DNA of 64,000 bases. Source: a virus. Numbering within the stretch: the first letter of the stretch is position 1; each line of letters begins with the position of its first letter. This document shows positions 1 through 64,000 of this stretch, one piece after another. The stretch spans positions 14,368 through 78,367 of IMG/VR virus record IMGVR_UViG_3300027763_000050. One strand, given 5' to 3'. Under the pieces are notes generated by a model. That model did not search any database and was not told the origin of the DNA. It saw nothing but the letters and a program-made list of their open reading frames with translations. A program made the translations under genes and the position numbers.

Positions 1-207
1 TAGCGAAATCTGAGGGTGCTCAAGGGGGCCGTAGTGACCACGGTCGCCAGCCAAGAGCCGTGAGACGCAAATTTCACCGCACTTGGCTTCATCAAGCGGG
101 GTGTCGACTACATAGTCCTCGCTGTAGTCGGTGTGCATAGCCAGGTAGGCCGTGCGCTGGGGGAGTTCGGTGGCCGCAACAGTGGCTACCTGAAAGGGGG
201 CTTGCAC
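1..207 (-). CDS. thyX: FAD-dependent thymidylate synthase, N-terminal part (runs off window start)
   Basis: Not in ORF track. Manual translation from GTG at 207: MQAPFQVATVAATELPQRTAYLAMHTDYSEDYVVDTPLDEAKCGEICVSRLLAGDRGHYGPLEHPQISL. Matches the cyanobacterial ThyX N-terminus (AMHxDYSE...GEICVxRLLAGxRGHYGPLEH). Confidence 0.85.
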   Translation of the reverse strand, partial: MQAPFQVATVAATELPQRTAYLAMHTDYSEDYVVDTPLDEAKCGEICVSRLLAGDRGHYGPLEHPQISL

Positions 208-293
208 GGGGATTGCGTGACTGGGCGCAGTGTAAGCCCTGTCTTGCAGACTGCAAGCCCTAATTTGTTTCGATTGAGTTAAGACCCCTCAGG

Positions 294-1136
294 TTAAGCG
301 TTCTTTATGTCGGCTAGAAGCGTCTGGTAGTAAGCCATGGGGTCTTTTACGGATGGGACCTTTATGCCCTTGAGGTTAGAAATAGCCGAACTCATTGCAT
401 CGCCAGTCTCCTCAGCGCTGAGGTATGCCATGTCGTGGAGATAGTTAATACCCTTGCGTGAATTCTCCTTGTCGTCGTCTGCATCGGCAAGAGTTGCCAT
501 TGTTGCCTGATCAGAGGTACCTGGTCGTGATGGCGGCTTGCTGAGGGCGTCGCTCCAGATCTTGGCTTTACTGGCCGGCGAAGTATCCCTGAATGTTTGA
601 GCTCGATTAACGGCATCGGCATAGCGAGAGTTAACGGGGAGCGGTGCTGATGCGGTGCTTGAGGGTGCGGTGCCTGAAGATGTGGCGTCTTTTGGGGTGT
701 AGAACGCCGTGCCTTCGTATGAGTACCCAAAGTCCTGCCCCGGCTTGCCCTTAAGCCTTGCTATTTCATCTGCGTCAGAGGTAAAGACGTAGTCCCCTTT
801 GATATTCCTGAAGCGTCCAACCGCATTCCGGTTATTGGCAGCCTGGGTAAACGCTCTGCCAGTATTCTCCTCTAACGTATATCCGTGCTCAGTAGTGGCC
901 TTATCCCGCTCTTCGTCGCTGGTCGTCAGCAGATGTCCACCGGTTTGAGAATTGAATAGGCGGTAGACCTTGGCAGCACCTGAGTTCTCGGGTGAGTCAT
1001 CAAGAAGATTAAAAGCAGTGCCTTCCTTTTTGAATTGCCCTGCCCGTTCAAGAGCCTCCTGTTCCGGGGTATTGGTAGTAATGTGATGCTGACCAGTAGT
1101 CGGATTGAAGTAACGAACTGCAGCAGTGCTAGCCAT
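294..1136 (-). CDS. DUF5648-like repeat-domain protein with low-complexity C-terminus
   Basis: Three repeats of the type VYRLFNxxTGGHLLTTxxxE...GYxxEGxAF. TAGAAT motif 21 nt upstream. Confidence 0.65.
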   Translation of the reverse strand: MASTAAVRYFNPTTGQHHITTNTPEQEALERAGQFKKEGTAFNLLDDSPENSGAAKVYRLFNSQTGGHLLTTSDEERDKATTEHGYTLEENTGRAFTQAANNRNAVGRFRNIKGDYVFTSDADEIARLKGKPGQDFGYSYEGTAFYTPKDATSSGTAPSSTASAPLPVNSRYADAVNRAQTFRDTSPASKAKIWSDALSKPPSRPGTSDQATMATLADADDDKENSRKGINYLHDMAYLSAEETGDAMSSAISNLKGIKVPSVKDPMAYYQTLLADIKNA

Positions 1137-1168
1137 CTGAAAATCTACGTTATGTCAATTCTAGGGAA

Positions 1169-1828
1169 TTAAGTTTCTTCTTCTTCCTCTTCCTGCGCTT
1201 GGTCTTCCAGTAGGTCAATACGGTCCCTGAGCCACTGGCCGCCTTCCTTGATCATTAAGCTATGGAAATCAGGGGCGCGGACCTTGGAGAGATGAATGAA
1301 GTTATTGGTTTCATTCATTAATTTTTGGACGGAGAACTCAAGGTCAAGTTTGTCAAAGCCTCTGCCGTCACGGAAATGCGGTATGCCCTTAGCCCTGTAA
1401 TGCAAGGGGTTTACGCAGAATTTATTGTCACAGAGTCGCTCAAGGGGTAGCCGGCCGATGTCACCCCACGTCGTCCAGACAGCAAAGCGAGACGCGGAAA
1501 AAACCGGAGTTGAGCTCCAGTGCCTGGGGACCCTGAAATAAGCGGAGCCGCGATGGATTAAGCCGTGCCAATCCCAGCATGTATCGGGCGATTGGAGTTC
1601 AACAAAGGACCAAAACCTGAGGAATCTTTTACGCCAGGCTCGGTGAATTTTGTGGATGTCAAGGGATATGCGCCCTTCAGCAAAGCGGGCACAGCAACGG
1701 ACACAAGCGCAACTATCGGAGTAACGGGGTATTTTATTGTCTCTTGTGCCGTACGAGTGTTCAGCGAAAGGGCAAGGCGCTGACTGGACTACCTCAGAGT
1801 GCAGATTTACAGGTATTGTCCACACCAT
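1169..1828 (-). CDS. HNH-type (Zn-binding loop) endonuclease-like protein
   Basis: RFWSFV...CWDWHG...ASRFAVW...RLCDNKFCVNPLH pattern of phage HNH homing endonucleases; N-terminal Cys cluster. Confidence 0.7.
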   Translation of the reverse strand: MVWTIPVNLHSEVVQSAPCPFAEHSYGTRDNKIPRYSDSCACVRCCARFAEGRISLDIHKIHRAWRKRFLRFWSFVELQSPDTCWDWHGLIHRGSAYFRVPRHWSSTPVFSASRFAVWTTWGDIGRLPLERLCDNKFCVNPLHYRAKGIPHFRDGRGFDKLDLEFSVQKLMNETNNFIHLSKVRAPDFHSLMIKEGGQWLRDRIDLLEDQAQEEEEEET

Positions 1829-1984
1829 GGCATAACAGGTCGTAAAGAGAATCTATCGAAAAGTGCGGGACTTACGCTTGACCCTTGCATCAGAGGCTCT
1901 TCCTACAGCCAAATTGATGTCCGCTGTCAGACCCCAAATGGGGAGAGTCGCGCCGGGGCCTGCCCCCGACTAGCCGCCCGCAGA

Positions 1985-2242
1985 TCAATCAGCTTTTAGC
2001 AGCCGGTTGACAGCGTGTTTACGGGGGCTCTGCAGACCGTCCCATACGACCATTGCGTAGGTAGTTGTGTATCCGCGGGAATTGCGGTCAATCACCAGCT
2101 CAGTGACTTTGCCGTGACGAATTTCTGAGACGCAGCGAACAAAGTCACTGAACCCAGGGCTAGAAGGGGTTGCAACGTGAACTCCTTGATTGGAGCGTTC
2201 GATAACTCGATCACCAATGCCAAGGCGGGATTTAGTAGTCAT
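1985..2242 (-). CDS. small hypothetical protein (possible SH3/KOW-like barrel)
   Basis: Start MTTKSRL at 2242 overlaps the upstream stop; IGDRV...HGKVTE...VVWDG pattern. Confidence 0.5.
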   Translation of the reverse strand: MTTKSRLGIGDRVIERSNQGVHVATPSSPGFSDFVRCVSEIRHGKVTELVIDRNSRGYTTTYAMVVWDGLQSPRKHAVNRLLKAD

Positions 2243-2514
2243 GCTTTGAGAGGGTAACCGGCGGGAGGTGTGTACGTACCGCCCAGGGCAACGGGCTGCT
2301 CGTGGGCCGCCATAGGAGTTATGAAGCCAATAGGCCACAGCTCCTGTCGGGTACTTCCCTCAATTGCGACCGGTAGAAGTCGAGCGCCGCCAGGGGTTAG
2401 CTCGGTCCGGCCAATTACAAGTGCAGTGCGCTTGGTGACTGTGTGAGTTACGCGACTGCCGATAACTGGAGTGGGCATCCGTCCGAGGGAAGACGAAGGC
2501 ATGTTATCGCCCAT
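2239..2514 (-). CDS. small hypothetical protein
   Basis: ORF tiled between dCMP deaminase and the next gene; start may be 2478. Confidence 0.45.
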   Translation of the reverse strand: MGDNMPSSSLGRMPTPVIGSRVTHTVTKRTALVIGRTELTPGGARLLPVAIEGSTRQELWPIGFITPMAAHEQPVALGGTYTPPAGYPLKA

Positions 2515-2529
2515 CTTGCGGAGTGCAAG

Positions 2530-3078
2530 CTAGGAAAGGGCCAAATCAAGCGGATTGGATTCGGTCTCGTCGTCCACGGGCATTCCAGCCTCGTCGGGCG
2601 AGAGGCCGTTACCGCGAGAGGAGATGCGGTCAACTTTGACGGAGGCCTCGAGGAGCATTTCCCGGGCGCGGGCAAACGACTCTTGCCAGCGGATGGGTTC
2701 GACAAAATCAGGAACGACGATTCGACCGATGTCTGCCTGGATTAAAAGGGCGGCGCACTGTGAGCAAGTCATCAGGGGCCACACATATACGTCGGCTCCG
2801 GCCAGGCAGACACCATTGCGGGCGGCATAGGCGACAAGGTTTGCCTCGGCGTGGACGGTCATTGCCAAACGGGTATCGCGGTTTTTAAGCCGGTGGTCGG
2901 TATCGGCAACACCAGAGGGCAGTCCGTTGTATGCCGTGCCAAGAATCCGCCGCTGTCTAACTGCTATAGCTCCGACTTTTGTGGATGGATCCTTTCCCCA
3001 ACTGGCTACATGAGCGGCCAACTGCAGGAAGCGTGAATCCCAGTCGGGTGGTGTTTTTGGTGGTTTTATTGAGCCCAT
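2530..3078 (-). CDS. dCMP deaminase (cytidine/deoxycytidylate deaminase family)
   Basis: WDSRFL, KDPSTKVGA, YNGLPSG, HAE and PLMTCSQC zinc-binding motifs. Confidence 0.9.
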   Translation of the reverse strand: MGSIKPPKTPPDWDSRFLQLAAHVASWGKDPSTKVGAIAVRQRRILGTAYNGLPSGVADTDHRLKNRDTRLAMTVHAEANLVAYAARNGVCLAGADVYVWPLMTCSQCAALLIQADIGRIVVPDFVEPIRWQESFARAREMLLEASVKVDRISSRGNGLSPDEAGMPVDDETESNPLDLALS

Positions 3079-3110
3079 AGAATCACAAGGTTGACAACCC
3101 GTTATGAGCA

Positions 3111-3410
3111 ATGTACCGATTCACTCGCGACAAACCGGAGGCTCCTGTAACTAACAAGCGCCTGTCGATCGTTGAAGTGATCAACGAGTCCGCTGCCATG
3201 ATTGTTGCGGTTGGAATTACCAGTATTGTTGGCTTGCTGGTAAACATACAGATCCAACAAACCAAGCTGGACCAAGGGATTGCAGGGCTCAGGAGCGACA
3301 TGGATGAGATTCGTAATGAAGTGCGTCTAAAGATGCAATCCGTCCAGCTACAAATTGAGAAGCTGGATGATCGGACAAGGCGGCTAGAAATAAAAGACGC
3401 CGGAAACTAA
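3111..3410 (+). CDS. membrane-anchored coiled-coil protein
   Basis: One hydrophobic segment followed by heptad-like helix. Confidence 0.5.
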   Translation: MYRFTRDKPEAPVTNKRLSIVEVINESAAMIVAVGITSIVGLLVNIQIQQTKLDQGIAGLRSDMDEIRNEVRLKMQSVQLQIEKLDDRTRRLEIKDAGN

Positions 3411-3411
3411 A

Positions 3412-3675
3412 ATGCCCCGCTGGTTGTCTGCTGCAATTGTGGGGGTTGTCGGCACCACGGCAGCCCTTTCAGTTGGGATGTATTTGAGCTGCAGTTTTTA
3501 TTACAACCCGCGGGTCATTGAGTATTACAAAAACGCTCGACCCAGCCAGGAGGGAGTGGACAGCAGGTTGCAGGTAATGAGTTGCGCCGGGGCTGACGAC
3601 AGGGCGCTGACAGTCCTGGCTGGCTTACTGGCAACCCTGGTGTCACTGGCAAGTCAACCGCCAGGTCGGCCGTAG
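3412..3675 (+). CDS. small two-TM membrane protein
   Basis: Two hydrophobic segments; starts 1 nt after the previous stop. Confidence 0.5.
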   Translation: MPRWLSAAIVGVVGTTAALSVGMYLSCSFYYNPRVIEYYKNARPSQEGVDSRLQVMSCAGADDRALTVLAGLLATLVSLASQPPGRP

Positions 3676-3682
3676 GGATGGG

Positions 3683-4006
3683 CTAAGTCGTTTCAGTTAC
3701 GTCAGCGCCAGAGCCCACTGCTGCCTGTTCGAGCTCAGGCTGGGGTCTATAGCCGGCCGCCCAGAGAGCACGGCATTTGGCGTTGAGCTGGTCCCTGGTG
3801 AGGCCCCATGCTTTGAGTGCGGCTTCTAGGTCCGCAACGATGCCGGTGCTGCCTGGGAAGTCCTCGTGGCGAATTAGCAGGCGGGCGCAGTTAGTTAGAT
3901 GGGAATCGTTTGGCGAGGAGCCGCTGGCCAGGACTGAGTCGGCTATACGGCGATCAGCGGAGTAGAGGGGGTGGAGTCGATCGTTTTCCAGCGGCTGAAC
4001 GAGCAC
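3683..4006 (-). CDS. DUF3288 family protein (cyanobacterial host-like)
   Basis: HPLYxxDRxIxD...ARLLIRxxxFPG...DL...WGLTRDQLN...GYRP...VGSG pattern. Confidence 0.75.
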   Translation of the reverse strand: MLVQPLENDRLHPLYSADRRIADSVLASGSSPNDSHLTNCARLLIRHEDFPGSTGIVADLEAALKAWGLTRDQLNAKCRALWAAGYRPQPELEQAAVGSGADVTETT

Positions 4007-4629
4007 TTTGCAAGCTGCAGGGTACTACTGAGACTACCAGCCAGGGGGGCAAGGCGGGGGAAACGGGCAAGACTCAGTAAGACAAACGTAAGACTGAAAC
4101 TAAAAAGGTGACATGGTACAAAATGAACAGTGCTGTCGTACCAATGGGTTTGGAGCTGTGTGCGCCGTGATCGGAGGGTCATGTTTCGGCCTTGTTAATC
4201 GCCGAGATCGACTGCAGGGGAAGGAGTCTAAGGGGGTTGTGCGCCGTGTGCGCTGAAAACCCTACCTAACACTTATATAGGATTTATCTTTCTGGTTTAG
4301 GTCCACCAGAATTCCTGTTAACAAAATCATAGCGCAAGCCACAGAAAGCATAAACATGTTCACCCCGATACAAAACTCCCCCTCTTTCTGCCGAATTAAT
4401 TATTTTGTAGCGGTAATAGGAAACCGACGCACGGCAGCACACAGCCCGGTCTCATTCCAGTGCAGGGAGTTTCGAGGACGCAAAAATTTAGACCACCCGC
4501 ACACTTCTTATTTTGAGACAAAAAATCCCTCAAATCCATTCCAGCGCAGTACCAGCAAAATCAAGCTAATCTCAAAACAGGGGTTGCGCTCTCAGTCTTA
4601 GACAGATACCAGCAAGACACAAAAGCCAA

Positions 4630-4660
4630 AATAAAAGCCCCGGTGTGCGCGGGGCAAAAA
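4630..4660 (-). terminator. intrinsic terminator after primase-helicase
   Basis: GCCCCG/CGGGGC stem (4637-4655) followed on the minus strand by TTTTATTTT. Confidence 0.65.
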
Positions 4661-4678
4661 AGAGGGTGAGCGATGGGG

Positions 4679-7156
4679 TCAGCCTGGGTTGCCCGCCTGT
4701 TCAGGGGGCGAAGGCGCCACCCAGATGTAGGTGATGCGGCCCATGATGCGTTGCCTGCGACTGGTGTACCCGAGCCGTTTCAGCACGTCCGTGATTGGAG
4801 TGGTCATAGAACGGTGATCGGTAATGTCCAACCGCAGCCAACTGAACAAATCCGCGAGGGTGACGTAGGCCTCTCCGGTACGGGCATAGCCACTGATGTT
4901 GCGGCTGAGTACCGACATGACGTTGGCTTGGATCGGGTTATCAGCAAAGAAGCCCTCGATGTAGCCGCGAATGCTTTCTAGTTCGTAGCTGGTGAACTCC
5001 CAGACGGGTTTGTCGAGGTAAGCCTTGTACGCCGCCGCCCAGATTGAGTCGCGGTCCCGCTGGAGTCGGTCTAGGTCAATGGTCTTAATGCTGTCGTTTT
5101 CCCTGCTGGGGACCTTGCCAGCAACGTGGATGGGCATAAAGCGTCGGTTGCCAGTGGGATCCCGCAGGAAGTCAGTGCTGTTGGTCGCCCCTGCCAGGAC
5201 AAAGGCACGGGGAAAACTGCGCTCGTTTTCGTACTTGCGGGCGGATCGATCGACGGAGACGGAGATCAGGTTCTTGAGTTCTTCCACGTACTCCCGCCTG
5301 AAGTAGCGCTCGGTTTCATCGAGAACAACGATCCAGCCGGCATGGAGGGAATGGGGTTTTTCTTTTAGTTGTTTGATCCCCTGCTGGAGGTAACAGACCC
5401 AGGGGAAGGTGCCGGGATCGGAGGGTGACGGCGGGGTGAGGTATTCAAAGAACTTGGACTTACCGCAGTTCTGGGAGCCAACCAGGATCGGCATCCAAGG
5501 CATAGAGCACCCTGGACTGAATACGCGAGCAACGGCAGCAATAAGGAACCGTTTCAGTACAGCATTAGAGAGGAGCTCACCGTTGGGAAGTTTTGGGGCC
5601 TGAAGGTTGTCGGTCGGTTCGCCTAGTAACTCACTGGCTAGACGATCAAAGTAGGGGCATGGTTCGGCATTGACTGAACAAGCCTCGATATAGCGGCGGA
5701 CAGGGTGATAGGAGTTTTGGCCAGCAACCACCGAAGTGATGTCAGCGACGAGGGATTTGGTGGCGTTGCGGCCCGTTCGTTCGTTTATGTGGATATAGGT
5801 ATTGGGCAGGTCTTGGATGATCTGGGGGGAGCGAGCGGGCCCGTACTCCAGCTCCAGGTTCACAAGGTTCAACCTGAGGCCCGGGTAAAGGGCATTGATT
5901 TCTTCCTTTAGCAGTGCGGTCAGGTTCTCGCCCTCACCCTCGGCATTGGCTTTGGGACGACCTGGGGAGCGGCGCTTAGGGGAATCTGCCTCGGAACGTT
6001 CTGCCTCTGCGAGGGTTTTGGCCCACTCCTCTGGGGAAGGAGGCGGGAGGGGATCATCTTGATCGTCCTCAAAGTCGTTGCCAGGGCTGCGGGGCTGAGG
6101 TGGCGGAGACGGTTTAGCCCGTGCTGCCCAGGGTGCGTCAGGGTTGAACAAGCCGTAATCAGGCTCAGCGGGCGACGGCTCGAACTGAAAATCAAACGGA
6201 TTAAGGAAATCCTCGTGCGAATAACCGGCGACCATTGGGAAAGATCTACGCATGGGGTCCTCTCCAGCGCCGCCCTTGAGCTCGTCTGGCAAACGGTCGC
6301 GCCAGGTTGGGTCTAGGTCTGAGGCCAGGAAGAACAGTGAGCCCAGAGAGGATCCACGTAACCCGAGAAAGAAGCGTTCGCCTGCTTGACGGGAGTTCTT
6401 GCCTTTGCCGTGGTGGCCGCGGGATGCCCAGTCGGACCAGCAAGGGAACAATTCCATGCCTGCTGATCTGGCTGCTGCTGTGACGCGGATAAATAGGTCC
6501 CGTTCGCCGTCATTCGTGGGAGGTATGACTCCCTCCAGAACAAAGCGCGCCTTTTCAATCGAATCGGAGTCGTAATGCGCGAGATCGGGGTTATAGGAGG
6601 AACGGGCCCTGGCTGCCTCCCTGTTGGCGTCATCAAGGATGGAAGAAGGCAATACGGCGTCGGGCTGCCAGAGGGGGTGCTCAGCGCGGGAGTTGCCGTA
6701 AAAGATGCGAGCTACGTCCTTACAAGACTTGTCGCCACCGAGAGCCGAGGATAAAATCGTATTAATGGCCCTAAAGAGGTCCGGGTCCTCGATGCGACTG
6801 GGGAGACGGAAGACCGCTCGGAACCGATGCTTCTCGTTGGCCGGGTCATGGGAGCAGGTTGTGTAGACCCAGGCGGCGTACTGAGCCAAGGGATGCTCTA
6901 GGAACTGCTCGACACTCAGGCCGTGATCAATGTCGACAACGGCTAAATCACTGGAGCGGAAAGCGGAATTACTCCGGTGTGCAGAGTGCAGCGCTGATGG
7001 CACAAATGCGCCCCCTTTCTGCACCTGAGCCCGGAGGTCCTCGAGGGTGCCCGAGGTGGTTTTCCAGCCCTTGGCGTAGGACGGATCCCAAGTCTCGGGC
7101 TTGTCGAAAATGGAGTCGTGGACAGCGAATTCGCAGAGGTGCAAGACAGGCGACAT
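4679..7156 (-). CDS. primase-helicase: AEP-like N-terminus, PriCT-2-like region, VirE/VapE P-loop domain
   Basis: DIDHG and YTTCSH...RFRAVF primase-type motifs, DKSCKDVARIFYG, Walker A GSQNCGKS, Walker B VVLDE, GATNSTDFLRDPTGNRRFMPI. Start placed at MSPVLH (7156). Confidence 0.85.
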   Translation of the reverse strand: MSPVLHLCEFAVHDSIFDKPETWDPSYAKGWKTTSGTLEDLRAQVQKGGAFVPSALHSAHRSNSAFRSSDLAVVDIDHGLSVEQFLEHPLAQYAAWVYTTCSHDPANEKHRFRAVFRLPSRIEDPDLFRAINTILSSALGGDKSCKDVARIFYGNSRAEHPLWQPDAVLPSSILDDANREAARARSSYNPDLAHYDSDSIEKARFVLEGVIPPTNDGERDLFIRVTAAARSAGMELFPCWSDWASRGHHGKGKNSRQAGERFFLGLRGSSLGSLFFLASDLDPTWRDRLPDELKGGAGEDPMRRSFPMVAGYSHEDFLNPFDFQFEPSPAEPDYGLFNPDAPWAARAKPSPPPQPRSPGNDFEDDQDDPLPPPSPEEWAKTLAEAERSEADSPKRRSPGRPKANAEGEGENLTALLKEEINALYPGLRLNLVNLELEYGPARSPQIIQDLPNTYIHINERTGRNATKSLVADITSVVAGQNSYHPVRRYIEACSVNAEPCPYFDRLASELLGEPTDNLQAPKLPNGELLSNAVLKRFLIAAVARVFSPGCSMPWMPILVGSQNCGKSKFFEYLTPPSPSDPGTFPWVCYLQQGIKQLKEKPHSLHAGWIVVLDETERYFRREYVEELKNLISVSVDRSARKYENERSFPRAFVLAGATNSTDFLRDPTGNRRFMPIHVAGKVPSRENDSIKTIDLDRLQRDRDSIWAAAYKAYLDKPVWEFTSYELESIRGYIEGFFADNPIQANVMSVLSRNISGYARTGEAYVTLADLFSWLRLDITDHRSMTTPITDVLKRLGYTSRRQRIMGRITYIWVAPSPPEQAGNPG

Positions 7157-7290
7157 AGTGCGGAAGCTGGGCGGAGGAATAGTAGCAACCTCACGCACGC
7201 CTGAGCATGCGCACCCCACATATTCGGCAAAAGGTGCTAGACGGCAGGCTTTATGGGTACTAAGTTGGCAGCTGCACGACGTAAGCCCTG

Positions 7291-7914
7291 ATGACAGCCA
7301 GGACACGGGAGGAGGGCAGAAGCCCGGAATGGACTGCAGAGCCGGCCACATCGCTACGGAAGCAGCGGTTCGCCGAAGCTGTGACGACAGCAAGCCAGCG
7401 GCGAGGGATCTCGTTACGGGCCTTGTGCGAGATGCTCGACATACAGAGCGGCACCATGACCAAATACACAAAGGCCGAGATCGACCCCTGGAGCACTAAG
7501 GCAAAAATTCAGGCGTTACTAGCTGAAGCGCTTGGGGTGTCGTTTGATGCGCTGATGAATTTCTATACGACGGGCGAGTTTGTGGCAGGGGTAACGCTTA
7601 GTTCCGTTGAGAGCTGGATTAGCCAGGAAGCGGCGCCCGAGGATTCGGCGAAGATATTGAAGGCATTAGCAGCGATGCACGAACGTTCGACTGTGAAAAC
7701 TACTGAGTTGTACGCATGGCCTAGGCAGGTGCTGGAGACATCGCCGTTTGATCGGAGCACTCTTGAGCTGATGGGCGTGACAGAAGAGAAAATCTCAGCT
7801 GTTGAGCGGGGCGGTGATGACGATGGGACAATGGCAAGGGTGATAGCGCACATACTCAATAAGAGCCAAGAAGAGGTATCCGAGGTGCTGGCTCAACGAA
7901 AGGAAATTAGTTGA
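7291..7914 (+). CDS. XRE-like helix-turn-helix transcription regulator
   Basis: RGISLRALCEMLDIQSGTMTKY...LAEALGVS HTH pattern; divergent from the primase gene. Confidence 0.7.
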   Translation: MTARTREEGRSPEWTAEPATSLRKQRFAEAVTTASQRRGISLRALCEMLDIQSGTMTKYTKAEIDPWSTKAKIQALLAEALGVSFDALMNFYTTGEFVAGVTLSSVESWISQEAAPEDSAKILKALAAMHERSTVKTTELYAWPRQVLETSPFDRSTLELMGVTEEKISAVERGGDDDGTMARVIAHILNKSQEEVSEVLAQRKEIS

Positions 7915-7980
7915 AGCACAGAGTTATAGACAATAAAAAACCCCAGCGCTAGGCCAGGGTTTGAGGTATTTGCGGGTAGA

Positions 7981-8037
7981 TCAGCAGCCTTTTTTGCCGC
8001 CGCCTTTTGCACCCTTGCCGCCTTTCTTGGTAGCCAT
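7981..8037 (-). CDS. 18-aa Lys/Gly peptide MATKKGGKGAKGGGKKGC
   Basis: Clean ATG..TGA mini-ORF followed by a hairpin and T-tract at ~7935-7965. Confidence 0.5.
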   Translation of the reverse strand: MATKKGGKGAKGGGKKGC

Positions 8038-8089
8038 GGTTGTGAATGAGAGTGAACTAATTAAGCATAAGAAAAAAGAGCAAGGACCA

Positions 8090-8851
8090 TTAACCTGCTG
8101 CGGCTAATTCTGTGTCCTTAGCAAGTTCTTCTGCTTCTCTGATTTCGTAGAACTTACGGACTTTCTGGAGGAACTTGGTTTTGTAGCGAGCCAGTTCGTC
8201 TCCATGGATAAAGAATTTCTGGGTGATGTGAGGAGTGCCGACCAGGATTTCAACTAGATCAATCTTTATGTCAAGGGTTTCTTCTAAAGCAAACGCATAG
8301 GCAGCGAGCTGGGTGGCGCACTTGGCGTATTTCATGTAACCACCAAAATACTGGCGGTTATCGTCTTTGGGGAAATGCCTGCAGTATGGCCCGGTACTGG
8401 TTTTGAGGTCAGAGAGAATTGTCAGTCCATTGCGGGTGCCGACAATATCAGGGCAGCCACAAAATTGGTACTTGTGAGACCAGATGCGTGAGATCCCGTC
8501 ATCACCAGTGCAGAATTTCCAGTTCGGCTTGAGTGGTTTTTCGGACCAGATGAAGCTGTCGTAAGGGTCCAGGTGTTGAGCAATGCCTTCCCAGTAAGGC
8601 ATGTAGTCTTCTGGAAGTTCGACGGGTAGGCCACGGATATAGTTTTCAACGGCAGCATGGACGGCGGATCCACGTTTGCTTGCCGCTTCTAGTCCACCTG
8701 GGTTCTTTTCATTCCAAGTTTGCAGTGCCTTCCTAGAGGATTCGCCCGCGGTTTTCGAAAGGATAGTGGTTACGGATGGGTAAGCTTTATCTGATTTGTC
8801 AGTACGGTAATAACGGAGGCCGTCCTGCTGGTATCGAGTGGGCAGGGCCAA
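8090..8851 (-). CDS. PD-(D/E)XK exonuclease
   Basis: PSVTTIL, RGSAVHxxxE, SEKPL, GCPDIV, DLKTS and QLAAY motifs. Confidence 0.85.
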   Translation of the reverse strand: MALPTRYQQDGLRYYRTDKSDKAYPSVTTILSKTAGESSRKALQTWNEKNPGGLEAASKRGSAVHAAVENYIRGLPVELPEDYMPYWEGIAQHLDPYDSFIWSEKPLKPNWKFCTGDDGISRIWSHKYQFCGCPDIVGTRNGLTILSDLKTSTGPYCRHFPKDDNRQYFGGYMKYAKCATQLAAYAFALEETLDIKIDLVEILVGTPHITQKFFIHGDELARYKTKFLQKVRKFYEIREAEELAKDTELAAAG

Positions 8852-8920
8852 GCAAAGCCGAGACGGCGCCGCTTAAATGTAATGTAAAGGAAAGTTACGA
8901 AAGCCCTTACTGCTGAAGGG

Positions 8921-9370
8921 CTATTGATTGGCGGCTGTTTTGCCTTCCTGTTCGTCCCAAGGGTTATTGATTAGTTCAGCCTGGTCGTCGATATAGTCCC
9001 TGCCGCCTTGTTCGGAGCGATAAGCTGCCAATTCCTCGAGGGTGCGGCGAGCGAGGATTGTGGCGCCTTTGATATATTCCTCCAACGGAATGTCCTCCTC
9101 TGCTAGCTTGCCAGCAAGAAGGGGCCCAAGAATCGCCAGGTAAGAACTTGTAAAAGCATCGGGGATGTAACCGTTGAAGCTGGCTCCCCCGCCAGTAAAA
9201 CCGTTCACTAAGTACTCAAGGTTGACCAGGCGCTGATTTATTGAGCCCAATAGTTCTGCTGACTGAGCTTGCATTAAGGCCTGGGATTTTAGCAACTGTT
9301 CGAGGAGAACGAGGTTTTGCTTGGAGACATCTAGGAAAGTGAGATTCTCATTCATCGATGGAAATGTCAT
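8921..9370 (-). CDS. hypothetical protein
   Basis: 149-aa ORF in the leftward operon. Confidence 0.6.
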   Translation of the reverse strand: MTFPSMNENLTFLDVSKQNLVLLEQLLKSQALMQAQSAELLGSINQRLVNLEYLVNGFTGGGASFNGYIPDAFTSSYLAILGPLLAGKLAEEDIPLEEYIKGATILARRTLEELAAYRSEQGGRDYIDDQAELINNPWDEQEGKTAANQ

Positions 9371-9771
9371 AGCTGATAGAGGGAGTGTTATCGGGCCGAG
9401 AGAAAAAACGCATCAGACCAAGGGCGCCCCGTCTTTCGGGAGGGAGCAGGTTCCAAGCGGTCTGACAAGTAACTTCATCGTAGGTGGAGATAACGGCGCG
9501 AACGTCCGCGCAGGTAGAGCAGGTTAAAAGGGAATTAAGCGCTGACTGGATATGAGCAGAGGAGGTAGAGGGAAGTGGGCGCTGCAATGACCCGCCAGTC
9601 GGTGGGCTTGTGCTTGGCGATGTAGTCATTAGCTGATTGGTGCGAGTCAATTCTTTGTAGAGAATATGAAGCGGTTGGGGTATGGAGAAAATTGTCAGAA
9701 GGAACTGGGGAAGACTCGGGAATTGATTCCAGCGTAGACATCGGTAGATTCAGTGAAGGTTAGATAAAACA

Positions 9772-10083
9772 ATGAAGCAAATTGAAAGCTCAAAGGAGCA
9801 GGAGAACGTAATGGAATCCCGTATGGACGAACAGTTCGCCTATGAACGACTTGTGAGGTCCTTGGACGGGGCGACCAGGGCTGAGCTAGTCGAGATGTGC
9901 AGACTTCTGGCTAAGCAGAGTCTGGTTCTGTACCCAGCAGCCATGCGTTATATGGCGAACGAGGCGGCGCGCAACCTATCGGGCGGAGGGCTTGGATGGA
10001 AGACGCGGGAAGCTGAACGGCTAGTAGAGCTATTGACGGACGGCCAGGGAGTGTCAACTAATACAACCTCCCCGGAAAGCTAG
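9772..10083 (+). CDS. possible NblA-like phycobilisome degradation adaptor
   Basis: MDEQFAYERLVRSLDGATRAELVEMCRLLAKQ resembles the NblA two-helix pattern (EQxF...R+EL.E....L.+Q); similarity is weak. Confidence 0.4.
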   Translation: MKQIESSKEQENVMESRMDEQFAYERLVRSLDGATRAELVEMCRLLAKQSLVLYPAAMRYMANEAARNLSGGGLGWKTREAERLVELLTDGQGVSTNTTSPES

Positions 10084-10247
10084 TGGAGGAGGGGAGGGGA
10101 ACAAGAATGCGAACATTTGTACCATGCACTCTGGCTTGCAACGATTATGCAGAACGCTGCATAAATGCGTCAACCCATATGAGGGGGTTCATGCAATTAC
10201 TGCATAGGTATCAAGGAATACATGCCCCCTCCGCCTTGGGCTAGGGA

Positions 10248-10943
10248 TCAGTCCCAGCCAGACGGCATCCCAGAGGTGGCGACCTCTTGATCAGCGCCGA
10301 GCTCGTCCCGCCTTGTAGGTGGCAGCCCCTCGAGCCTGGCCTCTGCGGGAGGGCCAGCAAAAGGATCGGCGTTTATGTATAGAGCGGGCAGCCAGATAGA
10401 GCCTTTTACTGCTGACCAGCGTTTTTCCTCGGCCTTGATTGGCGCCTTGAGCGTTGGCAGCATTGTGTAAGTGGTATCGAGCTTCTCGCCCTTGCGCTTC
10501 AAGGTGAGGTAGAAATTCGCCATTCCCGAATCGAGGGACTGGTAATCCTCCATTGCAAGAATTTCCTCGAACTGCTCGCGGATTCCTTTTTGGGAAATGG
10601 TAACAATTACAAATTCATCACCTTCACGGCGCAATGCGGTAAAGGCAAGGAAGTATTTGGGCTTGTCCTTCTCATCAGTACCGTTTGTCTTGGCCTCCCA
10701 GGTAAGGCCAATATCGTCAAGGTAATTTTGCGGGTACTGAGGGAAGCGACGCGGTTTCCCATCCATGTCGTAGTAACTCCAGCCGCAGATAACGTGGCCG
10801 GTGTCATGGGTACCGCAGGGGCGCAGGGTAGTGGATTCACCGTCCTGCAGGGATCTGGGCTCGAAGTAACGATTGCTGCCGGCCCCGTTGCCAGCCTTGT
10901 TGTCATCACCTGTGGCGACGTAGTTATCAGGAAGAAATCCCAT
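10248..10943 (-). CDS. phage-type single-stranded DNA-binding/annealing protein
   Basis: DGESTTLR...ITISQKGI...LTLKRKGEKLDTTYT pattern, acidic tail, replication context. Confidence 0.55.
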   Translation of the reverse strand: MGFLPDNYVATGDDNKAGNGAGSNRYFEPRSLQDGESTTLRPCGTHDTGHVICGWSYYDMDGKPRRFPQYPQNYLDDIGLTWEAKTNGTDEKDKPKYFLAFTALRREGDEFVIVTISQKGIREQFEEILAMEDYQSLDSGMANFYLTLKRKGEKLDTTYTMLPTLKAPIKAEEKRWSAVKGSIWLPALYINADPFAGPPAEARLEGLPPTRRDELGADQEVATSGMPSGWD

Positions 10944-10945
10944 GG

Positions 10946-11659
10946 TCAGCTCCAGTCAAAGGGCATGGTGTTGTCAAAAGTCTCGTGGTCGTAACCAGTT
11001 GCAGCGCTAGCAGAAGCAGGGTTATGTCCCCCGCTGCCGTTGCTGCCGCCACGTTTAAAGGTGCGAATTGTGCGGACCTTTAGCTCGTGGTACATCTTGT
11101 TGTCCCTGTTTGTGCGGACATCAAGGATTCCGTGGACTGCAACCAGCGATCCTTTGGGGGTCTCGATGAGCTTGTCCTTGGAGTAACCAAAAGCGCGAAT
11201 AGGCCACCAATCGGTAACCTCCTCTCGCTGAACGTACCTAGAAACGGCGAGGGTTGATCTCGCGGACTTGCCGGACTCAGAAGCAATAGGCTCGCGGGTT
11301 AGGCGACCAACGAGCACAACTTCATTGAGAAACTGCTCTGCTGTGGCGGGAACCAAGGACTGGCCGCGGACAATGGCCTGGTCGCCGCCTTCATCGAGAC
11401 CGATGGCACCGGAGGCAATGAATACCTGCCCGGTAGTGGAGCCAGCCAGAAGATCTCCCCCTGCTGAACCGGCCCGAATCTGCAGAATGACGGGGACGGG
11501 GGAATCGCCCGGAGTGGAGCAGATCGTTTCAAGCACTTCAAGCCCTTCTTTTGGGAGGGGCTGCTGGGCGGGCGGGGAACCCGTGATCAGGGTGATCGTT
11601 GCGAACGACATGCGACTGTCAAATGCATGCCAAGGTAGCCAGTTTGCAAGATCTGACAA
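10946..11659 (-). CDS. ssb: single-stranded DNA-binding protein with two OB folds
   Basis: NEVVLVGRLTREP...TLAVSR...TDWW...KGSLVAVHG SSB domain, preceded by a degenerate OB-like domain; acidic MPFDWS tail. Confidence 0.75.
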   Translation of the reverse strand: MSDLANWLPWHAFDSRMSFATITLITGSPPAQQPLPKEGLEVLETICSTPGDSPVPVILQIRAGSAGGDLLAGSTTGQVFIASGAIGLDEGGDQAIVRGQSLVPATAEQFLNEVVLVGRLTREPIASESGKSARSTLAVSRYVQREEVTDWWPIRAFGYSKDKLIETPKGSLVAVHGILDVRTNRDNKMYHELKVRTIRTFKRGGSNGSGGHNPASASAATGYDHETFDNTMPFDWS

Positions 11660-11710
11660 GGATCATCTGTAAGAGCCGGTGAGTATCACGCGAATTGACC
11701 AGAGATTCCC

Positions 11711-12316
11711 CTAGGCGCTTACGTATTCCCTTAGGTAGCGGGCAACTGGAGCGGGCTCGGCTGCATTCAATGGCATTAAAAACACAGTGGCATCCAGGGA
11801 ATCGGTCTGGATTCGCAAGGGCCCGCCGTCATAGGAGCTGAATGTGCAGTATTCACTCAAGGGCGCAAGGATGTTGAAGATGCGCAGAAGGTAGTCCGCG
11901 TCGTAGCGCCCCTCCGAAACCGGTAACTCGCTGTCCCATGCCTGCAGACACCTGGACAAGGCCTGGCGGATAGGGGGAAAATCCGCAGTGCTGCGCTGAA
12001 AAGTAGAAGTTTTTTTCTCGAAGTTGGTTTTGCGGAGGGTCAGCACAGTGGCGGTCGAATCTTCCAGGGTTAGGCGCCTCTCTGCTGTCTTAATTGGGCG
12101 AGCAATCTTAAGGAGCTGCGGATCTGGTATGACATTGACGGATTCGTCAGCGCTGCCAGTGGGGTCATGGGCAATGAGCGTCACCCTGCCCTGGTCAGAG
12201 GAAACGAAAAGCACTCCCCCAGTTGCATGGGGCTCTATATGTATGACGTGAAAAGGTAGATAGGTACCCAGGAAGGCGCTGGCTACTGAGAAATATGCAG
12301 CATTGCATTCAATCAT
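11711..12316 (-). CDS. DNA sliding clamp (Pol III beta)-like protein, truncated form
   Basis: FVSSDQGRV, DFPPIRQ, YDADYL and PLRI...VFLMP resemble beta-clamp motifs (ATDGxRL, xFP, FNxxYL, LMP). Confidence 0.5.
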   Translation of the reverse strand: MIECNAAYFSVASAFLGTYLPFHVIHIEPHATGGVLFVSSDQGRVTLIAHDPTGSADESVNVIPDPQLLKIARPIKTAERRLTLEDSTATVLTLRKTNFEKKTSTFQRSTADFPPIRQALSRCLQAWDSELPVSEGRYDADYLLRIFNILAPLSEYCTFSSYDGGPLRIQTDSLDATVFLMPLNAAEPAPVARYLREYVSA

Positions 12317-12491
12317 GACTAAGTAGTGAGGGGTTATCGGGGATTAGCCAGCGAAATCGCCAAGGTGAATTACGCAGTTCTAGGTTTTGATTGGCGTCCT
12401 GCAGCTCCTCAGGGGAGATGGTTGGCGTCCAGGACTGGTCAATAGGGTTGCCGGTGAATGTATCAACAAGAATCACTTTGCCGAGGGTCAC
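12309..12491 (-). CDS. small hypothetical protein
   Basis: ORF whose stop overlaps the next start. Confidence 0.45.
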   Translation of the reverse strand: MTLGKVILVDTFTGNPIDQSWTPTISPEELQDANQNLELRNSPWRFRWLIPDNPSLLSHD

Positions 12492-12591
12492 GCTTGGGTG
12501 CGCGGCCCTACAAGCTAGAAATTAAATCATTGGTAAAGAAGTTGAGGCCAACGGACGATCGCTAGACTGCATCGACACAAAGAGACAAACC

Positions 12592-12861
12592 GTGATAGGG
12601 GTTAAGGAGGTTGGACTTGCTGTAATTGGTGTACTGGGATGCAAGTTGGCCTGGGAATGGCGGCGTCTAAATAAGAAGCGAAAAAAACGTCATCTAAACC
12701 AAGAATTGGCAAAGCAGTACAGCAACGCCTATGTGGCGATGATGCAGCGGGCGTACAGAAAGCGGCAAGAATTTCTGCAGCAACCAGGGGTAAAAGATGT
12801 CAGGGCAGCGCTGGAGGGCCGAGACTTGATAATTGTGGTGACAAAGGTGGCTGAAAAATAA
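12592..12861 (+). CDS. membrane-anchored basic protein
   Basis: N-terminal hydrophobic helix followed by a K/R cluster; TAGACT upstream. Confidence 0.45.
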   Translation: MIGVKEVGLAVIGVLGCKLAWEWRRLNKKRKKRHLNQELAKQYSNAYVAMMQRAYRKRQEFLQQPGVKDVRAALEGRDLIIVVTKVAEK

Positions 12862-12893
12862 ATTACTAGAATATTTACACGAGCAATACGACC

Positions 12894-13232
12894 ATGGGAC
12901 TGGAGCAGAACGAAGACTTTACGTTACGTGGACGAGAAGCAACAAGTTATTACGTCGATGACGGTTTGACTGTAGTTTGGTACGAAGAAACCGAGACAGA
13001 GCCTGGAATTCTGGATATTCTGTGGGAAGCCGACGGGCCTTATGCGGACCTAGACGACGCCTCGCCTGAGGAATTTGAAGAGCGAGTCAGGGAAATTTTG
13101 GCCGAACTCTTTGGGGGGGAAGAAGGGGACTTGGACTTCGAGTTAATTGGGTACGAGGAAATTGGCGAAGAAGAGGAAGAAGAGATAGATGAAGAGGACG
13201 ATGGCTTTAACGGCTGCAAATTGCCGGGTTGA
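12894..13232 (+). CDS. highly acidic hypothetical protein
   Basis: Very D/E-rich ORF; TAGAAT at 12867-12872. Confidence 0.6.
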   Translation: MGLEQNEDFTLRGREATSYYVDDGLTVVWYEETETEPGILDILWEADGPYADLDDASPEEFEERVREILAELFGGEEGDLDFELIGYEEIGEEEEEEIDEEDDGFNGCKLPG

Positions 13233-13449
13233 TAGGGCGAAATATTAAGCGAGATCGCTTCGGACCAACAGGGTTGAGCCTGACAGGTAAATTCCGCCTG
13301 GATGGCAGGGGTCTCACTTGTGCTGGATAGAAATTGTTGCAGTGCCTTAGACGGTGAGGCAAAAGGGGATTCGATGCAGACAAAGGCGCGGACATCGATC
13401 AGGTGGTAATACATGCAGCGTGAAGTGGGTTTATAGGGGGAGTAAGTCG

Positions 13450-13800
13450 TTAAGCGTCGGCGGGTGGGGTTGGAGACAGATACTGTAAGAGAGCTACTGC
13501 CAAATCAATCGCGTATGTTTTCTCGGTAATTACTGCATGCCCGGATTTCAGCAGGGCGAGAAGAATGATGTCCTCAAGGTCCCTGTAGCCCCAGGAATTG
13601 ACCTTAACGAGACGGATAGAGGATTCATCTGCTGCAGGGTCCAAAGTGCCTTCTTGTTCGGCGTGGGCTTCTAGGACTGATTCGGCGTAGTCCTCGTTGT
13701 GGGTTTCAAGCGCAGCCCCAAGCCGTACCAAATTCCAGTGAGCTTCTTTACTGATCTCTAAGTGATAAGAGAACTTGCCATTGAATAAGGAGGAAGTCAT
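13450..13800 (-). CDS. hypothetical protein
   Basis: 116-aa ORF with a 14-bp direct repeat directly upstream of the ATG. Confidence 0.55.
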   Translation of the reverse strand: MTSSLFNGKFSYHLEISKEAHWNLVRLGAALETHNEDYAESVLEAHAEQEGTLDPAADESSIRLVKVNSWGYRDLEDIILLALLKSGHAVITEKTYAIDLAVALLQYLSPTPPADA

Positions 13801-14162
13801 TGCAGGAAAAGCGGGCGACTAGATGCAGGAAAAGCGGAGCAATAAGGGGTTGATTAATGAGAAATAGAATTGTCTGTCACCCAATGTCACTATCTTCCAG
13901 GGCTGCTAGCGCCTGATACTGCGGGCTCGGTGGCTTAGGGCGCCTGCAAGAGTGCAGATACTTAGCAATAGTTGCACTCTGATTGATTGTCAATAAATGG
14001 CACTGGGAAATTTGAGCACAGCACGCCTGCAGTTCACAGTCACTCCCCCAGCCGGCGACAAGGGTAAATACATCTTGGTCCGAACGCGAACCAAGCATGT
14101 CTACCCACTCCTGCACTAGCTCAGGCGGTGGGGTGATTGGGTAATCAGTCATGTGATTAGTG

Positions 14163-14405
14163 TTAATCATGGGCAGGGACAGCTTGGATAAGGGTTTTGA
14201 TTTGATTAAGTGAAAGAAGGTCACGGTCTAGGCGCTCAATGTCAGAGCGAATTTCCTCAGTGACTTCAAGATGCCACTGCTGGTCTTGCTGGGAAGGGAA
14301 CTTGCTGGAACGAGATGCGTAGTACGCCATCTCTTCTTCCAGTTGCTTGGTGCAGCTCTTGAGCCCAAGAGTGCATTCGTTTATGTAGAAATCAAGAGTC
14401 GCCAT
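14163..14405 (-). CDS. small coiled-coil protein
   Basis: Start MATLDFY; helical hairpin-like pattern. Confidence 0.45.
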   Translation of the reverse strand: MATLDFYINECTLGLKSCTKQLEEEMAYYASRSSKFPSQQDQQWHLEVTEEIRSDIERLDRDLLSLNQIKTLIQAVPAHD

Positions 14406-14579
14406 CAGATTGGATTGTCCAGGCCTGGGCTTAGCTGAGGAGACCGGGGAACATGCAGACGCCGGGGTTTCAGCGGGGGTTGAAACGACACTGCAAGATG
14501 AAAACGAGCTCACGAGGACGAGGCAGGACGGGCAAAGCTTACCCTGTCTTGCAGCGTGTGTCACCCCAGCGAGCAGGAA

Positions 14580-15107
14580 TCAGCCCAGGTATTTGAGAAC
14601 GTTTCTCAAGGTGTTTGGATCGCCAAGGTTGCGGATTGGAATGCCGTAACTTTGGGCCATGCGCAAGGCTTGACCTGTGCCACCAACGATGCCGCCGCTT
14701 GGTGTGTAGGCGACGACAAGGCTTGCCGGTTCATCCATTTGAGGACCAAGAACTTGCATGGCATTGCGGGCCATGAGTGCTCGGGCGTATTCCGATAAGC
14801 GTCCTGGCGCAGGGTGATACTGATTAACCGTGGCCAGCGCCTGCTGCCAGCTAGGTAGAGAGCTAGCGTCAACGTAGTCTTGCGAATTAGCCCGCCTACC
14901 GTTGAAGTACGCAGCAGGTAGGTAAATCTGTTTGGCCCTGGGGTTCGCCACTCCTGTCTCAAAGGCAGAGTCAGCGCCCCTCGCCCCTCCAGAGCGAAGC
15001 ATCCAGCCGTCCGACTCAAGACGACCGGCAAGGACTCGCATTACATCAAGAATTTCGCCGGGCGTGTCACGAGAGCCAATACCCGCGTAAGTTTTTGGGG
15101 TTGCCAT
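14580..15107 (-). CDS. SLOG/DprA-Smf-like Rossmann-fold protein
   Basis: YAGIGSRDTP, LRSGGARGADSAFE, ARNAMQVLG, GGTGQA and GIPIRNL motifs. Confidence 0.8.
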   Translation of the reverse strand: MATPKTYAGIGSRDTPGEILDVMRVLAGRLESDGWMLRSGGARGADSAFETGVANPRAKQIYLPAAYFNGRRANSQDYVDASSLPSWQQALATVNQYHPAPGRLSEYARALMARNAMQVLGPQMDEPASLVVAYTPSGGIVGGTGQALRMAQSYGIPIRNLGDPNTLRNVLKYLG

Positions 15108-15750
15108 TTTGCTAACATAATTAATATTAAGTAATGCCAGTCTAAGAACAAAAGCGCCTGGCACCAAGGGTTTTAATCGCCTGCATGGGAAGACAGCAGC
15201 AGTTCTTGCATGGGGCGATCTGTGGCCCGTTTCTCAGCCAATGTCGGTAACTGTTACTTCGCAGGTGGGGAATAAAACGCCGACAATGCTACCTATGGCG
15301 TTGTATTCGTTTGCGTAGTTAACCTCACTCATTCTTCCTCCTCCTCAATGTCCATCAGTAAGTCGGCGTCACGGAGGGAGGAGGCCAGCTTGAGGGAAAA
15401 TTCCTGCCATAAGCCTGTGTAGTGACCAGAGGTGCGACCGGAAAATTTGTAGAGGGAATCCATGATCAATGAGCGCAGGTTCTGCAGCTCATGTTCCTTG
15501 AGCTCGGGGGTGAGGTCTTGATTCTCTGACATGTTGAAAAGCTTGGGTGTAGTTGTAAACGTAACGTTGATGGCTGTGCTTGTTGCCATTGGTAAAGACA
15601 TAGCAGCCCTGGGCGATTGCTTCTTCTTTGGTTAAGAAGTGGGTGCCAGGTTGCAAGCGCTTTTGATGGCGAAGGGTGGCAAGCTGCCTGTAAGAAAGTT
15701 GAAGCCTTAACGAATAGGGGATGTCATTGTCACTGGCAACCCAAAGAGGC

Positions 15751-15954
15751 TCAGCCATTGGTGCCCTGCTGTGCTAAAGCGGAGTCACTCCGGATAAGGG
15801 GATCGTGCAGGGGGCAGCCACCGGCAATGAAGAACAACCCTTCCCGGTGGTAAGCGCCACGCCCATGGTGGTTATCCAAGACAGGGCACTTGCAGCCACG
15901 GGCAAGGGCCTCATCGCTGCCTGGGTTAGGGGGCATCTCACGTGCGTTAATCAT
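15751..15954 (-). CDS. small Cys/His-containing phage protein
   Basis: PNPGSDEA...GCKCPVLDN...CPLH motif. Confidence 0.55.
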   Translation of the reverse strand: MINAREMPPNPGSDEALARGCKCPVLDNHHGRGAYHREGLFFIAGGCPLHDPLIRSDSALAQQGTNG

Positions 15955-16360
15955 TAGATGACTCGTAGGCGGAGCAATCGGAGGCGAAGAAACCACCGGC
16001 CTCAGGGAATTCAAGGGAGCATTTGTGGCGGCTCATATCCATGTGGGCGCAGTTATCACAGCTCAGCCGGAGTGATGGGGTTGGCTGCTCAGGGACTGGG
16101 ACCTCAAGGGCAATGCCGTGGCGATTGCGGATTAAGTCCAGGTTGTTCAGGCAAGTCAGCAGCTGGTTGTAAGCAAGCTGGTCACGTTTGAGGCGATTGA
16201 AATAGGCTTCGGGCAATTCATAGACGGTGGAACGGGTATTGCAGCCGTCACACCTCATGCGCCGCCGCCTGTGGGTAGAGGTGGTGCGGCTTTCAATGAC
16301 ACGATTGGAAAAATTGCGGCACTCATTACAGCGACTGAGGGGCGCTACGGCGTAGGCCAT
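15947..16360 (-). CDS. NrdR-like zinc-ribbon protein lacking the ATP cone
   Basis: CxxC...RVIESR...RRRRMRCxxCxxRSTVYE, plus a second C-terminal Cys cluster. Confidence 0.65.
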   Translation of the reverse strand: MAYAVAPLSRCNECRNFSNRVIESRTTSTHRRRRMRCDGCNTRSTVYELPEAYFNRLKRDQLAYNQLLTCLNNLDLIRNRHGIALEVPVPEQPTPSLRLSCDNCAHMDMSRHKCSLEFPEAGGFFASDCSAYESSND

Positions 16361-16814
16361 TAATAGGAGGAAGGATTGACGATTGAGTTGTGGTGTGGTT
16401 CAAGTATTGCCAGCCACTCAGAGGGAGTGTGCGACCGTTCCGCCTTGCTGTTCAGGTACGGCGCGACGGAAAAGTGGCCGAACTTGACGCCATTGCACTC
16501 AAGGCGCAGGGCGTGGTAGCTGGCAATGAGTTGTTTGGCCGTGAGCTCAATAGAGTTCACGATTCAAGGACCTTGTAATTAAGGCGAAACCCAAGCCGGG
16601 AATTAGACAGGGATCTCACTGCATCACGCAGGAGGTGCTGCTCGCTGGCCTGGAAGGTCAAGACGGTGCGCTCACTACCGGTGCCGACAATGAGCTGCAC
16701 GAGAGGGACTTTGGCTGAGAGGGGCATGGTGCGCTAGGGGATTGGAAATGGGTTGTGCACGCCACAGCTATCAAAGCACACACTGGGTAATGCGTCTAGG
16801 TAGGTACTGGGTTT

Positions 16815-17594
16815 TTAGAAGGTCAACGATTGCCCAGCCGCAATGACATCAGGGTTGTTTAGTCGGTTCTTTGTGACCAGTTGTTCGACGGTGGTACCAG
16901 TGGCGCGGGCTATGTCGGTAAGGGTATCGCCGCTTCGGACCGTTACTTTGCGCGGCTGGACTGGCGCTGCTGCAACTGGAGCGGGGCTAGGGGAAGCTGC
17001 CGGGAACGTATTGAACTGACCGCCAATTCCAAATCCCTGCCTGCCTGCCCCTGTAGTTCCAGCCAAAATATCAGGAGAATCTGCGATTGCCCCGACCAAA
17101 TCGCCGCGAGAAATGGCCTTTTTCGCGGTGTCCAAGGCCGCCATTACGTCGCCGCCGCTGGCAGCATTGAAGTCGTAGCGCTCTTTAGGGGCTATCTCAT
17201 AGCCAGTGGGCGTTGACTTGGCCCACATTCGCCCGGTCACAAGGCGACCAAGAGAGTCAAAGGGGTTTTTAGATTGCGAATAATCCCCGTAGTTGATGGC
17301 CGTAAACCCATCCTTGCGAGGTGCCTTGGGATTAGATTCAGCGCGGTTAATAGCATCGCCCAGGGCTTGACGAGTTGCGGGAAGAAAAGATGAAGGGCTG
17401 ACCTGCTCTTGCCTGCCGGTTACAGCCCTATAGGCATTATTGGCAGCATCTAAAGCAATGCTTCCCTTGGAGACCAAGGGATTGGTCGGGGCGATCTTGC
17501 CAAATATCTGCCCTGCGAATCTAAGATTACGAAGAGCTGACTCAGCTCCGGTTGCCTTCCCTGCTGCGTTTAAGAGCGACTCTAGTAAGTTCAT
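16815..17594 (-). CDS. LysM-domain protein
   Basis: C-terminal VTVRSGDTLTDIA...TTVEQLVTKNRLNNPDVIAAGQSL after a Pro/Ala linker. Confidence 0.85.
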   Translation of the reverse strand: MNLLESLLNAAGKATGAESALRNLRFAGQIFGKIAPTNPLVSKGSIALDAANNAYRAVTGRQEQVSPSSFLPATRQALGDAINRAESNPKAPRKDGFTAINYGDYSQSKNPFDSLGRLVTGRMWAKSTPTGYEIAPKERYDFNAASGGDVMAALDTAKKAISRGDLVGAIADSPDILAGTTGAGRQGFGIGGQFNTFPAASPSPAPVAAAPVQPRKVTVRSGDTLTDIARATGTTVEQLVTKNRLNNPDVIAAGQSLTF

Positions 17595-17889
17595 TGCTAC
17601 GAGAAAGAAGAAGGAAGCCGAGTGCCGTCACGCCAGCCTGGAGCGAAAGAACTCCCAGGAAAGCGAGCACGACGGAGTTGAAACGATGAATATCCGCCCG
17701 CTCCTTATAGTAACTATTCCGTGACTGCTGGTATTCGGTATCCGCCTTAAGTGCAAGGGGATATTCCCCAGCGCCAAAGCCAGGGAGACCGAAATACCAG
17801 CCAACACTGATAAAGCCAGTAAAGCCGGAAAGAAAAACAGAAAACACAAGACAGCGTTTCATTGGCTTAAGGGAGAAAGGTGTAGTCAA
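17542..17889 (-). CDS. two-TM membrane protein
   Basis: Two hydrophobic segments. Confidence 0.45.
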   Translation of the reverse strand: MTTPFSLKPMKRCLVFSVFLSGFTGFISVGWYFGLPGFGAGEYPLALKADTEYQQSRNSYYKERADIHRFNSVVLAFLGVLSLQAGVTALGFLLLSRSNELTRVALKRSREGNRS

Positions 17890-18700
17890 TGGAGGTTAAT
17901 TTTTGAGTAATTTAGCAATTGCTTGGCAGACTGTCAATTCCTACTTGGGTTCAAGGTCGCAGCCATCGCCAATGGGCGAATAATGCTCAGTAAGGGCCAG
18001 GAGTTCCCAGTAAATCCAGTCTGCATCGTGGGGGGTGAGGCGCAGGCTGACAGACAATTTGCGTTCGGACATGAAAGGAAGAAAAAGAAAGGACAAAGAA
18101 ATGCCGTTTCAGCAATTGATGAAACGACCAAGGAAAATGAAGGGCTTAGAAACCAGGGAGAGCCGGGCAGATGGCGCCAATGTGGCATTCAACGCCTGGA
18201 ATATCGGAGACCATCTCTTTGGCGTACTCCCTGGCGTCGCGATCGGATGTGGCTTGTATCAGGACGACTTGCCTAGAGACAATCTCAACGGCAAATGTCT
18301 TAGAGGGAAAGAGCACGACTGGTTGCAACAACGGGCTGAGGATCGGGGTTAGGTCCTCGCCCCGCCAAGGCGCTGACAAAGGAGCACAAGGCAAGAGAGA
18401 GAAGGCAGAATATGAGGGGCAAGAAGTTCATTGGAGAAAGCAAGAAGTAAGAAAAGCTAAAGCGGAATCATTCCGGCTTAGGTGATAGCAGTGGCTGGAC
18501 TGTGGAATTGGCCAAGGCAGTGGCGATGGTTTCAAGCCCCCTGCTGTCGTTCGTAGAAACGATGGCGTGAATGTAAAGACGAGTTTCGGGCGGCAAAAGG
18601 CTGAAGTCTTGGCGCAACATTTCACTGAGAGTTAAACCAATCGGCTGTAATGTCATGAGCAAAGGAAAGTAATTGGAGTTAACGGTGAAAGTGGTTGAAG

Positions 18701-19108
18701 TCAATCGTTGTCTGCAAGCTTTGTTGCAGCGAGCTGGCCCATGACGTATCGGTGAGCCGTGTAAGCGCTTATGGTTACTACTGCGCAATAGTCGTAACGA
18801 TCGGCGACGGTATCCGATGCGCGGAAAAAGCAAACGGTCCAGCCGCCGGTACTAATATCCATCGGTCCTAGATTTCTGTATAGCTCCGTCTCCGAAAGAC
18901 TACGGATATAAGAAGCCAATGAATCGGCGTCCTTAAAGCCAAGCGGGTTAATTACCTGCAGAGTTTTGGCTACATAGATCAGGTCAGCTTGATCCCATTT
19001 GACACGGGGCCAGGGACCTTTGTCCGCTGCGGCGCGGGCATTAACTTCTGCTTGAGTGGCGGTCATTTGATTGATGAGTAAGAGTGCTGAAGGTATGGGG
19101 GAAGTCAA
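18701..19108 (-). CDS. hypothetical protein
   Basis: ORF in the tiled leftward operon. Confidence 0.5.
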   Translation of the reverse strand: MTSPIPSALLLINQMTATQAEVNARAAADKGPWPRVKWDQADLIYVAKTLQVINPLGFKDADSLASYIRSLSETELYRNLGPMDISTGGWTVCFFRASDTVADRYDYCAVVTISAYTAHRYVMGQLAATKLADND

Positions 19109-19353
19109 GGGAAGACAATCGCATCGGTTGCGCTGAGTTCATCTAAGGCAACTGTGTCGGCAATAATGTCGTGGATGCTGCCGCCCTGGTAATCACTGCT
19201 TTGATCCTCGCAAACCTCCAGCCCGGCAATCTCGATGTCAGAAATAGCTTGCTCAACGGAAAGCGAACTTGGCATGCGGACCCAGCAGTAACGACCGCTG
19301 GCGTCATTGCAAAGAAAGACATGAAAGGAAGCCATGGATTTAGCGGCTGACAT
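19105..19353 (-). CDS. small hypothetical protein
   Basis: Start MSAAKS overlaps the upstream gene end. Confidence 0.45.
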   Translation of the reverse strand: MSAAKSMASFHVFLCNDASGRYCWVRMPSSLSVEQAISDIEIAGLEVCEDQSSDYQGGSIHDIIADTVALDELSATDAIVFP

Positions 19354-19954
19354 AGTTGCTGGAAGAAAGGTTGGAATGGGCGTAGGTAAATAACCGATCA
19401 CGTAAGGCTTTGTTTTGGACGTGTGGTAGAACATTGACCCACTGTTCGCGGAACATGCTTCCACAATGGCGGCATCGAACAAGAGGTCTCAGTTCTTGCT
19501 GACCATCGGGCAATTCATGGTTTTTGATAAAGCAGAGTTCCCAATTGTGGTAGGCCTTGCCGTTCCAAAAAGCCTTAATATCGGCTCCAACGTCGGGAAG
19601 TTTGACGCCGTGATAGCAATTGACATTTAACAAAAGACCACTGCTTTCGTGGTGGAGTTGGATGGTGCCGGGCTCAACTTCATCGTCAGGTTCGTAGGAC
19701 TTCCAGCGATCGTCTTCTTCTTCCCAGGGCAGGAGAGTGACCCTTTTGTCATGGGATTCGTAGGCGCCGGGGAGAATGTCGTCTTCTTCTGGCAGGGGCA
19801 GGCGCCAGTAAAGATTGCCTTCGGTTGCGGGGTTAAGGCTGCCGGGCAGGGGTGTTACTTTGTGGCGGTCATCCCAACGTAGGTAGTACATCGATTCGCA
19901 GGTGCCGATCTTGATTTCGACACCGTCAGATTTGCGTTTTGCGTATTCGCCCAT
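19340..19954 (-). CDS. hypothetical protein with C-terminal CxxC
   Basis: MGEYAKRKSDG...IKIGTCESMYYLR N-terminus; CRHCG near the C-terminus. Confidence 0.65.
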   Translation of the reverse strand: MGEYAKRKSDGVEIKIGTCESMYYLRWDDRHKVTPLPGSLNPATEGNLYWRLPLPEEDDILPGAYESHDKRVTLLPWEEEDDRWKSYEPDDEVEPGTIQLHHESSGLLLNVNCYHGVKLPDVGADIKAFWNGKAYHNWELCFIKNHELPDGQQELRPLVRCRHCGSMFREQWVNVLPHVQNKALRDRLFTYAHSNLSSSNYVSR

Positions 19955-20013
19955 GGTGGTAGTCTGGTGAAGGGAGAGTAAGGGAATAGAAGATTAAGGA
20001 AAGTATTTCGGGA

Positions 20014-20595
20014 TCAAGCTGCTTGATTCTTTTCGAGCTGCGTGATACGCGCCTCAAAAGCTTCCATGCGTGCGGCAAGAGGATCAACGCGGTTGTGTGT
20101 GTATCGATCTATAACTCCGCCATGAAGAGAAATGCCTCGTTCAACTCGATCGGCGATAGTCTTAATTGCCTGGTCGCTGCGGGCAAACTCAAACATGAGA
20201 GCTCTAAGCACGCCCGCATAATGTTCGCTTCTATCTACTGTGGAATCAGGAAAGCCAGTGTCGCCGTAGTTGCCGGTAATTGCTTCGCGAATAAAGTCTC
20301 TAAGGGTGTCGATGAACTGGGAATTTTCGAACAGGCGCCAGGCAGATCGGGAAAAGAAATTTGCGCGTCTCTCCATGGCACCTGCCAGGTCTTCAATCAG
20401 ATCAGGAAAAAGATCCAAGATGTGATTGGCAAGATTCGAACACATGAGATTGCGGGATAACTGTGCAATCTCATCTTGAGAGAGCGGACGATGAAAGCCA
20501 TGATCCCTGGCTGACTTAATCTCATCTTGGTAAGCAACAAGCAGCCGATCAAGTTGATAGAGATTGTGTGAAACGTTGACGTTGTCGGTAGTCAT
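20014..20595 (-). CDS. helical/coiled-coil protein immediately downstream of E1
   Basis: ATG 1 nt after the ThiF stop; C-terminal heptads. Confidence 0.6.
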   Translation of the reverse strand: MTTDNVNVSHNLYQLDRLLVAYQDEIKSARDHGFHRPLSQDEIAQLSRNLMCSNLANHILDLFPDLIEDLAGAMERRANFFSRSAWRLFENSQFIDTLRDFIREAITGNYGDTGFPDSTVDRSEHYAGVLRALMFEFARSDQAIKTIADRVERGISLHGGVIDRYTHNRVDPLAARMEAFEARITQLEKNQAA

Positions 20596-20596
20596 G

Positions 20597-21295
20597 TCAG
20601 GAAATAGCAAAGGAAAAGGAGCGGCCGTTGAATCCCAGTTGGGAGTAGAGATTGTTGAGCTTGTTATCCAGGAAGTTTTGGACAACAAGCAGCGCGCTGG
20701 TAGCTGCCAGGGAATTGGCAGCAATTAACTGCGGGCGCGAAGGTGCGTGTTCCATGCAGCCGCCCGATCTCGGTATCGTGTCCCGAGGTGATGCAAGGTT
20801 TTCGCAGGTGAGGCGAGGGTCAATGCCAAAGGTGGTGTCATCGATCAGACCCCAGAACTGGACCTGACCCTTGATGTCTTCGGTGCCGTCGGAATTGCCG
20901 GGACTGATCCAGAGGAAGTTGCGGTTACTGCTGAGGCGCTCACCCATTACCTCCAGAGTTGCGGCCCGAGTGGCGTCGTTGTCTACGGCAAGAACAATCA
21001 AGGGCTGCTGAGCTTGCTGCAACAGACGCCGCAACATATTCTTATCTAGGTATTCGGAGTAGGGCTGAGCGTTTAGACCTTGACTCTCAAGGTGCCGAGC
21101 CAGGGAGACCGCTTTATTGACGCCGATGTCAGCGGGGCCAACGATCTGGCGGGTAATGTTCTTGTTTTCGTAGGAGTCGCCGTCAATGATGGCAAACTGC
21201 GGCTCCTCGCAGGAATAGGTAAGCAACCGGGCCAGTGGTGCAGCGAGGTGACCGCCTGTGCCGCCAGCGCCAATCAATAGGCAAGTGTCAATCAT
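20597..21295 (-). CDS. ThiF/E1-like ubiquitin-activating enzyme
   Basis: IGAGGTGG, DGDSYENKNITRQ, GVNKA, AVDNDATR, and candidate catalytic Cys in GGC...PQLIAAN. Start MIDTCLL overlaps the upstream stop (ATGATTGA). Confidence 0.9.
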   Translation of the reverse strand: MIDTCLLIGAGGTGGHLAAPLARLLTYSCEEPQFAIIDGDSYENKNITRQIVGPADIGVNKAVSLARHLESQGLNAQPYSEYLDKNMLRRLLQQAQQPLIVLAVDNDATRAATLEVMGERLSSNRNFLWISPGNSDGTEDIKGQVQFWGLIDDTTFGIDPRLTCENLASPRDTIPRSGGCMEHAPSRPQLIAANSLAATSALLVVQNFLDNKLNNLYSQLGFNGRSFSFAIS

Positions 21296-22337
21296 TGGGG
21301 ATCTGTCCGATAAGGGTGTTGCGGTGAATAAACCATTGACGTAAAAGAGCATCTGCTTCGGTAATGAAGCCTTCGTTGTTGAACACCGTGGCCCGCTTGA
21401 CATAGGCCGCAAGCATCCCGCTCTCACCCACGGTGCCTATGCCGGCAGTGCGTAGCTGACGGAAAGCGTCGCGATGAAGTTGCGGGTGAAGAAGTAGTAA
21501 GGCATCTGCGCCGCTGCGATACTCGAAGCTGGGGTCAGCGGGGACGGATGAAGAAAAAGAATTAATTTCGGAAGCGTTATCCCGGTATTGATCGAGAGAA
21601 AGTAAATCGTCGTTTGAAGGTGTGGCAGCAAACGTACTTATTGCCTGATCAATTGACGTCGGGAAGTCAGAGCGTGTCCCCCAGCAGACGTAATCATTGT
21701 CAGCAAAGCAATTTAGATTTCGCTCCACGCCAGACAAGCGAACTTCGCTGTCATCCGCTGAGCTGGTGACGCATTGTAAATATGAGCGTATGTTTGGTTT
21801 TCGTTCGCCATCCTCGGGCAATAAGGCTATAAATTTATCAGGAAGGAAGACACTGGGCTTGAAATAAAACTCAAAGCAAGTAGGTGCAAGTTTATAGTCT
21901 TCGTCAGCATTGTCACTGGAATCGCCAACGTCATAGCCTTCCGGGCATTGTTCATTGTAATAACTACTAAAGCCTTCCCGATAAGCGTCACAGCAAGAAG
22001 TAGTAGTAATGACGTAACTATTCCCATCGTGATCCTGTCCATCATCTACGTGCTCATCAAACCAATAGCGACAACTGCGGCAATTTGAAGAAATAAAATT
22101 TTCCTCATCAAAACCCTGACCTAAATGTTGTGCATCGGCCCAGCCATCAGGTAGCCAAACCCTGACGATTATGCCGTCATGTTGATGGCTGTAACCCACC
22201 AGGTCGGCGTTACTTGGCAGGTGTTCGAGATGTACCGGAGGCGGCGCCGAGGGAGAGAGGAGTGATAAATTCAAAATCGTCGGATTCGGCGGCTGATGGA
22301 TCGAATCCGGTGTGTTGCTCAATGTCGGCAAGGGCAT
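21288..22337 (-). CDS. prokaryotic E2-like conjugating enzyme (family D/PRTRC-B-like) with Cys-rich N-terminal domain; start uncertain
   Basis: LNCFADNDYVCWG...FAATPSNDDLL resembles the NxxxDGxICWG...FxxSxFNxDL E2 pattern; sits between JAB and E1. Confidence 0.65.
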   Translation of the reverse strand: MPLPTLSNTPDSIHQPPNPTILNLSLLSPSAPPPVHLEHLPSNADLVGYSHQHDGIIVRVWLPDGWADAQHLGQGFDEENFISSNCRSCRYWFDEHVDDGQDHDGNSYVITTTSCCDAYREGFSSYYNEQCPEGYDVGDSSDNADEDYKLAPTCFEFYFKPSVFLPDKFIALLPEDGERKPNIRSYLQCVTSSADDSEVRLSGVERNLNCFADNDYVCWGTRSDFPTSIDQAISTFAATPSNDDLLSLDQYRDNASEINSFSSSVPADPSFEYRSGADALLLLHPQLHRDAFRQLRTAGIGTVGESGMLAAYVKRATVFNNEGFITEADALLRQWFIHRNTLIGQIPND

Positions 22338-23292
22338 AGGAAAGCTCGGAGTAGAGATCGCGGAGGGAGTCGTGGTCGCCAGCAGCGGTGAGGTATTGAA
22401 TGGCGTTAGTAACGTCGTCGATGATGTCGGACACTTGCTGGTATGAACTTTTTTGACGCGGCATGTATGGACTCCAATTGCCGCCAAGGTCATTGCCCCA
22501 GCCGTCATCCCAGGAGTAGGGGTCCGAAATGCTGCCGTAGTGGAAATTGGCGCGCTGATCCTTGGCCTCTGTGCCGGACTTGCCAGATGTGATTACGGGC
22601 TTGAACAGCGGCCAGACGCCGATCGTTATGGCAGTCAGTACGTTGGGATGAAATGTGACGCCGTTTACTGGTGTTGTATCAACGACAAGGTTGTGGTCAA
22701 TGGCGAAGCGCCGTTTGCCCGCTGTAATGGAAGCAGTAAGTGCGTATGACATTTTCTGGGAGTCGATGCTGCCAACAACAATGTGCAGGCCTGGATCGCC
22801 GAGCTCGTATTTGTCATCGGTGCCAGAGAAGAAAGCCGCCATGGTGTTGTGGCTGTGGGATGAGCCGCAAGGAGTCCAACCATCGGGCGGGTAGCTGGTA
22901 ACTGTCTCGCCGGTGATGATGTCAATGGCTTTATCGAAGCTCTCGACGCGGACACTGGCTGCATCAACTTCTTGAACGGGTACAAGCAGACGGAAGCAAG
23001 TGGGATCGCTTTCGCTGCGAAGAATGCGAACAGAGACCTCGGCCTGACTTGGGACCTTGGTGACGTAATGGAAGGTGAGCTGAATCCAAGCAGCCCAGAG
23101 ATCGGCTGGAATTCGGGCAATGTTATTGGCGGGTTCAAACTTCTTGAGGTTCTCATCGGTGATGATTGCGTTGGCGGTAGGGTCATCGACGGGGCTGAGG
23201 TATGAGCCCCAGGAGTTAGCGGCAACTTTCCAGCAGCCACTGCGGTGAGTGCGAAGAACGCTGGGGGAACTGGGTGCGGTGGCTGAAGTCAT
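22210..23292 (-). CDS. JAB/MPN metallopeptidase (deubiquitinase-like)
   Basis: Candidate catalytic Glu (QAEVSV) and HSHNTMAAFFSGTDD JAMM motif, then GLHIVVGSID. Confidence 0.88.
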   Translation of the reverse strand: MTSATAPSSPSVLRTHRSGCWKVAANSWGSYLSPVDDPTANAIITDENLKKFEPANNIARIPADLWAAWIQLTFHYVTKVPSQAEVSVRILRSESDPTCFRLLVPVQEVDAASVRVESFDKAIDIITGETVTSYPPDGWTPCGSSHSHNTMAAFFSGTDDKYELGDPGLHIVVGSIDSQKMSYALTASITAGKRRFAIDHNLVVDTTPVNGVTFHPNVLTAITIGVWPLFKPVITSGKSGTEAKDQRANFHYGSISDPYSWDDGWGNDLGGNWSPYMPRQKSSYQQVSDIIDDVTNAIQYLTAAGDHDSLRDLYSELSYALADIEQHTGFDPSAAESDDFEFITPLSLGAASGTSRTPAK

Positions 23293-23311
23293 TGGGATAG
23301 AGGAGGAAGTA

Positions 23312-23334
23312 AGCCCCAGCGGGAGGCCGGGGCT
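23312..23334 (-). terminator. GC-rich hairpin between Ubl and JAB (weak terminator or stabiliser)
   Basis: AGCCCCGGC-CTCCC-GCTGGGGCT, 9-bp stem, followed by a pyrimidine tract rather than a full U-run. Confidence 0.55.
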
Positions 23335-23342
23335 GGTGACGA

Positions 23343-23870
23343 TCAACCCTTGGCTTCGCTGGTGACTGAAGCGCGGACGATGGTGCCAGGGGCGACAACG
23401 GACGAGGGCACCAGGATTTGCCCCTCGGCAACGAAGCGTGCGCGATTAACGTCAATACCGAGCTCGCCTTCGTAGAGGGAGAAGAGTTCATGGAGGCTTT
23501 TGCCGTCAGCGATTGCGGCGGGGACTTCGACAAGTGCGCCGTCGTTTGCGGTTAGTACAACGGGGGGCTTGGCTGCAGCTGAAAGATTTTCAAAGAAGCT
23601 TCCAGATGTGGGGTTGTTATTGGCAGCTTTTGGTTCGGAGGTAGTGCCGGCGTCGGGCTCGGTGTATGAAGCGTGGCCAACGGTTATAGATTCATAGAAG
23701 GTTGCGCCGGCAGTGGCTTCTTCGGTGACGGCAACCTTGGAGCCGTTGTCTGCGCTTACTGCGACTGGACTTTCGGCGGGAGTTTCAGGGGGTAAAACAA
23801 ACTCAAGGGTGGTGACAAGGAACTTGTAAGCGGACTTGTAAGCGGATTTAAGAGCGGAAAAGGGAGACAT
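23343..23870 (-). CDS. ubiquitin-like (beta-grasp) protein with long N-terminal extension, ending ...SEAKG
   Basis: C-terminal ~75 aa fit a beta-beta-alpha-beta-beta-beta pattern and end in Gly; first gene of the JAB-E2-E1 cluster. Confidence 0.7.
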   Translation of the reverse strand: MSPFSALKSAYKSAYKFLVTTLEFVLPPETPAESPVAVSADNGSKVAVTEEATAGATFYESITVGHASYTEPDAGTTSEPKAANNNPTSGSFFENLSAAAKPPVVLTANDGALVEVPAAIADGKSLHELFSLYEGELGIDVNRARFVAEGQILVPSSVVAPGTIVRASVTSEAKG

Positions 23871-23948
23871 AAGAAAGCTTTAGTGGGTCGGGAGGGCGAA
23901 GGCAGCATCAAGGGCCAGGCTGCGATTGGCCGATCTACAGGAGCTATG

Positions 23949-24566
23949 TCAGTCGAACTGGGGCTCGAGGAATAGCGAGCGGCGAATGGAATTGATTGCA
24001 ATTTCAAGGTCATTGCGATCGGGGCCGATTGACTGCGAGATAACAGGACGGGCAGTTTGAGCGCGTAAAAATTGCGGATCGTCTAGCCCCGCAGTAAAGA
24101 GACGGAAAAAGGAAGTCTTATCTCCCTTGGTTGTTTGAAGTTTGATAATGCGCTCGGAAAGATTGTCAACAACAAGAAGCGCGCCGAGTAGGGTACGGGC
24201 GGGCTGGGTGTTAACTGGTCCGGCTGGTTTATTGGATTGGGCTGCTACACGAAGCAGGTAAGGAGTGGTTGGATCCGCTTGGTGTAAGCGCAATTCGAGG
24301 TAATCTCTGGGGCCGTACTCAGAGGCAGCTCCCCGTTTAATAAGTTGCAAGTCAAAGGGAGCGCCAATAATTGCCGTAATTATTCGATCGGGGTCAGGTC
24401 CAGAGGCAGCAGGCGGAGAGTCTCCGTATGAGTAAAGATCGCCGCCGAAAGAGAGGCCTATAACAACCGGTTTCGGCAAGACAGTCGCAGGGCGAATACC
24501 GGAATTGGGATCAACGTCTGGATCAATAAGCAGCTCAACAGGATCAAGTGGCGCGAGAGTTGTCAT
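23949..24566 (-). CDS. hypothetical protein
   Basis: Start MTTLAPL. Confidence 0.55.
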   Translation of the reverse strand: MTTLAPLDPVELLIDPDVDPNSGIRPATVLPKPVVIGLSFGGDLYSYGDSPPAASGPDPDRIITAIIGAPFDLQLIKRGAASEYGPRDYLELRLHQADPTTPYLLRVAAQSNKPAGPVNTQPARTLLGALLVVDNLSERIIKLQTTKGDKTSFFRLFTAGLDDPQFLRAQTARPVISQSIGPDRNDLEIAINSIRRSLFLEPQFD

Positions 24567-24792
24567 GGTTAACAAAGGAAACAGCACGGTTGAAAGACCC
24601 ATCAGAGACGAATCGTTGAGCCCCTCGGCGAAGATGGGCGCGGATATTACGAATGGAGCGAGTGGAAATACGCCTGCCAAAAGGAATGATCCCTTTGGTG
24701 CTAGTAATAGTGTGAGTAAGGCGCCAGTGTTTGGAGCCAGCGGTTATGTCGTAGCCGAGGGAGCGGGCTTCTTTGATGAGGTCAGCGGACAT
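24544..24792 (-). CDS. HicA-like RNase/toxin-fold protein
   Basis: ARSLGY...GSKHWRLTH...IIP...RSIRNIRAHLRR pattern. Confidence 0.6.
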   Translation of the reverse strand: MSADLIKEARSLGYDITAGSKHWRLTHTITSTKGIIPFGRRISTRSIRNIRAHLRRGAQRFVSDGSFNRAVSFVNHDNSRAT

Positions 24793-24795
24793 TAG

Positions 24796-25350
24796 TTAGA
24801 TACGGATAGATTTCTCCTCTTCCTCGGAAAGCTCAAAGCCGCGGGCCTTGATGAATGGGATAAGTGCAGTAACTGTGAGTTTCTGAACTTCCATCGAGCG
24901 TGGTTTCTCGATGCAACCAACTAACTTGCTGGTGTAGTTGTAGGCGCGGCAGACTTGCTCGATGAGTCCAGCCAATGTGGGATCGAGCAGAGGTCCGGTT
25001 TGGATGCGAGGGGAGGCGGGTTTGGCGAGGGTTTGGGAAGTGGCGGTAATGGCAGTGATAGGGTCTGGATCTTTCCAGCCGTCTTCGCTAGCAGGGATTG
25101 AAGGGTGGTCAGTTCCTTCCTCGTAATCCACCGCGAGGAACGAGCCCCCGAGGTCAGGATCGAAGCAGATTTGGTCTTCGTTGAATTGGTAGCCAGCGCG
25201 GAGGTCGGGGGCACTGGCGCGATGGATGAAGACAGTGGGTTCGCCGCCCTTGCGAGTTTTGATGGACCTCTCGATGTTGTTGTAGTAGGCGTAGAAGAAC
25301 TCGCTGTTACGGGCTGAGTGGCGAGGGTCGGAAGTGAGGACGAGTGCCAT
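24796..25350 (-). CDS. hypothetical protein
   Basis: 184-aa ORF in the tiled operon. Confidence 0.55.
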   Translation of the reverse strand: MALVLTSDPRHSARNSEFFYAYYNNIERSIKTRKGGEPTVFIHRASAPDLRAGYQFNEDQICFDPDLGGSFLAVDYEEGTDHPSIPASEDGWKDPDPITAITATSQTLAKPASPRIQTGPLLDPTLAGLIEQVCRAYNYTSKLVGCIEKPRSMEVQKLTVTALIPFIKARGFELSEEEEKSIRI

Positions 25351-25549
25351 GGCTGGATCAGGAAGTGAGTCGTTAGGTAGTTCTTTAGTGCGAGGAATTG
25401 TGTTTCCTCGAGGAGAAGTGCCGACCCGATCGAAGAAATCAACGAAGGCGGATCGGCTAATTGCTGCTGAAGGTAGAGCTTGGCCTTGGGGGAATTCGGA
25501 GTAAGAAGCAGGCGGCGCTTGCTGGGTGCAAGAGAGAGCCAGAAGTCAG

Positions 25550-26161
25550 CTATTTGATTGACCAATTACGGCGTTTAACAAGTTCAGCTCCGGGGACTGT
25601 GGTGCCGGCTTTGATTGCAGCTTTGATTGCGGTCTTGTCTGGGGCGTATTTGATCGTCTCCCGCAACAGGTCATTGGGGATCAAGCCCTCGTCAACAACA
25701 TCGACGGCCTCGCTGACCCGTGATACAAGCTCATGGGTGGGGAAGGAGAAGCGGGTGTTGTCGGGGTTGAGTTTGAGAAGGATGTCGATCAGGTAGGTCT
25801 GAAGTTTTTCGGCGCGGCGTTGATCGGCTTTAGCGAGGGCGGCAAGACGGTCGGCCTCCTTGGCGCGGAAGTCAGCCTTGCCGTGAAGTGCGTCGATTAC
25901 ATGGCAGACCTGATCGGCCTTGGTTGTTAGGGCCGACCTGGCGGATTCATCGAGGGCGAGGAAGTGCTCAACCAGTCCCCGGGCTGTGTCCTGCTGTTCG
26001 GGGTCGTCGGAGTCAAGGAGTTCAGCGGCAAGGGCTAGCTCACCGCTTACCTCTTGGACTTGGATTGCGAGGTTGAACAGGGTCGGGGAAGAGCTCGAAG
26101 TGGTGGAGAGTTCCGTCTGGGCAGATGGGAGGCGGGTTGCCGTTGGCGAAGTTGTGGACAT
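25550..26161 (-). CDS. siphovirus Gp157 family protein
   Basis: Coiled coil KEADRLAAL..., then VDEGLIP...PDKTAIKAAIKAGTTVPGAEL. Confidence 0.85.
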   Translation of the reverse strand: MSTTSPTATRLPSAQTELSTTSSSSPTLFNLAIQVQEVSGELALAAELLDSDDPEQQDTARGLVEHFLALDESARSALTTKADQVCHVIDALHGKADFRAKEADRLAALAKADQRRAEKLQTYLIDILLKLNPDNTRFSFPTHELVSRVSEAVDVVDEGLIPNDLLRETIKYAPDKTAIKAAIKAGTTVPGAELVKRRNWSIK

Positions 26162-26444
26162 ACGTGTTGAGTGATTGAGGGCTGTCAAAGGCGATTGACC
26201 AAATGAAGTCAGGCTTTTCGCAGTGGACCAGCAGGTAATCGGGCGTGACTGCGGTGAGGGTGTAGCGGCCAACAACCGTGTCGGCGGGAAACGGTGCTAG
26301 CGCTGCCTTAAACCAGGCGACTAGGCGGAGGGCGAGGGGAAACCACATGAATGGCGCAAGCTGGAGCAAGCAGAGTATGGCAGCGAATAGCGTGAAAGGA
26401 AAGCCCCAGCATGCGGCTGCACACCAGGGCTTCAGGGATGGGTG

Positions 26445-26810
26445 TTATGCGACGGGGATAGCGAGCTTGGCTTCCTCTGCGGCACGGAGACCGGCGGCAG
26501 TGGCGTCCTTCTCGACCTTGGCCATCAGCGCTGCGGTGTAGACCTGCTTGGCGGAGATGGCGTGGACGGCGTTGCCCTGTTTGACGAGCTTGCCGAAATA
26601 GAGAGTGCCGGTGTTAGGGCACTCAAATGTGTCGGCGGGGTTATCAGCGCCAAGGGATGCAATGGCATGCTCGGATTTGAAGCCGGCACGAACAGCGGTT
26701 TCCCTGCGGGCAAGACCACCCTCGTCACGGGATACATATGCGAGCTCAACAGATGACCAATTGTCACCAGCGAATGCACGAAAACGGAGAGGACCAAGAG
26801 ATAGATTCAT
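26445..26810 (-). CDS. hypothetical protein preceded by a degenerate cassette element
   Basis: Start MNLSLG; element at 26838-26880. Confidence 0.55.
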   Translation of the reverse strand: MNLSLGPLRFRAFAGDNWSSVELAYVSRDEGGLARRETAVRAGFKSEHAIASLGADNPADTFECPNTGTLYFGKLVKQGNAVHAISAKQVYTAALMAKVEKDATAAGLRAAEEAKLAIPVA

Positions 26811-26837
26811 GTGATGCGCTGCCGTGAGTAAGGAAAT

Positions 26838-26880
26838 TGCACGGTTGAAAAGGCGCAAATAAAAAATCCCTAGACTGGGC
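26838..26880 (-). repeat. degenerate ninth copy of the early-gene cassette element
   Basis: Minus strand GGGATTTTTTATTTGCGCCTTTTCAACCGTGCAA versus consensus GGGATTTTCTTTTGCACTTCTTCAACAGTGCAA. Confidence 0.7.
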
Positions 26881-26899
26881 AAAGAGAGTTCACAAATTT

Positions 26900-27415
26900 A
26901 TGCTCGGCCAAAACAAATCAGGGCTGTCTGGCTTAGATCAGCGCATTGCAAAAGAAGCGGCAACCCGGGCCGATGCATATGGGCAAGCTGGCCGTGCTGC
27001 CAGATTGGAAGAACTAAAAGGACGCGACAACGAAAGCCTTGCCGCCCAACTGCGTGGTGCATTGCAGAACAAGGGTGACAGTTACCGTACGCAGGTCATG
27101 CTTGGCGGCGACGGTGATGTGCCCATGGACGCAATGACAGGCAGGAACGGGCTAGATCAGGCCGAGTTAGTGAAATTCCTAGCTGGCCTTGCTCCCGCTG
27201 AGCGTCAAGACCTTTTAGCCCGGATGTCAGGTCAGCAGACTGGTGTGCTGGAAGGTATCAATCGGATGCTGGCTGGTGATAATCAAGTTGGCAAGATCAG
27301 CCGGGGCGCTGCGATAGGCGGCATTGGTGTTGGCACTGGGCTTGGTTTGACTGCTGCCGGCAAGGGATTGATTGACTTGATGGAATATTTACAGGAAGGC
27401 CAAGGGGCGCAATAA
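26900..27415 (+). CDS. Gly/Ala-rich protein, virion-like, in a rightward island
   Basis: Gly-zipper C-terminus; TAGACT at 26871. Confidence 0.6.
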   Translation: MLGQNKSGLSGLDQRIAKEAATRADAYGQAGRAARLEELKGRDNESLAAQLRGALQNKGDSYRTQVMLGGDGDVPMDAMTGRNGLDQAELVKFLAGLAPAERQDLLARMSGQQTGVLEGINRMLAGDNQVGKISRGAAIGGIGVGTGLGLTAAGKGLIDLMEYLQEGQGAQ

Positions 27416-27606
27416 TGCTGGATGAGGTCGTGATTGTGGACTTTAAGCCCACCGAACGAGAGTGCGAATTGTGGTGGAAAGTCCGCCGCTCGCTAGAAGC
27501 CAATGGAAAAACGTCCTGCCATTACTACACAATGGCGCTGGAATATACCGGCAAGTGCGGCGGGCTTGAGAGTAAAGTTAAAGCAGAGGTTGGCAATGGA
27601 TCCTAG
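27415..27606 (+). CDS. small hypothetical protein
   Basis: TAATG stop/start coupling. Confidence 0.5.
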   Translation: MLDEVVIVDFKPTERECELWWKVRRSLEANGKTSCHYYTMALEYTGKCGGLESKVKAEVGNGS

Positions 27607-28225
27607 GTTTGCTGGCGACATCTTTAGTGATGAATGGGATCGCGTTGGCGGCCAAGGTATAAACGATCCGCCGTCCAAGTTCCGCCGGCAAGGTGGCCCA
27701 GAACAAGTATCTATTGAGTCAGGAAAAACCTGGAGCAAGTCATTCCCTGCAGATGCAGTCAAAGAAAATCTTGAGGACTCGGCGAGAGAGGCCGGGTATG
27801 TAGGCGCAGGCAGACAAGTAATAAATGCGCTGACTAACGGGTCGTTGAACTTTAAAGACGATACTGGCAGCATTGGCGTTTATCCTGGCGGTTTTAGTGT
27901 GCGCAGCAAGAATGGCTGGGGTGTAAATGTTGATGTGCCAAGTCAGTCAGCAAACGTAAACGTCGGCAACGTAAATATTCAGGGTGGATTTGGCGCCAAC
28001 CCCAACGTCAAGATTGGGTTACAATTCCCTGCCCCAAGCGTCGACCAAGGTGGCGGCAATCAAATGGTTAATCCCAGCCATCAGCTTGATCAACAGTTGA
28101 GGCAGTACGAACCAAGGCAAAAGGCAAAAGCGGTTGATACTGGCTGGCAATTGAGGGATGAGCTGGAGTCACGCAGAAGTAATCAAGGTTTACTAGAAAA
28201 ATTGATCGGGCGCGGGCTTATTTGA
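27596..28225 (+). CDS. hypothetical protein (G/N/Q-rich)
   Basis: Start MDPRFAG. Confidence 0.55.
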   Translation: MDPRFAGDIFSDEWDRVGGQGINDPPSKFRRQGGPEQVSIESGKTWSKSFPADAVKENLEDSAREAGYVGAGRQVINALTNGSLNFKDDTGSIGVYPGGFSVRSKNGWGVNVDVPSQSANVNVGNVNIQGGFGANPNVKIGLQFPAPSVDQGGGNQMVNPSHQLDQQLRQYEPRQKAKAVDTGWQLRDELESRRSNQGLLEKLIGRGLI

Positions 28226-28415
28226 GCAACTGTACTGGTCTGCGACGACACGGCAGATCCAGGGTTTGTCCGGGGGACTCGCCCAGACGAATGCGTTGCT
28301 TGCCCGCATTGTGACATGGCCGGGCCCAAGGTACATGGCAATACAGGAAAGAGAAGAGCAGACAAAGTTAATCATGTGAAAGTGTTGAGTAAGATGTGGT
28401 AAGTGTTAAGCGGTA

Positions 28416-28619
28416 ATGGAACTTAGATTTGCTGGCACGGAGCTCGACAAGGAGCTAGGCCTCGGGTTTCAAGGGCTTGGGGATTTGAGTAAGTTAATCC
28501 CTCGCCAAAGAATTGAGCATCCTCGGCTGCCGGGGTTAACACTTGGCGATGATTCAGTGCCCGAGAACGCAGGGCCGGGTTATGACGGTACGACGCCTGG
28601 ATTTACTTACGGGGCTTAG
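28416..28619 (+). CDS. small hypothetical protein
   Basis: Start MELRFAG, similar to the start of the preceding gene. Confidence 0.45.
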   Translation: MELRFAGTELDKELGLGFQGLGDLSKLIPRQRIEHPRLPGLTLGDDSVPENAGPGYDGTTPGFTYGA

Positions 28620-28629
28620 GACAACCGGC

Positions 28630-28815
28630 TTAGTCGAGATCGACGCTGGTATTGAAGTCTTGCTCAGGTTGCGCTCCGTCGTAAAGCTCAACAACAAGGT
28701 CTCCGTCAAAGCCCTGGCTGAGGATAAGTTCATCGCCGGCCACCCATCCGAGCTGATCGAGAATGCCTTTGGGTAAGGGGAGGAATCCGTCGTCGTCAAC
28801 AACCAGAGTTGGCAT
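28630..28815 (-). CDS. AbrB/MazE/SpoVT-type DNA-binding protein
   Basis: VDDDGFLPLPKGILDQLGWVAGDELIL pattern. Confidence 0.75.
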   Translation of the reverse strand: MPTLVVDDDGFLPLPKGILDQLGWVAGDELILSQGFDGDLVVELYDGAQPEQDFNTSVDLD

Positions 28816-28844
28816 GTTGCAAGATGCATATTGCACAAGGTAAC

Positions 28845-28880
28845 AAGAAAAAAACCCCGCCCAGAAAACTCCGAGCGGGG
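28845..28880 (-). terminator. intrinsic terminator
   Basis: CCCCGCTCGGA-GTTT-TCTGGGCGGGG followed by TTTTTTT. Confidence 0.75.
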
Positions 28881-28886
28881 CATGGA

Positions 28887-29105
28887 TCAGACGGGCTCGA
28901 GCATGAACTCGCGCATGAAGTCTTCCTCGCGGTCGGCAAGGAAATCAAGGAGGTCAGCCTTAGTGAACTCGTCTTCCTCGATCACCATCGGTAAGAATCC
29001 GAATTGGGACTCGAGCTGAAAGCCAACCTCGCCAATGAATGCGGGGCTGCCTTCGTAAAAAACTTCCTGACCATTGGGCCAGGCGGTAAGACGGAGAAAT
29101 GTCAT
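28887..29105 (-). CDS. small acidic early protein
   Basis: ATGA overlap with the upstream ORF. Confidence 0.55.
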   Translation of the reverse strand: MTFLRLTAWPNGQEVFYEGSPAFIGEVGFQLESQFGFLPMVIEEDEFTKADLLDFLADREEDFMREFMLEPV

Positions 29106-29248
29106 CGTGCTACTCCACCGAAGCGTGTGGTGAAGTAGTCGTTGCTGAAGGAGCGGCCTCTTTGCTGCGTAGAGACATAGCTCTCGGTCAGCATGGGACG
29201 TGGGCGGCGGCGTGCGCGGTCAATGTGAGCTGCTTGCAGGAGCGTCAT
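29102..29248 (-). CDS. small early protein (cassette 1)
   Basis: Start MTLLQAA, 20 nt downstream of the element at 29269. Confidence 0.55.
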   Translation of the reverse strand: MTLLQAAHIDRARRRPRPMLTESYVSTQQRGRSFSNDYFTTRFGGVAR

Positions 29249-29346
29249 GGTCAAAGGAAATAAAGAACTGCACTGTTGAAAGAGTGCAAAGAAAAACCCT
29301 CCACCCCTGGGCCAGAGGAGTGGAGGGAGATTGCGGCTAGTTGGGA

Positions 29347-29787
29347 TCAGGCTTCTGGCTCGGCGACAGGGGCGGTGCGTTCCAGCGGTGAAAGCGAAGT
29401 AAGCACCCACTCGGAACAGCGGCGACCGTCTTGGGTGTGATAGGTGGACTCGAACGCGGTGATGGCGAGGAGAAACTCACCGGCTGCGTGAAGTTCAGCG
29501 AGCTTGGTGGCAAGGGGGCCGTTGCCGTTGTCATAGGCGACGAGGTTCTTGGCTTGCCCGTAGGTGCGGCTGCCATCTCGCTGGCGCTGTCCTTTCTGGG
29601 CGGAAACCTTGGTGAAGGTTTTGCCAGTCGGGGTTTGGCCGGTGAAAATCTCGCGTTGAATCCAGAGGACCTGGCAGAGTTCGTCTCTGCGTTCTTCGGC
29701 AGGGGCAGTAGGCGCGGGTGTTGCAGCGAGCGCGGCTTCGAGTTCGATAACGCGCTGCTGGAGATCGGCTTTGGTCATGAGAGCCAT
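29347..29787 (-). CDS. divergent SSB-like OB-fold protein (cassette 2)
   Basis: QTPTGKTF..VS...RDG...NLVAYD...LAxxLAE...G...Y..QDGRR pattern loosely follows SSB. Confidence 0.45.
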   Translation of the reverse strand: MALMTKADLQQRVIELEAALAATPAPTAPAEERRDELCQVLWIQREIFTGQTPTGKTFTKVSAQKGQRQRDGSRTYGQAKNLVAYDNGNGPLATKLAELHAAGEFLLAITAFESTYHTQDGRRCSEWVLTSLSPLERTAPVAEPEA

Positions 29788-29896
29788 GGAAGAACCGGGT
29801 GATGTGCCCGGGGGAAAGGGAAATTGCACTGTTGAAAAAGTGCGTAAAAAGCCCCACGTCTGGGGCCGAGGAATTAGACAGCTGCAGGCGAAGGAG

Positions 29897-30250
29897 TCAG
29901 AAGGGGCGGCCGTCGAGGTAGTAGATAAAGGCGCTCGGTTTCATGCGCCCCTGCATGAGGAGATCAGCGTTGCGGCGGGTACTCGCGAGATGGTCAACAA
30001 AGGGCTCGCGAATGGAGAGATAGCGAGCGGTGATGTCGTTGGCGGCAAGGGTTATGTATTCATCGCGGTTGGAGACGAGGTCCGTGATGAAATTGTTAGC
30101 GGCGTGAATGATCTTGCCGAGGATGTATCCGGCCACATAGAGGGCAGTTATAGCGGTGACCAGGTAGCGGGCAATGGTCTTGATAGCTGGTCCCCAGTCG
30201 GCTTTGGCGATCGAGGTTGCTTTGGCGGCGATGGCGTTGAAGTTTGGCAT
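29897..30250 (-). CDS. membrane-associated early protein (cassette 3)
   Basis: Start MPNFNAI; one hydrophobic segment. Confidence 0.6.
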   Translation of the reverse strand: MPNFNAIAAKATSIAKADWGPAIKTIARYLVTAITALYVAGYILGKIIHAANNFITDLVSNRDEYITLAANDITARYLSIREPFVDHLASTRRNADLLMQGRMKPSAFIYYLDGRPF

Positions 30251-30352
30251 TGGCGGTAGTTGGGTGGTGTACCCAGGGGAAAGGGATTGCACTGTTGAAG
30301 AAGTGCAAAAGAAAATCCCCTCACCCCGGCGTGGAGTGAAGGGATGATGCGG

Positions 30353-30544
30353 TCACAAAACCATTTCAATCGAAGATTCCATCATCTCAGCAAAGCTAAG
30401 AATCTGAATTCCAACGGTACCTTGGACTCCATTATTCAATTCAGGAGAATTGTGCATAAAGTCAAGCTGTGCGGCTTCTACTAATGCTTCTTCTTTGCAT
30501 TCGCACAAACAAGCCTGTTGTCCGTTAGCAATTACAAAGTACAC
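30353..30544 (-). CDS. small early protein (cassette 4)
   Basis: GTG start VYFVIANG; stop lies just before the next element. Confidence 0.5.
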   Translation of the reverse strand: MYFVIANGQQACLCECKEEALVEAAQLDFMHNSPELNNGVQGTVGIQILSFAEMMESSIEMVL

Positions 30545-30651
30545 GTTAATGCTCCGTTGTGCGGTACCTATCTCCGCTGGGGTATTGCACTGTTGAAGAA
30601 GTGCAAAAGAAAATCCCCTCACCCCGGCGTGGAGTGAAGGGATGATGCGGG

Positions 30652-30783
30652 TCAAAGCATGCGAGCGCGGGTGCCGCATGTGGCGTAGAAGGCAATCATG
30701 TTCTGCGCCTCCGCAAGGGTGTTGAAGGACTGAGTCCTCCAGGCGCCGTTGCTGTAGGGCGGTTGAAAGGTGATCTTGAACAT
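30652..30783 (-). CDS. 43-aa cyanophage-type early protein (cassette 5)
   Basis: Not in ORF track. MFKITFQPPYSNGAWRTQSFNTLAEAQNMIAFYATCGTRARML; ATG abuts the element. Confidence 0.75.
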   Translation of the reverse strand: MFKITFQPPYSNGAWRTQSFNTLAEAQNMIAFYATCGTRARML

Positions 30784-30857
30784 TGCACTGTTGAAGAAGT
30801 ACAAAAGAAAATCCCCTCACCCCGGCGTGGAGTGAAGGGACTCAGGAGCGGGGTAGA

Positions 30858-31040
30858 TCAGTAGCGGTAGCCGTAGGATTTGCAGAACTCGATATGAGCC
30901 TGGTGCTTGTCTGCGGGCCAGTCGTGGTGGGCACATTGGGCAGCGGTGGCGGAATCGAGAGCTTTGACGCCTGCATTTGCGACGGCGGATACCGCTGCTG
31001 CTAGTGCCAGGGAGATCGCAGCGAAAAGGAGCTTGGACAT
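30858..31040 (-). CDS. small secreted/membrane early protein (cassette 6)
   Basis: Signal-like N-terminus; CxxHDWP...HxxFC. Confidence 0.7.
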   Translation of the reverse strand: MSKLLFAAISLALAAAVSAVANAGVKALDSATAAQCAHHDWPADKHQAHIEFCKSYGYRY

Positions 31041-31115
31041 TTGCACTGTTGAAGAAGTACAAAAGAAAATCCCTCCACCCCGGGAAGGAGTGAAGGGACG
31101 GTGCTGTTAGCCAGG

Positions 31116-31286
31116 TCAGCCCGGTGTCCCAGGCAGCCATTCGGGGTAGCTGGCGTCCCCGGCAAGGTAATCAAGGAAGCGGCAGTACCGATCCATGCCT
31201 TCGTCTTCCGTCTCCGCCTTGGCCCAAAGTTCCTCGAGTGCTGCCCAGTCGGGCTCGTCGATGAATTGGCTGTTTGAACTGGACAT
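31116..31286 (-). CDS. small acidic early protein (cassette 7)
   Basis: MSSSNSQF...; ATG abuts the element. Confidence 0.65.
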   Translation of the reverse strand: MSSSNSQFIDEPDWAALEELWAKAETEDEGMDRYCRFLDYLAGDASYPEWLPGTPG

Positions 31287-31358
31287 TGCACTGTTGAAAA
31301 AGTACAAAAGAAAATCCCCTCACCCGGCGTGGAGTGAAGGGATGGTGTGGCGTGGAAT

Positions 31359-31532
31359 TTAGACGCGGTAATGGGGGAGGTTGGTGTCGTTTGCCGCCGC
31401 CGCCTGGAGTTGTGCTTCTGCTGTGTGTATTAAGTGCATGAGTAAATCCATGCGCTCGTGAAGTTCAGCGAGCTCTTGATGGTAGTGCTCAATGTTGAAA
31501 CGGAGACAATCAGCGCTGGAAAGAACGAGCAT
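31359..31532 (-). CDS. 57-aa coiled-coil early protein (cassette 8, first gene of the leftward arm)
   Basis: Not in ORF track. MLVLSSADCLRFNIEHYHQELAELHERMDLLMHLIHTAEAQLQAAAANDTNLPHYRV; ATG abuts the element. Confidence 0.65.
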   Translation of the reverse strand: MLVLSSADCLRFNIEHYHQELAELHERMDLLMHLIHTAEAQLQAAAANDTNLPHYRV

Positions 31533-31667
31533 TGCACTGTTGAAAAAGTACAGAGCTAAGATTTAACTTACCGGCGCGGCGCGTAGATCATCAATGTGCA
31601 GAGGATATGCAGAGGAAACCTACACAAATAGGACGCAATCGGAGGGGCAGAGTTGTAAATGGGGGTC

Positions 31668-31676
31668 ATTATAGCA
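31668..31676 (-). promoter_or_regulatory. extended -10 sigma70 promoter for the leftward early arm
   Basis: Minus strand TGcTATAAT, ~135 nt upstream of the first early ATG; no clear -35. Confidence 0.6.
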
Positions 31677-32098
31677 CATCTCGAAAAGTTTTACGCGGCG
31701 AGCGTCGCGCCCGCGAGAATAATTAATGATAGCGGCGGAGCAAAAGTATAGGTTCTTAATTAACAACAACCGTGTTATTACTATATAACACTAACTCAGA
31801 CTGAAAACGTGATTTTCCGTCGATTCTACGTGCGCGATAGGATCCATAGCACCTTTGCGTATTCTGATCTATTGAATTACGCGATACGAATTCAGATCAG
31901 ACATATGTACGCAGTAGCCTACATTTAACTCGCGTATTCTTTCGCATACCTGCTACAACGCAGCACTTCACATGCTACGCGCGCGGCTTCCTAAGCACCC
32001 TTAAGCACTAGCAACAGCACATACGCAGTCTTAAGCATCCCCTGCTCTTGTGCCCCTCTCTCCTGTGCAGGGCAGTCTTCTCATGCTTTCGTACGTTC

Positions 32099-32196
32099 CC
32101 TCTCATCAGCGCGGGGCAGGTGACTCACTCGCTCCTCAACTGCTCAGGGCATGCTTCCTTCGCTCTCTCATACGCCTCTCATCAGCGCGGGGCAGG
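32099..32196. repeat. 22-bp direct repeat in the central non-coding region
   Basis: CCTCTCATCAGCGCGGGGCAGG at 32099-32120 and 32175-32196. Confidence 0.85.
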
Positions 32197-32469
32197 GGTC
32201 TGTGCTACAGAGCCTCTCGCGTTCTCAGGCGCACTCGCACTCCTCGCTATGACAGGGGCGGTGCGTACCTTTTTTTTGTCTGGCAACCATCGGAACTTGA
32301 CGGGGGTGTTTGATGTATTTCGCGCCGCCAAAAGTAAAAACGCCTTTCTATAGAGCCGCGCCACCGGGTACGAAATTGCGTATTTTTTGTACCCTATTTC
32401 AAAACACCTAGATACCGCCAGGTGTTTCGTTCTTTCTAAATTAGAGAAACGGAATAAATTTTCAAAAAA

Positions 32470-34758
32470 ATGGAGTCGCGGGAAAGTAAGCTCGGACGTC
32501 GCCTATCTCGCGAAGAATTCGAAGCATTACAGGCAGCTAAACAACAAGTTCAAGGCGCTCAATCCGCAATCGGTGGTATCGGTCAAATGCGCCCCGGCCT
32601 TGGCTTGCTGCCTCCCGCTGGCGAGCGTCGCTCAGAGTTAAGCGTCGCGGGTCTGCCGCCCCCGGGAACTTCGACTGAAAGCATCGATGGATATATCAAA
32701 GGTATGTACCCAGGTAGAGGAGAAGAAACGATTGCGCGACTAAGGGAGAGGGTTCCTTCCCGGAAGAAAGATGACGAACCTATAAGCGCAACAGACGTCA
32801 TGATGCAGGTAAGGACAATCCCTGGCGCTTCCATCTATGACCAAGGAAAAGACGTAAGCGGTTTTGTGCCAAGGCTTGAGCGAGCTGTCCAAGAGAACGC
32901 CGAAGGAAAGCAAGAACGAATGGAGGCAAGGCAGCGAGAATTGTCCGATCAACTTGCGGCCGAAGTTGCAGCCAATCCCGAGCTCGCTGAATTTCTTGGC
33001 CAAAAAAACGGCATGTTCACTCTGGACAGGGAAACCGGCACTGCTGACCTGTCGCGATCCAATAACGACAAATACGGCGAATTTGCTTCCGAAGACCCAA
33101 GCGGATACAAGTATTCCTACCGCGGCGGCTCAGCTCCTTCTGAGTTGAACCCGTACGGCGGGATAGAAGTAACCGGCACAAACCGTCGCGATGTAAGGAT
33201 TTACCCGGGCGATCCTGTGCTGACCCGTACAGGAGATCAAGATGACACGGCCTCCTTCCGGCGAGAGGAAGAGGTAACGCTTGGGAAACTAGCGCAAGAG
33301 CTTTCGAATGAATACAAGACTGAATCAATTACCCGTGGGGGATTGGTAAGGCTTCGGGATAAGGGCCTATTTAATCCGCTGCCAGTGGCACAGCGGGATC
33401 GGTCGTTGGTGGGCCATATCAGCCGGCTAGAGAGAGCTTCCAACCTCTCTGAAGACCAAGTCAGCCTGCTTGGACTAGACCCAAACATGCGGGTATTGAA
33501 TCCAAACTCCATGGTTCGGGTGCCTGTCCCTGTTTTTGCCGTAACAAGGGTTGATCAAAATACTGGTGAAAGGGTGCCGGTTATTCAGCAAGAGACCGGT
33601 GAACCCTTATATAGAGTCGGCGAGCCTGTTAACCGAGATCTGGACGCAATTCGCGACGAGCTACGTCCTTTTGTCCCCTCCGCTGCAGGGCAATTCAGTC
33701 AAGATGAGGTTCTGCGCCGTGGGTCAGAAAGTGCGGACCGTGAAAACGCTGCAAACGAACAGGCTCGGCAAAATAAACGGGCGGCGCTGCGAGGAAGAGC
33801 TGCTGAACAAGGCGGTACCGGCAGCTTCCAAGACCTCCTAAAGGAGATTGTGGCCGGTGGTTTCATGGAGTCCGCCCCTGTCATATCTCCCGAGGCGGTA
33901 GATCGCCGTATCGCAAAGCTCAAGGCAGGTCTTATCGCTAGGGCTGGAGAGGCTGGACCCATGATCTCGCAGGAACTTGGCGAAAATCGGACCCTAGATG
34001 AGCTGATTCGAGCAAGTTCCGCTCCACGGGGCCGCGAGGTGGACCTGTTCAGCGAAGAACCAATCGATGAAGCCCTGCTCCGAGCTCATAATCCACTGGA
34101 AGCGGACGAACAGCTCGGCGCCGAAATCCAGGGCTTGACCGCTAGAGGCTCCGGATTGGATACCTCGGAAGAAAATATGGCCAATTGGGCAGATATTGAC
34201 TACTCACCAGAGAGCCGCGGTTACCAGATCGAGCAATTCGACCGTGACCCAGCCCGCCAGCCATGGAGGGAAACCTTTGTTGACCCCATTACCGGTAATC
34301 CTTACCCCAATCCACTGAAAAACCGCATTAACGCCCTTGAAGAGACAGCGCAAAAGCTGAATCCCCTTGCTGACGCCGCTCAAGTCGACTTGATGACCAA
34401 GGCAATGGAGCAGGAAATGGCTTACCGGCAGCGGATTGGCGCTCCCCGCTCCCAGGAGTCCATGGCCGACGCACGCACCACCGCACAGTCAGCGCTCAAT
34501 GCCCCCGCGAGCGCCTCTGTGGCCCCCCAGGAAGTTGGTCAAGAGCTGTTCGCCCGCCCAGTTCGCACCTGGACCCCACCCAGGGAGCCCGATCAACTGC
34601 TGGCTGACTCAATTCGCTCTAAATACCAAAGGACTGTCCCAGGAATGCGCGAGTTCTCCTACACAGGCCTTGCTGACGCACTTGGGGGAGAGGTCGGCGA
34701 CCCCCAACAGGAAGCAGCCATGAAGTTTTTAGCTGAGCGCATCGCTCGGAGGCGCTGA
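32470..34758 (+). CDS. large hypothetical protein, possible internal virion protein
   Basis: 762-aa charged ORF, first gene of the rightward arm; no motif recognised. Confidence 0.7.
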   Translation: MESRESKLGRRLSREEFEALQAAKQQVQGAQSAIGGIGQMRPGLGLLPPAGERRSELSVAGLPPPGTSTESIDGYIKGMYPGRGEETIARLRERVPSRKKDDEPISATDVMMQVRTIPGASIYDQGKDVSGFVPRLERAVQENAEGKQERMEARQRELSDQLAAEVAANPELAEFLGQKNGMFTLDRETGTADLSRSNNDKYGEFASEDPSGYKYSYRGGSAPSELNPYGGIEVTGTNRRDVRIYPGDPVLTRTGDQDDTASFRREEEVTLGKLAQELSNEYKTESITRGGLVRLRDKGLFNPLPVAQRDRSLVGHISRLERASNLSEDQVSLLGLDPNMRVLNPNSMVRVPVPVFAVTRVDQNTGERVPVIQQETGEPLYRVGEPVNRDLDAIRDELRPFVPSAAGQFSQDEVLRRGSESADRENAANEQARQNKRAALRGRAAEQGGTGSFQDLLKEIVAGGFMESAPVISPEAVDRRIAKLKAGLIARAGEAGPMISQELGENRTLDELIRASSAPRGREVDLFSEEPIDEALLRAHNPLEADEQLGAEIQGLTARGSGLDTSEENMANWADIDYSPESRGYQIEQFDRDPARQPWRETFVDPITGNPYPNPLKNRINALEETAQKLNPLADAAQVDLMTKAMEQEMAYRQRIGAPRSQESMADARTTAQSALNAPASASVAPQEVGQELFARPVRTWTPPREPDQLLADSIRSKYQRTVPGMREFSYTGLADALGGEVGDPQQEAAMKFLAERIARRR

Positions 34759-34760
34759 TC

Positions 34761-35006
34761 ATGGCGGATGAACAGGAAAAACGGGGGAAAGCCAAGGATT
34801 TGGCTAACTCTTTTAAGCGAATGAGCAAACCTGCCAGCCAAGGCGGTACCGGGGGCACCTTCTCCGCCGCTGCCACCAAGGCCGGATACCCTGACACCCC
34901 GAAAGGGCGCTCTCAGTTTGCAGAAGCCGTGCTTAAAGAGAAAGATAAGTACAGCGAAAAGATGGTCAAGAAAGCCAACTTCTATAAGAACGTCATCAGT
35001 AAATAA
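34761..35006 (+). CDS. small basic protein
   Basis: GTFSAAATKAG...FAEAVL...KKANFYKN. Confidence 0.65.
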   Translation: MADEQEKRGKAKDLANSFKRMSKPASQGGTGGTFSAAATKAGYPDTPKGRSQFAEAVLKEKDKYSEKMVKKANFYKNVISK

Positions 35007-35041
35007 TTCGCTAGAATAAGCGCACGGCTGGGATTACGTAA

Positions 35042-35320
35042 GTGGCTGGCGGGCGCGTACAAGATACCACTAGGCCCTCGCTGAATCAGTCGATCCGGCA
35101 GGCCCTGCAGAATAAGCGCGAACGAGCAGAAGTACCTGTTGTTTTTGGCATGGAAAAAGGCTCACCCCAGAGATTTGCGGGTGAAGAACTTAAAGTTGCC
35201 GGCATGAATGGACAGTTTGGCGCTAAAACTGAAGATCCCGCCTCGCAGCCATACTTCAAGAAGTTCGTATCTCGCTATGTTGCGGGAGAAGGTCTACTTA
35301 ACGGTAACGGGGCAGCGTAA
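35042..35320 (+). CDS. hypothetical protein
   Basis: TAGAAT at 35012; coupled to the next gene. Confidence 0.55.
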   Translation: MAGGRVQDTTRPSLNQSIRQALQNKRERAEVPVVFGMEKGSPQRFAGEELKVAGMNGQFGAKTEDPASQPYFKKFVSRYVAGEGLLNGNGAA

Positions 35321-35853
35321 TGAGATTCTCTGGTGAAAAAGTTCTCGGCCTGTTAAGTAAGATTGCGACCGGTGGCCGAGCGATGAGCAAGGGAGAAGCA
35401 GCCCTTGAGTTCGGGCCAGATATTGTCATGGCGGCGCTTACCGCTGCGACCTTGCCCGAGGGCGTGGATCCAATGCTGCGAGCAGGGGCTGGGGCCGAGG
35501 ATTTAGCGTACGGTCTGGGCGGCTCATTGGCCGGTCGATTCCTCGGTAGGCGGGGGGCTGCTCTATTTAGGCCGGGTGACGACATGGCGGCCAGGGGCAT
35601 AGAGCAGGTTGGCGGGATGCTGGGCGGTATTGTCCCAAGCATGATGGCGCCTCGACCCATACTGAACCAAGCAATTGAGCAGGCCTACAGCAGGCAAGGG
35701 CAAAGGGAAACGGCTAAGAAGAATGAGCAGCAGGGGGAGAGCAATGAAGCGCTGGCGGATGCTCTTTTAAGGCTTGGCTACGTAAGCGCCTCTGGTGATG
35801 TGGGAGTTTCACCGGAAGTTATCGCTCGAGGTGGTATTGGGACTATCGTCTGA
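35320..35853 (+). CDS. Gly/Ala-rich putative internal virion/ejection protein
   Basis: Gly-zipper helices; overlapping stop/start. Confidence 0.55.
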   Translation: MRFSGEKVLGLLSKIATGGRAMSKGEAALEFGPDIVMAALTAATLPEGVDPMLRAGAGAEDLAYGLGGSLAGRFLGRRGAALFRPGDDMAARGIEQVGGMLGGIVPSMMAPRPILNQAIEQAYSRQGQRETAKKNEQQGESNEALADALLRLGYVSASGDVGVSPEVIARGGIGTIV

Positions 35854-37208
35854 TGGCGAACGATTTCCGGGGAATAAGGCGGGCGTTTTTAGGCGGGATC
35901 AACGCTGATCCAGGCGCTTACGGCAAATGGGAACAGAAAGAGCAGACCTTAGCCGGTAATGATTACGAGCCGAGCCCGAGTGAGTACATGCTCGGACGTT
36001 CGCCAATAGTTGACTATGTCCGCAGGCTGCTACCCGGCAGAGTTTCAGACGTTAAGCCAGTAGTAGAAAGCTGGGGATTGCGCTCACCTGCAATGCCAGG
36101 TTTTATATCCAACTTGCCACTGGGCGGATATTCTGGCAAAGAAAAACAAAGCTACCTAGAGGCGCGTGACAACGACAAATTACTAAAGGAAAGCACGATT
36201 CGCCCGGGCTTCATGCCAACCGGCGAGTTTGGCGAAGAAGAAAAGATTAACCTCTTAAAAGACAAGACATCCCCCCCGGGACCGTCGATACTCCCTGGCA
36301 ACAAGGAGATAGACGTAGACGGAGCAACTCAGGCAGCAGCACAGGCCGCGGGTGTGGCGGCAAGTGATTTTGTTGGCGATGGTGCTCGAAATATTTGGTG
36401 GTTCCTTAACGCGCCACAAGCAATTGCCCAGGTCGCCACTTTTGCGGGCCTGCATGGGGCGGGCAAGGGAGTTGCGCCGGATGAGTATGGACCAATTCTC
36501 AAGCGCGGTGGGCATCGTTTCGCTGCTGCACTGCCGGCAACGATTGCGGTCTCGTTTGGTATCGGTAGTGCCATGCGTCAACCGGGTTACGGAGCCGCGG
36601 TGCCGGACGAGGATTTGCGAACCAAGGCAGCGGACCCTGTTACTGAATTGGGCGCAAGATACTTCTTGGGTAGAAGTGGCAATTTGCTGCCCTATGAGCA
36701 ATTTAAGTTAGAGCGCCCTGACGTATCGGAAGAGGAGTATCAGGAGTACAAGCGCTTCCTTCACGGCAACAAGTCACCATTAAAGGCGACGCTCGAGGGG
36801 ATCAACGGCCCAGAGGTGAATTTCATGGGCAAGAGCGTTCCGGTTGTGACAACGATCCTACCCGTAATAGCGTCAATTGTTGGCAGTCGTTACGGGGCAA
36901 GAAAGGCCGCAGAAAGACTTGCCAATGGCAGCGAGGGAAATCAATTTGTTAAGTCTATGCTTGTCAGGGAAGAGGTAAAAGAAATTGAGCGTGACCTAGA
37001 AAGGGACAAGCCGGAGTACACCAGGGAAGATTTAGTAGCAGCGCAGGCGGAGTCACTTGGATTGCACCGCGACATACAAAATGAAGTCCTAAAAAGCGCT
37101 TTGACTTACGGTTCTGGCTCTCTTGTTACTACGGCCGTATTAGGATCGGCACTAGAAGAAGTCCGCCGTTCAATCGGCCCAATGGCTGAACTGGAGCCCA
37201 AGAAATGA
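35853..37208 (+). CDS. putative internal virion protein with hydrophobic helices
   Basis: 451 aa, tiled operon, several amphipathic/TM-like segments. Confidence 0.6.
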   Translation: MANDFRGIRRAFLGGINADPGAYGKWEQKEQTLAGNDYEPSPSEYMLGRSPIVDYVRRLLPGRVSDVKPVVESWGLRSPAMPGFISNLPLGGYSGKEKQSYLEARDNDKLLKESTIRPGFMPTGEFGEEEKINLLKDKTSPPGPSILPGNKEIDVDGATQAAAQAAGVAASDFVGDGARNIWWFLNAPQAIAQVATFAGLHGAGKGVAPDEYGPILKRGGHRFAAALPATIAVSFGIGSAMRQPGYGAAVPDEDLRTKAADPVTELGARYFLGRSGNLLPYEQFKLERPDVSEEEYQEYKRFLHGNKSPLKATLEGINGPEVNFMGKSVPVVTTILPVIASIVGSRYGARKAAERLANGSEGNQFVKSMLVREEVKEIERDLERDKPEYTREDLVAAQAESLGLHRDIQNEVLKSALTYGSGSLVTTAVLGSALEEVRRSIGPMAELEPKK

Positions 37209-37648
37209 GATTTAGAGCAAGCGAACAAGCAAGTAATTTTCTGCATAACCTGGGGACAGACACCAGCAGCGAGGCGGATCTCGCCGGAGCAGGGTTATCT
37301 GCATTTGGGACAAGCAGGGCAAGGCATCTAAGTGATCTGGCAGCTGCACAGGCACGGGATACTGCTGCGCCTTTGGAGGCATACGGAAAAATTTTGCGGG
37401 CCCAAAACACGCCACAAGGATCCTCAAGCAGCAGCGGTGCAAATACCGGCAAACTGGTCTCGGCCGGCGCTGACTTGATCAAGGGTATTGGTGGTTTACT
37501 TGGCGGCGGTGGAGGCGGAGGTGTTTCGTCCTGGGGGCTATCGGGTCCCAGTGGCGCAGTGAGCTACGGCGGCGGTGCTGGCGAGGCATTGTCTGATTGG
37601 AAAATTGGCTCAACCGATTGGTCGGGCATTGGTAGCGGTTGGGGCTAG
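37205..37648 (+). CDS. Gly/Ser-rich putative pilot/ejection protein
   Basis: Composition and context. Confidence 0.5.
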   Translation: MRFRASEQASNFLHNLGTDTSSEADLAGAGLSAFGTSRARHLSDLAAAQARDTAAPLEAYGKILRAQNTPQGSSSSSGANTGKLVSAGADLIKGIGGLLGGGGGGGVSSWGLSGPSGAVSYGGGAGEALSDWKIGSTDWSGIGSGWG

Positions 37649-37657
37649 GAGAAAGAA

Positions 37658-38191
37658 ATGGCTTTTGGTTACAGCGATACAAGCACCAACCCAGTAGACC
37701 CATTTGCTGTTACAAGATTCAGTGGCGACGATGATTGGCTCAAGTCACCAAAAGTTAACGCCCTGAGTAATGTTCCAAATTTCAGCGGCAAGCAAATCTC
37801 TCCTGACAGTTCGGGGGAGGTGGCATACCAGGGGTCATTCTCGCCATCGGGTGGTGCTGTCAGCGCAATGGATGATGTTCTATCGACAAATAAAAGTAAC
37901 GAAACAAGGATGGCAGGGGACGCGCTAAAGGGTGCTTTCCAGGTTTCGCAGGCCAGGAAGGAAGCAGAGAAAACTCAAAGGGAGGCCGAGCAGCAGGCAC
38001 AGGCAATGGCGTGGAATAATTACGCCAATGCAATAGCGGCGCAAAAAGCCAATAAGAAGTCAGGTGGTAATAATTTCCTGAGCACTGCACTTGGAATAGG
38101 TAGCTCAGTGGCAAGCCTCATTCCTGGCGGGCAGGCCGTGGGAATTGCTTTAGGTGCTGGCGCTAAGGGGGCAGGCGCGCTTGGTGTTTAA
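37658..38191 (+). CDS. putative pilot/ejection protein
   Basis: Q/A coiled coil plus Gly-zipper C-terminus. Confidence 0.55.
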   Translation: MAFGYSDTSTNPVDPFAVTRFSGDDDWLKSPKVNALSNVPNFSGKQISPDSSGEVAYQGSFSPSGGAVSAMDDVLSTNKSNETRMAGDALKGAFQVSQARKEAEKTQREAEQQAQAMAWNNYANAIAAQKANKKSGGNNFLSTALGIGSSVASLIPGGQAVGIALGAGAKGAGALGV

Positions 38192-38280
38192 TTATCTTGA
38201 GCTGATCGGCTAACTGCTGCTATATCGAGCAAGCTGTATTTACTAGAATAATGAACAAGTAAAACTGTCTCTGCGATCAG

Positions 38281-39066
38281 ATGACGTCTGGGTTCTCTTA
38301 TTATCCGTCGCGTAACGGATCTACTTACGATCTTGGCGGCACCGACCGAGTCGTTGTTCTCCCAAAAGATAGAGGGCCAGGGGTTGATTTTGACGCCGGA
38401 GATTTACTCTCTACCGTAGCGGCTACAGGTGGTGGGCGCAAAGCTGGCGATTTAGGGCTAGCAGCGATCAAGCAAGGATTGATAAATGCGGGTAAATCGC
38501 CTGCGGAATTTGTCGGTAGGCATGGCGGCAAATTGGCAGGTTTAGGTGTTTTGACTGCGATTCTTGGCGGCGCTGCTGAATTGGCCGATTCGAAAGATAA
38601 CCTCGCTACTAACGTGGCTGAGGGCGTTGGATTTACTACTGGCACCCTTGGCGGCATGGCTGCAGGGGCCGCCGCTGGGGCCGCTCTGACAGGCCCTCTC
38701 GCACCGTTGGGGGCATTGGCCGGGGCTACGATCGCGGGGGCACTGGGCGGGACGGCGGGCAAGGGGCTGCTTGGCACAGTGGCCAACGCAATTCAAGGCA
38801 TATCACCGGAAGACAGAGAGCTCAATCAGCGCTTGCAGGGTTCACGGGCTGAAGGGCGTTTGCGTTTGGAGCAAATGCGGGAATCGCTGCCCGTCATGGA
38901 ACAGTATTTGGCGGTCAAGCGTGATGATGATATTCGCCGTTTGGGGACCCAGGTGGGTGCGACAAATGACGTGAATTTTGCAAGCGCCTTAAACGCCATG
39001 CTGGTTAACAGGGGCAATCAGGCGGACGTACAAATGCGTGAAATGAATCGGGGGCTATTTGGCTGA
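38281..39066 (+). CDS. Gly-zipper putative ejection protein
   Basis: GGMAAGAAAGAALTGPLAPLGALAGATIAGALGG; TAGAAT at 38244. Confidence 0.6.
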   Translation: MTSGFSYYPSRNGSTYDLGGTDRVVVLPKDRGPGVDFDAGDLLSTVAATGGGRKAGDLGLAAIKQGLINAGKSPAEFVGRHGGKLAGLGVLTAILGGAAELADSKDNLATNVAEGVGFTTGTLGGMAAGAAAGAALTGPLAPLGALAGATIAGALGGTAGKGLLGTVANAIQGISPEDRELNQRLQGSRAEGRLRLEQMRESLPVMEQYLAVKRDDDIRRLGTQVGATNDVNFASALNAMLVNRGNQADVQMREMNRGLFG

Positions 39067-39773
39067 TGGCATTTGATCTGCCCGGTTATAGCGTCGCTTC
39101 AAATTACCTGGCCTCCTACCGCCCAGTGGGGAAGGTGGAAGGTTTTGCCAACGTATTAAGCAACAGCGGCACAAATGCGCTGGCAAGAATTCCTGGCGAC
39201 AACCAGGCGATGGCCACTCAGCTGACGGAGCGGGCGTTGGCTGAACAGGGTGGCATAAAGCGCCAGAAGTTGGTTAACGAGCAGGCGGTTGAGAACAGCA
39301 AGGCATCACTGGCAAAGGATTTCAACATCTACCTGCAGCAACGTGCAATCAACGAGCAGGTAAGCGGATTAAAGCAAAAGCCAACTTTGTTTGACAAGCT
39401 AAATCTTGCGGCAACCCTTTCCCAGGGATTTAGCGGCGGCGGATCTGCCAGGGGGCTGACAGCTAGTGAAATTGGGATAGGAGGCAACCCTCTGGACAAG
39501 TTAAATAATTTGCTGTCCGGCACAAGAACGTTAAGGGGTGAAATTAATCAAGCGCTGGGCGGAAGTAGCGGAATGACAGCAAACGCTCTTAGGTCACTAC
39601 CTTCTATCGATGCGTCTGCCGGGCGGAGTTCCGGGGGGATGACTGTAACGGAGCCAGCGCAGGCCCAGTTACGGCAGCAATCTGCGCCAAGCGTTCTCAG
39701 GGGTGATAGAGCGCAAGATGATTCAGACTTTATGAATTTCTTGCAGCAACAAAGGCTTGGCTCAGCGAGTTAA
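39066..39773 (+). CDS. hypothetical virion-associated protein
   Basis: Tiled ORF. Confidence 0.55.
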   Translation: MAFDLPGYSVASNYLASYRPVGKVEGFANVLSNSGTNALARIPGDNQAMATQLTERALAEQGGIKRQKLVNEQAVENSKASLAKDFNIYLQQRAINEQVSGLKQKPTLFDKLNLAATLSQGFSGGGSARGLTASEIGIGGNPLDKLNNLLSGTRTLRGEINQALGGSSGMTANALRSLPSIDASAGRSSGGMTVTEPAQAQLRQQSAPSVLRGDRAQDDSDFMNFLQQQRLGSAS

Positions 39774-39823
39774 TTTTTTTGCCAAGCTGCAACGACTAAG
39801 ATAGAAAGGGAGGATGCACTCTT

Positions 39824-40360
39824 ATGACACAGCCAAGCAATAGTATTGCGGACCTCCTGGCATGGGCCAAGAGTCGTAACCTGGTTGACGAATTCAATAA
39901 GCCAACCAAATACGGCGCTGAAACCTTTGCTGCGCGCAAAGCTCAGCCGTATCAATCGGACGCCCAGTCCAGGCTGCTAAACACTGCCGCCGCTGGAAAG
40001 CTTAGTAATGAAAATTTCTCTGACCAACAATCACGGATAACCCAGGCGACTGCGGAACGAACACCTGTAGTCTTAAATGCCTTACGTGGCCAATCGGATA
40101 TACGGGGAGACGAGCAGGAGCGCCGGGTAGGCCTTCTTAGAAATCAGCTAATTGACCCGCAGGGTAAGCGAGAAACTGATTTATACATGGCGGGAATCGG
40201 GCCTGGCGGGTTAGCCGACCGATTAATGGCATCGGATGAGCGCAAGTACGCGCAGGCGCTTGCATCACAAGAAAAGGCAAATAATCGAAATAGCGTTCAA
40301 AACTTAATTGATAACATTCTCAAGACCGGCGCAATGATCCTGCCGTTCGCACTCTCCTAG
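39824..40360 (+). CDS. hypothetical virion-associated protein
   Basis: Tiled ORF. Confidence 0.55.
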   Translation: MTQPSNSIADLLAWAKSRNLVDEFNKPTKYGAETFAARKAQPYQSDAQSRLLNTAAAGKLSNENFSDQQSRITQATAERTPVVLNALRGQSDIRGDEQERRVGLLRNQLIDPQGKRETDLYMAGIGPGGLADRLMASDERKYAQALASQEKANNRNSVQNLIDNILKTGAMILPFALS

Positions 40361-40362
40361 AT

Positions 40363-41067
40363 ATGTCCTCCTACGCATCGCCATCCGCACCAGTAACAGG
40401 GGCTGACGGAAAGACACTCCCTTATCCGTACACGACTTCTGGCACCCTGATAAGCTCAGGGATGAAGAACCTGGTTGATATTGGCAACCAGTACAAAGAC
40501 AATGAATCAATTGGGGCCTTGGTCGCAGGCGGGTTAATTGATGCTGCTAAAACGACGATTAATACCGGCCTTGAGAATCAGTACAACGATTCATTCCTGG
40601 GCAGCATGGCAACTTACAATAAAACTCTTGACGACAACAAGACTGGCAACACCAAGGGCTTGATGGCTACCGAGGCCGGGCTCACTAAAGAGGTAATCCA
40701 GAAGAATGCCGATGAAAGTATCAGACTCGGTCAAGCGGGCTACGGATCAACTGGATACATGACCCAAGCCGAGGTTGCTAAACAGGGCGCGGTTAACACT
40801 GGAATGTTAGATGTAGCAAGGGAAAATCGCTTGGGATCTGACTTTGCTGAAGTCACCCGTGGCCAAACAGCTCGGGATGTGGCGTCAACACAAGCAAGTG
40901 GAGCCCGTGACGTAGCCACAATTCAGGGTGACTACAACGTTCGCAATACAACGGAAACTGGTCGACAAAGCCGTTTGCTAGAGGGCGAGAAGACTGACCA
41001 ACAGATGCGATTAAGGGCAGATGCCAGGGGCGCTATCCGCTCTGCTGGTGGCCGTTTTTATGGCTGA
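40363..41067 (+). CDS. putative DNA pilot-like protein with 11-residue periodicity
   Basis: ARDVASTQASG/ARDVATIQGDY repeats. Confidence 0.55.
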   Translation: MSSYASPSAPVTGADGKTLPYPYTTSGTLISSGMKNLVDIGNQYKDNESIGALVAGGLIDAAKTTINTGLENQYNDSFLGSMATYNKTLDDNKTGNTKGLMATEAGLTKEVIQKNADESIRLGQAGYGSTGYMTQAEVAKQGAVNTGMLDVARENRLGSDFAEVTRGQTARDVASTQASGARDVATIQGDYNVRNTTETGRQSRLLEGEKTDQQMRLRADARGAIRSAGGRFYG

Positions 41068-41073
41068 TAGCTA

Positions 41074-41583
41074 ATGTTGGCTAAAGAGTCAGATCAGGTA
41101 ACAGTATTTCTCAGGGCCCTGGGGGATAGCGCCCGAGAAGCCTTTGTTAATTACGCCGAACATACATATTCCGTCTACGAGATATGGTTATATGCTGGCG
41201 TGCTTGGGTATAGCGGTTCTTTTGTAGAACTTGAGAAATGGGTAAGCGAGAATCACAAAAAGTTAAATAGGCGTGATTTGCTGCTGAGAGAAATATGCAA
41301 GCTAGAGGAAGACATTGATGCGATCCGACAGCAATCAATTTGCAACATGGTAAAACCGGAATCCGCCGCGTCTCGGATTGCTCAGCTATCAAAAGAAATG
41401 CGGGGGCACGTAGTCGAGGTCGAGCGTATGTCTAAACCAGTGGATAGGCGAGGGCTGGTATTGGCCGGCGCTGACCGGGTGATGAGAGAGCTAAATACAA
41501 TCTTCGAGAACAACGCAGAAATTAAAGATGCGCTGGATGAGGCGTTTGAATCAATCTGGACTCGACTCATAGCAGAGGTGTAG
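41074..41583 (+). CDS. putative terminase small subunit
   Basis: Helical 169-aa ORF directly upstream of TerL; positional inference. Confidence 0.45.
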   Translation: MLAKESDQVTVFLRALGDSAREAFVNYAEHTYSVYEIWLYAGVLGYSGSFVELEKWVSENHKKLNRRDLLLREICKLEEDIDAIRQQSICNMVKPESAASRIAQLSKEMRGHVVEVERMSKPVDRRGLVLAGADRVMRELNTIFENNAEIKDALDEAFESIWTRLIAEV

Positions 41584-41599
41584 TCGCTAGATTGGCGAC

Positions 41600-43129
41600 A
41601 TGGCTGTAACTTCGATCGCCCTGGCGCACAAGCGATCAGCAAAGCTTGCGGCAAAAGCTGTAGTCAAGAAACCAGATATTGTGGTCACGCCGCCACATGT
41701 AATTAAAGCGCGTAATAGTTTCGCGTATTTTTGCGAGCTTATGGGTCATCCCCCTGCTGCTCACATGAAGAAATGGCACCAGGAGTTGCTGACCGGCAAT
41801 GGCAATGATCACCTCAAGTGGGTGGCAGGGGCAAACACCGTTCTCTTGAGCCCGCGGGGTTCGGCCAAGAGCACTGTTATTGGGATGTTTGTTGCCTGGC
41901 TTATCGGGAAACACGCGATTGAAAAGAAGCTACTCCGCACCCTCTATGTTTCGTACAACGTAGACGTAGCAAGGAACAAAAGCGCTGCGATCAAGAACCT
42001 AGTCCAATGCAAGGAGTATAAGGAGATCTTCCCGACAGTGCGGCTATCTAAGGGGAGAACTAGCGATGAACTCTGGTCCATTGATTTTGACTATGCACAA
42101 ATAGACGTAAGGGGCGAGGACGCATTCACTATTGCCTGCGCAGGCCTCAAGGGGACCATTACATCCAAGCGAAGCAGCCTGGTAATCGTGGATGACGCCA
42201 TCAAGTCTGCGGCAAGTATTCAGAACCCGGACATCCGCCGTGAGATGGAGGCGAACTGGTCAAACGTGATTGTCCCGACGATGTTTGAGGGTGCTCGGGC
42301 GATCTGCCTTGGTACTCGATTCCACTTTGATGATCTATTCGCAACGATCTATACAGAGGCTAAGGGCTGGAAGGTGATCACCCAGACGGCCCTCTCATAC
42401 GACGACGACGGGAGGCCAAAGTCCTATTGGCCGTCCCAGTGGTCCACAAAATACCTGTTGCAGCTCCAGGCGGAGGACAGAACGGCCTTTGCTTACCAGT
42501 ACCTGAATACACCGGTAAGGAGCACCGAGCTGGGCATATCGCCTGACTTGTTCGTGCGCGGGGAAGTGCCCGATGACTACGACTCGATTGGGGTTGGGAT
42601 CGACTTGAGCGCAGGGCTGGGCGAGCGCAATGACTGGACAGTTTTTACGTTGGCTGGCCGGCATGAGGACAAGTGCTACATCATTGATTACAAGCGAATG
42701 AAATCAATGGGCAACCTCGAGAAAGTCGAGGCCCTATGCGAGCTGCTGGTTGAGTGGAACCTGCTGAACGTCAATGAAGAGGGCCAGTATTTCGCTAGCA
42801 CCTCACCAGTGACTATCTGGCCAGAAGCCGTGGCCTACCAAAAGTCATTTGAGGGGGATTTGCGGCGGATGCTTTTCAACGAATGGGGCCTCTACAACTT
42901 GAACGTCAAGCCTGTTTCTGGGTTCAGGGGAGACAAGCTGGCTAGATTACGGGGGATCCTGGGCCTATTCCAGGCGAAGCGAGTTATCTTCAACAAGTAC
43001 AGGGACTTTACCTGCATGGTGGACGAGATTATCAATTTCGGCCACGCCCCTCACGACGACTGTGCAGACTCCCTCAACATGGTTGTATCTGGGCTGATGC
43101 GCAGAGGGAACGCCCATATTGAATGGTAA
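41600..43129 (+). CDS. terL: terminase large subunit
   Basis: PRGSAKST Walker A, VIVDD Walker B, GTRFHFDDL, GIDL..DWT nuclease motif, HDDCADSL. Confidence 0.95.
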   Translation: MAVTSIALAHKRSAKLAAKAVVKKPDIVVTPPHVIKARNSFAYFCELMGHPPAAHMKKWHQELLTGNGNDHLKWVAGANTVLLSPRGSAKSTVIGMFVAWLIGKHAIEKKLLRTLYVSYNVDVARNKSAAIKNLVQCKEYKEIFPTVRLSKGRTSDELWSIDFDYAQIDVRGEDAFTIACAGLKGTITSKRSSLVIVDDAIKSAASIQNPDIRREMEANWSNVIVPTMFEGARAICLGTRFHFDDLFATIYTEAKGWKVITQTALSYDDDGRPKSYWPSQWSTKYLLQLQAEDRTAFAYQYLNTPVRSTELGISPDLFVRGEVPDDYDSIGVGIDLSAGLGERNDWTVFTLAGRHEDKCYIIDYKRMKSMGNLEKVEALCELLVEWNLLNVNEEGQYFASTSPVTIWPEAVAYQKSFEGDLRRMLFNEWGLYNLNVKPVSGFRGDKLARLRGILGLFQAKRVIFNKYRDFTCMVDEIINFGHAPHDDCADSLNMVVSGLMRRGNAHIEW

Positions 43130-43142
43130 TTAGACTGGTCCC

Positions 43143-45380
43143 ATGACTCAAAATTCGCGGGAACGATTCCGACAAATTATTGAGGCCGCCCGCACCAGGG
43201 ATGGTCACACCGGAATCGATACGATGATCGTGAACTCGCATCTCACGCAGATGCGGATGTTCATGCTGCGGCAGGGCTTGGAGTTTTACCCGCGGCAGGA
43301 CACGTTTGGTTTCCGTAAGAGCTTTGTCAACAGCGTGATCGAGGAGAACGAGATCGACGCCCGCCTCGAGGGGGTTGTTGACGACTTCCTGATTGACGGC
43401 AAGGGATTGTTCTATTTCCGGCCAGTCAGGGACACATACCGGATCATGTGGTTCAGCCGGGACAACTACCGGGCTTATTACGACCAGGTAGGCGGGCTAG
43501 AGGAGGTTGAGCTAATTTATTCTTTCCAGGTAAGGCAGCCGGGCCTCGGTTTTGCCTCAATGGACTCCGGCTCTCAGGGCGCGACCAAGTACGTAAAGCT
43601 TAAGGTCAGGAAGGGGGAAATCAAGGAATCAATCACTGACGACAAGCCAAGCTTTGAGGTTGGGGTTGGCCTGCTGTCCGGCGCGATGAATACCCGGACA
43701 ACAAAGAACAGTCTGGGTTTTATCCCCGCTGTTGAGTGCTTCAACAACATGAAGTCAACCGGGACCGAGGCGACCGGTGATTTTGATTGGCTGGCAGAAC
43801 ACATCATTGTTCATGATGATTTAGTTAAGAACATCAGGGCAAACATCACGTTTTACGGCAACCCAACCCTGGTTTCCAGCAGGCCCAAGCAGGACCTCGT
43901 GGAGAGCGGGGACAGCGGCGGGATGCGGCCAACCATTAGCTCCCAGGCAGGCTTCTACGCAGCCAACCGGCCATCGACACGAACCAGCCAACCGCTGCCT
44001 GGTGGTGTCGGCGGGCAGAGAATACCGCGGATTATTGCCAACATCGAGGCCTCTGATCGGGTTGCATACATCACCCCGGACGCGGTTTCTGGTGATCAAA
44101 ACCTATACGCAAGACAGTACAGGGAAGAAATTCGTAACGCTCTTGGTGGAGTTGACGAATTAGGCGCCTCAACTGGTGCGACCGCCTACGAAATCAAGTC
44201 ACTATTTGGCCGGGCTGCGACAACAGCAAACAGAAAGTGTCGTGGATTGCTGACATACGGACTATGTAAGTTGCTGGCCCTGATGGTGTTTCACGAGGAA
44301 CGAGTTTTCCGTGAATCATTTGCCGCCGCAATCGGGATGCCGGAGCCGCCTGCCCCAATTCGCGAGGAGATGAGTGATGAAAAGGTTTTCCTTGACACAC
44401 TTAAGAAGTACACCACTGCGATGTCTCAGTACGAGCAGGCGCTAGAGGAGAAGATTAGAGAAGCAGTGCAGTCCGAGAATCTGCCGCCTAATGTCGTGGG
44501 CCTGATACCCGATGGCGATCGAACTATTGAATGGCGCTGGACAGGTCCGGTGTTCGCTGAAAGCACAGAAGATATACTTAATTCAAGTATTGTTGTACGT
44601 AACCTCCAGGAACTCGGCGTAAATTCGATCGAGGCCCTGCGGTACTTGTTCCCGGACAAGACCGACGAGGAACGTTCAGCGATGCTCAGTGGTTATCCAT
44701 TTAGGATGGCCCAGGCTACACAACAAAGCATTGGGACATTCCTGACGCTGATCAGCAATATGAGGCAGACGCCTCATCCTCAGTCCCCAGATCTACCGCT
44801 ACTTGCGGATCCTAGACTTGATTTAACGCCCTTTGTTTATAGGGCACTCGAATTCCTTAAGCGCGAGCTAACTTACAGTGGACAGTATTCAGACACAACC
44901 GACGCAGGCGATCCAGGCGCCCTCACCGGCCTCGAGCGCGCCCGTGTCGAACGGGGTCTCCCCCCAGATTCAGGCACAGCCAGCGCCCGCTTCATACCAG
45001 ATCCAGGCGGCACCTTCGGCTCCTCAGGCTTACCAACAACAGGCGGCCCCTCAACAGGTCAATCCCTGGCAGGAGGCATTCAACCGCCTCAACGAAAGTT
45101 TGAGCGCGAACAGGAGCTACCAATCCCAGGCGCCCTCCTCTCCGACGATCCAACAGCCGGCGTATACGCAGGAACAGGCGGCCTATCCCTATCAGGCGGC
45201 AACCCAGGCATATCAGGCAGCTCCTTCCTATTCGGGGCTCCTGACCTCGGCGTTTCCTCAAACGCAGGCATATTCCCCGGCGGCGTACTCAACGGCTCAA
45301 GCCCCGATGAGCGCGCAACCCCAGCAGGCCGCCCAGGCAAGCGACGGGTACCTGGAAGGCGTCAGCAACGAAAGCCTTGA
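43143..45380 (+). CDS. portal protein with low-complexity C-terminal extension
   Basis: Follows TerL; NSLGFIPAVE...G.GDFD portal-type motif; size. Confidence 0.8.
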   Translation: MTQNSRERFRQIIEAARTRDGHTGIDTMIVNSHLTQMRMFMLRQGLEFYPRQDTFGFRKSFVNSVIEENEIDARLEGVVDDFLIDGKGLFYFRPVRDTYRIMWFSRDNYRAYYDQVGGLEEVELIYSFQVRQPGLGFASMDSGSQGATKYVKLKVRKGEIKESITDDKPSFEVGVGLLSGAMNTRTTKNSLGFIPAVECFNNMKSTGTEATGDFDWLAEHIIVHDDLVKNIRANITFYGNPTLVSSRPKQDLVESGDSGGMRPTISSQAGFYAANRPSTRTSQPLPGGVGGQRIPRIIANIEASDRVAYITPDAVSGDQNLYARQYREEIRNALGGVDELGASTGATAYEIKSLFGRAATTANRKCRGLLTYGLCKLLALMVFHEERVFRESFAAAIGMPEPPAPIREEMSDEKVFLDTLKKYTTAMSQYEQALEEKIREAVQSENLPPNVVGLIPDGDRTIEWRWTGPVFAESTEDILNSSIVVRNLQELGVNSIEALRYLFPDKTDEERSAMLSGYPFRMAQATQQSIGTFLTLISNMRQTPHPQSPDLPLLADPRLDLTPFVYRALEFLKRELTYSGQYSDTTDAGDPGALTGLERARVERGLPPDSGTASARFIPDPGGTFGSSGLPTTGGPSTGQSLAGGIQPPQRKFEREQELPIPGALLSDDPTAGVYAGTGGLSLSGGNPGISGSSFLFGAPDLGVSSNAGIFPGGVLNGSSPDERATPAGRPGKRRVPGRRQQRKP

Positions 45381-45909
45381 GGTTCTCCAGCACTTCGGCG
45401 CTGAAGCCCCTGCCCTGCTGAATCGCTACAGCTGCGTAGTTGAAGACGCCCTGCTTAACCAGGCCCGTCAAACCGCAGAGATCGTTCAAATCGCTGAGGC
45501 TCTCCGGGGCCAGATGGAACAGGCCCGCACGATTATCACTGCCGCTGCAGAGGATAACGCTGCGTACCACACCATGCTGACCAACCCCGGTCTACTGTCT
45601 GACTACGTAAACGACTTCTTCGGCGCCAACGGGCCTTACCCCGTGGAGACCTCTAAGGATCGTTTAGTGGCTGACATTCAGGCCCAGGAGCAGCGCACTT
45701 TTACTGCAGCCCCGGCTCCCGCCCCCGCTCCTTATTCCCGCCCGCAGCTTGATATGCCCTCACCTGGCGTACAGGCATCTGCGGAAGACGGCAGCTTCTG
45801 GGCAGTTTTCTCGAACCTGAGCGAACGCAACCCTGAAGCAGCTTGGCAAATGCTGAGCCAAGCAACACCCGACGCCCTGCGCAGCAAGGTGCTGGTTTCT
45901 GAAGGTTGA
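44878..45909 (+). CDS. putative capsid scaffolding protein
   Basis: Q/P/A-rich N-terminus, central coiled coil, located after the portal, followed by a terminator. Confidence 0.6.
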   Translation: MDSIQTQPTQAIQAPSPASSAPVSNGVSPQIQAQPAPASYQIQAAPSAPQAYQQQAAPQQVNPWQEAFNRLNESLSANRSYQSQAPSSPTIQQPAYTQEQAAYPYQAATQAYQAAPSYSGLLTSAFPQTQAYSPAAYSTAQAPMSAQPQQAAQASDGYLEGVSNESLEVLQHFGAEAPALLNRYSCVVEDALLNQARQTAEIVQIAEALRGQMEQARTIITAAAEDNAAYHTMLTNPGLLSDYVNDFFGANGPYPVETSKDRLVADIQAQEQRTFTAAPAPAPAPYSRPQLDMPSPGVQASAEDGSFWAVFSNLSERNPEAAWQMLSQATPDALRSKVLVSEG

Positions 45910-45919
45910 GAACATTATC

Positions 45920-45943
45920 GGCCCCTGAAATACGGGGCCTTTT
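45920..45943 (+). terminator. intrinsic terminator
   Basis: GGCCCC-N8-GGGGCC-TTTT. Confidence 0.65.
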
Positions 45944-45946
45944 ACT

Positions 45947-46354
45947 ATGAACATCCCACAGGCATTTAAGTATTCCCCGGCTGAACTGGCGCTGATGAGT
46001 AATCCGCAGTTGGTATCACGGGCAAGTATGCACCCTGGTATCACTGAGCAGGGAGAATCAGCTCATCAGGGCGCCCAGCTGGCTTCCCAGGCAATTAGCA
46101 ATCAGCAAGCCCGGGCAATACCTCAAGGCAACCAGAGTGAAGCTCGGCTTCAAGACGCATCCCGCAACATCAACGTTGCGGAAAACACGCAACAGCTTCA
46201 GGCTGATCAGCTGCTGTTTAACTACAAAGCTGGGTTACAGGAAGCCGCGGTGCAGCGGAACCCAGATGCGCTGCCCGGTCTGCGCGGGGCTGGCGAACTT
46301 GCCGCACAGAAAGTGTCTCCCGAGCAAATGCTTAACGCGCTTGGTTTTGCTTAA
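45947..46354 (+). CDS. hypothetical Q/A-rich protein
   Basis: ORF in the late arm. Confidence 0.5.
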   Translation: MNIPQAFKYSPAELALMSNPQLVSRASMHPGITEQGESAHQGAQLASQAISNQQARAIPQGNQSEARLQDASRNINVAENTQQLQADQLLFNYKAGLQEAAVQRNPDALPGLRGAGELAAQKVSPEQMLNALGFA

Positions 46355-46392
46355 TAGGAAAACCCTAGAATAGTTTCACTTGCGGGCACGTA

Positions 46393-46707
46393 ATGCGCTT
46401 GGCTGGTGGGCCAGAGATTTATCAAGCCCTGGTCCAACATTTCTCCAGTGACAAGATTCCGTCATCCGCGGCGGAACACCTTGCTGCGGAGGTCATGGCG
46501 CATGGTGCCGAAGCAAATACTCGGATTGAGACTTTCTTCCGTCTCTACGAGCTGCTGCAATCAAAGGGCTATAGCGAGCCGGCAAGTCAGCATCTAGCGG
46601 TAGAGATGATGGAAGGTCGTGAGCCAATGGCCCAAGAGACAAGACGTTTTTCGGGTACCTATGACGACGAATGCTGCGACCCCGGGGCTTACGGCAGCCC
46701 TTATTGA
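46393..46707 (+). CDS. hypothetical protein with internal duplication
   Basis: Two YxxLxxx...AxxHLAxExM repeats; TAGAAT at 46366. Confidence 0.6.
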   Translation: MRLAGGPEIYQALVQHFSSDKIPSSAAEHLAAEVMAHGAEANTRIETFFRLYELLQSKGYSEPASQHLAVEMMEGREPMAQETRRFSGTYDDECCDPGAYGSPY

Positions 46708-47854
46708 GCGATTCGAGGGAATCGAGCTTAAGGCGTATCTCGACCCAGTAGGCGTACCGACAATCTGCGCGGGCCTAACGTATTACCCGGGGGGAGCGGG
46801 CGTACGGCTTGGCGATGTTTGTACCGCCAGCGTGTGCCGAGGGCATTTAACTGAATTACTGGCAAAGGATTTTTTACCCAAACTTGAACGGATTCCGGGG
46901 TGGGGGAAGCTTCCGCCTGAGCGCCAGGCTGTATTAGGGAGCTTTGCATGGAACATGGGAGCCGCGTTCTATGGCTCGGTCGGGTTTGAGACAATTACAC
47001 GGGTACTGAAAGACGGAGCTGTTGACAACACGGTATATTCCCAGTTAGCAAGTGCGTTAATGCTTTACGTGAATGCAAACGGTAAGCGATTTGAGGGGCT
47101 TGTTAAGCGACGAGCTGAAGAAGGGAAGCTGTGGGATAGGGTTGCGTATGGTCAGCTGCAGTTGGTAGCAAAACAGGACACCTGGCTCAAAGTTACACCA
47201 ATTGACGCCAAGTATCTTTCTACCGAGGGGAAACGCCCAGTCGTAGAGGGAGGGACACTAAAGATTACCAAGCTCGAGGAGATACCTCGCGATGCTCACT
47301 GCTGGGTAACTCTTGAGGGAAGCCAGGATCGGTGGTCAATATTCATGCCTCATTTCAGCAGGGTAGAAGAAGTAAAGCCGGCGCCCCCTGCAAAGCCCCA
47401 AGCGGATCCCAGCCCTGTTAGTGCAATTGATTGGACAAATTTCAATGCCAAGGTTGGTAAGTACATAACAGTTGGCGAGGTTCTGCAGATGGACGGCCGC
47501 AGGAAGCCGCGACATGGCTCGCCGGAAGAGAAAGCGATAATTGCCATCTGCCGCGAGTTTGACAAGATCAGAGAAAGCTGGAATGGGCCTCTGGGCGTGA
47601 CGTCGGGTTACAGGCCAGAACCGATCAATAGCGAAGTTGGCGGGGTCCAAAATAGTTACCACGTAAAAGGCATGGCCCTTGATATATACCCAATTGGAGC
47701 GTCACTGGAAGAGTTCTACAACTGGCTAATTCGTCGCTGGAGCGGTGGCTTTGGGGACGGCAGAAACAAAGGATTTATTCATATCGACACTCGCGATAAT
47801 GGATATTTCAGCGTAAGGCCAGATCAGAAGCCTGCCGCTGTGTGGGATTATTGA
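46661..47854 (+). CDS. modular endolysin: GH24 lysozyme, central binding domain, peptidase M15A
   Basis: FEG..LKAYLDPVGVPTICAG and GLVKRRAEE (lysozyme); TSGYRP...NSEVGG..NSYHVKGMALDI...GFIHIDTR (M15). Confidence 0.9.
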   Translation: MTTNAATPGLTAALIERFEGIELKAYLDPVGVPTICAGLTYYPGGAGVRLGDVCTASVCRGHLTELLAKDFLPKLERIPGWGKLPPERQAVLGSFAWNMGAAFYGSVGFETITRVLKDGAVDNTVYSQLASALMLYVNANGKRFEGLVKRRAEEGKLWDRVAYGQLQLVAKQDTWLKVTPIDAKYLSTEGKRPVVEGGTLKITKLEEIPRDAHCWVTLEGSQDRWSIFMPHFSRVEEVKPAPPAKPQADPSPVSAIDWTNFNAKVGKYITVGEVLQMDGRRKPRHGSPEEKAIIAICREFDKIRESWNGPLGVTSGYRPEPINSEVGGVQNSYHVKGMALDIYPIGASLEEFYNWLIRRWSGGFGDGRNKGFIHIDTRDNGYFSVRPDQKPAAVWDY

Positions 47855-47933
47855 TTAGCTCTGCGCAATCAGAATCGGATTACTAAAGGAAGCCTTTAGA
47901 ATAAATAAAGACAAATCAGAGTAAGCCAGAAAA

Positions 47934-48374
47934 ATGGCCGTCACCGACGTAATCAACCGGAGTAGCCGTTACTCAAATCGGCGCGTGACAGGACCCGCGA
48001 ACTTAGTTGGTCCAAAGTCAAATCAGACAAGTTCTGACATGATCCGATTGGGCGGAACCAGGTCTAAAGTTGATGTATACGAGTTCAATACATCAGGCGG
48101 GTTTGCAACAACCGGTACTTATACGATTACGATCAGGCCTCTGGCAGTTGCTGGCCTAAATGCTTTAGTGCGCTCAACGGGCGATCTGGTGATCTTCAAA
48201 CAGACAGGCGGCACCGGAGCTCCCGTTGTCCTGCAGCGCATTACCGTAGGCAACCGGACAAGCCCCATTAGCACTGCCGGTCACGCATTTACAACCGCGG
48301 ATAAAGGCTGGGTTGTAATTGAGCGCAAAGACAGCTCAACCCTGCGCTACCGAATCGAGCTAGATGTCACCTAA
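47934..48374 (+). CDS. beta-rich hypothetical (PPC-like) protein
   Basis: DVYEF...GTYTITI pattern; TAGAAT at 47897. Confidence 0.55.
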   Translation: MAVTDVINRSSRYSNRRVTGPANLVGPKSNQTSSDMIRLGGTRSKVDVYEFNTSGGFATTGTYTITIRPLAVAGLNALVRSTGDLVIFKQTGGTGAPVVLQRITVGNRTSPISTAGHAFTTADKGWVVIERKDSSTLRYRIELDVT

Positions 48375-48508
48375 TTAGCGGCGGCCCTGACCACGGGATT
48401 TTTTACGTCCGTGGTTAGCTCTGCTGTTTTGACCGTCCCCTTGGCGGGTCTGTTTTGGTTTTGATTGGTGGGGCAAAGTGCCGTGAAGCCCCGCCTTTGC
48501 CTTGGCCA

Positions 48509-48931
48509 TCAGACCACCCGAATCGCCATGGCGCCAATATTGAATTGAACTGTGTCACCGCTTTGTACGCTGACACTTGAAGTCAATGAACCGCTGGCCA
48601 GAAAGTTACCAGCAGTTGCAGCGTTCCAAATACCAAAATGAGTCAGGGTTTGAGGGGAACCATTGACCGCGCTGGTGGTAATTTGAACAGTACCGGTGTT
48701 GGTTATTTCAAACCCCCCGCCAGACGCTGCAGCAACTGACGAAAAAGCAGCACTTGAAACAGCTGTACGGTTGGCCGATCCCGTTACGGTGCTGGTGACA
48801 TCGTTACTTGTGCCAGCAGTGCCGGGGTCGCCAGTGTGAATGGAGACGTAAACATTACTAAGTGCAGAGGCAAAGGTGGTACCTTTTACCCAACTTAGGA
48901 CTTGAGATGCTAGATACTGGGAAAATGCCAT
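48509..48931 (-). CDS. structural protein (tail fibre/baseplate-associated family)
   Basis: VYVSIHTGDPG...THFGIWNAATAGNFL...L...V..GDTVQF motif. Confidence 0.7.
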   Translation of the reverse strand: MAFSQYLASQVLSWVKGTTFASALSNVYVSIHTGDPGTAGTSNDVTSTVTGSANRTAVSSAAFSSVAAASGGGFEITNTGTVQITTSAVNGSPQTLTHFGIWNAATAGNFLASGSLTSSVSVQSGDTVQFNIGAMAIRVV

Positions 48932-48997
48932 TCTCTTGGCGACTCTTCCTTATTATTGTGGCGAAAAACAGAAACTTGATGTAAGGCTTTGTTGGTT

Positions 48998-49789
48998 TTA
49001 GTATCCGCCGTACGGACTTGTAACTGTTAACGTTGCAACGTTTTGGTTTGTACCTCTTGCTGCACCAGCGATCCTGAATGTTGCCTTGATTCGACCGTAG
49101 GGTGTCATACTCAGGGTGAAGACACCACGAGGGACAATTGCCGTTGCTTGCAGTGGCCCGGTTTGAGAAGTATTGCCAGCGAGCTTCTTGATTTGAGCAC
49201 TTGGCTTGAGCGTACCCACTGAATTGCTGCTACCCAGAATTGCGCCAAGAAGATTGCGCAGGGAAAGGCGACCCGAGAGTGGAGCACTACCTCCAGCTGC
49301 TCCAGTTAGCTCTAGGTAGCGAATAACAAATATCGCCACCCCATACGGGAGAGCCTGCCACTGGGAGGACGAGACGGTGAAGTAATAGGTGCCGGCTGGG
49401 AGCTTTAATTCTGATTCGTTCTCATCGGTGCCGACCACGTCATTCAGGTATGCCGTACCTAGCTCAGTGAGTGGCAGTGGCCGACGATCTGAATCAAGGA
49501 TGCCTGTGCTGAGGTATTGGTCTTCGTAGGGGTTGCCGGCGACGATTACCGACTGAAGACCGGCGGCCCCGTTGGTTTCGACCTTAAAGAAAAGCGTATT
49601 AGTGCCGGTCTGAGAGCCAATTGAGCCGTTGATGACCACAGAAAGGTTATCGACACGCCCAAGGTCACGCGACTTAGAGACCGAGTTGTGCTTAACAAAC
49701 CCAGGCCGCAAGAAAGATGGTTGAGTTGGACTGCTGCTTCCGCTATAGGAGGCATACAGGGAGTTGATCTCTTCTGTTTGGGTGGCCAT
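48998..49789 (-). CDS. beta-rich structural protein
   Basis: LPAGTYYFTVSS; S/T/G-rich. Confidence 0.6.
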   Translation of the reverse strand: MATQTEEINSLYASYSGSSSPTQPSFLRPGFVKHNSVSKSRDLGRVDNLSVVINGSIGSQTGTNTLFFKVETNGAAGLQSVIVAGNPYEDQYLSTGILDSDRRPLPLTELGTAYLNDVVGTDENESELKLPAGTYYFTVSSSQWQALPYGVAIFVIRYLELTGAAGGSAPLSGRLSLRNLLGAILGSSNSVGTLKPSAQIKKLAGNTSQTGPLQATAIVPRGVFTLSMTPYGRIKATFRIAGAARGTNQNVATLTVTSPYGGY

Positions 49790-49790
49790 C

Positions 49791-50000
49791 TTAGAGGTCG
49801 AATATTTTGGCTTCCGGCGCGGAAGGATTTGCTAGGCAGTATTCCTCAAACTTGACCCGTAGCTGAGACGGCTGTCCCTGCAGCCCCCAGTTGTCCCCAA
49901 GGGCGGGCAAGACGCAGCCAGGGACATTCCCCAGGGGCGGCGTCCCAAGATTGGTAGGACAAGCCGAATGGGGGCCGGCAAGAGAAACTTGATTGGGCAT
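49791..50000 (-). CDS. small protein with a CP12-like C-terminal motif
   Basis: FEEYCLANPSAPEAKIFDL versus CP12 consensus YCxxNPxAxECxxYD. Confidence 0.55.
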   Translation of the reverse strand: MPNQVSLAGPHSACPTNLGTPPLGNVPGCVLPALGDNWGLQGQPSQLRVKFEEYCLANPSAPEAKIFDL

Positions 50001-50078
50001 TTGGTAAGAATGCACTATGCGTATGTTAATGATTGCTGACCACGTTAAACACTAAAACGAATTGTTTTCTTTTGCTGA

Positions 50079-50699
50079 TTAATAATCGGCAGGCACTTCT
50101 TCTCTTATATCCCACTTGAGAGTTTGCCGATCTCGCAGCGACCACCTCATTGTAGGGTGCAACCGTGGCCGTAAAAACTGCTTTAACCGGTAAAATACCG
50201 TATTACTAAAGAAAAGTGGACTGGGTATCTCTAGGTCGCACGGTTGGTTGACGGGGAATCCCCTTGAGTCAAATAGATCGTGAAGCAGGGACTTGGCGCC
50301 TGCTGTTTTCGGGACAGATAAACGCCCAAAGTTGCGGCGGCGGGATCCAAGGTCGGCCCATATGGCGGCAAGGTTATTGTCGTCAATAATTTGGGCCATA
50401 TCAGCGCTGTAGGTCTGCTGGTCCCTGGGGTAAAGCCATTCATAAAGCGGCCAGAGCAGATCCGATTGGATGCGCACCCGATCGAAGTCGTAGTACCCCT
50501 GGCCGGGCAGACGATCAACTACTGATCGCAGGTCGCCGGGGTGATCGCGCCGCAGCATGACGAGCTGGCCTCCCAGGTAGGTTCGCTCGGTTTCAGGCCT
50601 GACAATCTCAAACCAGATCTTTCGATTACGCCCAATGATTTTGAGCTTGCCCTTACCAAAGCTGTAGCTCAGAACGCGCGCTACGAATTTCACATTCAT
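50079..50699 (-). CDS. degenerate LAGLIDADG-like protein
   Basis: Paralogous to its neighbour: LYEWLYP, LAAIWADLG; the first motif lacks the acidic residue (FGKG). Confidence 0.55.
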   Translation of the reverse strand: MNVKFVARVLSYSFGKGKLKIIGRNRKIWFEIVRPETERTYLGGQLVMLRRDHPGDLRSVVDRLPGQGYYDFDRVRIQSDLLWPLYEWLYPRDQQTYSADMAQIIDDNNLAAIWADLGSRRRNFGRLSVPKTAGAKSLLHDLFDSRGFPVNQPCDLEIPSPLFFSNTVFYRLKQFLRPRLHPTMRWSLRDRQTLKWDIREEVPADY

Positions 50700-51300
50700 T
50701 GGGCTGGTCCAGGTTGAATAGGTGGATCCGAGATGGGGGCGCGTATTGACGAGTTGCGGAAACGATTTTGCTCGCCTCTTCTCTGGAAAACATCAACCGC
50801 GGGTGGTAATACTGATAACTGAATTCACTTTCAGCCCCGGTAAGTACCTGCAACCAGCCGGCTACAAGGGCGGCTTCCTCCTGGCTAGTCCCGACTTTGC
50901 GCAGGAGATAGAAATCACCGTCCTCAAATGGTTTTGCCCCGTCCGCCCAGAGCCAAGCCGCAGCCCGTCCGCCAAGCATGTCTAGGACGTTTCTTGTGAT
51001 TCGCCGTTCCCCGCCCGGGTAGAGGAGGTTGTAAACAGGGCGCAGCCTGGGGCTTGAAACACGGAACCGAGTGCAGGGCGTTCTGGCCCCATTGGTTCCC
51101 GTAGAAGTGTGGGGTGCGATTTCGGCCTTAGTGGGCAGAAAATTCTTTATCTCAGCAACCTTCTCCTCAAGAAAAGCGGAGCCCCGCACGCCGCTTGTTA
51201 TCGAAAGCTGAATGTAACCCCCGGCAGGAGCTCGATACCTGGACATGCTGCCATCCGCCAACAGGACGGAAAGAAGGCCCCGGACGTCATTCGAATCCAA
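50653..51300 (-). CDS. LAGLIDADG endonuclease-like protein
   Basis: GLLSVLLADGS and AAWLWADGA motifs, VYNLLYPGGERRIT; TTG start. Confidence 0.75.
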   Translation of the reverse strand: MDSNDVRGLLSVLLADGSMSRYRAPAGGYIQLSITSGVRGSAFLEEKVAEIKNFLPTKAEIAPHTSTGTNGARTPCTRFRVSSPRLRPVYNLLYPGGERRITRNVLDMLGGRAAAWLWADGAKPFEDGDFYLLRKVGTSQEEAALVAGWLQVLTGAESEFSYQYYHPRLMFSREEASKIVSATRQYAPPSRIHLFNLDQPNECEIRSARSELQLW

Positions 51301-51393
51301 GAAAGTCTTACCCTATTTTCATTCACTATGATAATCAAAGGTCACCGGCAAGTGGCCCACAATAAACTCTGACAGCTAGGAGAATATCGTCCC

Positions 51394-52536
51394 ATGTGGA
51401 TTGATAACGACTTTCCCAAGCTGCTAGGCGCGGAACTGTACCGTCCCCACCCGGCGTACGTTATCGAGATGGCTGTTGAACCCGTTGTGGTTCACGACTT
51501 CGCGAAACAACCCGGCCAGACTGTGCAGTTGGATCGGTATAAGTTCTTCGGAAATCCTGGCACCAAGGATAGCCGCGAGCGTACCGCCGATCAAACCCTC
51601 GGTTCTGCTTCTAGCCGCAACATCACCAAGGACAAGGTCCTGGTGAACCTCAAGGAATACACCGGTCCCGCTGACCCGACCGACGCCACTTCACCTTCAA
51701 CGTTCAAGGTGGCTCGGGAAACCCTGCTGACCGCCCAGCGCTTGTTGCTGGATACCGGCAGCCTGAATGTATTCCACCAAAGCATTGGCTCGCTGACACT
51801 CCTCGACGATTACCGTCGCTGGCGTGACCGCGTCTTCGCCGACGAACTATTCAAGGCAGAAGGCAACGGCAAGTCCTCTGATTCCCAAGGTGGTTACTAC
51901 TACCCCCTGGATAAGACCAAGGGCTCCTCTGCTCCTTTCCTGAGCTACGCCGCTGGTGAGTCAGCCAAGTTCGACGTTAAGACTGACCTCCTCCAAGTGG
52001 TTAAGTCCCTGCGCAAGCGGAACGTTCCTACTTTTGCTGACGGTTACTACCGCGCCGTATGTGACCCCACCGCGATGATGCACCTGCGTCAGAACGACGC
52101 ATTCCGTGAAGTCGCTCGCTACGCCGGTCAAGGCGTGGTGAACCCCCTGCAGCCCGAGCTGGCCCCTAACGCCACTTTCTTCCGTGGTAGCGGCCCCGCT
52201 TACGGCCAAGCTGGTTTCGTCGCCGGCCAACCCGTAATGCCCACCGGGATGCTGTTCGAAGGCGTGCGTTGGTTCGAAAGCACCAACCTGCCCGAGAAAT
52301 CCCTGCAGGTGACCATCACTGACGCCTCGATCTCGAGCGCGGTGACCACCTCCGCCCCAATGCTGTTCTTCGGTCCCCAGGCCGTTGGCGTGGGCATCGG
52401 CGGCAACAACGCTCAGATCCTGCTGAACAACAACGACGATTTCAGTCGTTTCATCATCATGATTTGGTCGCTGTTTGCTGGTTTCGAAATCCTGAACAAG
52501 GACTTCGTGACCGTCGCTTACTCATTCGTTTATTGA
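51394..52536 (+). CDS. major capsid protein
   Basis: 380 aa, strong codon bias, AGGAG RBS, QPGQTVQLDRY...GVRWFESTNLP...FFGPQAVG. Confidence 0.88.
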   Translation: MWIDNDFPKLLGAELYRPHPAYVIEMAVEPVVVHDFAKQPGQTVQLDRYKFFGNPGTKDSRERTADQTLGSASSRNITKDKVLVNLKEYTGPADPTDATSPSTFKVARETLLTAQRLLLDTGSLNVFHQSIGSLTLLDDYRRWRDRVFADELFKAEGNGKSSDSQGGYYYPLDKTKGSSAPFLSYAAGESAKFDVKTDLLQVVKSLRKRNVPTFADGYYRAVCDPTAMMHLRQNDAFREVARYAGQGVVNPLQPELAPNATFFRGSGPAYGQAGFVAGQPVMPTGMLFEGVRWFESTNLPEKSLQVTITDASISSAVTTSAPMLFFGPQAVGVGIGGNNAQILLNNNDDFSRFIIMIWSLFAGFEILNKDFVTVAYSFVY

Positions 52537-52550
52537 TAGGAGAAAGCGAA

Positions 52551-53189
52551 ATGGCAAAATCAATTCTCCCCGGTAACTACGTTGAGCCGCTGAGTTCCTA
52601 CCAGAACCAGTGCGTTAAGGCTCTTCCTGGCCGCGTGTTCTACCACGTAGTTGGCTACGCGAATGTGACCACCACTGGTGGCACCGTATTCGACGTAATC
52701 ATCCCCAGCCCCGACAGGCGCACCGACGACAAGCCCCGCGCCGACATTACCGGCCTGGTGCTTCCCTCTGGCGCCATCGTGTATCACGCTGCCCTGCGTG
52801 TGCCCGATCTGCGCTCTGACCGCGGCGTCGGTACTGCAACGTCATCCCTTTCCGGTACTAATACCAACCGGATCAAGCTGGCTGACGCGATTGGCAACGA
52901 CAACACCCTGAGTGCAACCGTAGTTGCAACTAACTCTGCCGCTGTTGTAGTTGCTTCCGGCACCGTTGCCCCCGTGGCAACCACGATCGGCGTCATCACC
53001 CCGGCTGCTCTTTCAGGCGCTGAGACCCTCAAGGTCTACGTGACTGATTCAACCGGCACCGCTGCTGGCTCAACCTTGAGCTCTACCCGCAGCGGCGGCA
53101 CCCCAATCATCGTTGAAGTGGGCTACTACTTGAACGATGTTTGCGCCGACACTGACGCCGTAAACCTTCCTTATCTAACCGTCTCCTGA
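52551..53189 (+). CDS. capsid decoration/minor capsid protein
   Basis: Follows MCP with AGGAG RBS and similar codon bias; terminator after it. Confidence 0.65.
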   Translation: MAKSILPGNYVEPLSSYQNQCVKALPGRVFYHVVGYANVTTTGGTVFDVIIPSPDRRTDDKPRADITGLVLPSGAIVYHAALRVPDLRSDRGVGTATSSLSGTNTNRIKLADAIGNDNTLSATVVATNSAAVVVASGTVAPVATTIGVITPAALSGAETLKVYVTDSTGTAAGSTLSSTRSGGTPIIVEVGYYLNDVCADTDAVNLPYLTVS

Positions 53190-53214
53190 TAGGAATCGGT
53201 TTTCATTACAATAG

Positions 53215-53244
53215 AGGCGTCTGGATGTCCAGGCGCCTTTTTTA
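53215..53244 (+). terminator. intrinsic terminator after capsid genes
   Basis: AGGCGTCTGG...CCAGGCGCCT followed by a T-run. Confidence 0.85.
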
Positions 53245-53252
53245 TTGGGTTC

Positions 53253-53684
53253 ATGGCGCTTTACCAAAACACCAAAAACGGTCAGATTGTTGAGTTCATC
53301 TCACATCATGACAAAGAATGGGCCATGGTCCGCAACAACAGCGGGTCCGTGACTTACGTAGCTTTAGCCGATCTGGTCTCCTATGAGCCAGGCAAGGGCC
53401 GGACAGGCGAAGTTATCCCGCCCCAATCAGCCGAGACTGAGGTGGACGAAAACTTATTGCCTGAAGTGGCGATCCCCGCGGATAACAGGGTCAACCTCAA
53501 TGTCGCAACGTCAGAGGCGATTGCCCAGCACGTCAAAGGTATTGGCTATGCGACGGCCAAGAAGATTGTTGAACTGCGCTTAAGCCTCCCTGGCGAGAAG
53601 TTCAAGAACCTTGACCAACTGCGCAAGATCGGACGAGTTGACTGGGATCAGATTGTTGCAGAGGACCTTGTCTATGTTGGCTAA
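53253..53684 (+). CDS. helix-hairpin-helix (ComEA-like) DNA-binding protein
   Basis: VNLNVATSE...VKGIGYATAKKIVELR...FKNLDQL. Confidence 0.8.
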   Translation: MALYQNTKNGQIVEFISHHDKEWAMVRNNSGSVTYVALADLVSYEPGKGRTGEVIPPQSAETEVDENLLPEVAIPADNRVNLNVATSEAIAQHVKGIGYATAKKIVELRLSLPGEKFKNLDQLRKIGRVDWDQIVAEDLVYVG

Positions 53685-53732
53685 GCAGTAAGTGTTTAGC
53701 CTTTAGAATGCGGAGGGAAACGGGGTAACTAA

Positions 53733-54218
53733 GTGGAACTTAACGACTATGACAAGAGTCGCTGTAGGTGGCACTTAGGCTACAACGTTGGCGCCAACCT
53801 TCCGGCCGGGGACATCGCCAGGCTAGAGGAGGCCATGGCTCGGGTGCCTGACAGCTATTTCTATTCGCAGGTACTTGAGCACCTTAACCGCTGCGACAAA
53901 GCCTGGAACGTATCGCAGATCTTCAAGTCTGAGACCCAGCCGCAACCGTCACGGGTGGAGCGGATTACGGGGGACAGTGAGCGAGCAATCTTTAGTTCTG
54001 ACCCCCTAAAAGCGGACCAGGATTACAGGGAGATCTATCTCAGAGAAGTAGATCGCCTGGCTGAATCACTGTATGTAGCTAATTACCGAAGGGAAGAAGT
54101 GCGACGATACGCATTCGACCGTAGTGGCGGAGAGTTTATCATGACAATACCAGGCCCGGCAGATACGTCGGTCGGTACTCAAATCTTGGCCGGACTCGGG
54201 CAACTTAACTGGAGATAG
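53733..54218 (+). CDS. putative head-tail adaptor
   Basis: Helical 161-aa ORF, DKSRCRWHLGY N-terminus; position. Confidence 0.5.
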   Translation: MELNDYDKSRCRWHLGYNVGANLPAGDIARLEEAMARVPDSYFYSQVLEHLNRCDKAWNVSQIFKSETQPQPSRVERITGDSERAIFSSDPLKADQDYREIYLREVDRLAESLYVANYRREEVRRYAFDRSGGEFIMTIPGPADTSVGTQILAGLGQLNWR

Positions 54219-54221
54219 TCG

Positions 54222-55229
54222 ATGGATCCGCGGAATGCTTTTAGTAAACAGGTAGAAGCGCAAAGGCAGGTTCTGGAACGACTGCGGGGCGGTGGTGGGA
54301 TTTCATTGCAAGGGGCGGCACCTTTCAGTTCCAACAATCTTCATGGCGGCACTCCCGCGTATGCCGCAAAGCTGGGCGGTAGAGATGCGCTGGTCGTGAG
54401 AGGGGGCGGCCAAACACCGAACGGCCCTGAACTTGATGGATACAAAGGCGGCGTCAATGTAGGCGGTCGGACCTTCTACCCGGCGCGACGCGGGAACGAT
54501 ATGGTTTATGTCACTAATCAAAACCCTGGTCAGCTTGGGGGATTTACTCCCACGGCAGAAAGAAAACCTGCACCTAAGGCTGATCCAGGCCCCGGTCTAA
54601 GCGCACCACCTCAAATAACGAATGGTGGGGGTGACGCACGCCGGCAAGCTCAATTGGCTGCAGGTCAGCAAGCAGGCATAAGAAATTACGGTCAGGACTG
54701 GCGTGACGCTGCCAACTATGGGTCCAAGGACCCGAGCAGCCTTGAATACTGGAATCGGCAAGACATGTTCCAGTGGCGGACCGCTAATGCTGGCAACAAG
54801 GCTCTTGCTGATCGCGAAATGGCTAAGTACGGGCTAAGCACTCAGATGGCCGACGCGGCTCTGAGGGGCGGCGGAACTCAAGTGGCTACCGCTCAGTCCC
54901 AGTCCTGGTCAGGCGCGGTTGAGAATATCAGCCCTAACGAAGCCGTTGCAGGCTTCAATAAGCAGCCCGCTGAAATGCAGTTCGGCGATCGGTTTGTGCT
55001 CCCGGAAAACGCTCGGCAAGTTGCGTTTCAGAACTTTGCGCCAACTGATTTTGCTCGGGCCCAGAAAAGCGAAATGCAGCCAATGAGTGCCCAGGCTGGC
55101 GTCGCTGCTGGTGTAGAGCCCGCAACGCCCTCTCCTGCTGGGAACATCGCCAGCAATAGCGACCTGGATCAGACCATCGAGGCTTACCTGGCAGAAGCTC
55201 GTCGCATGAACAACGGAGGACGGGCGTAA
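54222..55229 (+). CDS. hypothetical virion protein (G/A/Q-rich)
   Basis: Tiled ORF. Confidence 0.55.
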   Translation: MDPRNAFSKQVEAQRQVLERLRGGGGISLQGAAPFSSNNLHGGTPAYAAKLGGRDALVVRGGGQTPNGPELDGYKGGVNVGGRTFYPARRGNDMVYVTNQNPGQLGGFTPTAERKPAPKADPGPGLSAPPQITNGGGDARRQAQLAAGQQAGIRNYGQDWRDAANYGSKDPSSLEYWNRQDMFQWRTANAGNKALADREMAKYGLSTQMADAALRGGGTQVATAQSQSWSGAVENISPNEAVAGFNKQPAEMQFGDRFVLPENARQVAFQNFAPTDFARAQKSEMQPMSAQAGVAAGVEPATPSPAGNIASNSDLDQTIEAYLAEARRMNNGGRA

Positions 55230-55669
55230 TGACTAACCCCCAAGAAGAAATGAGCCGGCATTTAACGGGCCCCGCTCGAGGTGGGGTGCCAAGGGAGGGG
55301 GCAATTCCCCAGCAGGGCAAGGCATCACTGGCAGCAATGCACAGCCACAACCCGTTGGAGCGCAACAACCCTAATCAGCAGTTGAATAACCCAATGAACA
55401 CCCTGTCCTTTGGCGGGCAAGATGTTCAGGTCTACGGGGTTCCATATGGCGATGGGCGGGTAGTTTTACCCGTGCAAACTCCAGCTATTACTCCAAATGC
55501 CCAGCAGCGAGTAATTCCTGGCCGAGGACTTAACGCGCCTGGGGCATTGTCACCAGATGCAAGTCCGATTGGAGATTTACCTACAGGCAATCTTCCTTTG
55601 GGGCAGCTGGGGATGAACACTAGAATGATCGGAGGAATGGGGCGAAATGAGCCTCGCCGCCAAAAATAA
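55229..55669 (+). CDS. hypothetical low-complexity protein
   Basis: Tiled ORF. Confidence 0.5.
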   Translation: MTNPQEEMSRHLTGPARGGVPREGAIPQQGKASLAAMHSHNPLERNNPNQQLNNPMNTLSFGGQDVQVYGVPYGDGRVVLPVQTPAITPNAQQRVIPGRGLNAPGALSPDASPIGDLPTGNLPLGQLGMNTRMIGGMGRNEPRRQK

Positions 55670-55671
55670 CC

Positions 55672-56208
55672 ATGAGCTCCACTAGCACTAACAAGGCCCC
55701 TCTCCTTGTTGATCGCCCGCTGCATTCATTCGCGACAATTGGGGGTTCGGCGGCGTTAACCTCTGCCACCAATTTCACCACTGTTAGCGGTGCCGGCTGC
55801 ACGATGCTGGTTGACTGCAGCAGTAATGACGGAGCAATCATTGACTCGCTGTCAATCCTTGCGAACGAAGCTTCCACGACAGCCTCTACGGTCCTGGTGT
55901 TTCTAAGCACCGCCCCAAGCGCGACTCTGATTACATCGATCAACACAGCCTGCGTGGCTAGTGCTGCAATCGCTAGCTCTTCGGTTGGACAGCGGACAAA
56001 TATCTCATTACCGCCCTTGAGCGTGCCCGTACCAAACCTGGCATCACCGGCGGCAACGATGGCCACCTACCCAACGGAAACAGACAAGAAAAACACAGGG
56101 TTATATGTCCCTTCCGGCGCGCTGATCTACGTAGGCGTTAGTGCCGCACTATCAGCTCCTAGCGCCGCAACCCGAGTACATGTATTTGCCCAAGGCGGCT
56201 TCTATTAA
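55672..56208 (+). CDS. beta-rich structural protein
   Basis: S/T/A-rich; ends VHVFAQGGFY. Confidence 0.6.
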   Translation: MSSTSTNKAPLLVDRPLHSFATIGGSAALTSATNFTTVSGAGCTMLVDCSSNDGAIIDSLSILANEASTTASTVLVFLSTAPSATLITSINTACVASAAIASSSVGQRTNISLPPLSVPVPNLASPAATMATYPTETDKKNTGLYVPSGALIYVGVSAALSAPSAATRVHVFAQGGFY

Positions 56209-57236
56209 TGGCTAATGCTTGGTACGACTATCTGGCGTCGTACAACGACCTGATAGATGCGTTCGGTTCGGACGCAGGGCGGGCATCTGCTCATTATCAG
56301 CAATTTGGCGAAAATGAAGGGCGCGCTTTAGATAATTTTGACGAGGCCTCATATCTTGCTGCAAACCCTGACGTAGCGAAAGACCCTTATTACAGTCAGA
56401 ATGCAGCTCAGCATTACGTAGAGCATGGTCGGGGAGAAGGTCGTTCTTTGACGCCTCAACCCCCATCCCAGCCACAGCCAACAACTCAGTCACAGCCACA
56501 GCCACCGGTCCAGGCTCCCGCGGCTGCAAGTACAACTCAGCCACAGCCATCAACTCAAGCCGCAGCAGCAACCAAGCCCGCTGCAACAGTAACCAATTCC
56601 GCCGCAACTGCTGCCGCTGCGCCGACTACTAGCGGCTCGAATTATTCTGCTGACCTTGACAAAATAAGAAATGAGCTAAGAAATGAGTACGAAGGTAATT
56701 TCAAAACCGCAAAAGATGGTTACGACTCTGCACTAAAGGCCATAGGAGATACTTACAACACGCAGATTTCATCATTTAAGGGAGATTTGAAGACATACCA
56801 GGACCTTGCTAACAAGTATCAAGGAGAAGCAAGCAACCTTGGCGTTGCTAAAAAGGCGGCGGAAGATCGAGCTACTTCATTGCAGAGCGAATTTGATGCT
56901 TACAAAAAGAAGTCAGAAACCGACGCAGCTGATTCGCAACTCTCGGCATTACGAGGTGGCTACCAAGCAGCATCTGGCGCGGCAGTGGGCGGCGGCGCAA
57001 GTTTGACATCAGGCGTACAGGTTGCCAATCGCGGGAGCAGCGATCGCCCTGGGAGCGTAGTTGCCAGGCTCAGGATTGACCCCACTGACAGCGTGCTCGA
57101 CAAGGGAGATGTCGTTCAGAGTTTGTCGGCAGGTAATAGGCCTTCTTCTGGCGGGCAGACGGGTGGGGCCAGGCGGAGCGCAAACATGCTGCGGCAAGAA
57201 GCAGCTCGGTATTACAGCGGGCGATTTGGTGGATAG
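56208..57236 (+). CDS. protein with YLAxxxD..HYxxxGxxEGR repeats, P/Q/T linker and coiled coil
   Basis: Two N-terminal repeats of a type seen in cyanobacterial surface proteins. Confidence 0.65.
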   Translation: MANAWYDYLASYNDLIDAFGSDAGRASAHYQQFGENEGRALDNFDEASYLAANPDVAKDPYYSQNAAQHYVEHGRGEGRSLTPQPPSQPQPTTQSQPQPPVQAPAAASTTQPQPSTQAAAATKPAATVTNSAATAAAAPTTSGSNYSADLDKIRNELRNEYEGNFKTAKDGYDSALKAIGDTYNTQISSFKGDLKTYQDLANKYQGEASNLGVAKKAAEDRATSLQSEFDAYKKKSETDAADSQLSALRGGYQAASGAAVGGGASLTSGVQVANRGSSDRPGSVVARLRIDPTDSVLDKGDVVQSLSAGNRPSSGGQTGGARRSANMLRQEAARYYSGRFGG

Positions 57237-57239
57237 TTC

Positions 57240-58658
57240 GTGGGCAAGTCGATTGGGCGATCCCTCAGTCAGGGCCTAGGTTTAGGCAAGATCCCTAGAC
57301 GCGCCGATGGCATCTATCCGACAAAGGAAAGCGGGCTAGGGCAATACGGAAGTACGGCCTATCCAACTGTTATTGAATCGTACAACCGCGAAACGGATTA
57401 CAAGCGGTGGCGGTTGGGGATGGAGTATTACTTTGGGGCGGGCAGAAGCTGGGCCGAAATCCAAATTCGCAGTTTTGGTAAGTTCTTTAATTCAGCCGCC
57501 GGAAACGATGAGTTGGATATGACGGGAAGTAAAGAGATTACAGCCTTAATCCCAAGTGGAGGCAGCCCTGAGAAAGCTTGGTATTGCAGTTGCCGAACCC
57601 GCGGAAGCCTCATACTTCCGTCACCGCTGGATTCAGCTGCGATTACCTTGAATACCAGTGATCCAGACCCAGCCAATCACACGCTGGTGTATGACTGCAG
57701 CGCATTTTACAGCCCGAACCAGGTAGCTGTATATAACTCATTTATTGGGGACCAGTTTGAGGACACTGCTAGCGGTCCGAATTACCCTGATGACCTAGTG
57801 CAAAAACCGGTTGGCAGTGTTGCGCTCACATTGATAAGCGTCAATATTGCAAGCAGGACCTTGGTGTTTGATCTCTCCAGGCCTTGCGTACGGGTATTCA
57901 CTAATGGTCGTATCTATTGGAAGCGGGAAGAGTATGACCCAACAGATCCACTTAGCTGGAATACCAGTTCGGGTCGGCATCTGTGTTCGTCATTCAAATT
58001 CTTCTGCTGCTGCCCGGACCACCTTGGCGGCGCCCTTGCGAACCTTGAATATCCCGGCGGCAATCAAGCCACTATGAGAGAATTTCCGCTGCCCAACACT
58101 GGGAGGGCGGTCAACTCGGCGTGGGAGCGGCAAGGGGCTGGTTACTACCGGCAATGGAGAACTCTCCCCGATCGGCGCGATGCGAGGAGAGACTGCAAGC
58201 ACATTCACGCATACCGCTGGCAGTGTGGAGTGCCGTGGCTAGAGCCCAGCGATTACCCCATTGGCGGCGAACGGAATGAATTGGAGGCCCTGGCGCAAAT
58301 GGAGCGAGGTTACAGCTCGGCAGAGATATATGATTTTTTCAGACTGGGAAAACTTAATTGGGACAGGTACGCATTAACAGTAGGGAACACTGTCGGCCTT
58401 GTTATTTTCCCGGGCGGTAACGTACGGGATAACGTGCGCCCAGACGCAAGGCCCATGCTATGGAATGACAGCCAAAGGCCTCTCGACAGCTGGTGTCGCA
58501 ACAACGATTGGTGGATGCAGAAAGGAACTCAAGAACTAAAGATCTATAATTTCGCGGCAAAGGAATTTCGTGATAAGGTGGTCAAAGGCGGAATTGAGTA
58601 TCCGGTACTGGAAATCATCCCTGATACTGCAGCAAAGAAACCGGTAATTGTTCAGTAG
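57240..58658 (+). CDS. SWIM-type zinc finger protein
   Basis: FCCCPDH ... CKHIHA with a long insertion between the two halves. Confidence 0.6.
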   Translation: MGKSIGRSLSQGLGLGKIPRRADGIYPTKESGLGQYGSTAYPTVIESYNRETDYKRWRLGMEYYFGAGRSWAEIQIRSFGKFFNSAAGNDELDMTGSKEITALIPSGGSPEKAWYCSCRTRGSLILPSPLDSAAITLNTSDPDPANHTLVYDCSAFYSPNQVAVYNSFIGDQFEDTASGPNYPDDLVQKPVGSVALTLISVNIASRTLVFDLSRPCVRVFTNGRIYWKREEYDPTDPLSWNTSSGRHLCSSFKFFCCCPDHLGGALANLEYPGGNQATMREFPLPNTGRAVNSAWERQGAGYYRQWRTLPDRRDARRDCKHIHAYRWQCGVPWLEPSDYPIGGERNELEALAQMERGYSSAEIYDFFRLGKLNWDRYALTVGNTVGLVIFPGGNVRDNVRPDARPMLWNDSQRPLDSWCRNNDWWMQKGTQELKIYNFAAKEFRDKVVKGGIEYPVLEIIPDTAAKKPVIVQ

Positions 58659-58686
58659 TTAGTAGAATTAAGGAAAGGGATTATCC

Positions 58687-59256
58687 GTGCCAGAAGAACC
58701 CTTAAATCCTAGTGTCGTAGTTGCTGGTTACACCCAGCGATATGCCGAAAACGACTGGGGGATCCTGGCAGCTATCAACCTGTGCATACAAGCAGCCGGA
58801 GGTATTGTGACTTCTTATCCAGCTAATACCGGTGGCATTATTAAGGCCCTGGTGGATTTATCGGTTGCGGTTGGGAGTATCTCGGGCGGATCAACAGTCT
58901 TGAACTTTTCAATGACTGCCTCCGTAACTCTGGCCAAGGGAGATCTGGTGTATATCAATAGCTCTGGGCAGGCAGCCAAGGCGATCGCTTCCGGCACTCG
59001 AGATCAAGCAACGGTAATTGGCATGGCATCTGCAACTACTGCGGCAGGATCACTTGGGAACATTACGCTTATGGGCGGTCAAGTTGGATTAACAACCCTT
59101 ACGCCCGGAGCACTGTATTACTTATCTGCCGTAACCGCCGGCGCCTACACCGTTACGCCCCCTAGCGGATCTGGTCAGTATGTAACTCACATTGGTGAAG
59201 CATTGAGCGCCACTACAATGATGATGGGCCCAGAGGAACCAACGAGGCTTGCGTAA
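58687..59256 (+). CDS. structural protein (capsid-cement-like C-terminal domain)
   Basis: LAKGDLVYI...A...VIGMA...LTPGALYYLS pattern. Confidence 0.6.
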   Translation: MPEEPLNPSVVVAGYTQRYAENDWGILAAINLCIQAAGGIVTSYPANTGGIIKALVDLSVAVGSISGGSTVLNFSMTASVTLAKGDLVYINSSGQAAKAIASGTRDQATVIGMASATTAAGSLGNITLMGGQVGLTTLTPGALYYLSAVTAGAYTVTPPSGSGQYVTHIGEALSATTMMMGPEEPTRLA

Positions 59257-59441
59257 TGACTACTAAAAAACCAATCGTGCTAACAAATGGTGAGCGCGAA
59301 GAATTACAGAGCGGTGACAATGTTGCGGCCAGCGACATTGGTTACGTCAACACTGGGACCAACCTTGCCGGCGCCACTGCACAGGCAGCGCTCACTGAAC
59401 TTGATCTCAATACAATAGTGTTTAGCGTGGCCCTCGGGTAA
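59256..59441 (+). CDS. small tail-fibre-associated protein
   Basis: ASDIGY...ATAQAALTEL...FSVALG. Confidence 0.55.
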   Translation: MTTKKPIVLTNGEREELQSGDNVAASDIGYVNTGTNLAGATAQAALTELDLNTIVFSVALG

Positions 59442-59788
59442 TGGCAGCAGCGTTCAAAAGCTACGTCACAAACAATATTGGGAGCACCTATACGGTGGTA
59501 ACTCCTACGGTTGCCGCCGGGGCTAAGCATACTGTGCTGGGTGTTTCGGTATATAACGTCAGCGGGGCAAGCAACACCACCTACCTGCGACTAAACAAGT
59601 CGGGCGGAACGGGAACCCATACTAATGCCCACTTTGCGTACAACCTGACACTTCAAGCCGGCACTGGTTTTGAGTTTGAAAGCGGCAATAAATTCGTGCT
59701 GGAACCTGGCGACACGATTGAGTGCAAGTCCTCGAGCGGTGCCAGCGGAATTCTTGAGGTGATTTACAACTATCTGGAGCTGAGCTAA
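59441..59788 (+). CDS. small beta-rich structural protein
   Basis: GNKFVLEPGDTI...YLE pattern common in cyanophage tail regions. Confidence 0.65.
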   Translation: MAAAFKSYVTNNIGSTYTVVTPTVAAGAKHTVLGVSVYNVSGASNTTYLRLNKSGGTGTHTNAHFAYNLTLQAGTGFEFESGNKFVLEPGDTIECKSSSGASGILEVIYNYLELS

Positions 59789-60705
59789 TGGCTTACATCG
59801 GACCTCTTGCGGCAATTGTGGCGGGCTCAGTTGGCAACACCGAGCTGAGCAATATTAGTCAGTACATCCTGAAAGGCCGTGTTTCTGCTGGCAGCGGCAG
59901 CCCTGAGGATCTGACGGCAGACCAGGCAATAACCATGCTGAACCAAGCCAGCAGTAGCACCTTGAATGCGGCAAGGGTTGCTTCCTATTACCGAACGATC
60001 CTGGCTAACGGCAGTACCGCGACCCAGCGGCCGCAGGTGAATTTCCTAAATGGCACGGGTATTACTGTTTCCGCGGCGGATGATGCGGTCAATAGCGAGA
60101 CAGAGCTAACTGTTGGCCTAGCTACGGTTGCAACGGCCCGAATCCTTGGGAACAACAGCGGCTCAACGGCTGCACCCACCGCGCTGGATGGTGACGGCGT
60201 ACTTGGAGTTATTAACGCTAGCGGCACCGCAACTCTCAATAACAACCGCCTGGCCGCACTTTCCCCTAGTCCGGCTGGTACGTTTGCAGCTGCAACTGTT
60301 ACGGTTGACGCGCAAGGCCGGGTAACTAACGCCACTGCTGGCTCCGGTTTCGCATACCTGGCGACTGCACAATCATTTACGGCTGCACAGCGGGGGTCGA
60401 TTTCCGCCCTCACTGATGGCGCAACAATTACTCCCGACTTCGCGGTTGCCAACAATTTCAGCGTGACCCTGGGCGGTAACCGGACACTGGCTAATCCGAC
60501 AAATCTAACCGCCGGGCAAAGCGGAGTAATAGTAATTTCACAGGATTCGTCTGGCTCAAGAACGGCTTCTTTTGGTGCGTATTGGAAATTCCCTGGTGGC
60601 ACCGCGCCAACATTGACGACTACGGCAAGTGCAAAAGATGTTTTATGTTACTTTGTCGACTCTTCCACTCGGATTACCGCTCGCCTGATAAGTGACGTAA
60701 AATGA
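59788..60705 (+). CDS. tail fibre protein
   Basis: VTVDAQGRVT repeat; C-terminal LTDGATITPDF..NNFSVTLGGNRTLANPTN...GQSG domain. Confidence 0.8.
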   Translation: MAYIGPLAAIVAGSVGNTELSNISQYILKGRVSAGSGSPEDLTADQAITMLNQASSSTLNAARVASYYRTILANGSTATQRPQVNFLNGTGITVSAADDAVNSETELTVGLATVATARILGNNSGSTAAPTALDGDGVLGVINASGTATLNNNRLAALSPSPAGTFAAATVTVDAQGRVTNATAGSGFAYLATAQSFTAAQRGSISALTDGATITPDFAVANNFSVTLGGNRTLANPTNLTAGQSGVIVISQDSSGSRTASFGAYWKFPGGTAPTLTTTASAKDVLCYFVDSSTRITARLISDVK

Positions 60706-63700
60706 GTATTCCAGGTTCTGCTGATCCATTACTACTGGCATCTGCCGCTGCTGATGGCGGTTTTCAGGTAAGTAGATCCCTCCGCTACTCGGCCAGTGAT
60801 TCGAGTTATTTAAGTCGCACCCCCAGTGTCGCTGGAAACCGCAAGATTTGGACCTGGAGCGGCTGGGTGAAACGGAGTGGGTTGGGGACAGATAGTCGAA
60901 TTTTTAGCGCCGCCACATCTGGAAGCAATCAGGCTGGCATTACCTTTAACACTGATGACACAATTGAGATTTTTGACTACCAAGGCAGCTATGGGTACAG
61001 AAAAAGGACGACGCAGGTTTTCCGCGACGCATCGGCTTGGTATCACTTTGTTCTAACCGCTGATTTTGACAACGGCACTGCTGAAGATCGACTTTGTTTC
61101 TATGTCAACGGGTCTCGTGTAACTACCTTTTCAACCAACACCAACCCATCATCTGGCTATGCAACAGGACTGTTTAATAGCACAATTCAACACGGGTTGG
61201 GTGCGTACAGCACTGCGGTTGCACTTTTGAATGGTTATTTAGCTAATATCCACTTTATCGACGGCCAAGCATTAACCCCCAGCAGTTTCACCGAAACCGA
61301 TGCCACTACTGGGCAGCTAATTCCTAAGGCTTATACCGGGAATTACGGAATAGTTTCAGTTGCTGCTGCCACTGGTGGTCTGCCGATTTGGAACACTACT
61401 GACACTTACGGCGCTGCCAAAGGGTCTGGGACTCGTACAGATGCAAGTAGTTCGTCGATTGTGTTGGCCTTGCCGATGGATGGCACCAACGGCGGCACAT
61501 CATTTGGTGATCAAAGCGCGACGATCAAAGGAAGTGGCAGTGCCAAGACCGTTACTGTTACTAATGCCACCACTTCGACATCATTAAGTAAATTTTACGG
61601 AAGCAGTGGATACTTTAACGGTTCATCTTATTTGACTACAGATTTATCATCTTTTAATATGGGTAGTGATTGGACCATTGAATTTTGGTGGTACAAATCA
61701 GGAACTGCAACAGGTAATCATGCTCATTTTCTTGGAGGGACTGTAGGAGGATCTAATTCATATGGACCAACGTGGCGTGACCAAGGATCCAATGATTGGC
61801 AATTTAATATAAATGGTTCTAGCATTTTGTTTTCGCAATTTAATGTAAATAATTACACAAATGCGTGGCATCATTATGCATTTGTAAGAAGCGGCGGAAC
61901 TTTATATTATTATGTTGACGGTGTATTACAAGGCAGCTCCGGTGTTTCATTTACTGGCAGTTGGGGTTCTTCTACAGAAATAGGGCGAGGTGGACCTGGC
62001 TGGAGTGGACAACTGGTCGTTGGTAGCGTTCAGGATTTTCGACTTTATCAAGGCGCCAAATACACCAGTAACTTCTCCCCAGTAGCCTCATATAACAATT
62101 CCTTCTACCTGAAATTTGACGATAACAGCAGTAACACCGCCAGCACATTAGGGAAGGACTCTAGCGGGCTGGGGAACAACTGGACCCCGAATAATTTTAG
62201 TGTTGTTGCGGGCGGTCCAACAACAATAACAACACCTGCCTCAAATGCGCCACCTACCGTTGACTTCCTCGTAGTTGCTGGCGGCGGCGGAGGGAGCACT
62301 GCTTTTGCTGGTGGTGGTGGCGCGGGTGGTTATCGTACATCTGTAGGAACATCTGGTGGCGGCGCACCTGCCGAAAGTGCATTATCTGTAGCACCTGCAA
62401 CAACTTACACCGTTACAGTTGGCGTTGGTGGTGCTGTAGGAACAAATGGATCTGATTCAGTTTTTTCAACTGTTACATCAATAGGCGGTGGCCGTGGTGG
62501 CGGCTCAGTAACAGCGGGAACTGGTGGATCTGGTGGTGGTGGTGGGCCGCAAAGCATCCAGCCAGCAGGTGCTGCTGGCACTGCAAATCAAGGTTTTGCA
62601 GGCGGTTCCGGCAGTCCGAGTAATAACTTCACTGCTGGTGGCGGTGGCGCTGGTGGAGTAGGTGGTGATAATTCTGCCGGTGGCCCTGGTGCTGGTGGTA
62701 TTGGTGTTTCTTCTTCAATTACAGGTTCCGCTGTAACAAGGGCTGTTGGTGGAGCAGGAGGCAATACTAATTCCAATGGAGTCGCAGGTACACCTAATAC
62801 AGGTAATGGAGCAACAGGAAACTGGAATGGAACAGGAGCGGAAGGAGGTTCCGGCATTGTTGTTATCCGCTATTCCAATACTTATGGAGACCTAACTGTT
62901 GGCAGTGGTCTTACTTACACATATGCAAATACCGGCGGATACAAAATTTATTCCTTTACCGCCAGTGCTACTCCTGCACAGGCTGCAGGTAACGACAGCT
63001 TAGTAGACTCCCCCACTAACGGGTCGCAAACAGATACCGGCGTGGGCGGCGAGGTGAGAGGAAACTACTGCACTTGGAATCCGTTGGCAACAGGCAATCT
63101 GATTGCAGAAAATGGCAATCTTGCGGTCAGGCCCACCTCTGACAATTGGCAGCAAATTAAAGCGACAATGGGCTTTACGACTGGTAAGTGGTATTGGGAA
63201 TGCACTGTCAATCCATCAACCACTTACGCTAATCAATACCATGGAATAAGCAATAGCCTGGAATCTCCAACAACAAATTTGGGCACAGTTTCTGGTTTTT
63301 GTTATGGCCGTGGTGGCGATAAGTATGCAGCAGGTGTAAATACTGCGGGCGTTGGCAGCGCATATGTTGCAGGCGACACGATTGGCATGGCCTTGGATTT
63401 GGATTCCGGAACGCAAACAATTAAATTTTACAAAAATGGTTCCTTGCAATTTACACAAACCATATCTGGCAATGGCCCTTGGCATCCTGCTAGTAATTGC
63501 TATTACGCACAATCGCCTGCTGTTTTTGATTCAAACTTCGGCCAACGCGCCTTTGCCTACACCGCACCATCAGGCTTCAAAGCACTCTGCACACAGAACC
63601 TGCCAGCCCCATTAGTCACGAAGTCTAATACGGCGATGGATGTTGTTACTTACGCAGGCAATGGCAGCACACAATCAATATCAAGTTTGGCTTTTGGACC

Positions 63701-64000
63701 TGATTTAGTTTGGATCAAAGCGCGAAATCTTGCCTATTACCACAGAATTGTTGATAGTGTTCGTGGCGTACAGAAATTTCTCTATAGCAATAGTACAGAT
63801 GTTGAGGAAACATCGACTCTTAATGGTCGCTTTAATTCTTTTGATGCTACCGGTTTTACACTTGGATCAGCCGACAATACAGGTGGCGATGGAATAAATC
63901 AATCCACTGCTCCGTATGTTGCATGGTGCTGGGACGCAGGCACCTCAACGGTATCCAACACACAAGGCAGCATCACTAGTCAGGTGCGGGCTAATGCTAC
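60702..64000 (+). CDS. long tail fibre/receptor-binding protein with LamG (ConA-like), Gly-rich and SPRY-like domains; runs off window end
   Basis: Not in ORF track because no stop is reached. Starts MSIPGSADPLL..SRSLRY..WTWSGWVKRS, has GKWYWE (SPRY-like), and is in the same frame at AWCWDAG..SQVRANA at the window end. Confidence 0.85.
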   Translation, partial: MSIPGSADPLLLASAAADGGFQVSRSLRYSASDSSYLSRTPSVAGNRKIWTWSGWVKRSGLGTDSRIFSAATSGSNQAGITFNTDDTIEIFDYQGSYGYRKRTTQVFRDASAWYHFVLTADFDNGTAEDRLCFYVNGSRVTTFSTNTNPSSGYATGLFNSTIQHGLGAYSTAVALLNGYLANIHFIDGQALTPSSFTETDATTGQLIPKAYTGNYGIVSVAAATGGLPIWNTTDTYGAAKGSGTRTDASSSSIVLALPMDGTNGGTSFGDQSATIKGSGSAKTVTVTNATTSTSLSKFYGSSGYFNGSSYLTTDLSSFNMGSDWTIEFWWYKSGTATGNHAHFLGGTVGGSNSYGPTWRDQGSNDWQFNINGSSILFSQFNVNNYTNAWHHYAFVRSGGTLYYYVDGVLQGSSGVSFTGSWGSSTEIGRGGPGWSGQLVVGSVQDFRLYQGAKYTSNFSPVASYNNSFYLKFDDNSSNTASTLGKDSSGLGNNWTPNNFSVVAGGPTTITTPASNAPPTVDFLVVAGGGGGSTAFAGGGGAGGYRTSVGTSGGGAPAESALSVAPATTYTVTVGVGGAVGTNGSDSVFSTVTSIGGGRGGGSVTAGTGGSGGGGGPQSIQPAGAAGTANQGFAGGSGSPSNNFTAGGGGAGGVGGDNSAGGPGAGGIGVSSSITGSAVTRAVGGAGGNTNSNGVAGTPNTGNGATGNWNGTGAEGGSGIVVIRYSNTYGDLTVGSGLTYTYANTGGYKIYSFTASATPAQAAGNDSLVDSPTNGSQTDTGVGGEVRGNYCTWNPLATGNLIAENGNLAVRPTSDNWQQIKATMGFTTGKWYWECTVNPSTTYANQYHGISNSLESPTTNLGTVSGFCYGRGGDKYAAGVNTAGVGSAYVAGDTIGMALDLDSGTQTIKFYKNGSLQFTQTISGNGPWHPASNCYYAQSPAVFDSNFGQRAFAYTAPSGFKALCTQNLPAPLVTKSNTAMDVVTYAGNGSTQSISSLAFGPDLVWIKARNLAYYHRIVDSVRGVQKFLYSNSTDVEETSTLNGRFNSFDATGFTLGSADNTGGDGINQSTAPYVAWCWDAGTSTVSNTQGSITSQVRANA

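Follow-up and report, generated by a model that had tools for sequence, protein, structure and literature searches.

A ubiquitin-like modifier, JAB, E2-like and E1 gene cassette of predicted conjugating function in an uncultivated freshwater phage

Organization of the gene cassette

Four adjacent genes of an uncultured phage of freshwater origin, encoding a ubiquitin-like protein (Ubl), a JAB peptidase, an E2-like protein and an E1, are predicted from their sequences and structural models to form a working Ubl-conjugation cascade that belongs to the phage and uses thioester chemistry, a reading to which we assign a probability of roughly two in three. The genes lie in an IMG/VR virus record of 78,367 bp, of which the window analysed here is a stretch of 64,000 nucleotides. 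An earlier sequence-only reading of the window had spoken of a cyanophage; the viral nature stands, the record being that of an uncultivated phage, and we infer with good reason that its host is a cyanobacterium. The genes run on the minus strand from 23870 to 20597 in the order Ubl, JAB, E2-like and E1, tightly packed or overlapping, and the four co-oriented ORFs and the motifs quoted in that reading were all present. The 8-nt overlap that it had noticed between the E2-like and E1 genes was real (21288–21295), and the 3′-end of the JAB gene overlapped the E2-like gene by 65 nt or 128 nt, depending on whether the latter starts at TTG 22274 or ATG 22337. No promoter or terminator signal above shuffled expectation was observed inside the cluster, and this, together with the overlapping or abutting genes, was counted in favour of one cascade unit. 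The cassette is situated in the early/replication arm of genomes that are apparently lytic.

A possible fifth gene (20014–20595, minus strand) encodes 193 aa and has its ATG 1 nt past the E1 stop codon, in the position occupied in related cassettes by a conserved small helical protein of 110 to 190 aa with a common N-terminal motif, T-rich/VNDxLVxxDNLLxA. Alignment with the relatives by hhalign covered the first 31 residues (P 9e-4, probability only 22%), and hmmsearch for the fifth-protein family was negative in this ORF; thus, it is regarded as a possible member by position, homology to the protein of the relatives not being established.

Ubiquitin-like protein

The Ubl gene (23343–23870, minus strand), supported by its ORF and by homologues, encodes 175 aa, of which the first 90 or so form an N-terminal extension to a beta-grasp domain (residues 91–175, nt 23346–23600, minus strand) that has a flexible C-terminal tail and ends in Lys174-Gly175, the Gly175 codon being nt 23348–23346. 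The last 75 or so residues had been proposed to fit a beta-grasp pattern, and the C-terminal 85 residues were indeed modelled as such by AF2 (model m08046cd363bc, pLDDT 83), with the topology b-b-a-b-b-b and a tail of low confidence. Foldseek matched the model to SUMO, ubiquitin, NEDD8 and ISG15 (probability 1.00, E about 2e-4), and the VIA matches (Z 7 to 9.8) were all beta-grasp proteins, TtuB and MoaD among them. The fold, the exposed flexible tail and the terminal Gly of a ubiquitin-like beta-grasp modifier were thus all found in the predicted structure. The SEAKG end was kept in all four near-identical homologues; twelve distinct remoter homologues were found in viral loci, immediately upstream of JAB, and an E-x-K-G terminus was invariant across 14 Ubl sequences. 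Five relatives carry 1 or 2 residues beyond the Gly (F, RH, LG, AA and S), as in a Ubl precursor. Weak matches to Pfam ThiS or Ub-Mut7C were obtained for 3 of the 14 members, those to ThiS for two (E 0.006).

JAB peptidase

The product of the second gene (22210–23346, minus strand; 378 aa from TTG 23346 or 360 aa from ATG 23292) possesses the full JAMM motif, E...HxH(x7)S(xx)D, whose residues E103, H164, H166, S174 and D177 were invariant in 24 homologous sequences; by this catalytic motif it belongs to the JAMM/MPN+ metallopeptidases. Pfam Prok-JAB (PF14464) matched it with an E value of 7e-5 and 23.1 bits against a cut-off of 25, and is carried by many of its homologues, while NCBIfam PRTRC_A gave 5e-6 and 26.2 bits against a cut-off of 101.8. 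Its assignment as a JAB peptidase, made previously from the ORF, is therefore upheld by both invariant residues and profile matches. Ahead of the catalytic part lies an N-terminal domain some 100 residues long, in which R32 and W46 were invariant, and the C-terminal tail region overlaps the E2-like gene. In four relatives, the JAB gene is interrupted at the HxH motif by group I introns, which fits an expressed gene under selection.

E2-like protein

The E2-like gene (21288–22337, minus strand) belongs to a family of 56 homologous clusters, in which N163, C172, W173, N196 and D198 were invariant (53 homologues), the first three lying in an invariant N(x8)CWG block; the codon of the candidate catalytic residue Cys172 is nt 21686–21684. 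Homologue alignment also revealed a conserved N-terminal block, PxxVHxxxLP, upstream of GTG 22199, and the start is therefore placed at TTG 22274 or ATG 22337; the E2-like identity proposed earlier for this ORF was retained, and the GTG 22199 start with which it had been read was not. In the predicted structure (AF2, pLDDT 89, built from the GTG start and thus missing about 25 conserved N-terminal residues), a UBC-like core, a four-Cys insert (C40, C43, C70 and C85 in GTG-22199 numbering) and a C-terminal SH3-like barrel were distinguished. C172 is situated 11 residues ahead of a helix, and the invariant Asn lies 9 residues before the invariant Cys.

The structural neighbours of the model in VIA were nearly all UBC/UEV folds, with modest Z scores of 3.5 to 4.9 that are to be read with caution, unrelated models often reaching 7 to 8; about 30 of the top 35 VIA-wide matches were E2 or UEV proteins, as were all 11 pdb_via matches with Z of at least 3.6. 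Foldseek with the same model returned no match, nor did the phage protein match Pfam or NCBIfam; the cut-off of Pfam Prok-E2_D (PF14460) was not reached within the family, four of the 53 members giving weak matches (best E 0.009). With hhalign, the N...CWG...NxDL block was aligned to the active-site block of an NCBI-annotated Prok-E2_D protein at a probability of 70% (E 4e-5), over 41 columns only. The model superimposed on eukaryotic E2s with an rmsd of 3.5 to 3.7 Å over 99 to 107 residues, and the corresponding values for the validated bacterial E2 BilB are 3.0 to 3.4 Å over 93 to 99 residues (PMC10557695); BilB resembles eukaryotic E2s no better than the predicted phage structure does. The His of classical E2s was not conserved, no alignment column after C172 having at least 30% His in 53 sequences, and the Glu/His set that follows the Cys in CEHH-type E2s was absent. 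Taken together, the earlier suggestion that this VCWG-containing ORF is E2-like gains support from the predominance of UBC/UEV neighbours, modest as their Z scores are, and from the Prok-E2_D active-site alignment.

E1 activating protein

The E1 gene (20597–21295, minus strand) encodes a single-domain ThiF/MoeB-type protein of 232 aa, with more than 200 clusters of homologues of about 235 aa. Pfam ThiF (PF00899) matched it above cut-off (E 1.8e-11, 44.1 bits versus 28.1); NCBIfam PRTRC_ThiF gave 1e-12 and 47.9 bits versus a cut-off of 144.75, the next best NCBIfam matches being ThiF and MoeB, and PADLOC Cap2 "E1-E2" models matched the nucleotide-binding part. The protein carries the motifs GAGGTGG, DGDxxExxNxxRQ and VDNDATR; GxGGxG, DxDxxExxNxxRQ, VDNxATR and GxC(x5)SxPQL were invariant among homologues. 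By its score and its ATP-binding motifs, it accordingly belongs with the ThiF/MoeB/E1 adenylating enzymes. A candidate catalytic Cys and a lack of Zn-binding CxxC pairs had been pointed out before, and both observations hold: loop Cys180 (codon nt 20758–20756) did not vary among 15 homologues, and CxxC pairs are lacking. A ubiquitin-fold domain for E2 docking was likewise absent. The same minimal ThiF build is found in sulfur-carrier systems. As had been expected of the three proteins, those of ThiF and Prok-JAB type were recognized by motif and profile and that of Prok-E2_D type by its active-site alignment.

A GG terminus is characteristic of known sulfur carriers. The cassette could instead serve a sulfur-carrier or acyl-adenylate pathway, in which the E1 would convert the Gly of the Ubl into a thiocarboxylate, as with ThiS, MoaD, CysO and QbsE, and the JAB would do no more than mature that carrier; the "E2" would then have an accessory or sulfur-relay function instead of a conjugating one. 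The minimal ThiF/MoeB-type E1, with ThiF and MoeB as its best matches after PRTRC, the weak ThiS matches of two of the 14 Ubls, the presence of TtuB and MoaD among the structural neighbours of the Ubl, and the known pairing of JAB with sulfur carriers (Iyer et al. 2006, rows 4a-e) are consistent with such a pathway, but it is rendered improbable by the KG terminus, by the third protein with its UBC-like fold and E2-type Asn/Cys block, and by the gene neighbourhood: no rhodanese, cysteine desulfurase, thiazole/MPT synthase or other acceptor enzyme was detected in the 9 neighbouring ORFs scanned. The absence of thiamine or molybdopterin genes nearby, remarked upon in the sequence-only reading, agrees with the neighbours tested, none of which was a sulfur-metabolism partner. 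For its Lys-Gly terminus, the neighbours tested and the weakness of the ThiS matches, the Ubl was rejected as a ThiS/MoaD-type carrier.

Distribution and conservation in viral genomes

The synteny search that had been suggested recovered the Ubl-JAB-E2-E1 order in 21 other viral contigs, at only 22% to 59% identity, and the recurrence of four genes in the same order puts the cassette far beyond chance. Carriers include S-EIVl-like phages of 56 to 90 kb as well as unrelated psbA-bearing phages of 258 to 284 kb, and the cassette is common to phages with a TerL 47% to 80% identical to that of the source phage. The cassette recurred in freshwater metagenomes of a dozen studies; hardly any close relatives turned up in 185,579 cellular genomes or 50,697 GenBank phage records, and the cultured relative S-EIVl lacks the cassette. 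The catalytic residues of E1, E2 and Ubl were retained in the relatives in which each was found, and at least two unrelated lineages of cyanophages have conserved the cassette without loss of catalytic residues. No published description of the phage cassette was found in the literature searched.

Two other uses of the same proteins were considered in this context. As a counter-defence decoy or eraser, the JAB would strip host Bil-type or Cap2-type conjugates, with Ubl, E1 and E2 competing with or saturating the host machinery. Host Ubl-based immunity exists, and of the cassette proteins JAB shows the strongest conservation, at 41% to 59% identity versus 22% to 27% for E2; however, a lone deconjugase would suffice, yet E1, E2 and Ubl are kept with their catalytic residues, and none of the tests here placed the JAB closer to BilC or Cap3 than to the class 6d/PRTRC type, making this role very improbable. 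Somewhat less remote, but still unlikely, is a defensive use, in which the same chemistry would act as a superinfection-exclusion or anti-competitor system that tags structural proteins of other phages present in the same cell, as in Bil. The Bil operons, the only ones of Ubl-E1-E2-JAB content whose function is known, work against phages by attaching the tag to a tail protein (PMC11601596; 10.1101/2023.09.04.556158); the movement of the cassette among unrelated phage lineages, in the manner of an accessory module, and its absence from S-EIVl would suit such a system. Against it are the early/replication-arm location in apparently lytic genomes instead of a lysogeny or moron context, the PADLOC results, in which the generic E1 part of Cap2 was the sole match, and the absence of a CapH/CapP or CapW-type regulator among the neighbours tested.

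Comparison with known systems

The nearest known kind is the Prok-E2_D-type operon class 6d (Iyer et al. 2006), together with PRTRC, no curated cut-off of these being reached. Class 6d, exemplified by Trichormus variabilis ATCC 29413 plasmid C, has an E2 with an absolutely conserved His C-terminal to the catalytic Cys, a JAB with an N-terminal alpha+beta domain containing conserved Arg and Trp, and an extra alpha-helical operon protein (Iyer et al. 2006). Shared with the phage cassette are a standalone Ubl, an N-terminally extended JAB, a single-domain ThiF E1 (32% identity over 121 residues), a standalone E2 with an alignable active-site block, N...(I)C(W/F)G...N-x-D-L (hhalign probability 70%), possibly the helical fifth protein, and mobility, class 6d residing on plasmids and ICEs whereas the phage cassette resides in phage genomes. 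The two differ in gene order (E2-JAB-E1 in Trichormus versus JAB-E2-E1), in the larger phage E2 with its four-Cys insert and SH3-like C-terminal domain, and in the conserved His, which the phage E2 lacks. The JABs were aligned by hhalign in the catalytic half only (probability 48%); the Ubls shared no sequence similarity. A point in common is that the Trichormus Ubl-like ORF has ...GTKG ahead of a C-terminal extension and the phage Ubl ends in ...KG.

PRTRC (NCBIfam TIGR03734–TIGR03742), a ParB-related, ThiF-related cassette of plasmids and genomic islands, supplied the best NCBIfam matches of the phage E1 and JAB, namely PRTRC_ThiF and PRTRC_A; its protein B has the N...C-x-G block in common with the phage E2 (hhalign E 9e-4, probability 23%), and protein C of Deinococcus ends in ...TKG. 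PRTRC B, C, D, E and F had no matches in the cassette, and membership was rejected since the two matches scored far below cut-off (47.9 vs 144.75 and 26.2 vs 101.8 bits) and no ParB was found in the 9 flanking ORFs scanned.

Bil (BilABCD, types I and II), a bacterial ISG15-like anti-phage system, resembles the phage cassette in comprising a Ubl, an E2, a JAB deubiquitinase and an E1, in its thioester-type catalytic cysteines, and in having no E3, the E2 presumably choosing targets; it is cellular and defensive whereas the phage cassette is viral, and was rejected for its multidomain IAD-AAD-CYS E1 (versus a single domain of 232 aa), its order Ubl-E2-DUB-E1 and its CEHH set, absent in the phage. 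E1, E2 and JAB-type parts are also shared with Bub (6E/DUF6527) and type II CBASS Cap2/Cap3. Bub employs Tyr/Ser oxyesters without a catalytic Cys, fused proteins and a DUF6527 serine protease, versus separate genes and invariant cysteines in the phage, and no DUF6527 match was obtained in any ORF scanned; CBASS Cap2 joins E2 and E1 in one fusion protein and has a CD-NTase as its conjugation substrate, versus separate parts and no CD-NTase seen in the phage. Of the "PRTRC, Bub types" to which the cassette had been likened, PRTRC thus remains as a distant relative and Bub does not.

Proposed mechanism

In the conjugation cascade favoured here, the ThiF-type E1, expected from family knowledge to be a homodimer, would adenylate the free C-terminal Gly175 of the Ubl, which would be loaded onto the invariant loop Cys180 of E1, handed to Cys172 of the E2-like protein and moved by the latter to a lysine of a target protein. 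Because no E3 is present, the Zn-type four-Cys insert and SH3-like barrel of the E2 probably choose the substrate. The JAMM peptidase may reverse conjugation and, in relatives whose Ubl continues past the Gly, may also trim the extra residues. The genes form a single overlapping unit within the early/replication arm; tagging would most likely occur early, inside the infected cyanobacterium, on host or phage proteins.

A broader and more tentative proposal is that of a virus-confined Ubl-conjugation family, with which unrelated cyanophage lineages might tag host proteins (e.g. those of defence, proteolysis or the photosynthetic antenna) or their own proteins early in infection, the Zn insert and SH3-like barrel of the E2 replacing an E3. 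If true, this would be a bacterial-virus counterpart of the exploitation of ubiquitination by eukaryotic viruses.

In the literature searched, the only demonstrated cases of prokaryotic Ubl conjugation are weapons of the host against phages (CBASS Cap2 and Bil) and the Bub operons, for which a role has been suggested, whereas the phage cassette is a complete Ubl kit owned by a virus. Its compactness, with four or five small proteins and no E3, recommends it as a minimal model of how an E2 directs the choice of substrate, and it could illuminate the class 6d/PRTRC cassettes of plasmids. If the cassette conjugates, phages would use it to remodel the proteome of infected cyanobacteria through Ubl tagging, or to fight one another or host immunity, which would constitute a new layer of phage-host conflict.

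Gene organization of the cassette

The four genes of the cassette were all located on the minus strand. The Ubl gene (nt 23870–23343) encoded a protein with the C-terminus SEAKG; the JAB gene started either with a TTG overlapping the Ubl stop codon (TTGA) or with an ATG at nt 23292, and ended at nt 22210; the E2-like gene ended at nt 21288, and the E1 gene occupied nt 21295–20597. These four ORFs and all the motifs quoted for them in the sequence-only reading were present when residue coordinates were checked, as was the 8-nt overlap that it had described between the end of the E2-like gene and the start of E1. The E2 homologues share an N-terminal block, PxxVHxxxLP...SY, which in the window maps upstream of GTG 22199; this GTG was thus ruled out as the start codon, and translation of E2 must begin at TTG 22274 or ATG 22337, within the 3′-end of the JAB gene. 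In the resulting overlap (nt 22210–22337), one stretch of DNA is read in two frames, serving as the end of JAB (its final 22 to 43 codons) and as the beginning of E2. Such an overlap was not found in the relatives, in which the two genes are separated by, or overlap by, 0–50 nt, and it is due to a C-terminal extension of the JAB of the window phage, a tail absent from the relatives' JAB. A promoter and terminator scan inside the cluster gave no signal above shuffled expectation, which fits a single polycistronic unit.

Downstream of E1, and in most loci immediately behind it, the relatives encoded a 110–190-aa protein characterized by a T-rich start and by the motif VNDxLVxxDNLLxA. The window has at this position an ORF of 193 aa, which begins with MTTDNVNVSHNLYQLDRLL and starts 1 nt past the E1 stop codon. 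Alignment by hhalign of 31 residues, MTTDNVNVSHNLYQLDRLL, with the fifth gene of the relatives gave P 9e-4 and a probability of 22%, and an HMM built from that gene did not detect the 193-aa protein; this ORF is a positional counterpart only.

The Ubl protein

Sequence search with the 175-aa Ubl returned only four near-identical proteins, all terminating in SEAKG; in the close relatives P0002 to P0004, the N-terminus was shorter by 15 residues. In the related viral loci, the genes that immediately precede JAB formed a clear family of 86–98 residues, with the N-terminus M-S-F-F-x-Q-I-R and an invariant E-x-K-G at the C-terminal end. Five of these proteins had one or two residues beyond the Gly (F, RH, LG, AA and S), the pattern of putative Ubl precursors in need of trimming by a peptidase. 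Residues 91–175 of the window Ubl corresponded to the whole unit, its internal SFFENL aligning with the N-terminus of the relatives (MSFFxQI), and were preceded by an extension of about 90 residues, the start of which, MSPFSAL, resembles the same motif. The gene (nt 23346–23870) thus seems to hold the family N-terminal motif twice (MSPFSAL and SFFENL), with about 85 low-complexity residues in between.

The beta-grasp fold that had been proposed for the C-terminal region of Ubl was borne out by three structural analyses. The AF2 model of residues 91–175 had a pLDDT of 83, the order b-b-a-b-b-b and a floppy tail; Foldseek matched it to SUMO, ubiquitin, NEDD8 and ISG15 at a probability of 1.00, and in a VIA search, with Z up to 9.8, all neighbours were beta-grasp proteins. 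Neither PRTRC protein C nor the Ubl-like ORF of Trichormus resembled the Ubl profile.

The E1 protein

The 232-aa E1 had a Pfam ThiF score exceeding the cut-off. GxGGxG, DxDxxExxNxxRQ, VDNxATR and PGN were kept in 15 aligned homologues, in which Cys180, situated in the loop G-x-C(x5)S-x-PQL, was invariant, while CxxC pairs and extra domains were absent. The homologues comprised more than 200 clusters of about 235 aa, all metagenomic and none informatively named. In a conjugation cascade, the reading we prefer, E1 would adenylate Gly175 of Ubl. An activator of the ThiF type and its Ubl might instead belong to a sulfur-carrier pathway, which we regard as unlikely.

The E2-like protein

In a search of the full library by HMMER, 56 E2-like clusters of 300–390 aa were found, with C70, C85, N163, C172, W173, N196 and D198 invariant and C40 and C43 nearly so. 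The AF2 model (pLDDT 89) consisted of three parts, namely a core (residues 1–230), a four-Cys insert and a C-terminal SH3-like barrel. Searches of PDB and BFVD with this model by Foldseek gave no significant match, and the E2-family profile gave chance-level matches only against PDB sequences. Exhaustive VIA returned a list made up almost wholly of E2, UEV and RWD folds, including BubB (Z 3.5–4.6, about 100 residues aligned, rmsd about 3.6 A), and in a second-look structure search every one of the eleven chains that reached a Z of 3.6 was UBC or UEV. Judged on an absolute scale, these Z values are low, and their weight rests on the uniformity of the list. BilB, an experimentally validated bacterial E2, matches eukaryotic E2s with an rmsd of 3.0–3.4 A over 93–99 residues (PMC10557695), no better than does our model.

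Independently of these searches, hhalign linked the family profile to a protein of Trichormus variabilis plasmid C annotated at NCBI as a prokaryotic E2 ligase family D protein (probability 70%, E 4e-5), with identical residues at N163, C172-(W/F)-G and N196-x-D198-L; a weaker alignment with PRTRC protein B covered the same N...C-x-G block. Weak Prok-E2_D matches were given by four members of the family and by the gene adjoining JAB in the cultured Vibrio phage D69. The ESM Atlas offered weak leads only (score 0.8; one viral cluster 14% Prok-E2_D), and NCBIfam scans of the family gave scattered chance-level matches, none to PRTRC. Assignment as an E2 is quite probable, with Cys172 as the candidate catalytic residue, to which a thioester would be relayed from Cys180 of E1 before Ubl is moved onto target lysines. 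Complex prediction with two copies of E1, Ubl and E2 scored 0.02, which is no answer and counts neither for nor against.

The JAB peptidase and selfish elements

Homologues of JAB fell into more than 345 clusters, many with a precomputed Prok-JAB domain. The JAMM signature was complete and invariant in 24 aligned JABs (E103, H164-x-H166, S174 and D177), and the conserved N-terminal region included the invariant R32 and W46. A peptidase of this kind could act as a counter-defence eraser, a role that we hold to be very improbable for the cassette; in the preferred conjugation cascade, JAB would be both maturase and deconjugase.

Group I introns (Rfam RF00028, 55–83 bits) split the JAB gene of four relatives within the catalytic motif, at the exact boundary of GSSHSH and NTM (L016:6405–6645, L017:6408–6644, L018:6405–6645 and L022:7254–7527), while the JAB gene of the window had no interruption. 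The interruption in L022 was about 1.1 kb and contained a 301-aa ORF, possibly a homing endonuclease. ORFs starting with MTKNSPRIYIYK or MHPRIYTYK flanked or broke up the cassette in several relatives (L015:4952–5839 and 8940–9938, L013:9000–9809 and L018:4451–5506), and in L015 one of them replaced the Ubl gene immediately upstream of JAB. Their start has what we take to be a GIY-YIG-like look. Together with the JAB introns, these ORFs point to the cassette as a hot spot for selfish elements.

Genome setting and distribution

The source record is an IMG/VR virus of 78,367 bp with a CheckV completeness of about 91%, and the window covers bases 14368–78367. It encodes a large terminase (TerL, nt 41600–43129), virion proteins, an endolysin and a primase/helicase. 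The terminase had 47% identity to that of Synechococcus phage S-EIVl, which was the sole near relative in 50,697 GenBank phage records, and the cassette region was found repeatedly in freshwater and lake metagenomes from about a dozen studies (2017–2025); a freshwater cyanophage with a putative cyanobacterial host is thus a reasonable inference. The cassette shares a minus-strand arm, opposite in orientation to the structural arm, with the primase/helicase and a gene for a Gam-like/Siphovirus Gp157 protein (nt 25550–26275; PHROG 253, E 7e-26; Pfam, E 2e-23). The same strand also encoded a protein (nt 16815–17594) that carries a LysM domain at its C-terminus (E 2e-12), and most other early genes had no family assignment.

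A scan of IMG/VR by pattern and by tblastn with the JAB profile yielded 21 loci. E1 was encoded in all of them and E2 was detected by tblastn in 17; three of the other four had a 346–362-aa ORF in the E2 position, and L019 had none. Wherever the upstream flank was present and undisturbed, it held an ORF with K-G at the C-terminal end, followed by at most two further residues. The synteny search proposed in the sequence-only reading thus found the same order in related IMG/VR loci, Ubl-JAB-E2-E1 without exception where all four genes were found. Carriers included S-EIVl-like genomes, with TerL 77–80% and 47% identical to that of the window, as well as complete phages of 258 kb and 284 kb with psbA and without a similar terminase; S-EIVl itself lacked the cassette. 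In an 85-kb relative holding the locus L006, an 895-aa open frame (G006:C1:54348–57011) matched the window TerL in two pieces (residues 4–89 and 86–509) about 1.1 kb apart, a pattern that would be expected of an intein.

The same patterns had a single match in 185,579 species-representative genomes of cellular organisms, on a 4-kb MAG contig, a result which, being pattern-based, rules out close relatives only; PF14460 was absent from all 401 genomes searched in the phylum to which this match belongs. GenBank phages gave no nucleotide match to the cassette region by blastn, and the cultured ones contained no close relative, only distant analogues with hypothetical or generic annotations. Vibrio phage D69 (OZ195729.1:170957–179379) had adjacent genes with a weak Prok-E2_D match (E 4e-4) and a Prok-JAB match above cut-off (E 1e-8), and in the same cluster a degenerate E1-like gene (251 aa) that kept only the C-terminal E1 motifs. 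Bacillus jumbo phages had JAB-like and ThiF proteins; in vB_BceM_WH1 (LC597490.1:180017–188625), a weak JAB, gp215, lay beside ThiF gp216 and NADAR gp217.

Comparison with known systems

Chance ORFs were ruled out by conservation, and the lambda-type tail-assembly Ubl/JAB (TAPI/TAPK) by the site in the replication arm, the presence of E1 and E2, and the absence of an NlpC/P60 domain. Phages are mentioned by Iyer et al. (2006) only for the lambda/T1 tail-assembly Ubl-JAB pair, the arrangement of which differs from that of the cassette. The closest kind is their class 6d, exemplified by the Trichormus plasmid operon and comprising a Ub-like protein, a JAB with an extra N-terminal domain, an E1-like, an E2-like and an alpha-helical protein (Iyer et al., 2006). 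PRTRC gave the best NCBIfam matches for the phage E1 and JAB, far under the cut-offs. PRTRC protein C terminates in TKG and the Trichormus Ubl-like ORF has GTKG followed by a C-terminal extension, both echoing the KG end of the phage protein. However, the cassette differs from class 6d and PRTRC in its phage replicon, its gene order, the different architecture of its E2, which is without a conserved His downstream, the absence of ParB among the nine flanking ORFs scanned, and a Ubl to which theirs show no sequence similarity. In Bil, E1 is multidomain and the genes stand in another order, Bub has no catalytic cysteines and uses oxyester chemistry, and CBASS Cap2 is an E2-E1 fusion.

None of the four proteins belonged to a PHROGs family, PADLOC matched only the generic E1 part, and a full-text literature search found no paper on a phage-encoded Ubl-E1-E2-JAB operon of this kind. 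A role in exclusion or defence, for which Bil would be the model, seems rather unlikely. Owing to its differences from class 6d, PRTRC, Bil, Bub and CBASS, the cassette falls outside all curated families and is a new virus-borne form of known operons. Folds, motifs, invariant catalytic residues, synteny and distribution form the observed basis of the preferred reading, according to which, with a probability of roughly 0.68, the cassette encodes a working conjugation cascade in the service of the phage.

Follow-up and report, generated by a model that had tools for sequence, protein, structure and literature searches.

Terminator/box composites between the small early genes of an S-EIV1-like cyanophage as possible PeSL-like promoter cassettes

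Hairpin early promoters are found in coliphage N4, where they are read by a virion RNA polymerase helped by SSB, and the temperate L5/cluster A mycobacteriophages carry stoperators, which are short, asymmetric, oriented intergenic sites present in many copies. Antitermination elements include ops, used by RfaH, and the Q-type pause site. In halovirus HF2, intergenic repeats upstream of genes are reported to have proved to be promoters (PMC8707807), and the present locus resembles them in having an intergenic repeat family ahead of its genes. The closest described system is the promoter-early stem-loop (PeSL) of T4-type phages, a terminator/promoter motif between variable small early ORFs (Arbiol et al. 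2010, PMC2839356; Comeau et al. 2014, PMC4122927). Where close relatives differ by an indel, its end points fall in these repeats, and excised mini-circles are detectable (PMC2839356; PMC4122927).

The window analysed here (64,000 nt) is part of a 78-kb phage genome that is collinear with Synechococcus phage S-EIV1 and is not T4-like. As with PeSLs, a small composite is repeated between variable early ORFs in the order stem-loop, start signal, ORF, and the indels and replacements of close relatives end in it. Unlike the PeSL, whose promoter half is a host σ70-type early promoter, the composite carries a start signal that is not of this type, but a contiguous, partly palindromic 22-nt box. The box stands at the head of conserved multi-gene operons too, it is often followed directly by the ATG, and the S-EIV1-like cyanophages that bear it are unrelated to the T4-type phages. 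A megablast of positions 28000-36000 against GenBank phages gave no match, and a portal scan of prokaryote genomes matched MAG contigs alone, which were taken as mis-binned phage, with no host assigned. Family matches were absent for almost all early and middle proteins scanned in the phage genome. A large serine integrase, identified by PHROGs hits at G000 6717-8096, beyond the window and ~34 kb away from the array, makes a temperate lifestyle probable.

An oriented array of boxes and small genes

The initial annotation had described eight oriented copies of a double-hairpin element, spaced 198-556 bp apart, with an invariant core and one ORF between consecutive copies, and exact matching together with the ORF list bore this out. 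The core TTCAACAGTGCA occurs exactly eight times, on the minus strand only (0.33 expected), at positions 29269, 29825, 30288, 30586, 30784, 31042, 31287 and 31533; with one mismatch allowed, ten matches were found against 0.33 expected, a number reached in no shuffle. From c1 onwards the copies are spaced by 246, 245, 258, 198, 298, 463 and 556 nt, each interval holding a single ORF (57, 56, 60, 43, 63, 117 and 146 aa, respectively). The count of eight stands for exact copies, but site model R1 picked out exactly nine significant sites across the window, every one on the minus strand, and a PWM scan agreed (nine minus, none plus). The ninth, TTCAACCGTGCA at 26838-26849, is degenerate and scores 27.6 bits in the site model; a candidate tenth, TTCAACCGTGCT at 24583-24594, is weak (4 bits). 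An exact scan of IMG/VR for ACTYYTTCAACAGTGCA gave 36 scattered single hits, which were taken as chance, and no second array. The features of the array are as follows.

26838-31552, minus strand: whole array, nine boxes at the head (first ~4.7 kb) of the leftward early transcription region (site model R1, PWM scan)
31533-31552, minus strand: box c1, TGTACTTTTTCAACAGTGCA, without an upstream terminator; ATG at 31532 (sequence, site model)
31359-31532, minus strand: gene c1, 57 aa, ORFan cassette
31287-31343, minus strand: unit c2, terminator 31314-31343, T-run, box 31287-31306 (hairpin scan, fold, site model)
31116-31286, minus strand: gene c2, 56 aa, ORFan cassette
31042-31099, minus strand: unit c3, terminator 31069-31099, box 31042-31061; ATG 1 nt later (hairpin scan, site model)
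30858-31040, minus strand: gene c3, 60 aa, signal-peptide protein, conserved in relatives and S-EIV1
30784-30843, minus strand: unit c4, terminator 30809-30843, box 30784-30803 (hairpin scan, fold, site model)
30652-30783, minus strand: gene c4, 43 aa, ORFan cassette
30586-30643, minus strand: unit c5, terminator 30613-30643, box 30586-30605; leader of 41 nt with GGAG before a GTG start
30353-30544, minus strand: gene c5, 63 aa, ORFan cassette; leader similar to an S-EIV1 leader
30288-30345, minus strand: unit c6, terminator 30315-30345, box 30288-30307; leader of 37 nt
29897-30250, minus strand: gene c6, 117 aa, ORFan cassette
29825-29867, minus strand: unit c7, distinct terminator 29850-29867, box CGCACTTTTTCAACAGTGCA at 29825-29844; leader of 37 nt (sequence, fold, site model)
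29347-29787, minus strand: gene c7, 146 aa, coiled coil and SSB-like OB fold, conserved in relatives (family F2)
29269-29327, minus strand: unit c8, terminator 29297-29327, box 29269-29288 (hairpin scan, fold)
28854-29248, minus strand: last unit, overlapping ORFs 29102-29248 (48 aa) and 28887-29105 (72 aa), closing terminator 28854-28881 with no box after it
26838-26885, minus strand: unit 9, short hairpin, T-run and degenerate box TTGCGCCTTTTCAACCGTGCA, upstream of the conserved F0 gene (site model)
26445-26810, minus strand: F0 gene, 121 aa, first in a multi-gene unit
24583-24594, minus strand: possible tenth copy, TTCAACCGTGCT, before an ATG at 24566 or within an ORF starting at 24602; doubtful (4 bits)

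As had been noted, the ATG abuts the box directly in c1, c2 and c4 and follows after 1 nt in c3; in c2-c4 nothing but the box lies between the T-run and the ATG. The accompanying statement that a Shine-Dalgarno sequence is lacking does not extend to c5, where GGAG stands 8 nt upstream of the GTG start. Homologues in relatives are missing for 7 of the 10 array genes. The Foldseek matches of c7 are bacterial SSBs (E 1e-6). No early protein is better conserved than F0 (44-54% identity in six relatives, with one at 33%), and its orthologues in relatives are also preceded by the box; an Atlas search for F0 found nothing, and its structure model was of low quality (pLDDT 64.6).

No σ70 promoter had been evident in the initial annotation. 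This held for the boxes themselves, at which a promoter scan found no σ70-like site, but not for the region upstream of c1, which contains two candidates and a repeat.

31780-31807, minus strand: second σ70-like candidate, TTTTCA-16-TATAGT (promoter scan, consensus match only)
31668-31676, minus strand: extended -10 σ70-like promoter TGcTATAAT, ~125 nt upstream of c1 (sequence reading, consensus match only)
31594-31615, minus strand: tandem direct repeat CCTCTGCAYAT x2, between the σ70-like promoter and box c1 (sequence reading)

At the equivalent place upstream of c1, AT-rich relatives have two to three tandem GATGTTAGT repeats, and the CCTCTGCAYAT repeat is a possible operator.

Terminator and box as separate signals

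Terminator-like hairpins with stems of 12-15 pairs and loops of 4-7 nt, followed by a T-run, lie upstream of c2-c6 and c8, with folding energies of -19 to -34 kcal/mol (z -3.4 to -6.0). Over 87 terminator hairpins, the stems were 4.0 kcal/mol more stable on the sense strand (75 vs. 11, p = 8e-14) and contained 2.1 G-U pairs each. Because the sense strand folds better than the antisense strand and G-U pairs are present, the first hairpin was assigned to the RNA level, and its GC-rich stem-loop with the T-run identifies it as a true Rho-independent terminator, predicted to end the transcript of the preceding small gene. The puzzle of a terminator directly upstream of each gene is dissolved in this way, as the terminator belongs to the gene before it. 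A search of Rfam with positions 26000-32600 gave just two sub-threshold sRNA hits, both at the 28854 terminator. The two parts of the element had been called separable, and they are: c1 has no terminator and c7 has a different one. Since the c7 terminator (29850-29867) differs, the box does not depend on the repeated terminator sequence.

The 22-nt box, TG-N6-YTCANCAGTGCA-WT, is strand-specific and has partial dyad symmetry. G-U pairing of most stem variants on the minus strand alone had been taken to point to structure in the mRNA or in that DNA strand, an argument that remains valid for the terminator stems and not for the second hairpin. Folding of the box region was the same on the sense and antisense strands (56 vs. 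55, p = 0.63), in contrast to the strong asymmetry of the terminators, giving no sign of RNA-level selection. The left arm of the box is poorly conserved: the 5' arm is mismatched at about half of the sites in relatives, the left half-site has C in place of the needed A at 54 of 114 sites, and, while three of the six pairs of the second hairpin are near-invariant, the remaining three lack pairing at 20-54% of sites. Of the sites with a GTACA core, 13 of 14 carry T in the left arm, compared with 30 of 99 with a GTGCA core, and CTGCA cores go with TGCAG left arms; the GTACA and CTGCA sub-lineages show genuine double changes. As the folding lacks a sense/antisense asymmetry and the left arm co-varies with the core, the box signal appears to lie at the DNA level, and the evidence points to dyad symmetry of the DNA, rather than RNA structure, as the nature of the second "hairpin".

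Conservation of the box and exchange of cassettes

A scan of related phages, as the initial annotation had suggested, recovered the same layout of terminator, T-run, TG-N6-YTCANCAGTGCA-WT and ATG in relatives with 63-71% portal identity. It yielded 114 box sites in 14 genome stretches, on the early-gene strand only; no site was found on the opposite strand of these stretches, and no box on the late (+) strand or in late operons. Immediately upstream of 96 of the 114 boxes lies a hairpin (dG <= -8) with a T-run. S-EIV1 lacks the box and has different small repeats. Boxes stand upstream of orthologous genes (families F18, F3, F2, F7, F0 and F6), of ORFan cassettes and of 4-5 kb operons, showing that the box is conserved across the phage lineage at the heads of predicted early and middle transcription units. 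The box is thus not tied to small cassettes, being passed on vertically ahead of both the orthologous genes and the 4-5 kb operons.

Between G003 and G014, relatives that are 96-98% identical, all three gene replacements or insertions (3/3) break exactly at elements, a test that rests on this pair, as the DNA of other pairs of relatives has diverged too far for breakpoints to be mapped. The ~60-nt terminator/box composite is repeated almost identically among the copies within one genome and thus supplies homology for exchange. Cassette exchange at the elements is shown in the relatives, where the suggested PeSL-like recombination joint was upheld, and we infer it for the present phage. The accompanying analogy with integron cassettes found no support. 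Single small ORFs with imperfect palindromes between them do recall an attC array; unlike there, a terminator and a start signal accompany every gene here, the sites are vertically inherited with orthologous genes, and the recombinase identified is the distant serine integrase.

Possible readers and roles of the box

No σ70-type -10/-35 was found in any register of the box in the 50-site and 114-site alignments, and by our reading the columns equivalent to A-11 and T-7 are not kept. Compared by eye with consensus sequences, the box was rejected as a σ70 site (several registers, including an extended -10), a σ54 (-24/-12) site, an ECF sigma site (AAC...CGTC), an NtcA site (GTA-N8-TAC), a cyanobacterial LexA box, a CRP-type site and an AR9 late promoter (AACA-N6-TW), the spacing or key bases being wrong in each case. 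Pfam searches of all six frames gave no hit for a phage RNA polymerase, sigma factor, NusG or XRE-type HTH, nor was a NusG/RfaH-like gene found in six frames or an HTH/repressor gene recognised. The DxDGD motif was not found, and the large unassigned ORFs had no family match. A six-frame search with PF00940 was negative, and being silent in control genomes too it is weak evidence. The 762-aa neighbour of the array (32470-34758) has no relatives in Pfam, PHROGs or the Atlas, its sole match being a 99% identical copy elsewhere; charged and disordered-looking, it was rejected as a polymerase. The genome may encode a very divergent phage RNA polymerase. As in N4, a short, hairpin-capable conserved sequence stands ahead of early genes that include an SSB-like protein (c7). 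Unlike in N4, searches detected no gene for a virion-type or T7-type RNA polymerase, the loop has 8 nt instead of 3, the hairpin is not conserved in relatives, and a start 10-11 nt past it would land inside ORFs.

With eight strong terminators in series, either re-initiation or antitermination is obligatory, and among the roles proposed at the outset a promoter-type one fits best. We give about an even chance to the elements being composite terminator/promoter cassettes of the PeSL type, in which a non-canonical early promoter yields leaderless or near-leaderless mRNAs. The hairpin and T-run would end the transcript of the preceding small gene, and the double-stranded box would act as an early-class promoter, or as a promoter with an overlapping operator, read by the host RNA polymerase carrying or helped by a putative specificity factor. 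RNA synthesis would begin at the 3' end of the box or inside that end, so that genes with an ATG 0-6 nt past it would have leaderless or near-leaderless mRNAs, and the near-identical composites would offer homology for the gain, loss and replacement of small ORFan genes. At 47 of 110 sites (43%), no more than 6 nt separate the box from the ATG, which places the mRNA 5' end in or before the box; overall, the distance from box to start codon is -1 to 69 nt, nearly all values being 0-60. Counting against this reading are the lack of σ70-type elements in the box and the failure to detect a polymerase, sigma factor, NusG or XRE-type HTH in the phage. In addition, box c1, downstream of the σ70-like promoters, may sit in a 5' UTR.

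Pairing of GTGCA in 102 of 114 predicted folds, a box region more structured than shuffles (mean z -1.5), co-variation of the core-enclosing flanking stems among F0 and F7 orthologues and, in c2 and c4, a 7-bp stem that takes in the A of AUG would also suit a hairpin. Such a box would act in RNA, as a 5'-UTR structure or protein site for endonucleolytic processing, 5'-end protection or translational control, on a read-through polycistronic message from the σ70-like promoters upstream of c1. This is rather unlikely, despite the closeness of so many start codons and the position of c1 ~125 nt from one such promoter, given that read-through RNA would be almost nil past the serial terminators and that the box folds equally on both strands. 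Furthermore, the core pairs with an upstream arm at some sites and with a downstream one at others, or lies in a loop, and AT-rich relatives often offer it no partner, the distance to the start codon is variable, and late operons have no box. The missing RNA-type asymmetry fits DNA-level recognition, which would equally serve an operator for a phage repressor or early shut-off protein, the copies forming an oriented roadblock that keeps the early region silent in the prophage or at a late stage of infection. The many intergenic copies in one orientation relative to transcription, in a phage whose large serine integrase makes it probably temperate, resemble the L5 stoperators, and the joint change of the dyad arms in sub-lineages suggests one protein reading both halves. 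Such an operator is nonetheless improbable, as genes downstream of a terminator would then all lack a promoter; the left half-site is weak, the half-site centres are ~15 bp apart, no repressor was recognised, and, unlike stoperators, the sites are limited to the early/middle class and always lie between terminator and start codon.

Serial terminators need a way through, and the contiguous 12-nt core is strand-specific and present in each leader, the first copy lying in a leader downstream of σ70-like promoters, as might be expected of a non-template-strand element that, like ops or a Q-type pause site, re-arms polymerase after each terminator. Such an antitermination reloading site is quite improbable, however: the processive antiterminators known so far load a single time in each operon, the box comes after each terminator and not ahead of the first, and the six-frame searches gave no NusG/RfaH-like candidate. 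Least credible, at the level of a very slim chance, is a role mainly as an attC- or MITE-like mobile or site-specific recombination element, with none in gene expression. The near identity of copies in one genome and the G003/G014 breakpoints would agree with it, but ordinary homologous exchange between repeats fits those breakpoints, the sole recombinase found lies far from the array, and the core is always gene-oriented between terminator and ATG and is kept at orthologous positions across genomes with differing terminators. Returning to the terminator/promoter cassette, we regard a bolder version of it as doubtful, namely that the box is a promoter of undescribed transcription specificity. 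An unrecognised phage factor or polymerase would then read the contiguous, partly palindromic 22-bp signal and start at or next to the AUG, giving leaderless cyanobacterial early mRNAs, with c7 possibly helping as SSB does at N4 promoters.

The box-bearing lineage is one of cosmopolitan, largely uncharacterised cyanophages, in which the box marks early and middle transcription units sharply throughout the lineage and can guide the annotation of start codons and timing classes in metagenomic contigs. With no σ70 pattern, phage polymerase or sigma factor to explain it, the box is also a specific DNA bait for its reader. The array offers a second example of cassette shuffling, bringing into an unrelated group of phages the PeSL idea of small host-takeover genes whose shuffling is driven by repeated terminator/promoter joints. 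Should transcription start at the ATG, these phages would represent a natural leaderless early mRNA system in cyanobacteria.

Array and genome setting

The array lies in a window that spans bases 14368-78367 of a 78,367-bp IMG/VR virus record, estimated to be 91% complete. Gene order is that of Synechococcus phage S-EIV1, and the 745-aa portal-like protein shares 46% identity with its S-EIV1 counterpart. Large terminase, major head protein, primase-helicase, an endolysin-like protein and large virion proteins are encoded in the window, and a large serine integrase gene is present outside it in the same genome; no tRNA genes were found. The leftward small genes and the rightward block diverge at ~31.6-32.5 kb.

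An exact count bore out the array described in the initial annotation: TTCAACAGTGCA occurs in eight exact copies, all on the minus strand, from 29269 to 31544 (units c1-c8, numbered leftward), with consecutive copies 198-556 nt apart and one ORF in each interval. With one mismatch allowed, 10 matches were obtained against 0.33 expected. The annotation's copy number missed a degenerate ninth and a doubtful tenth unit. When the 78-kb genome was scanned with a model built on 50 sites, exactly nine reached significance, each of them on the minus strand.

Features in and around the array (window positions)
26838, minus strand: degenerate ninth unit, ahead of the gene of early-protein family F0
24583: doubtful tenth unit
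26900-27415, plus strand: 171-aa ORF, no family match
27503-28225, plus strand: 240-aa ORF, no family match
29347-29787, minus strand: c7 gene, SSB-like protein
10946-11611: second SSB-like gene

Canonical hairpin and T-run terminators precede c2-c6 and c8; the ~50-nt composite of terminator and 22-nt box is nearly identical among c2-c6, and in c2-c4 the box is the sole sequence from T-run to ATG. Because the same box follows a different terminator in c7 and none in c1, it constitutes an independent unit, as the proposed separability of the two parts had implied. The claimed adjacency of the start codon also held, the ATG abutting the box in c1, c2 and c4 and following after 1 nt in c3.

The two plus-strand ORFs, which separate the array from the F0 unit, are oriented against the early-region flow, with a sigma70-like site at 27388-27416; they may represent a lysogeny or moron module. 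Between the divergent blocks, ~900 nt (31553-32469; longest ORF in any frame ~100 aa) contain an inverted repeat, TCTGATCT...AGATCAGA, at ~31866-31903. A 27-nt sequence recurs here at 32099 and 32175, and two terminator-like hairpins lie on the plus strand (~32255-32280 and ~32402-32436); the interval may encode small RNAs or serve as an origin or regulatory switch. In the leftward region, a 31-nt repeat (84% identical; 15773-15803 and 18456-18486) contains the small palindrome GCGGAGTCACTCCGG.

Conservation and cassette exchange

Portals 63-75% identical to that of this phage are encoded by more than 100 IMG/VR contigs. Their early regions share one arrangement: a terminator and T-run, then TG, six variable bases (most often with C in third position), YTCANC(A/G)GTGCA, (T/A)T and the start codon. 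Once duplicate genomes had been removed, a scan of relatives, as suggested in the initial annotation, gave 114 sites distributed over 14 genome stretches; the opposite strand of these stretches carried none. A stable hairpin with at least five T lies directly upstream of 96 of the 114. The box was absent from the S-EIV1 genome. Across genomes it precedes orthologous genes, encoding a signal-peptide protein (c3), the SSB-like protein (c7) and F0 (26838 unit), and it also heads multi-gene units of 4-5 kb, while late rightward genes lack it under the site model; it is therefore more than a cassette joint and marks a class of transcription units.

The c7 protein combines a coiled coil with an OB fold matching bacterial SSBs (Foldseek E ~1e-6), and its orthologues end in an acidic, SSB-tip-like ...E(V/P)xF tail.

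The suggested role as a recombination joint was upheld in relatives. Genomes G003 and G014, 96-98% identical across the array, differ by three events: an ORF replacement that runs from directly behind ...CAGTGCATT to the following stop codon and terminator, an extra cassette between duplicated elements, and another between duplicated terminators. All breakpoints fall at repeats, as described for the promoter-early stem-loop (PeSL) elements of T4-type phages (PMC2839356, PMC4122927). In this phage, where seven of 10 array genes lack a homologue in relatives, we infer such exchange.

The c5 leader (30545-30585, minus strand), CCCCAGCGGAGATAGGTACCGCACAACGGAG, is nearly identical to the S-EIV1 leader CCCCAGCGGAGATGGGTACCGCACAACAGGAG (L037, ~7723-7760, minus strand), despite proteins at most 46% identical between the phages; it folds into a small hairpin, behind which lies a Shine-Dalgarno-like GGAG. 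A second conserved motif, TTCTTTCGCCCCGG-loop-CCGG, occurs in long leaders downstream of the box (relatives L120, L122, L123, L124 and L133, ahead of F2 and F3 family genes, and window 29788-29824), its hairpin stems varying from genome to genome. S-EIV1 has its own intergenic element in two copies (L037, 7467-7500 and 7761-7794), made up of GATCCGTCAAAGCGGGT and then a hairpin whose loop reads GTGCAAAC; the stems of the two copies show compensatory differences (CCGGTAG/CTACCGG versus GGCTAGG/CCTAGCC).

RNA and DNA readings of the element

From G-U pairing of stem variants the initial annotation had proposed structure in the mRNA or in the minus DNA strand, an argument that holds for the terminator. 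Terminator stems fold better in sense than antisense by 4.0 kcal/mol on average (75 versus 11 sites, p=8e-14) and hold about two G-U pairs each, the expected signature of RNA-level selection. The box region, folded from TG to 26 nt past the core, shows more structure than its shuffles do (mean z -1.5). Sense and antisense are nevertheless equivalent (-10.24 versus -10.27 kcal/mol; 56 versus 55 sites; p=0.63), with equal G-U fractions on both strands. In relatives, the TGYACT/AGTGCA helix has three near-invariant pairs, the other three being unpaired at 20-54% of sites. The partner of GTGCA is an upstream arm at 43 sites and a downstream one at 59; at nine it stays unpaired within an enclosing stem. 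The arms of the box are nevertheless coupled: the GTACA-core sub-lineage carries the matching left-arm T at 13/14 sites versus 30/99 elsewhere, and CTGCA cores are paired with TGCAG left arms. The favoured interpretation is a dyad symmetry that a protein would recognize on DNA, or else hairpin potential of a local kind; a conserved RNA hairpin is considered less likely.

As had been claimed, no register of the site alignment contains a sigma70-type -10 or -35. The box likewise fits no sigma54, ECF sigma factor, NtcA, LexA or CRP site, judged by eye against their consensus sequences. Six-frame searches of the whole genome revealed no sigma region 2 or 4, NusG or XRE-type HTH, and the DxDGD motif is absent from all frames; no T7-type polymerase was matched, in a search that also matched nothing in control genomes. 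Nearly all early proteins lack family matches. As no more than 6 nt separate box and start codon at 47/110 sites, and the start of c3 is set by a conserved signal peptide, the mRNA must have its 5' end inside the box or upstream of it. With eight strong terminators one after another, either re-initiation or antitermination is obligatory. RNA-level explanations are kept alive by two sigma70-like promoters upstream of c1, which could drive immediate-early transcription. The simplest reading is that transcription re-initiates at the box, which would predict leaderless or near-leaderless mRNAs; whether the box is itself a promoter is, in our estimate, an even call.

No description of the element was found in a literature search, outside which the S-EIV1 genome paper fell, and a preprint on a related uncultured lineage (10.1101/325100) contains no mention of promoters or motifs. 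We regard the element as genuine and regulatory, its occurrence being strongly non-random and its conservation extending across a phage lineage. The most fitting description is a PeSL-like composite of terminator and promoter, in which a non-canonical, partly palindromic box would serve as the promoter half. Variant cores (GTACA, or CTGCA/ATGCA) with matching left arms occur in G007 (L138), G022 (L139), G016:C34 (L137) and G019 (L140); as naturally occurring specificity variants, these sub-lineages could be of use in identifying the protein that reads the box.
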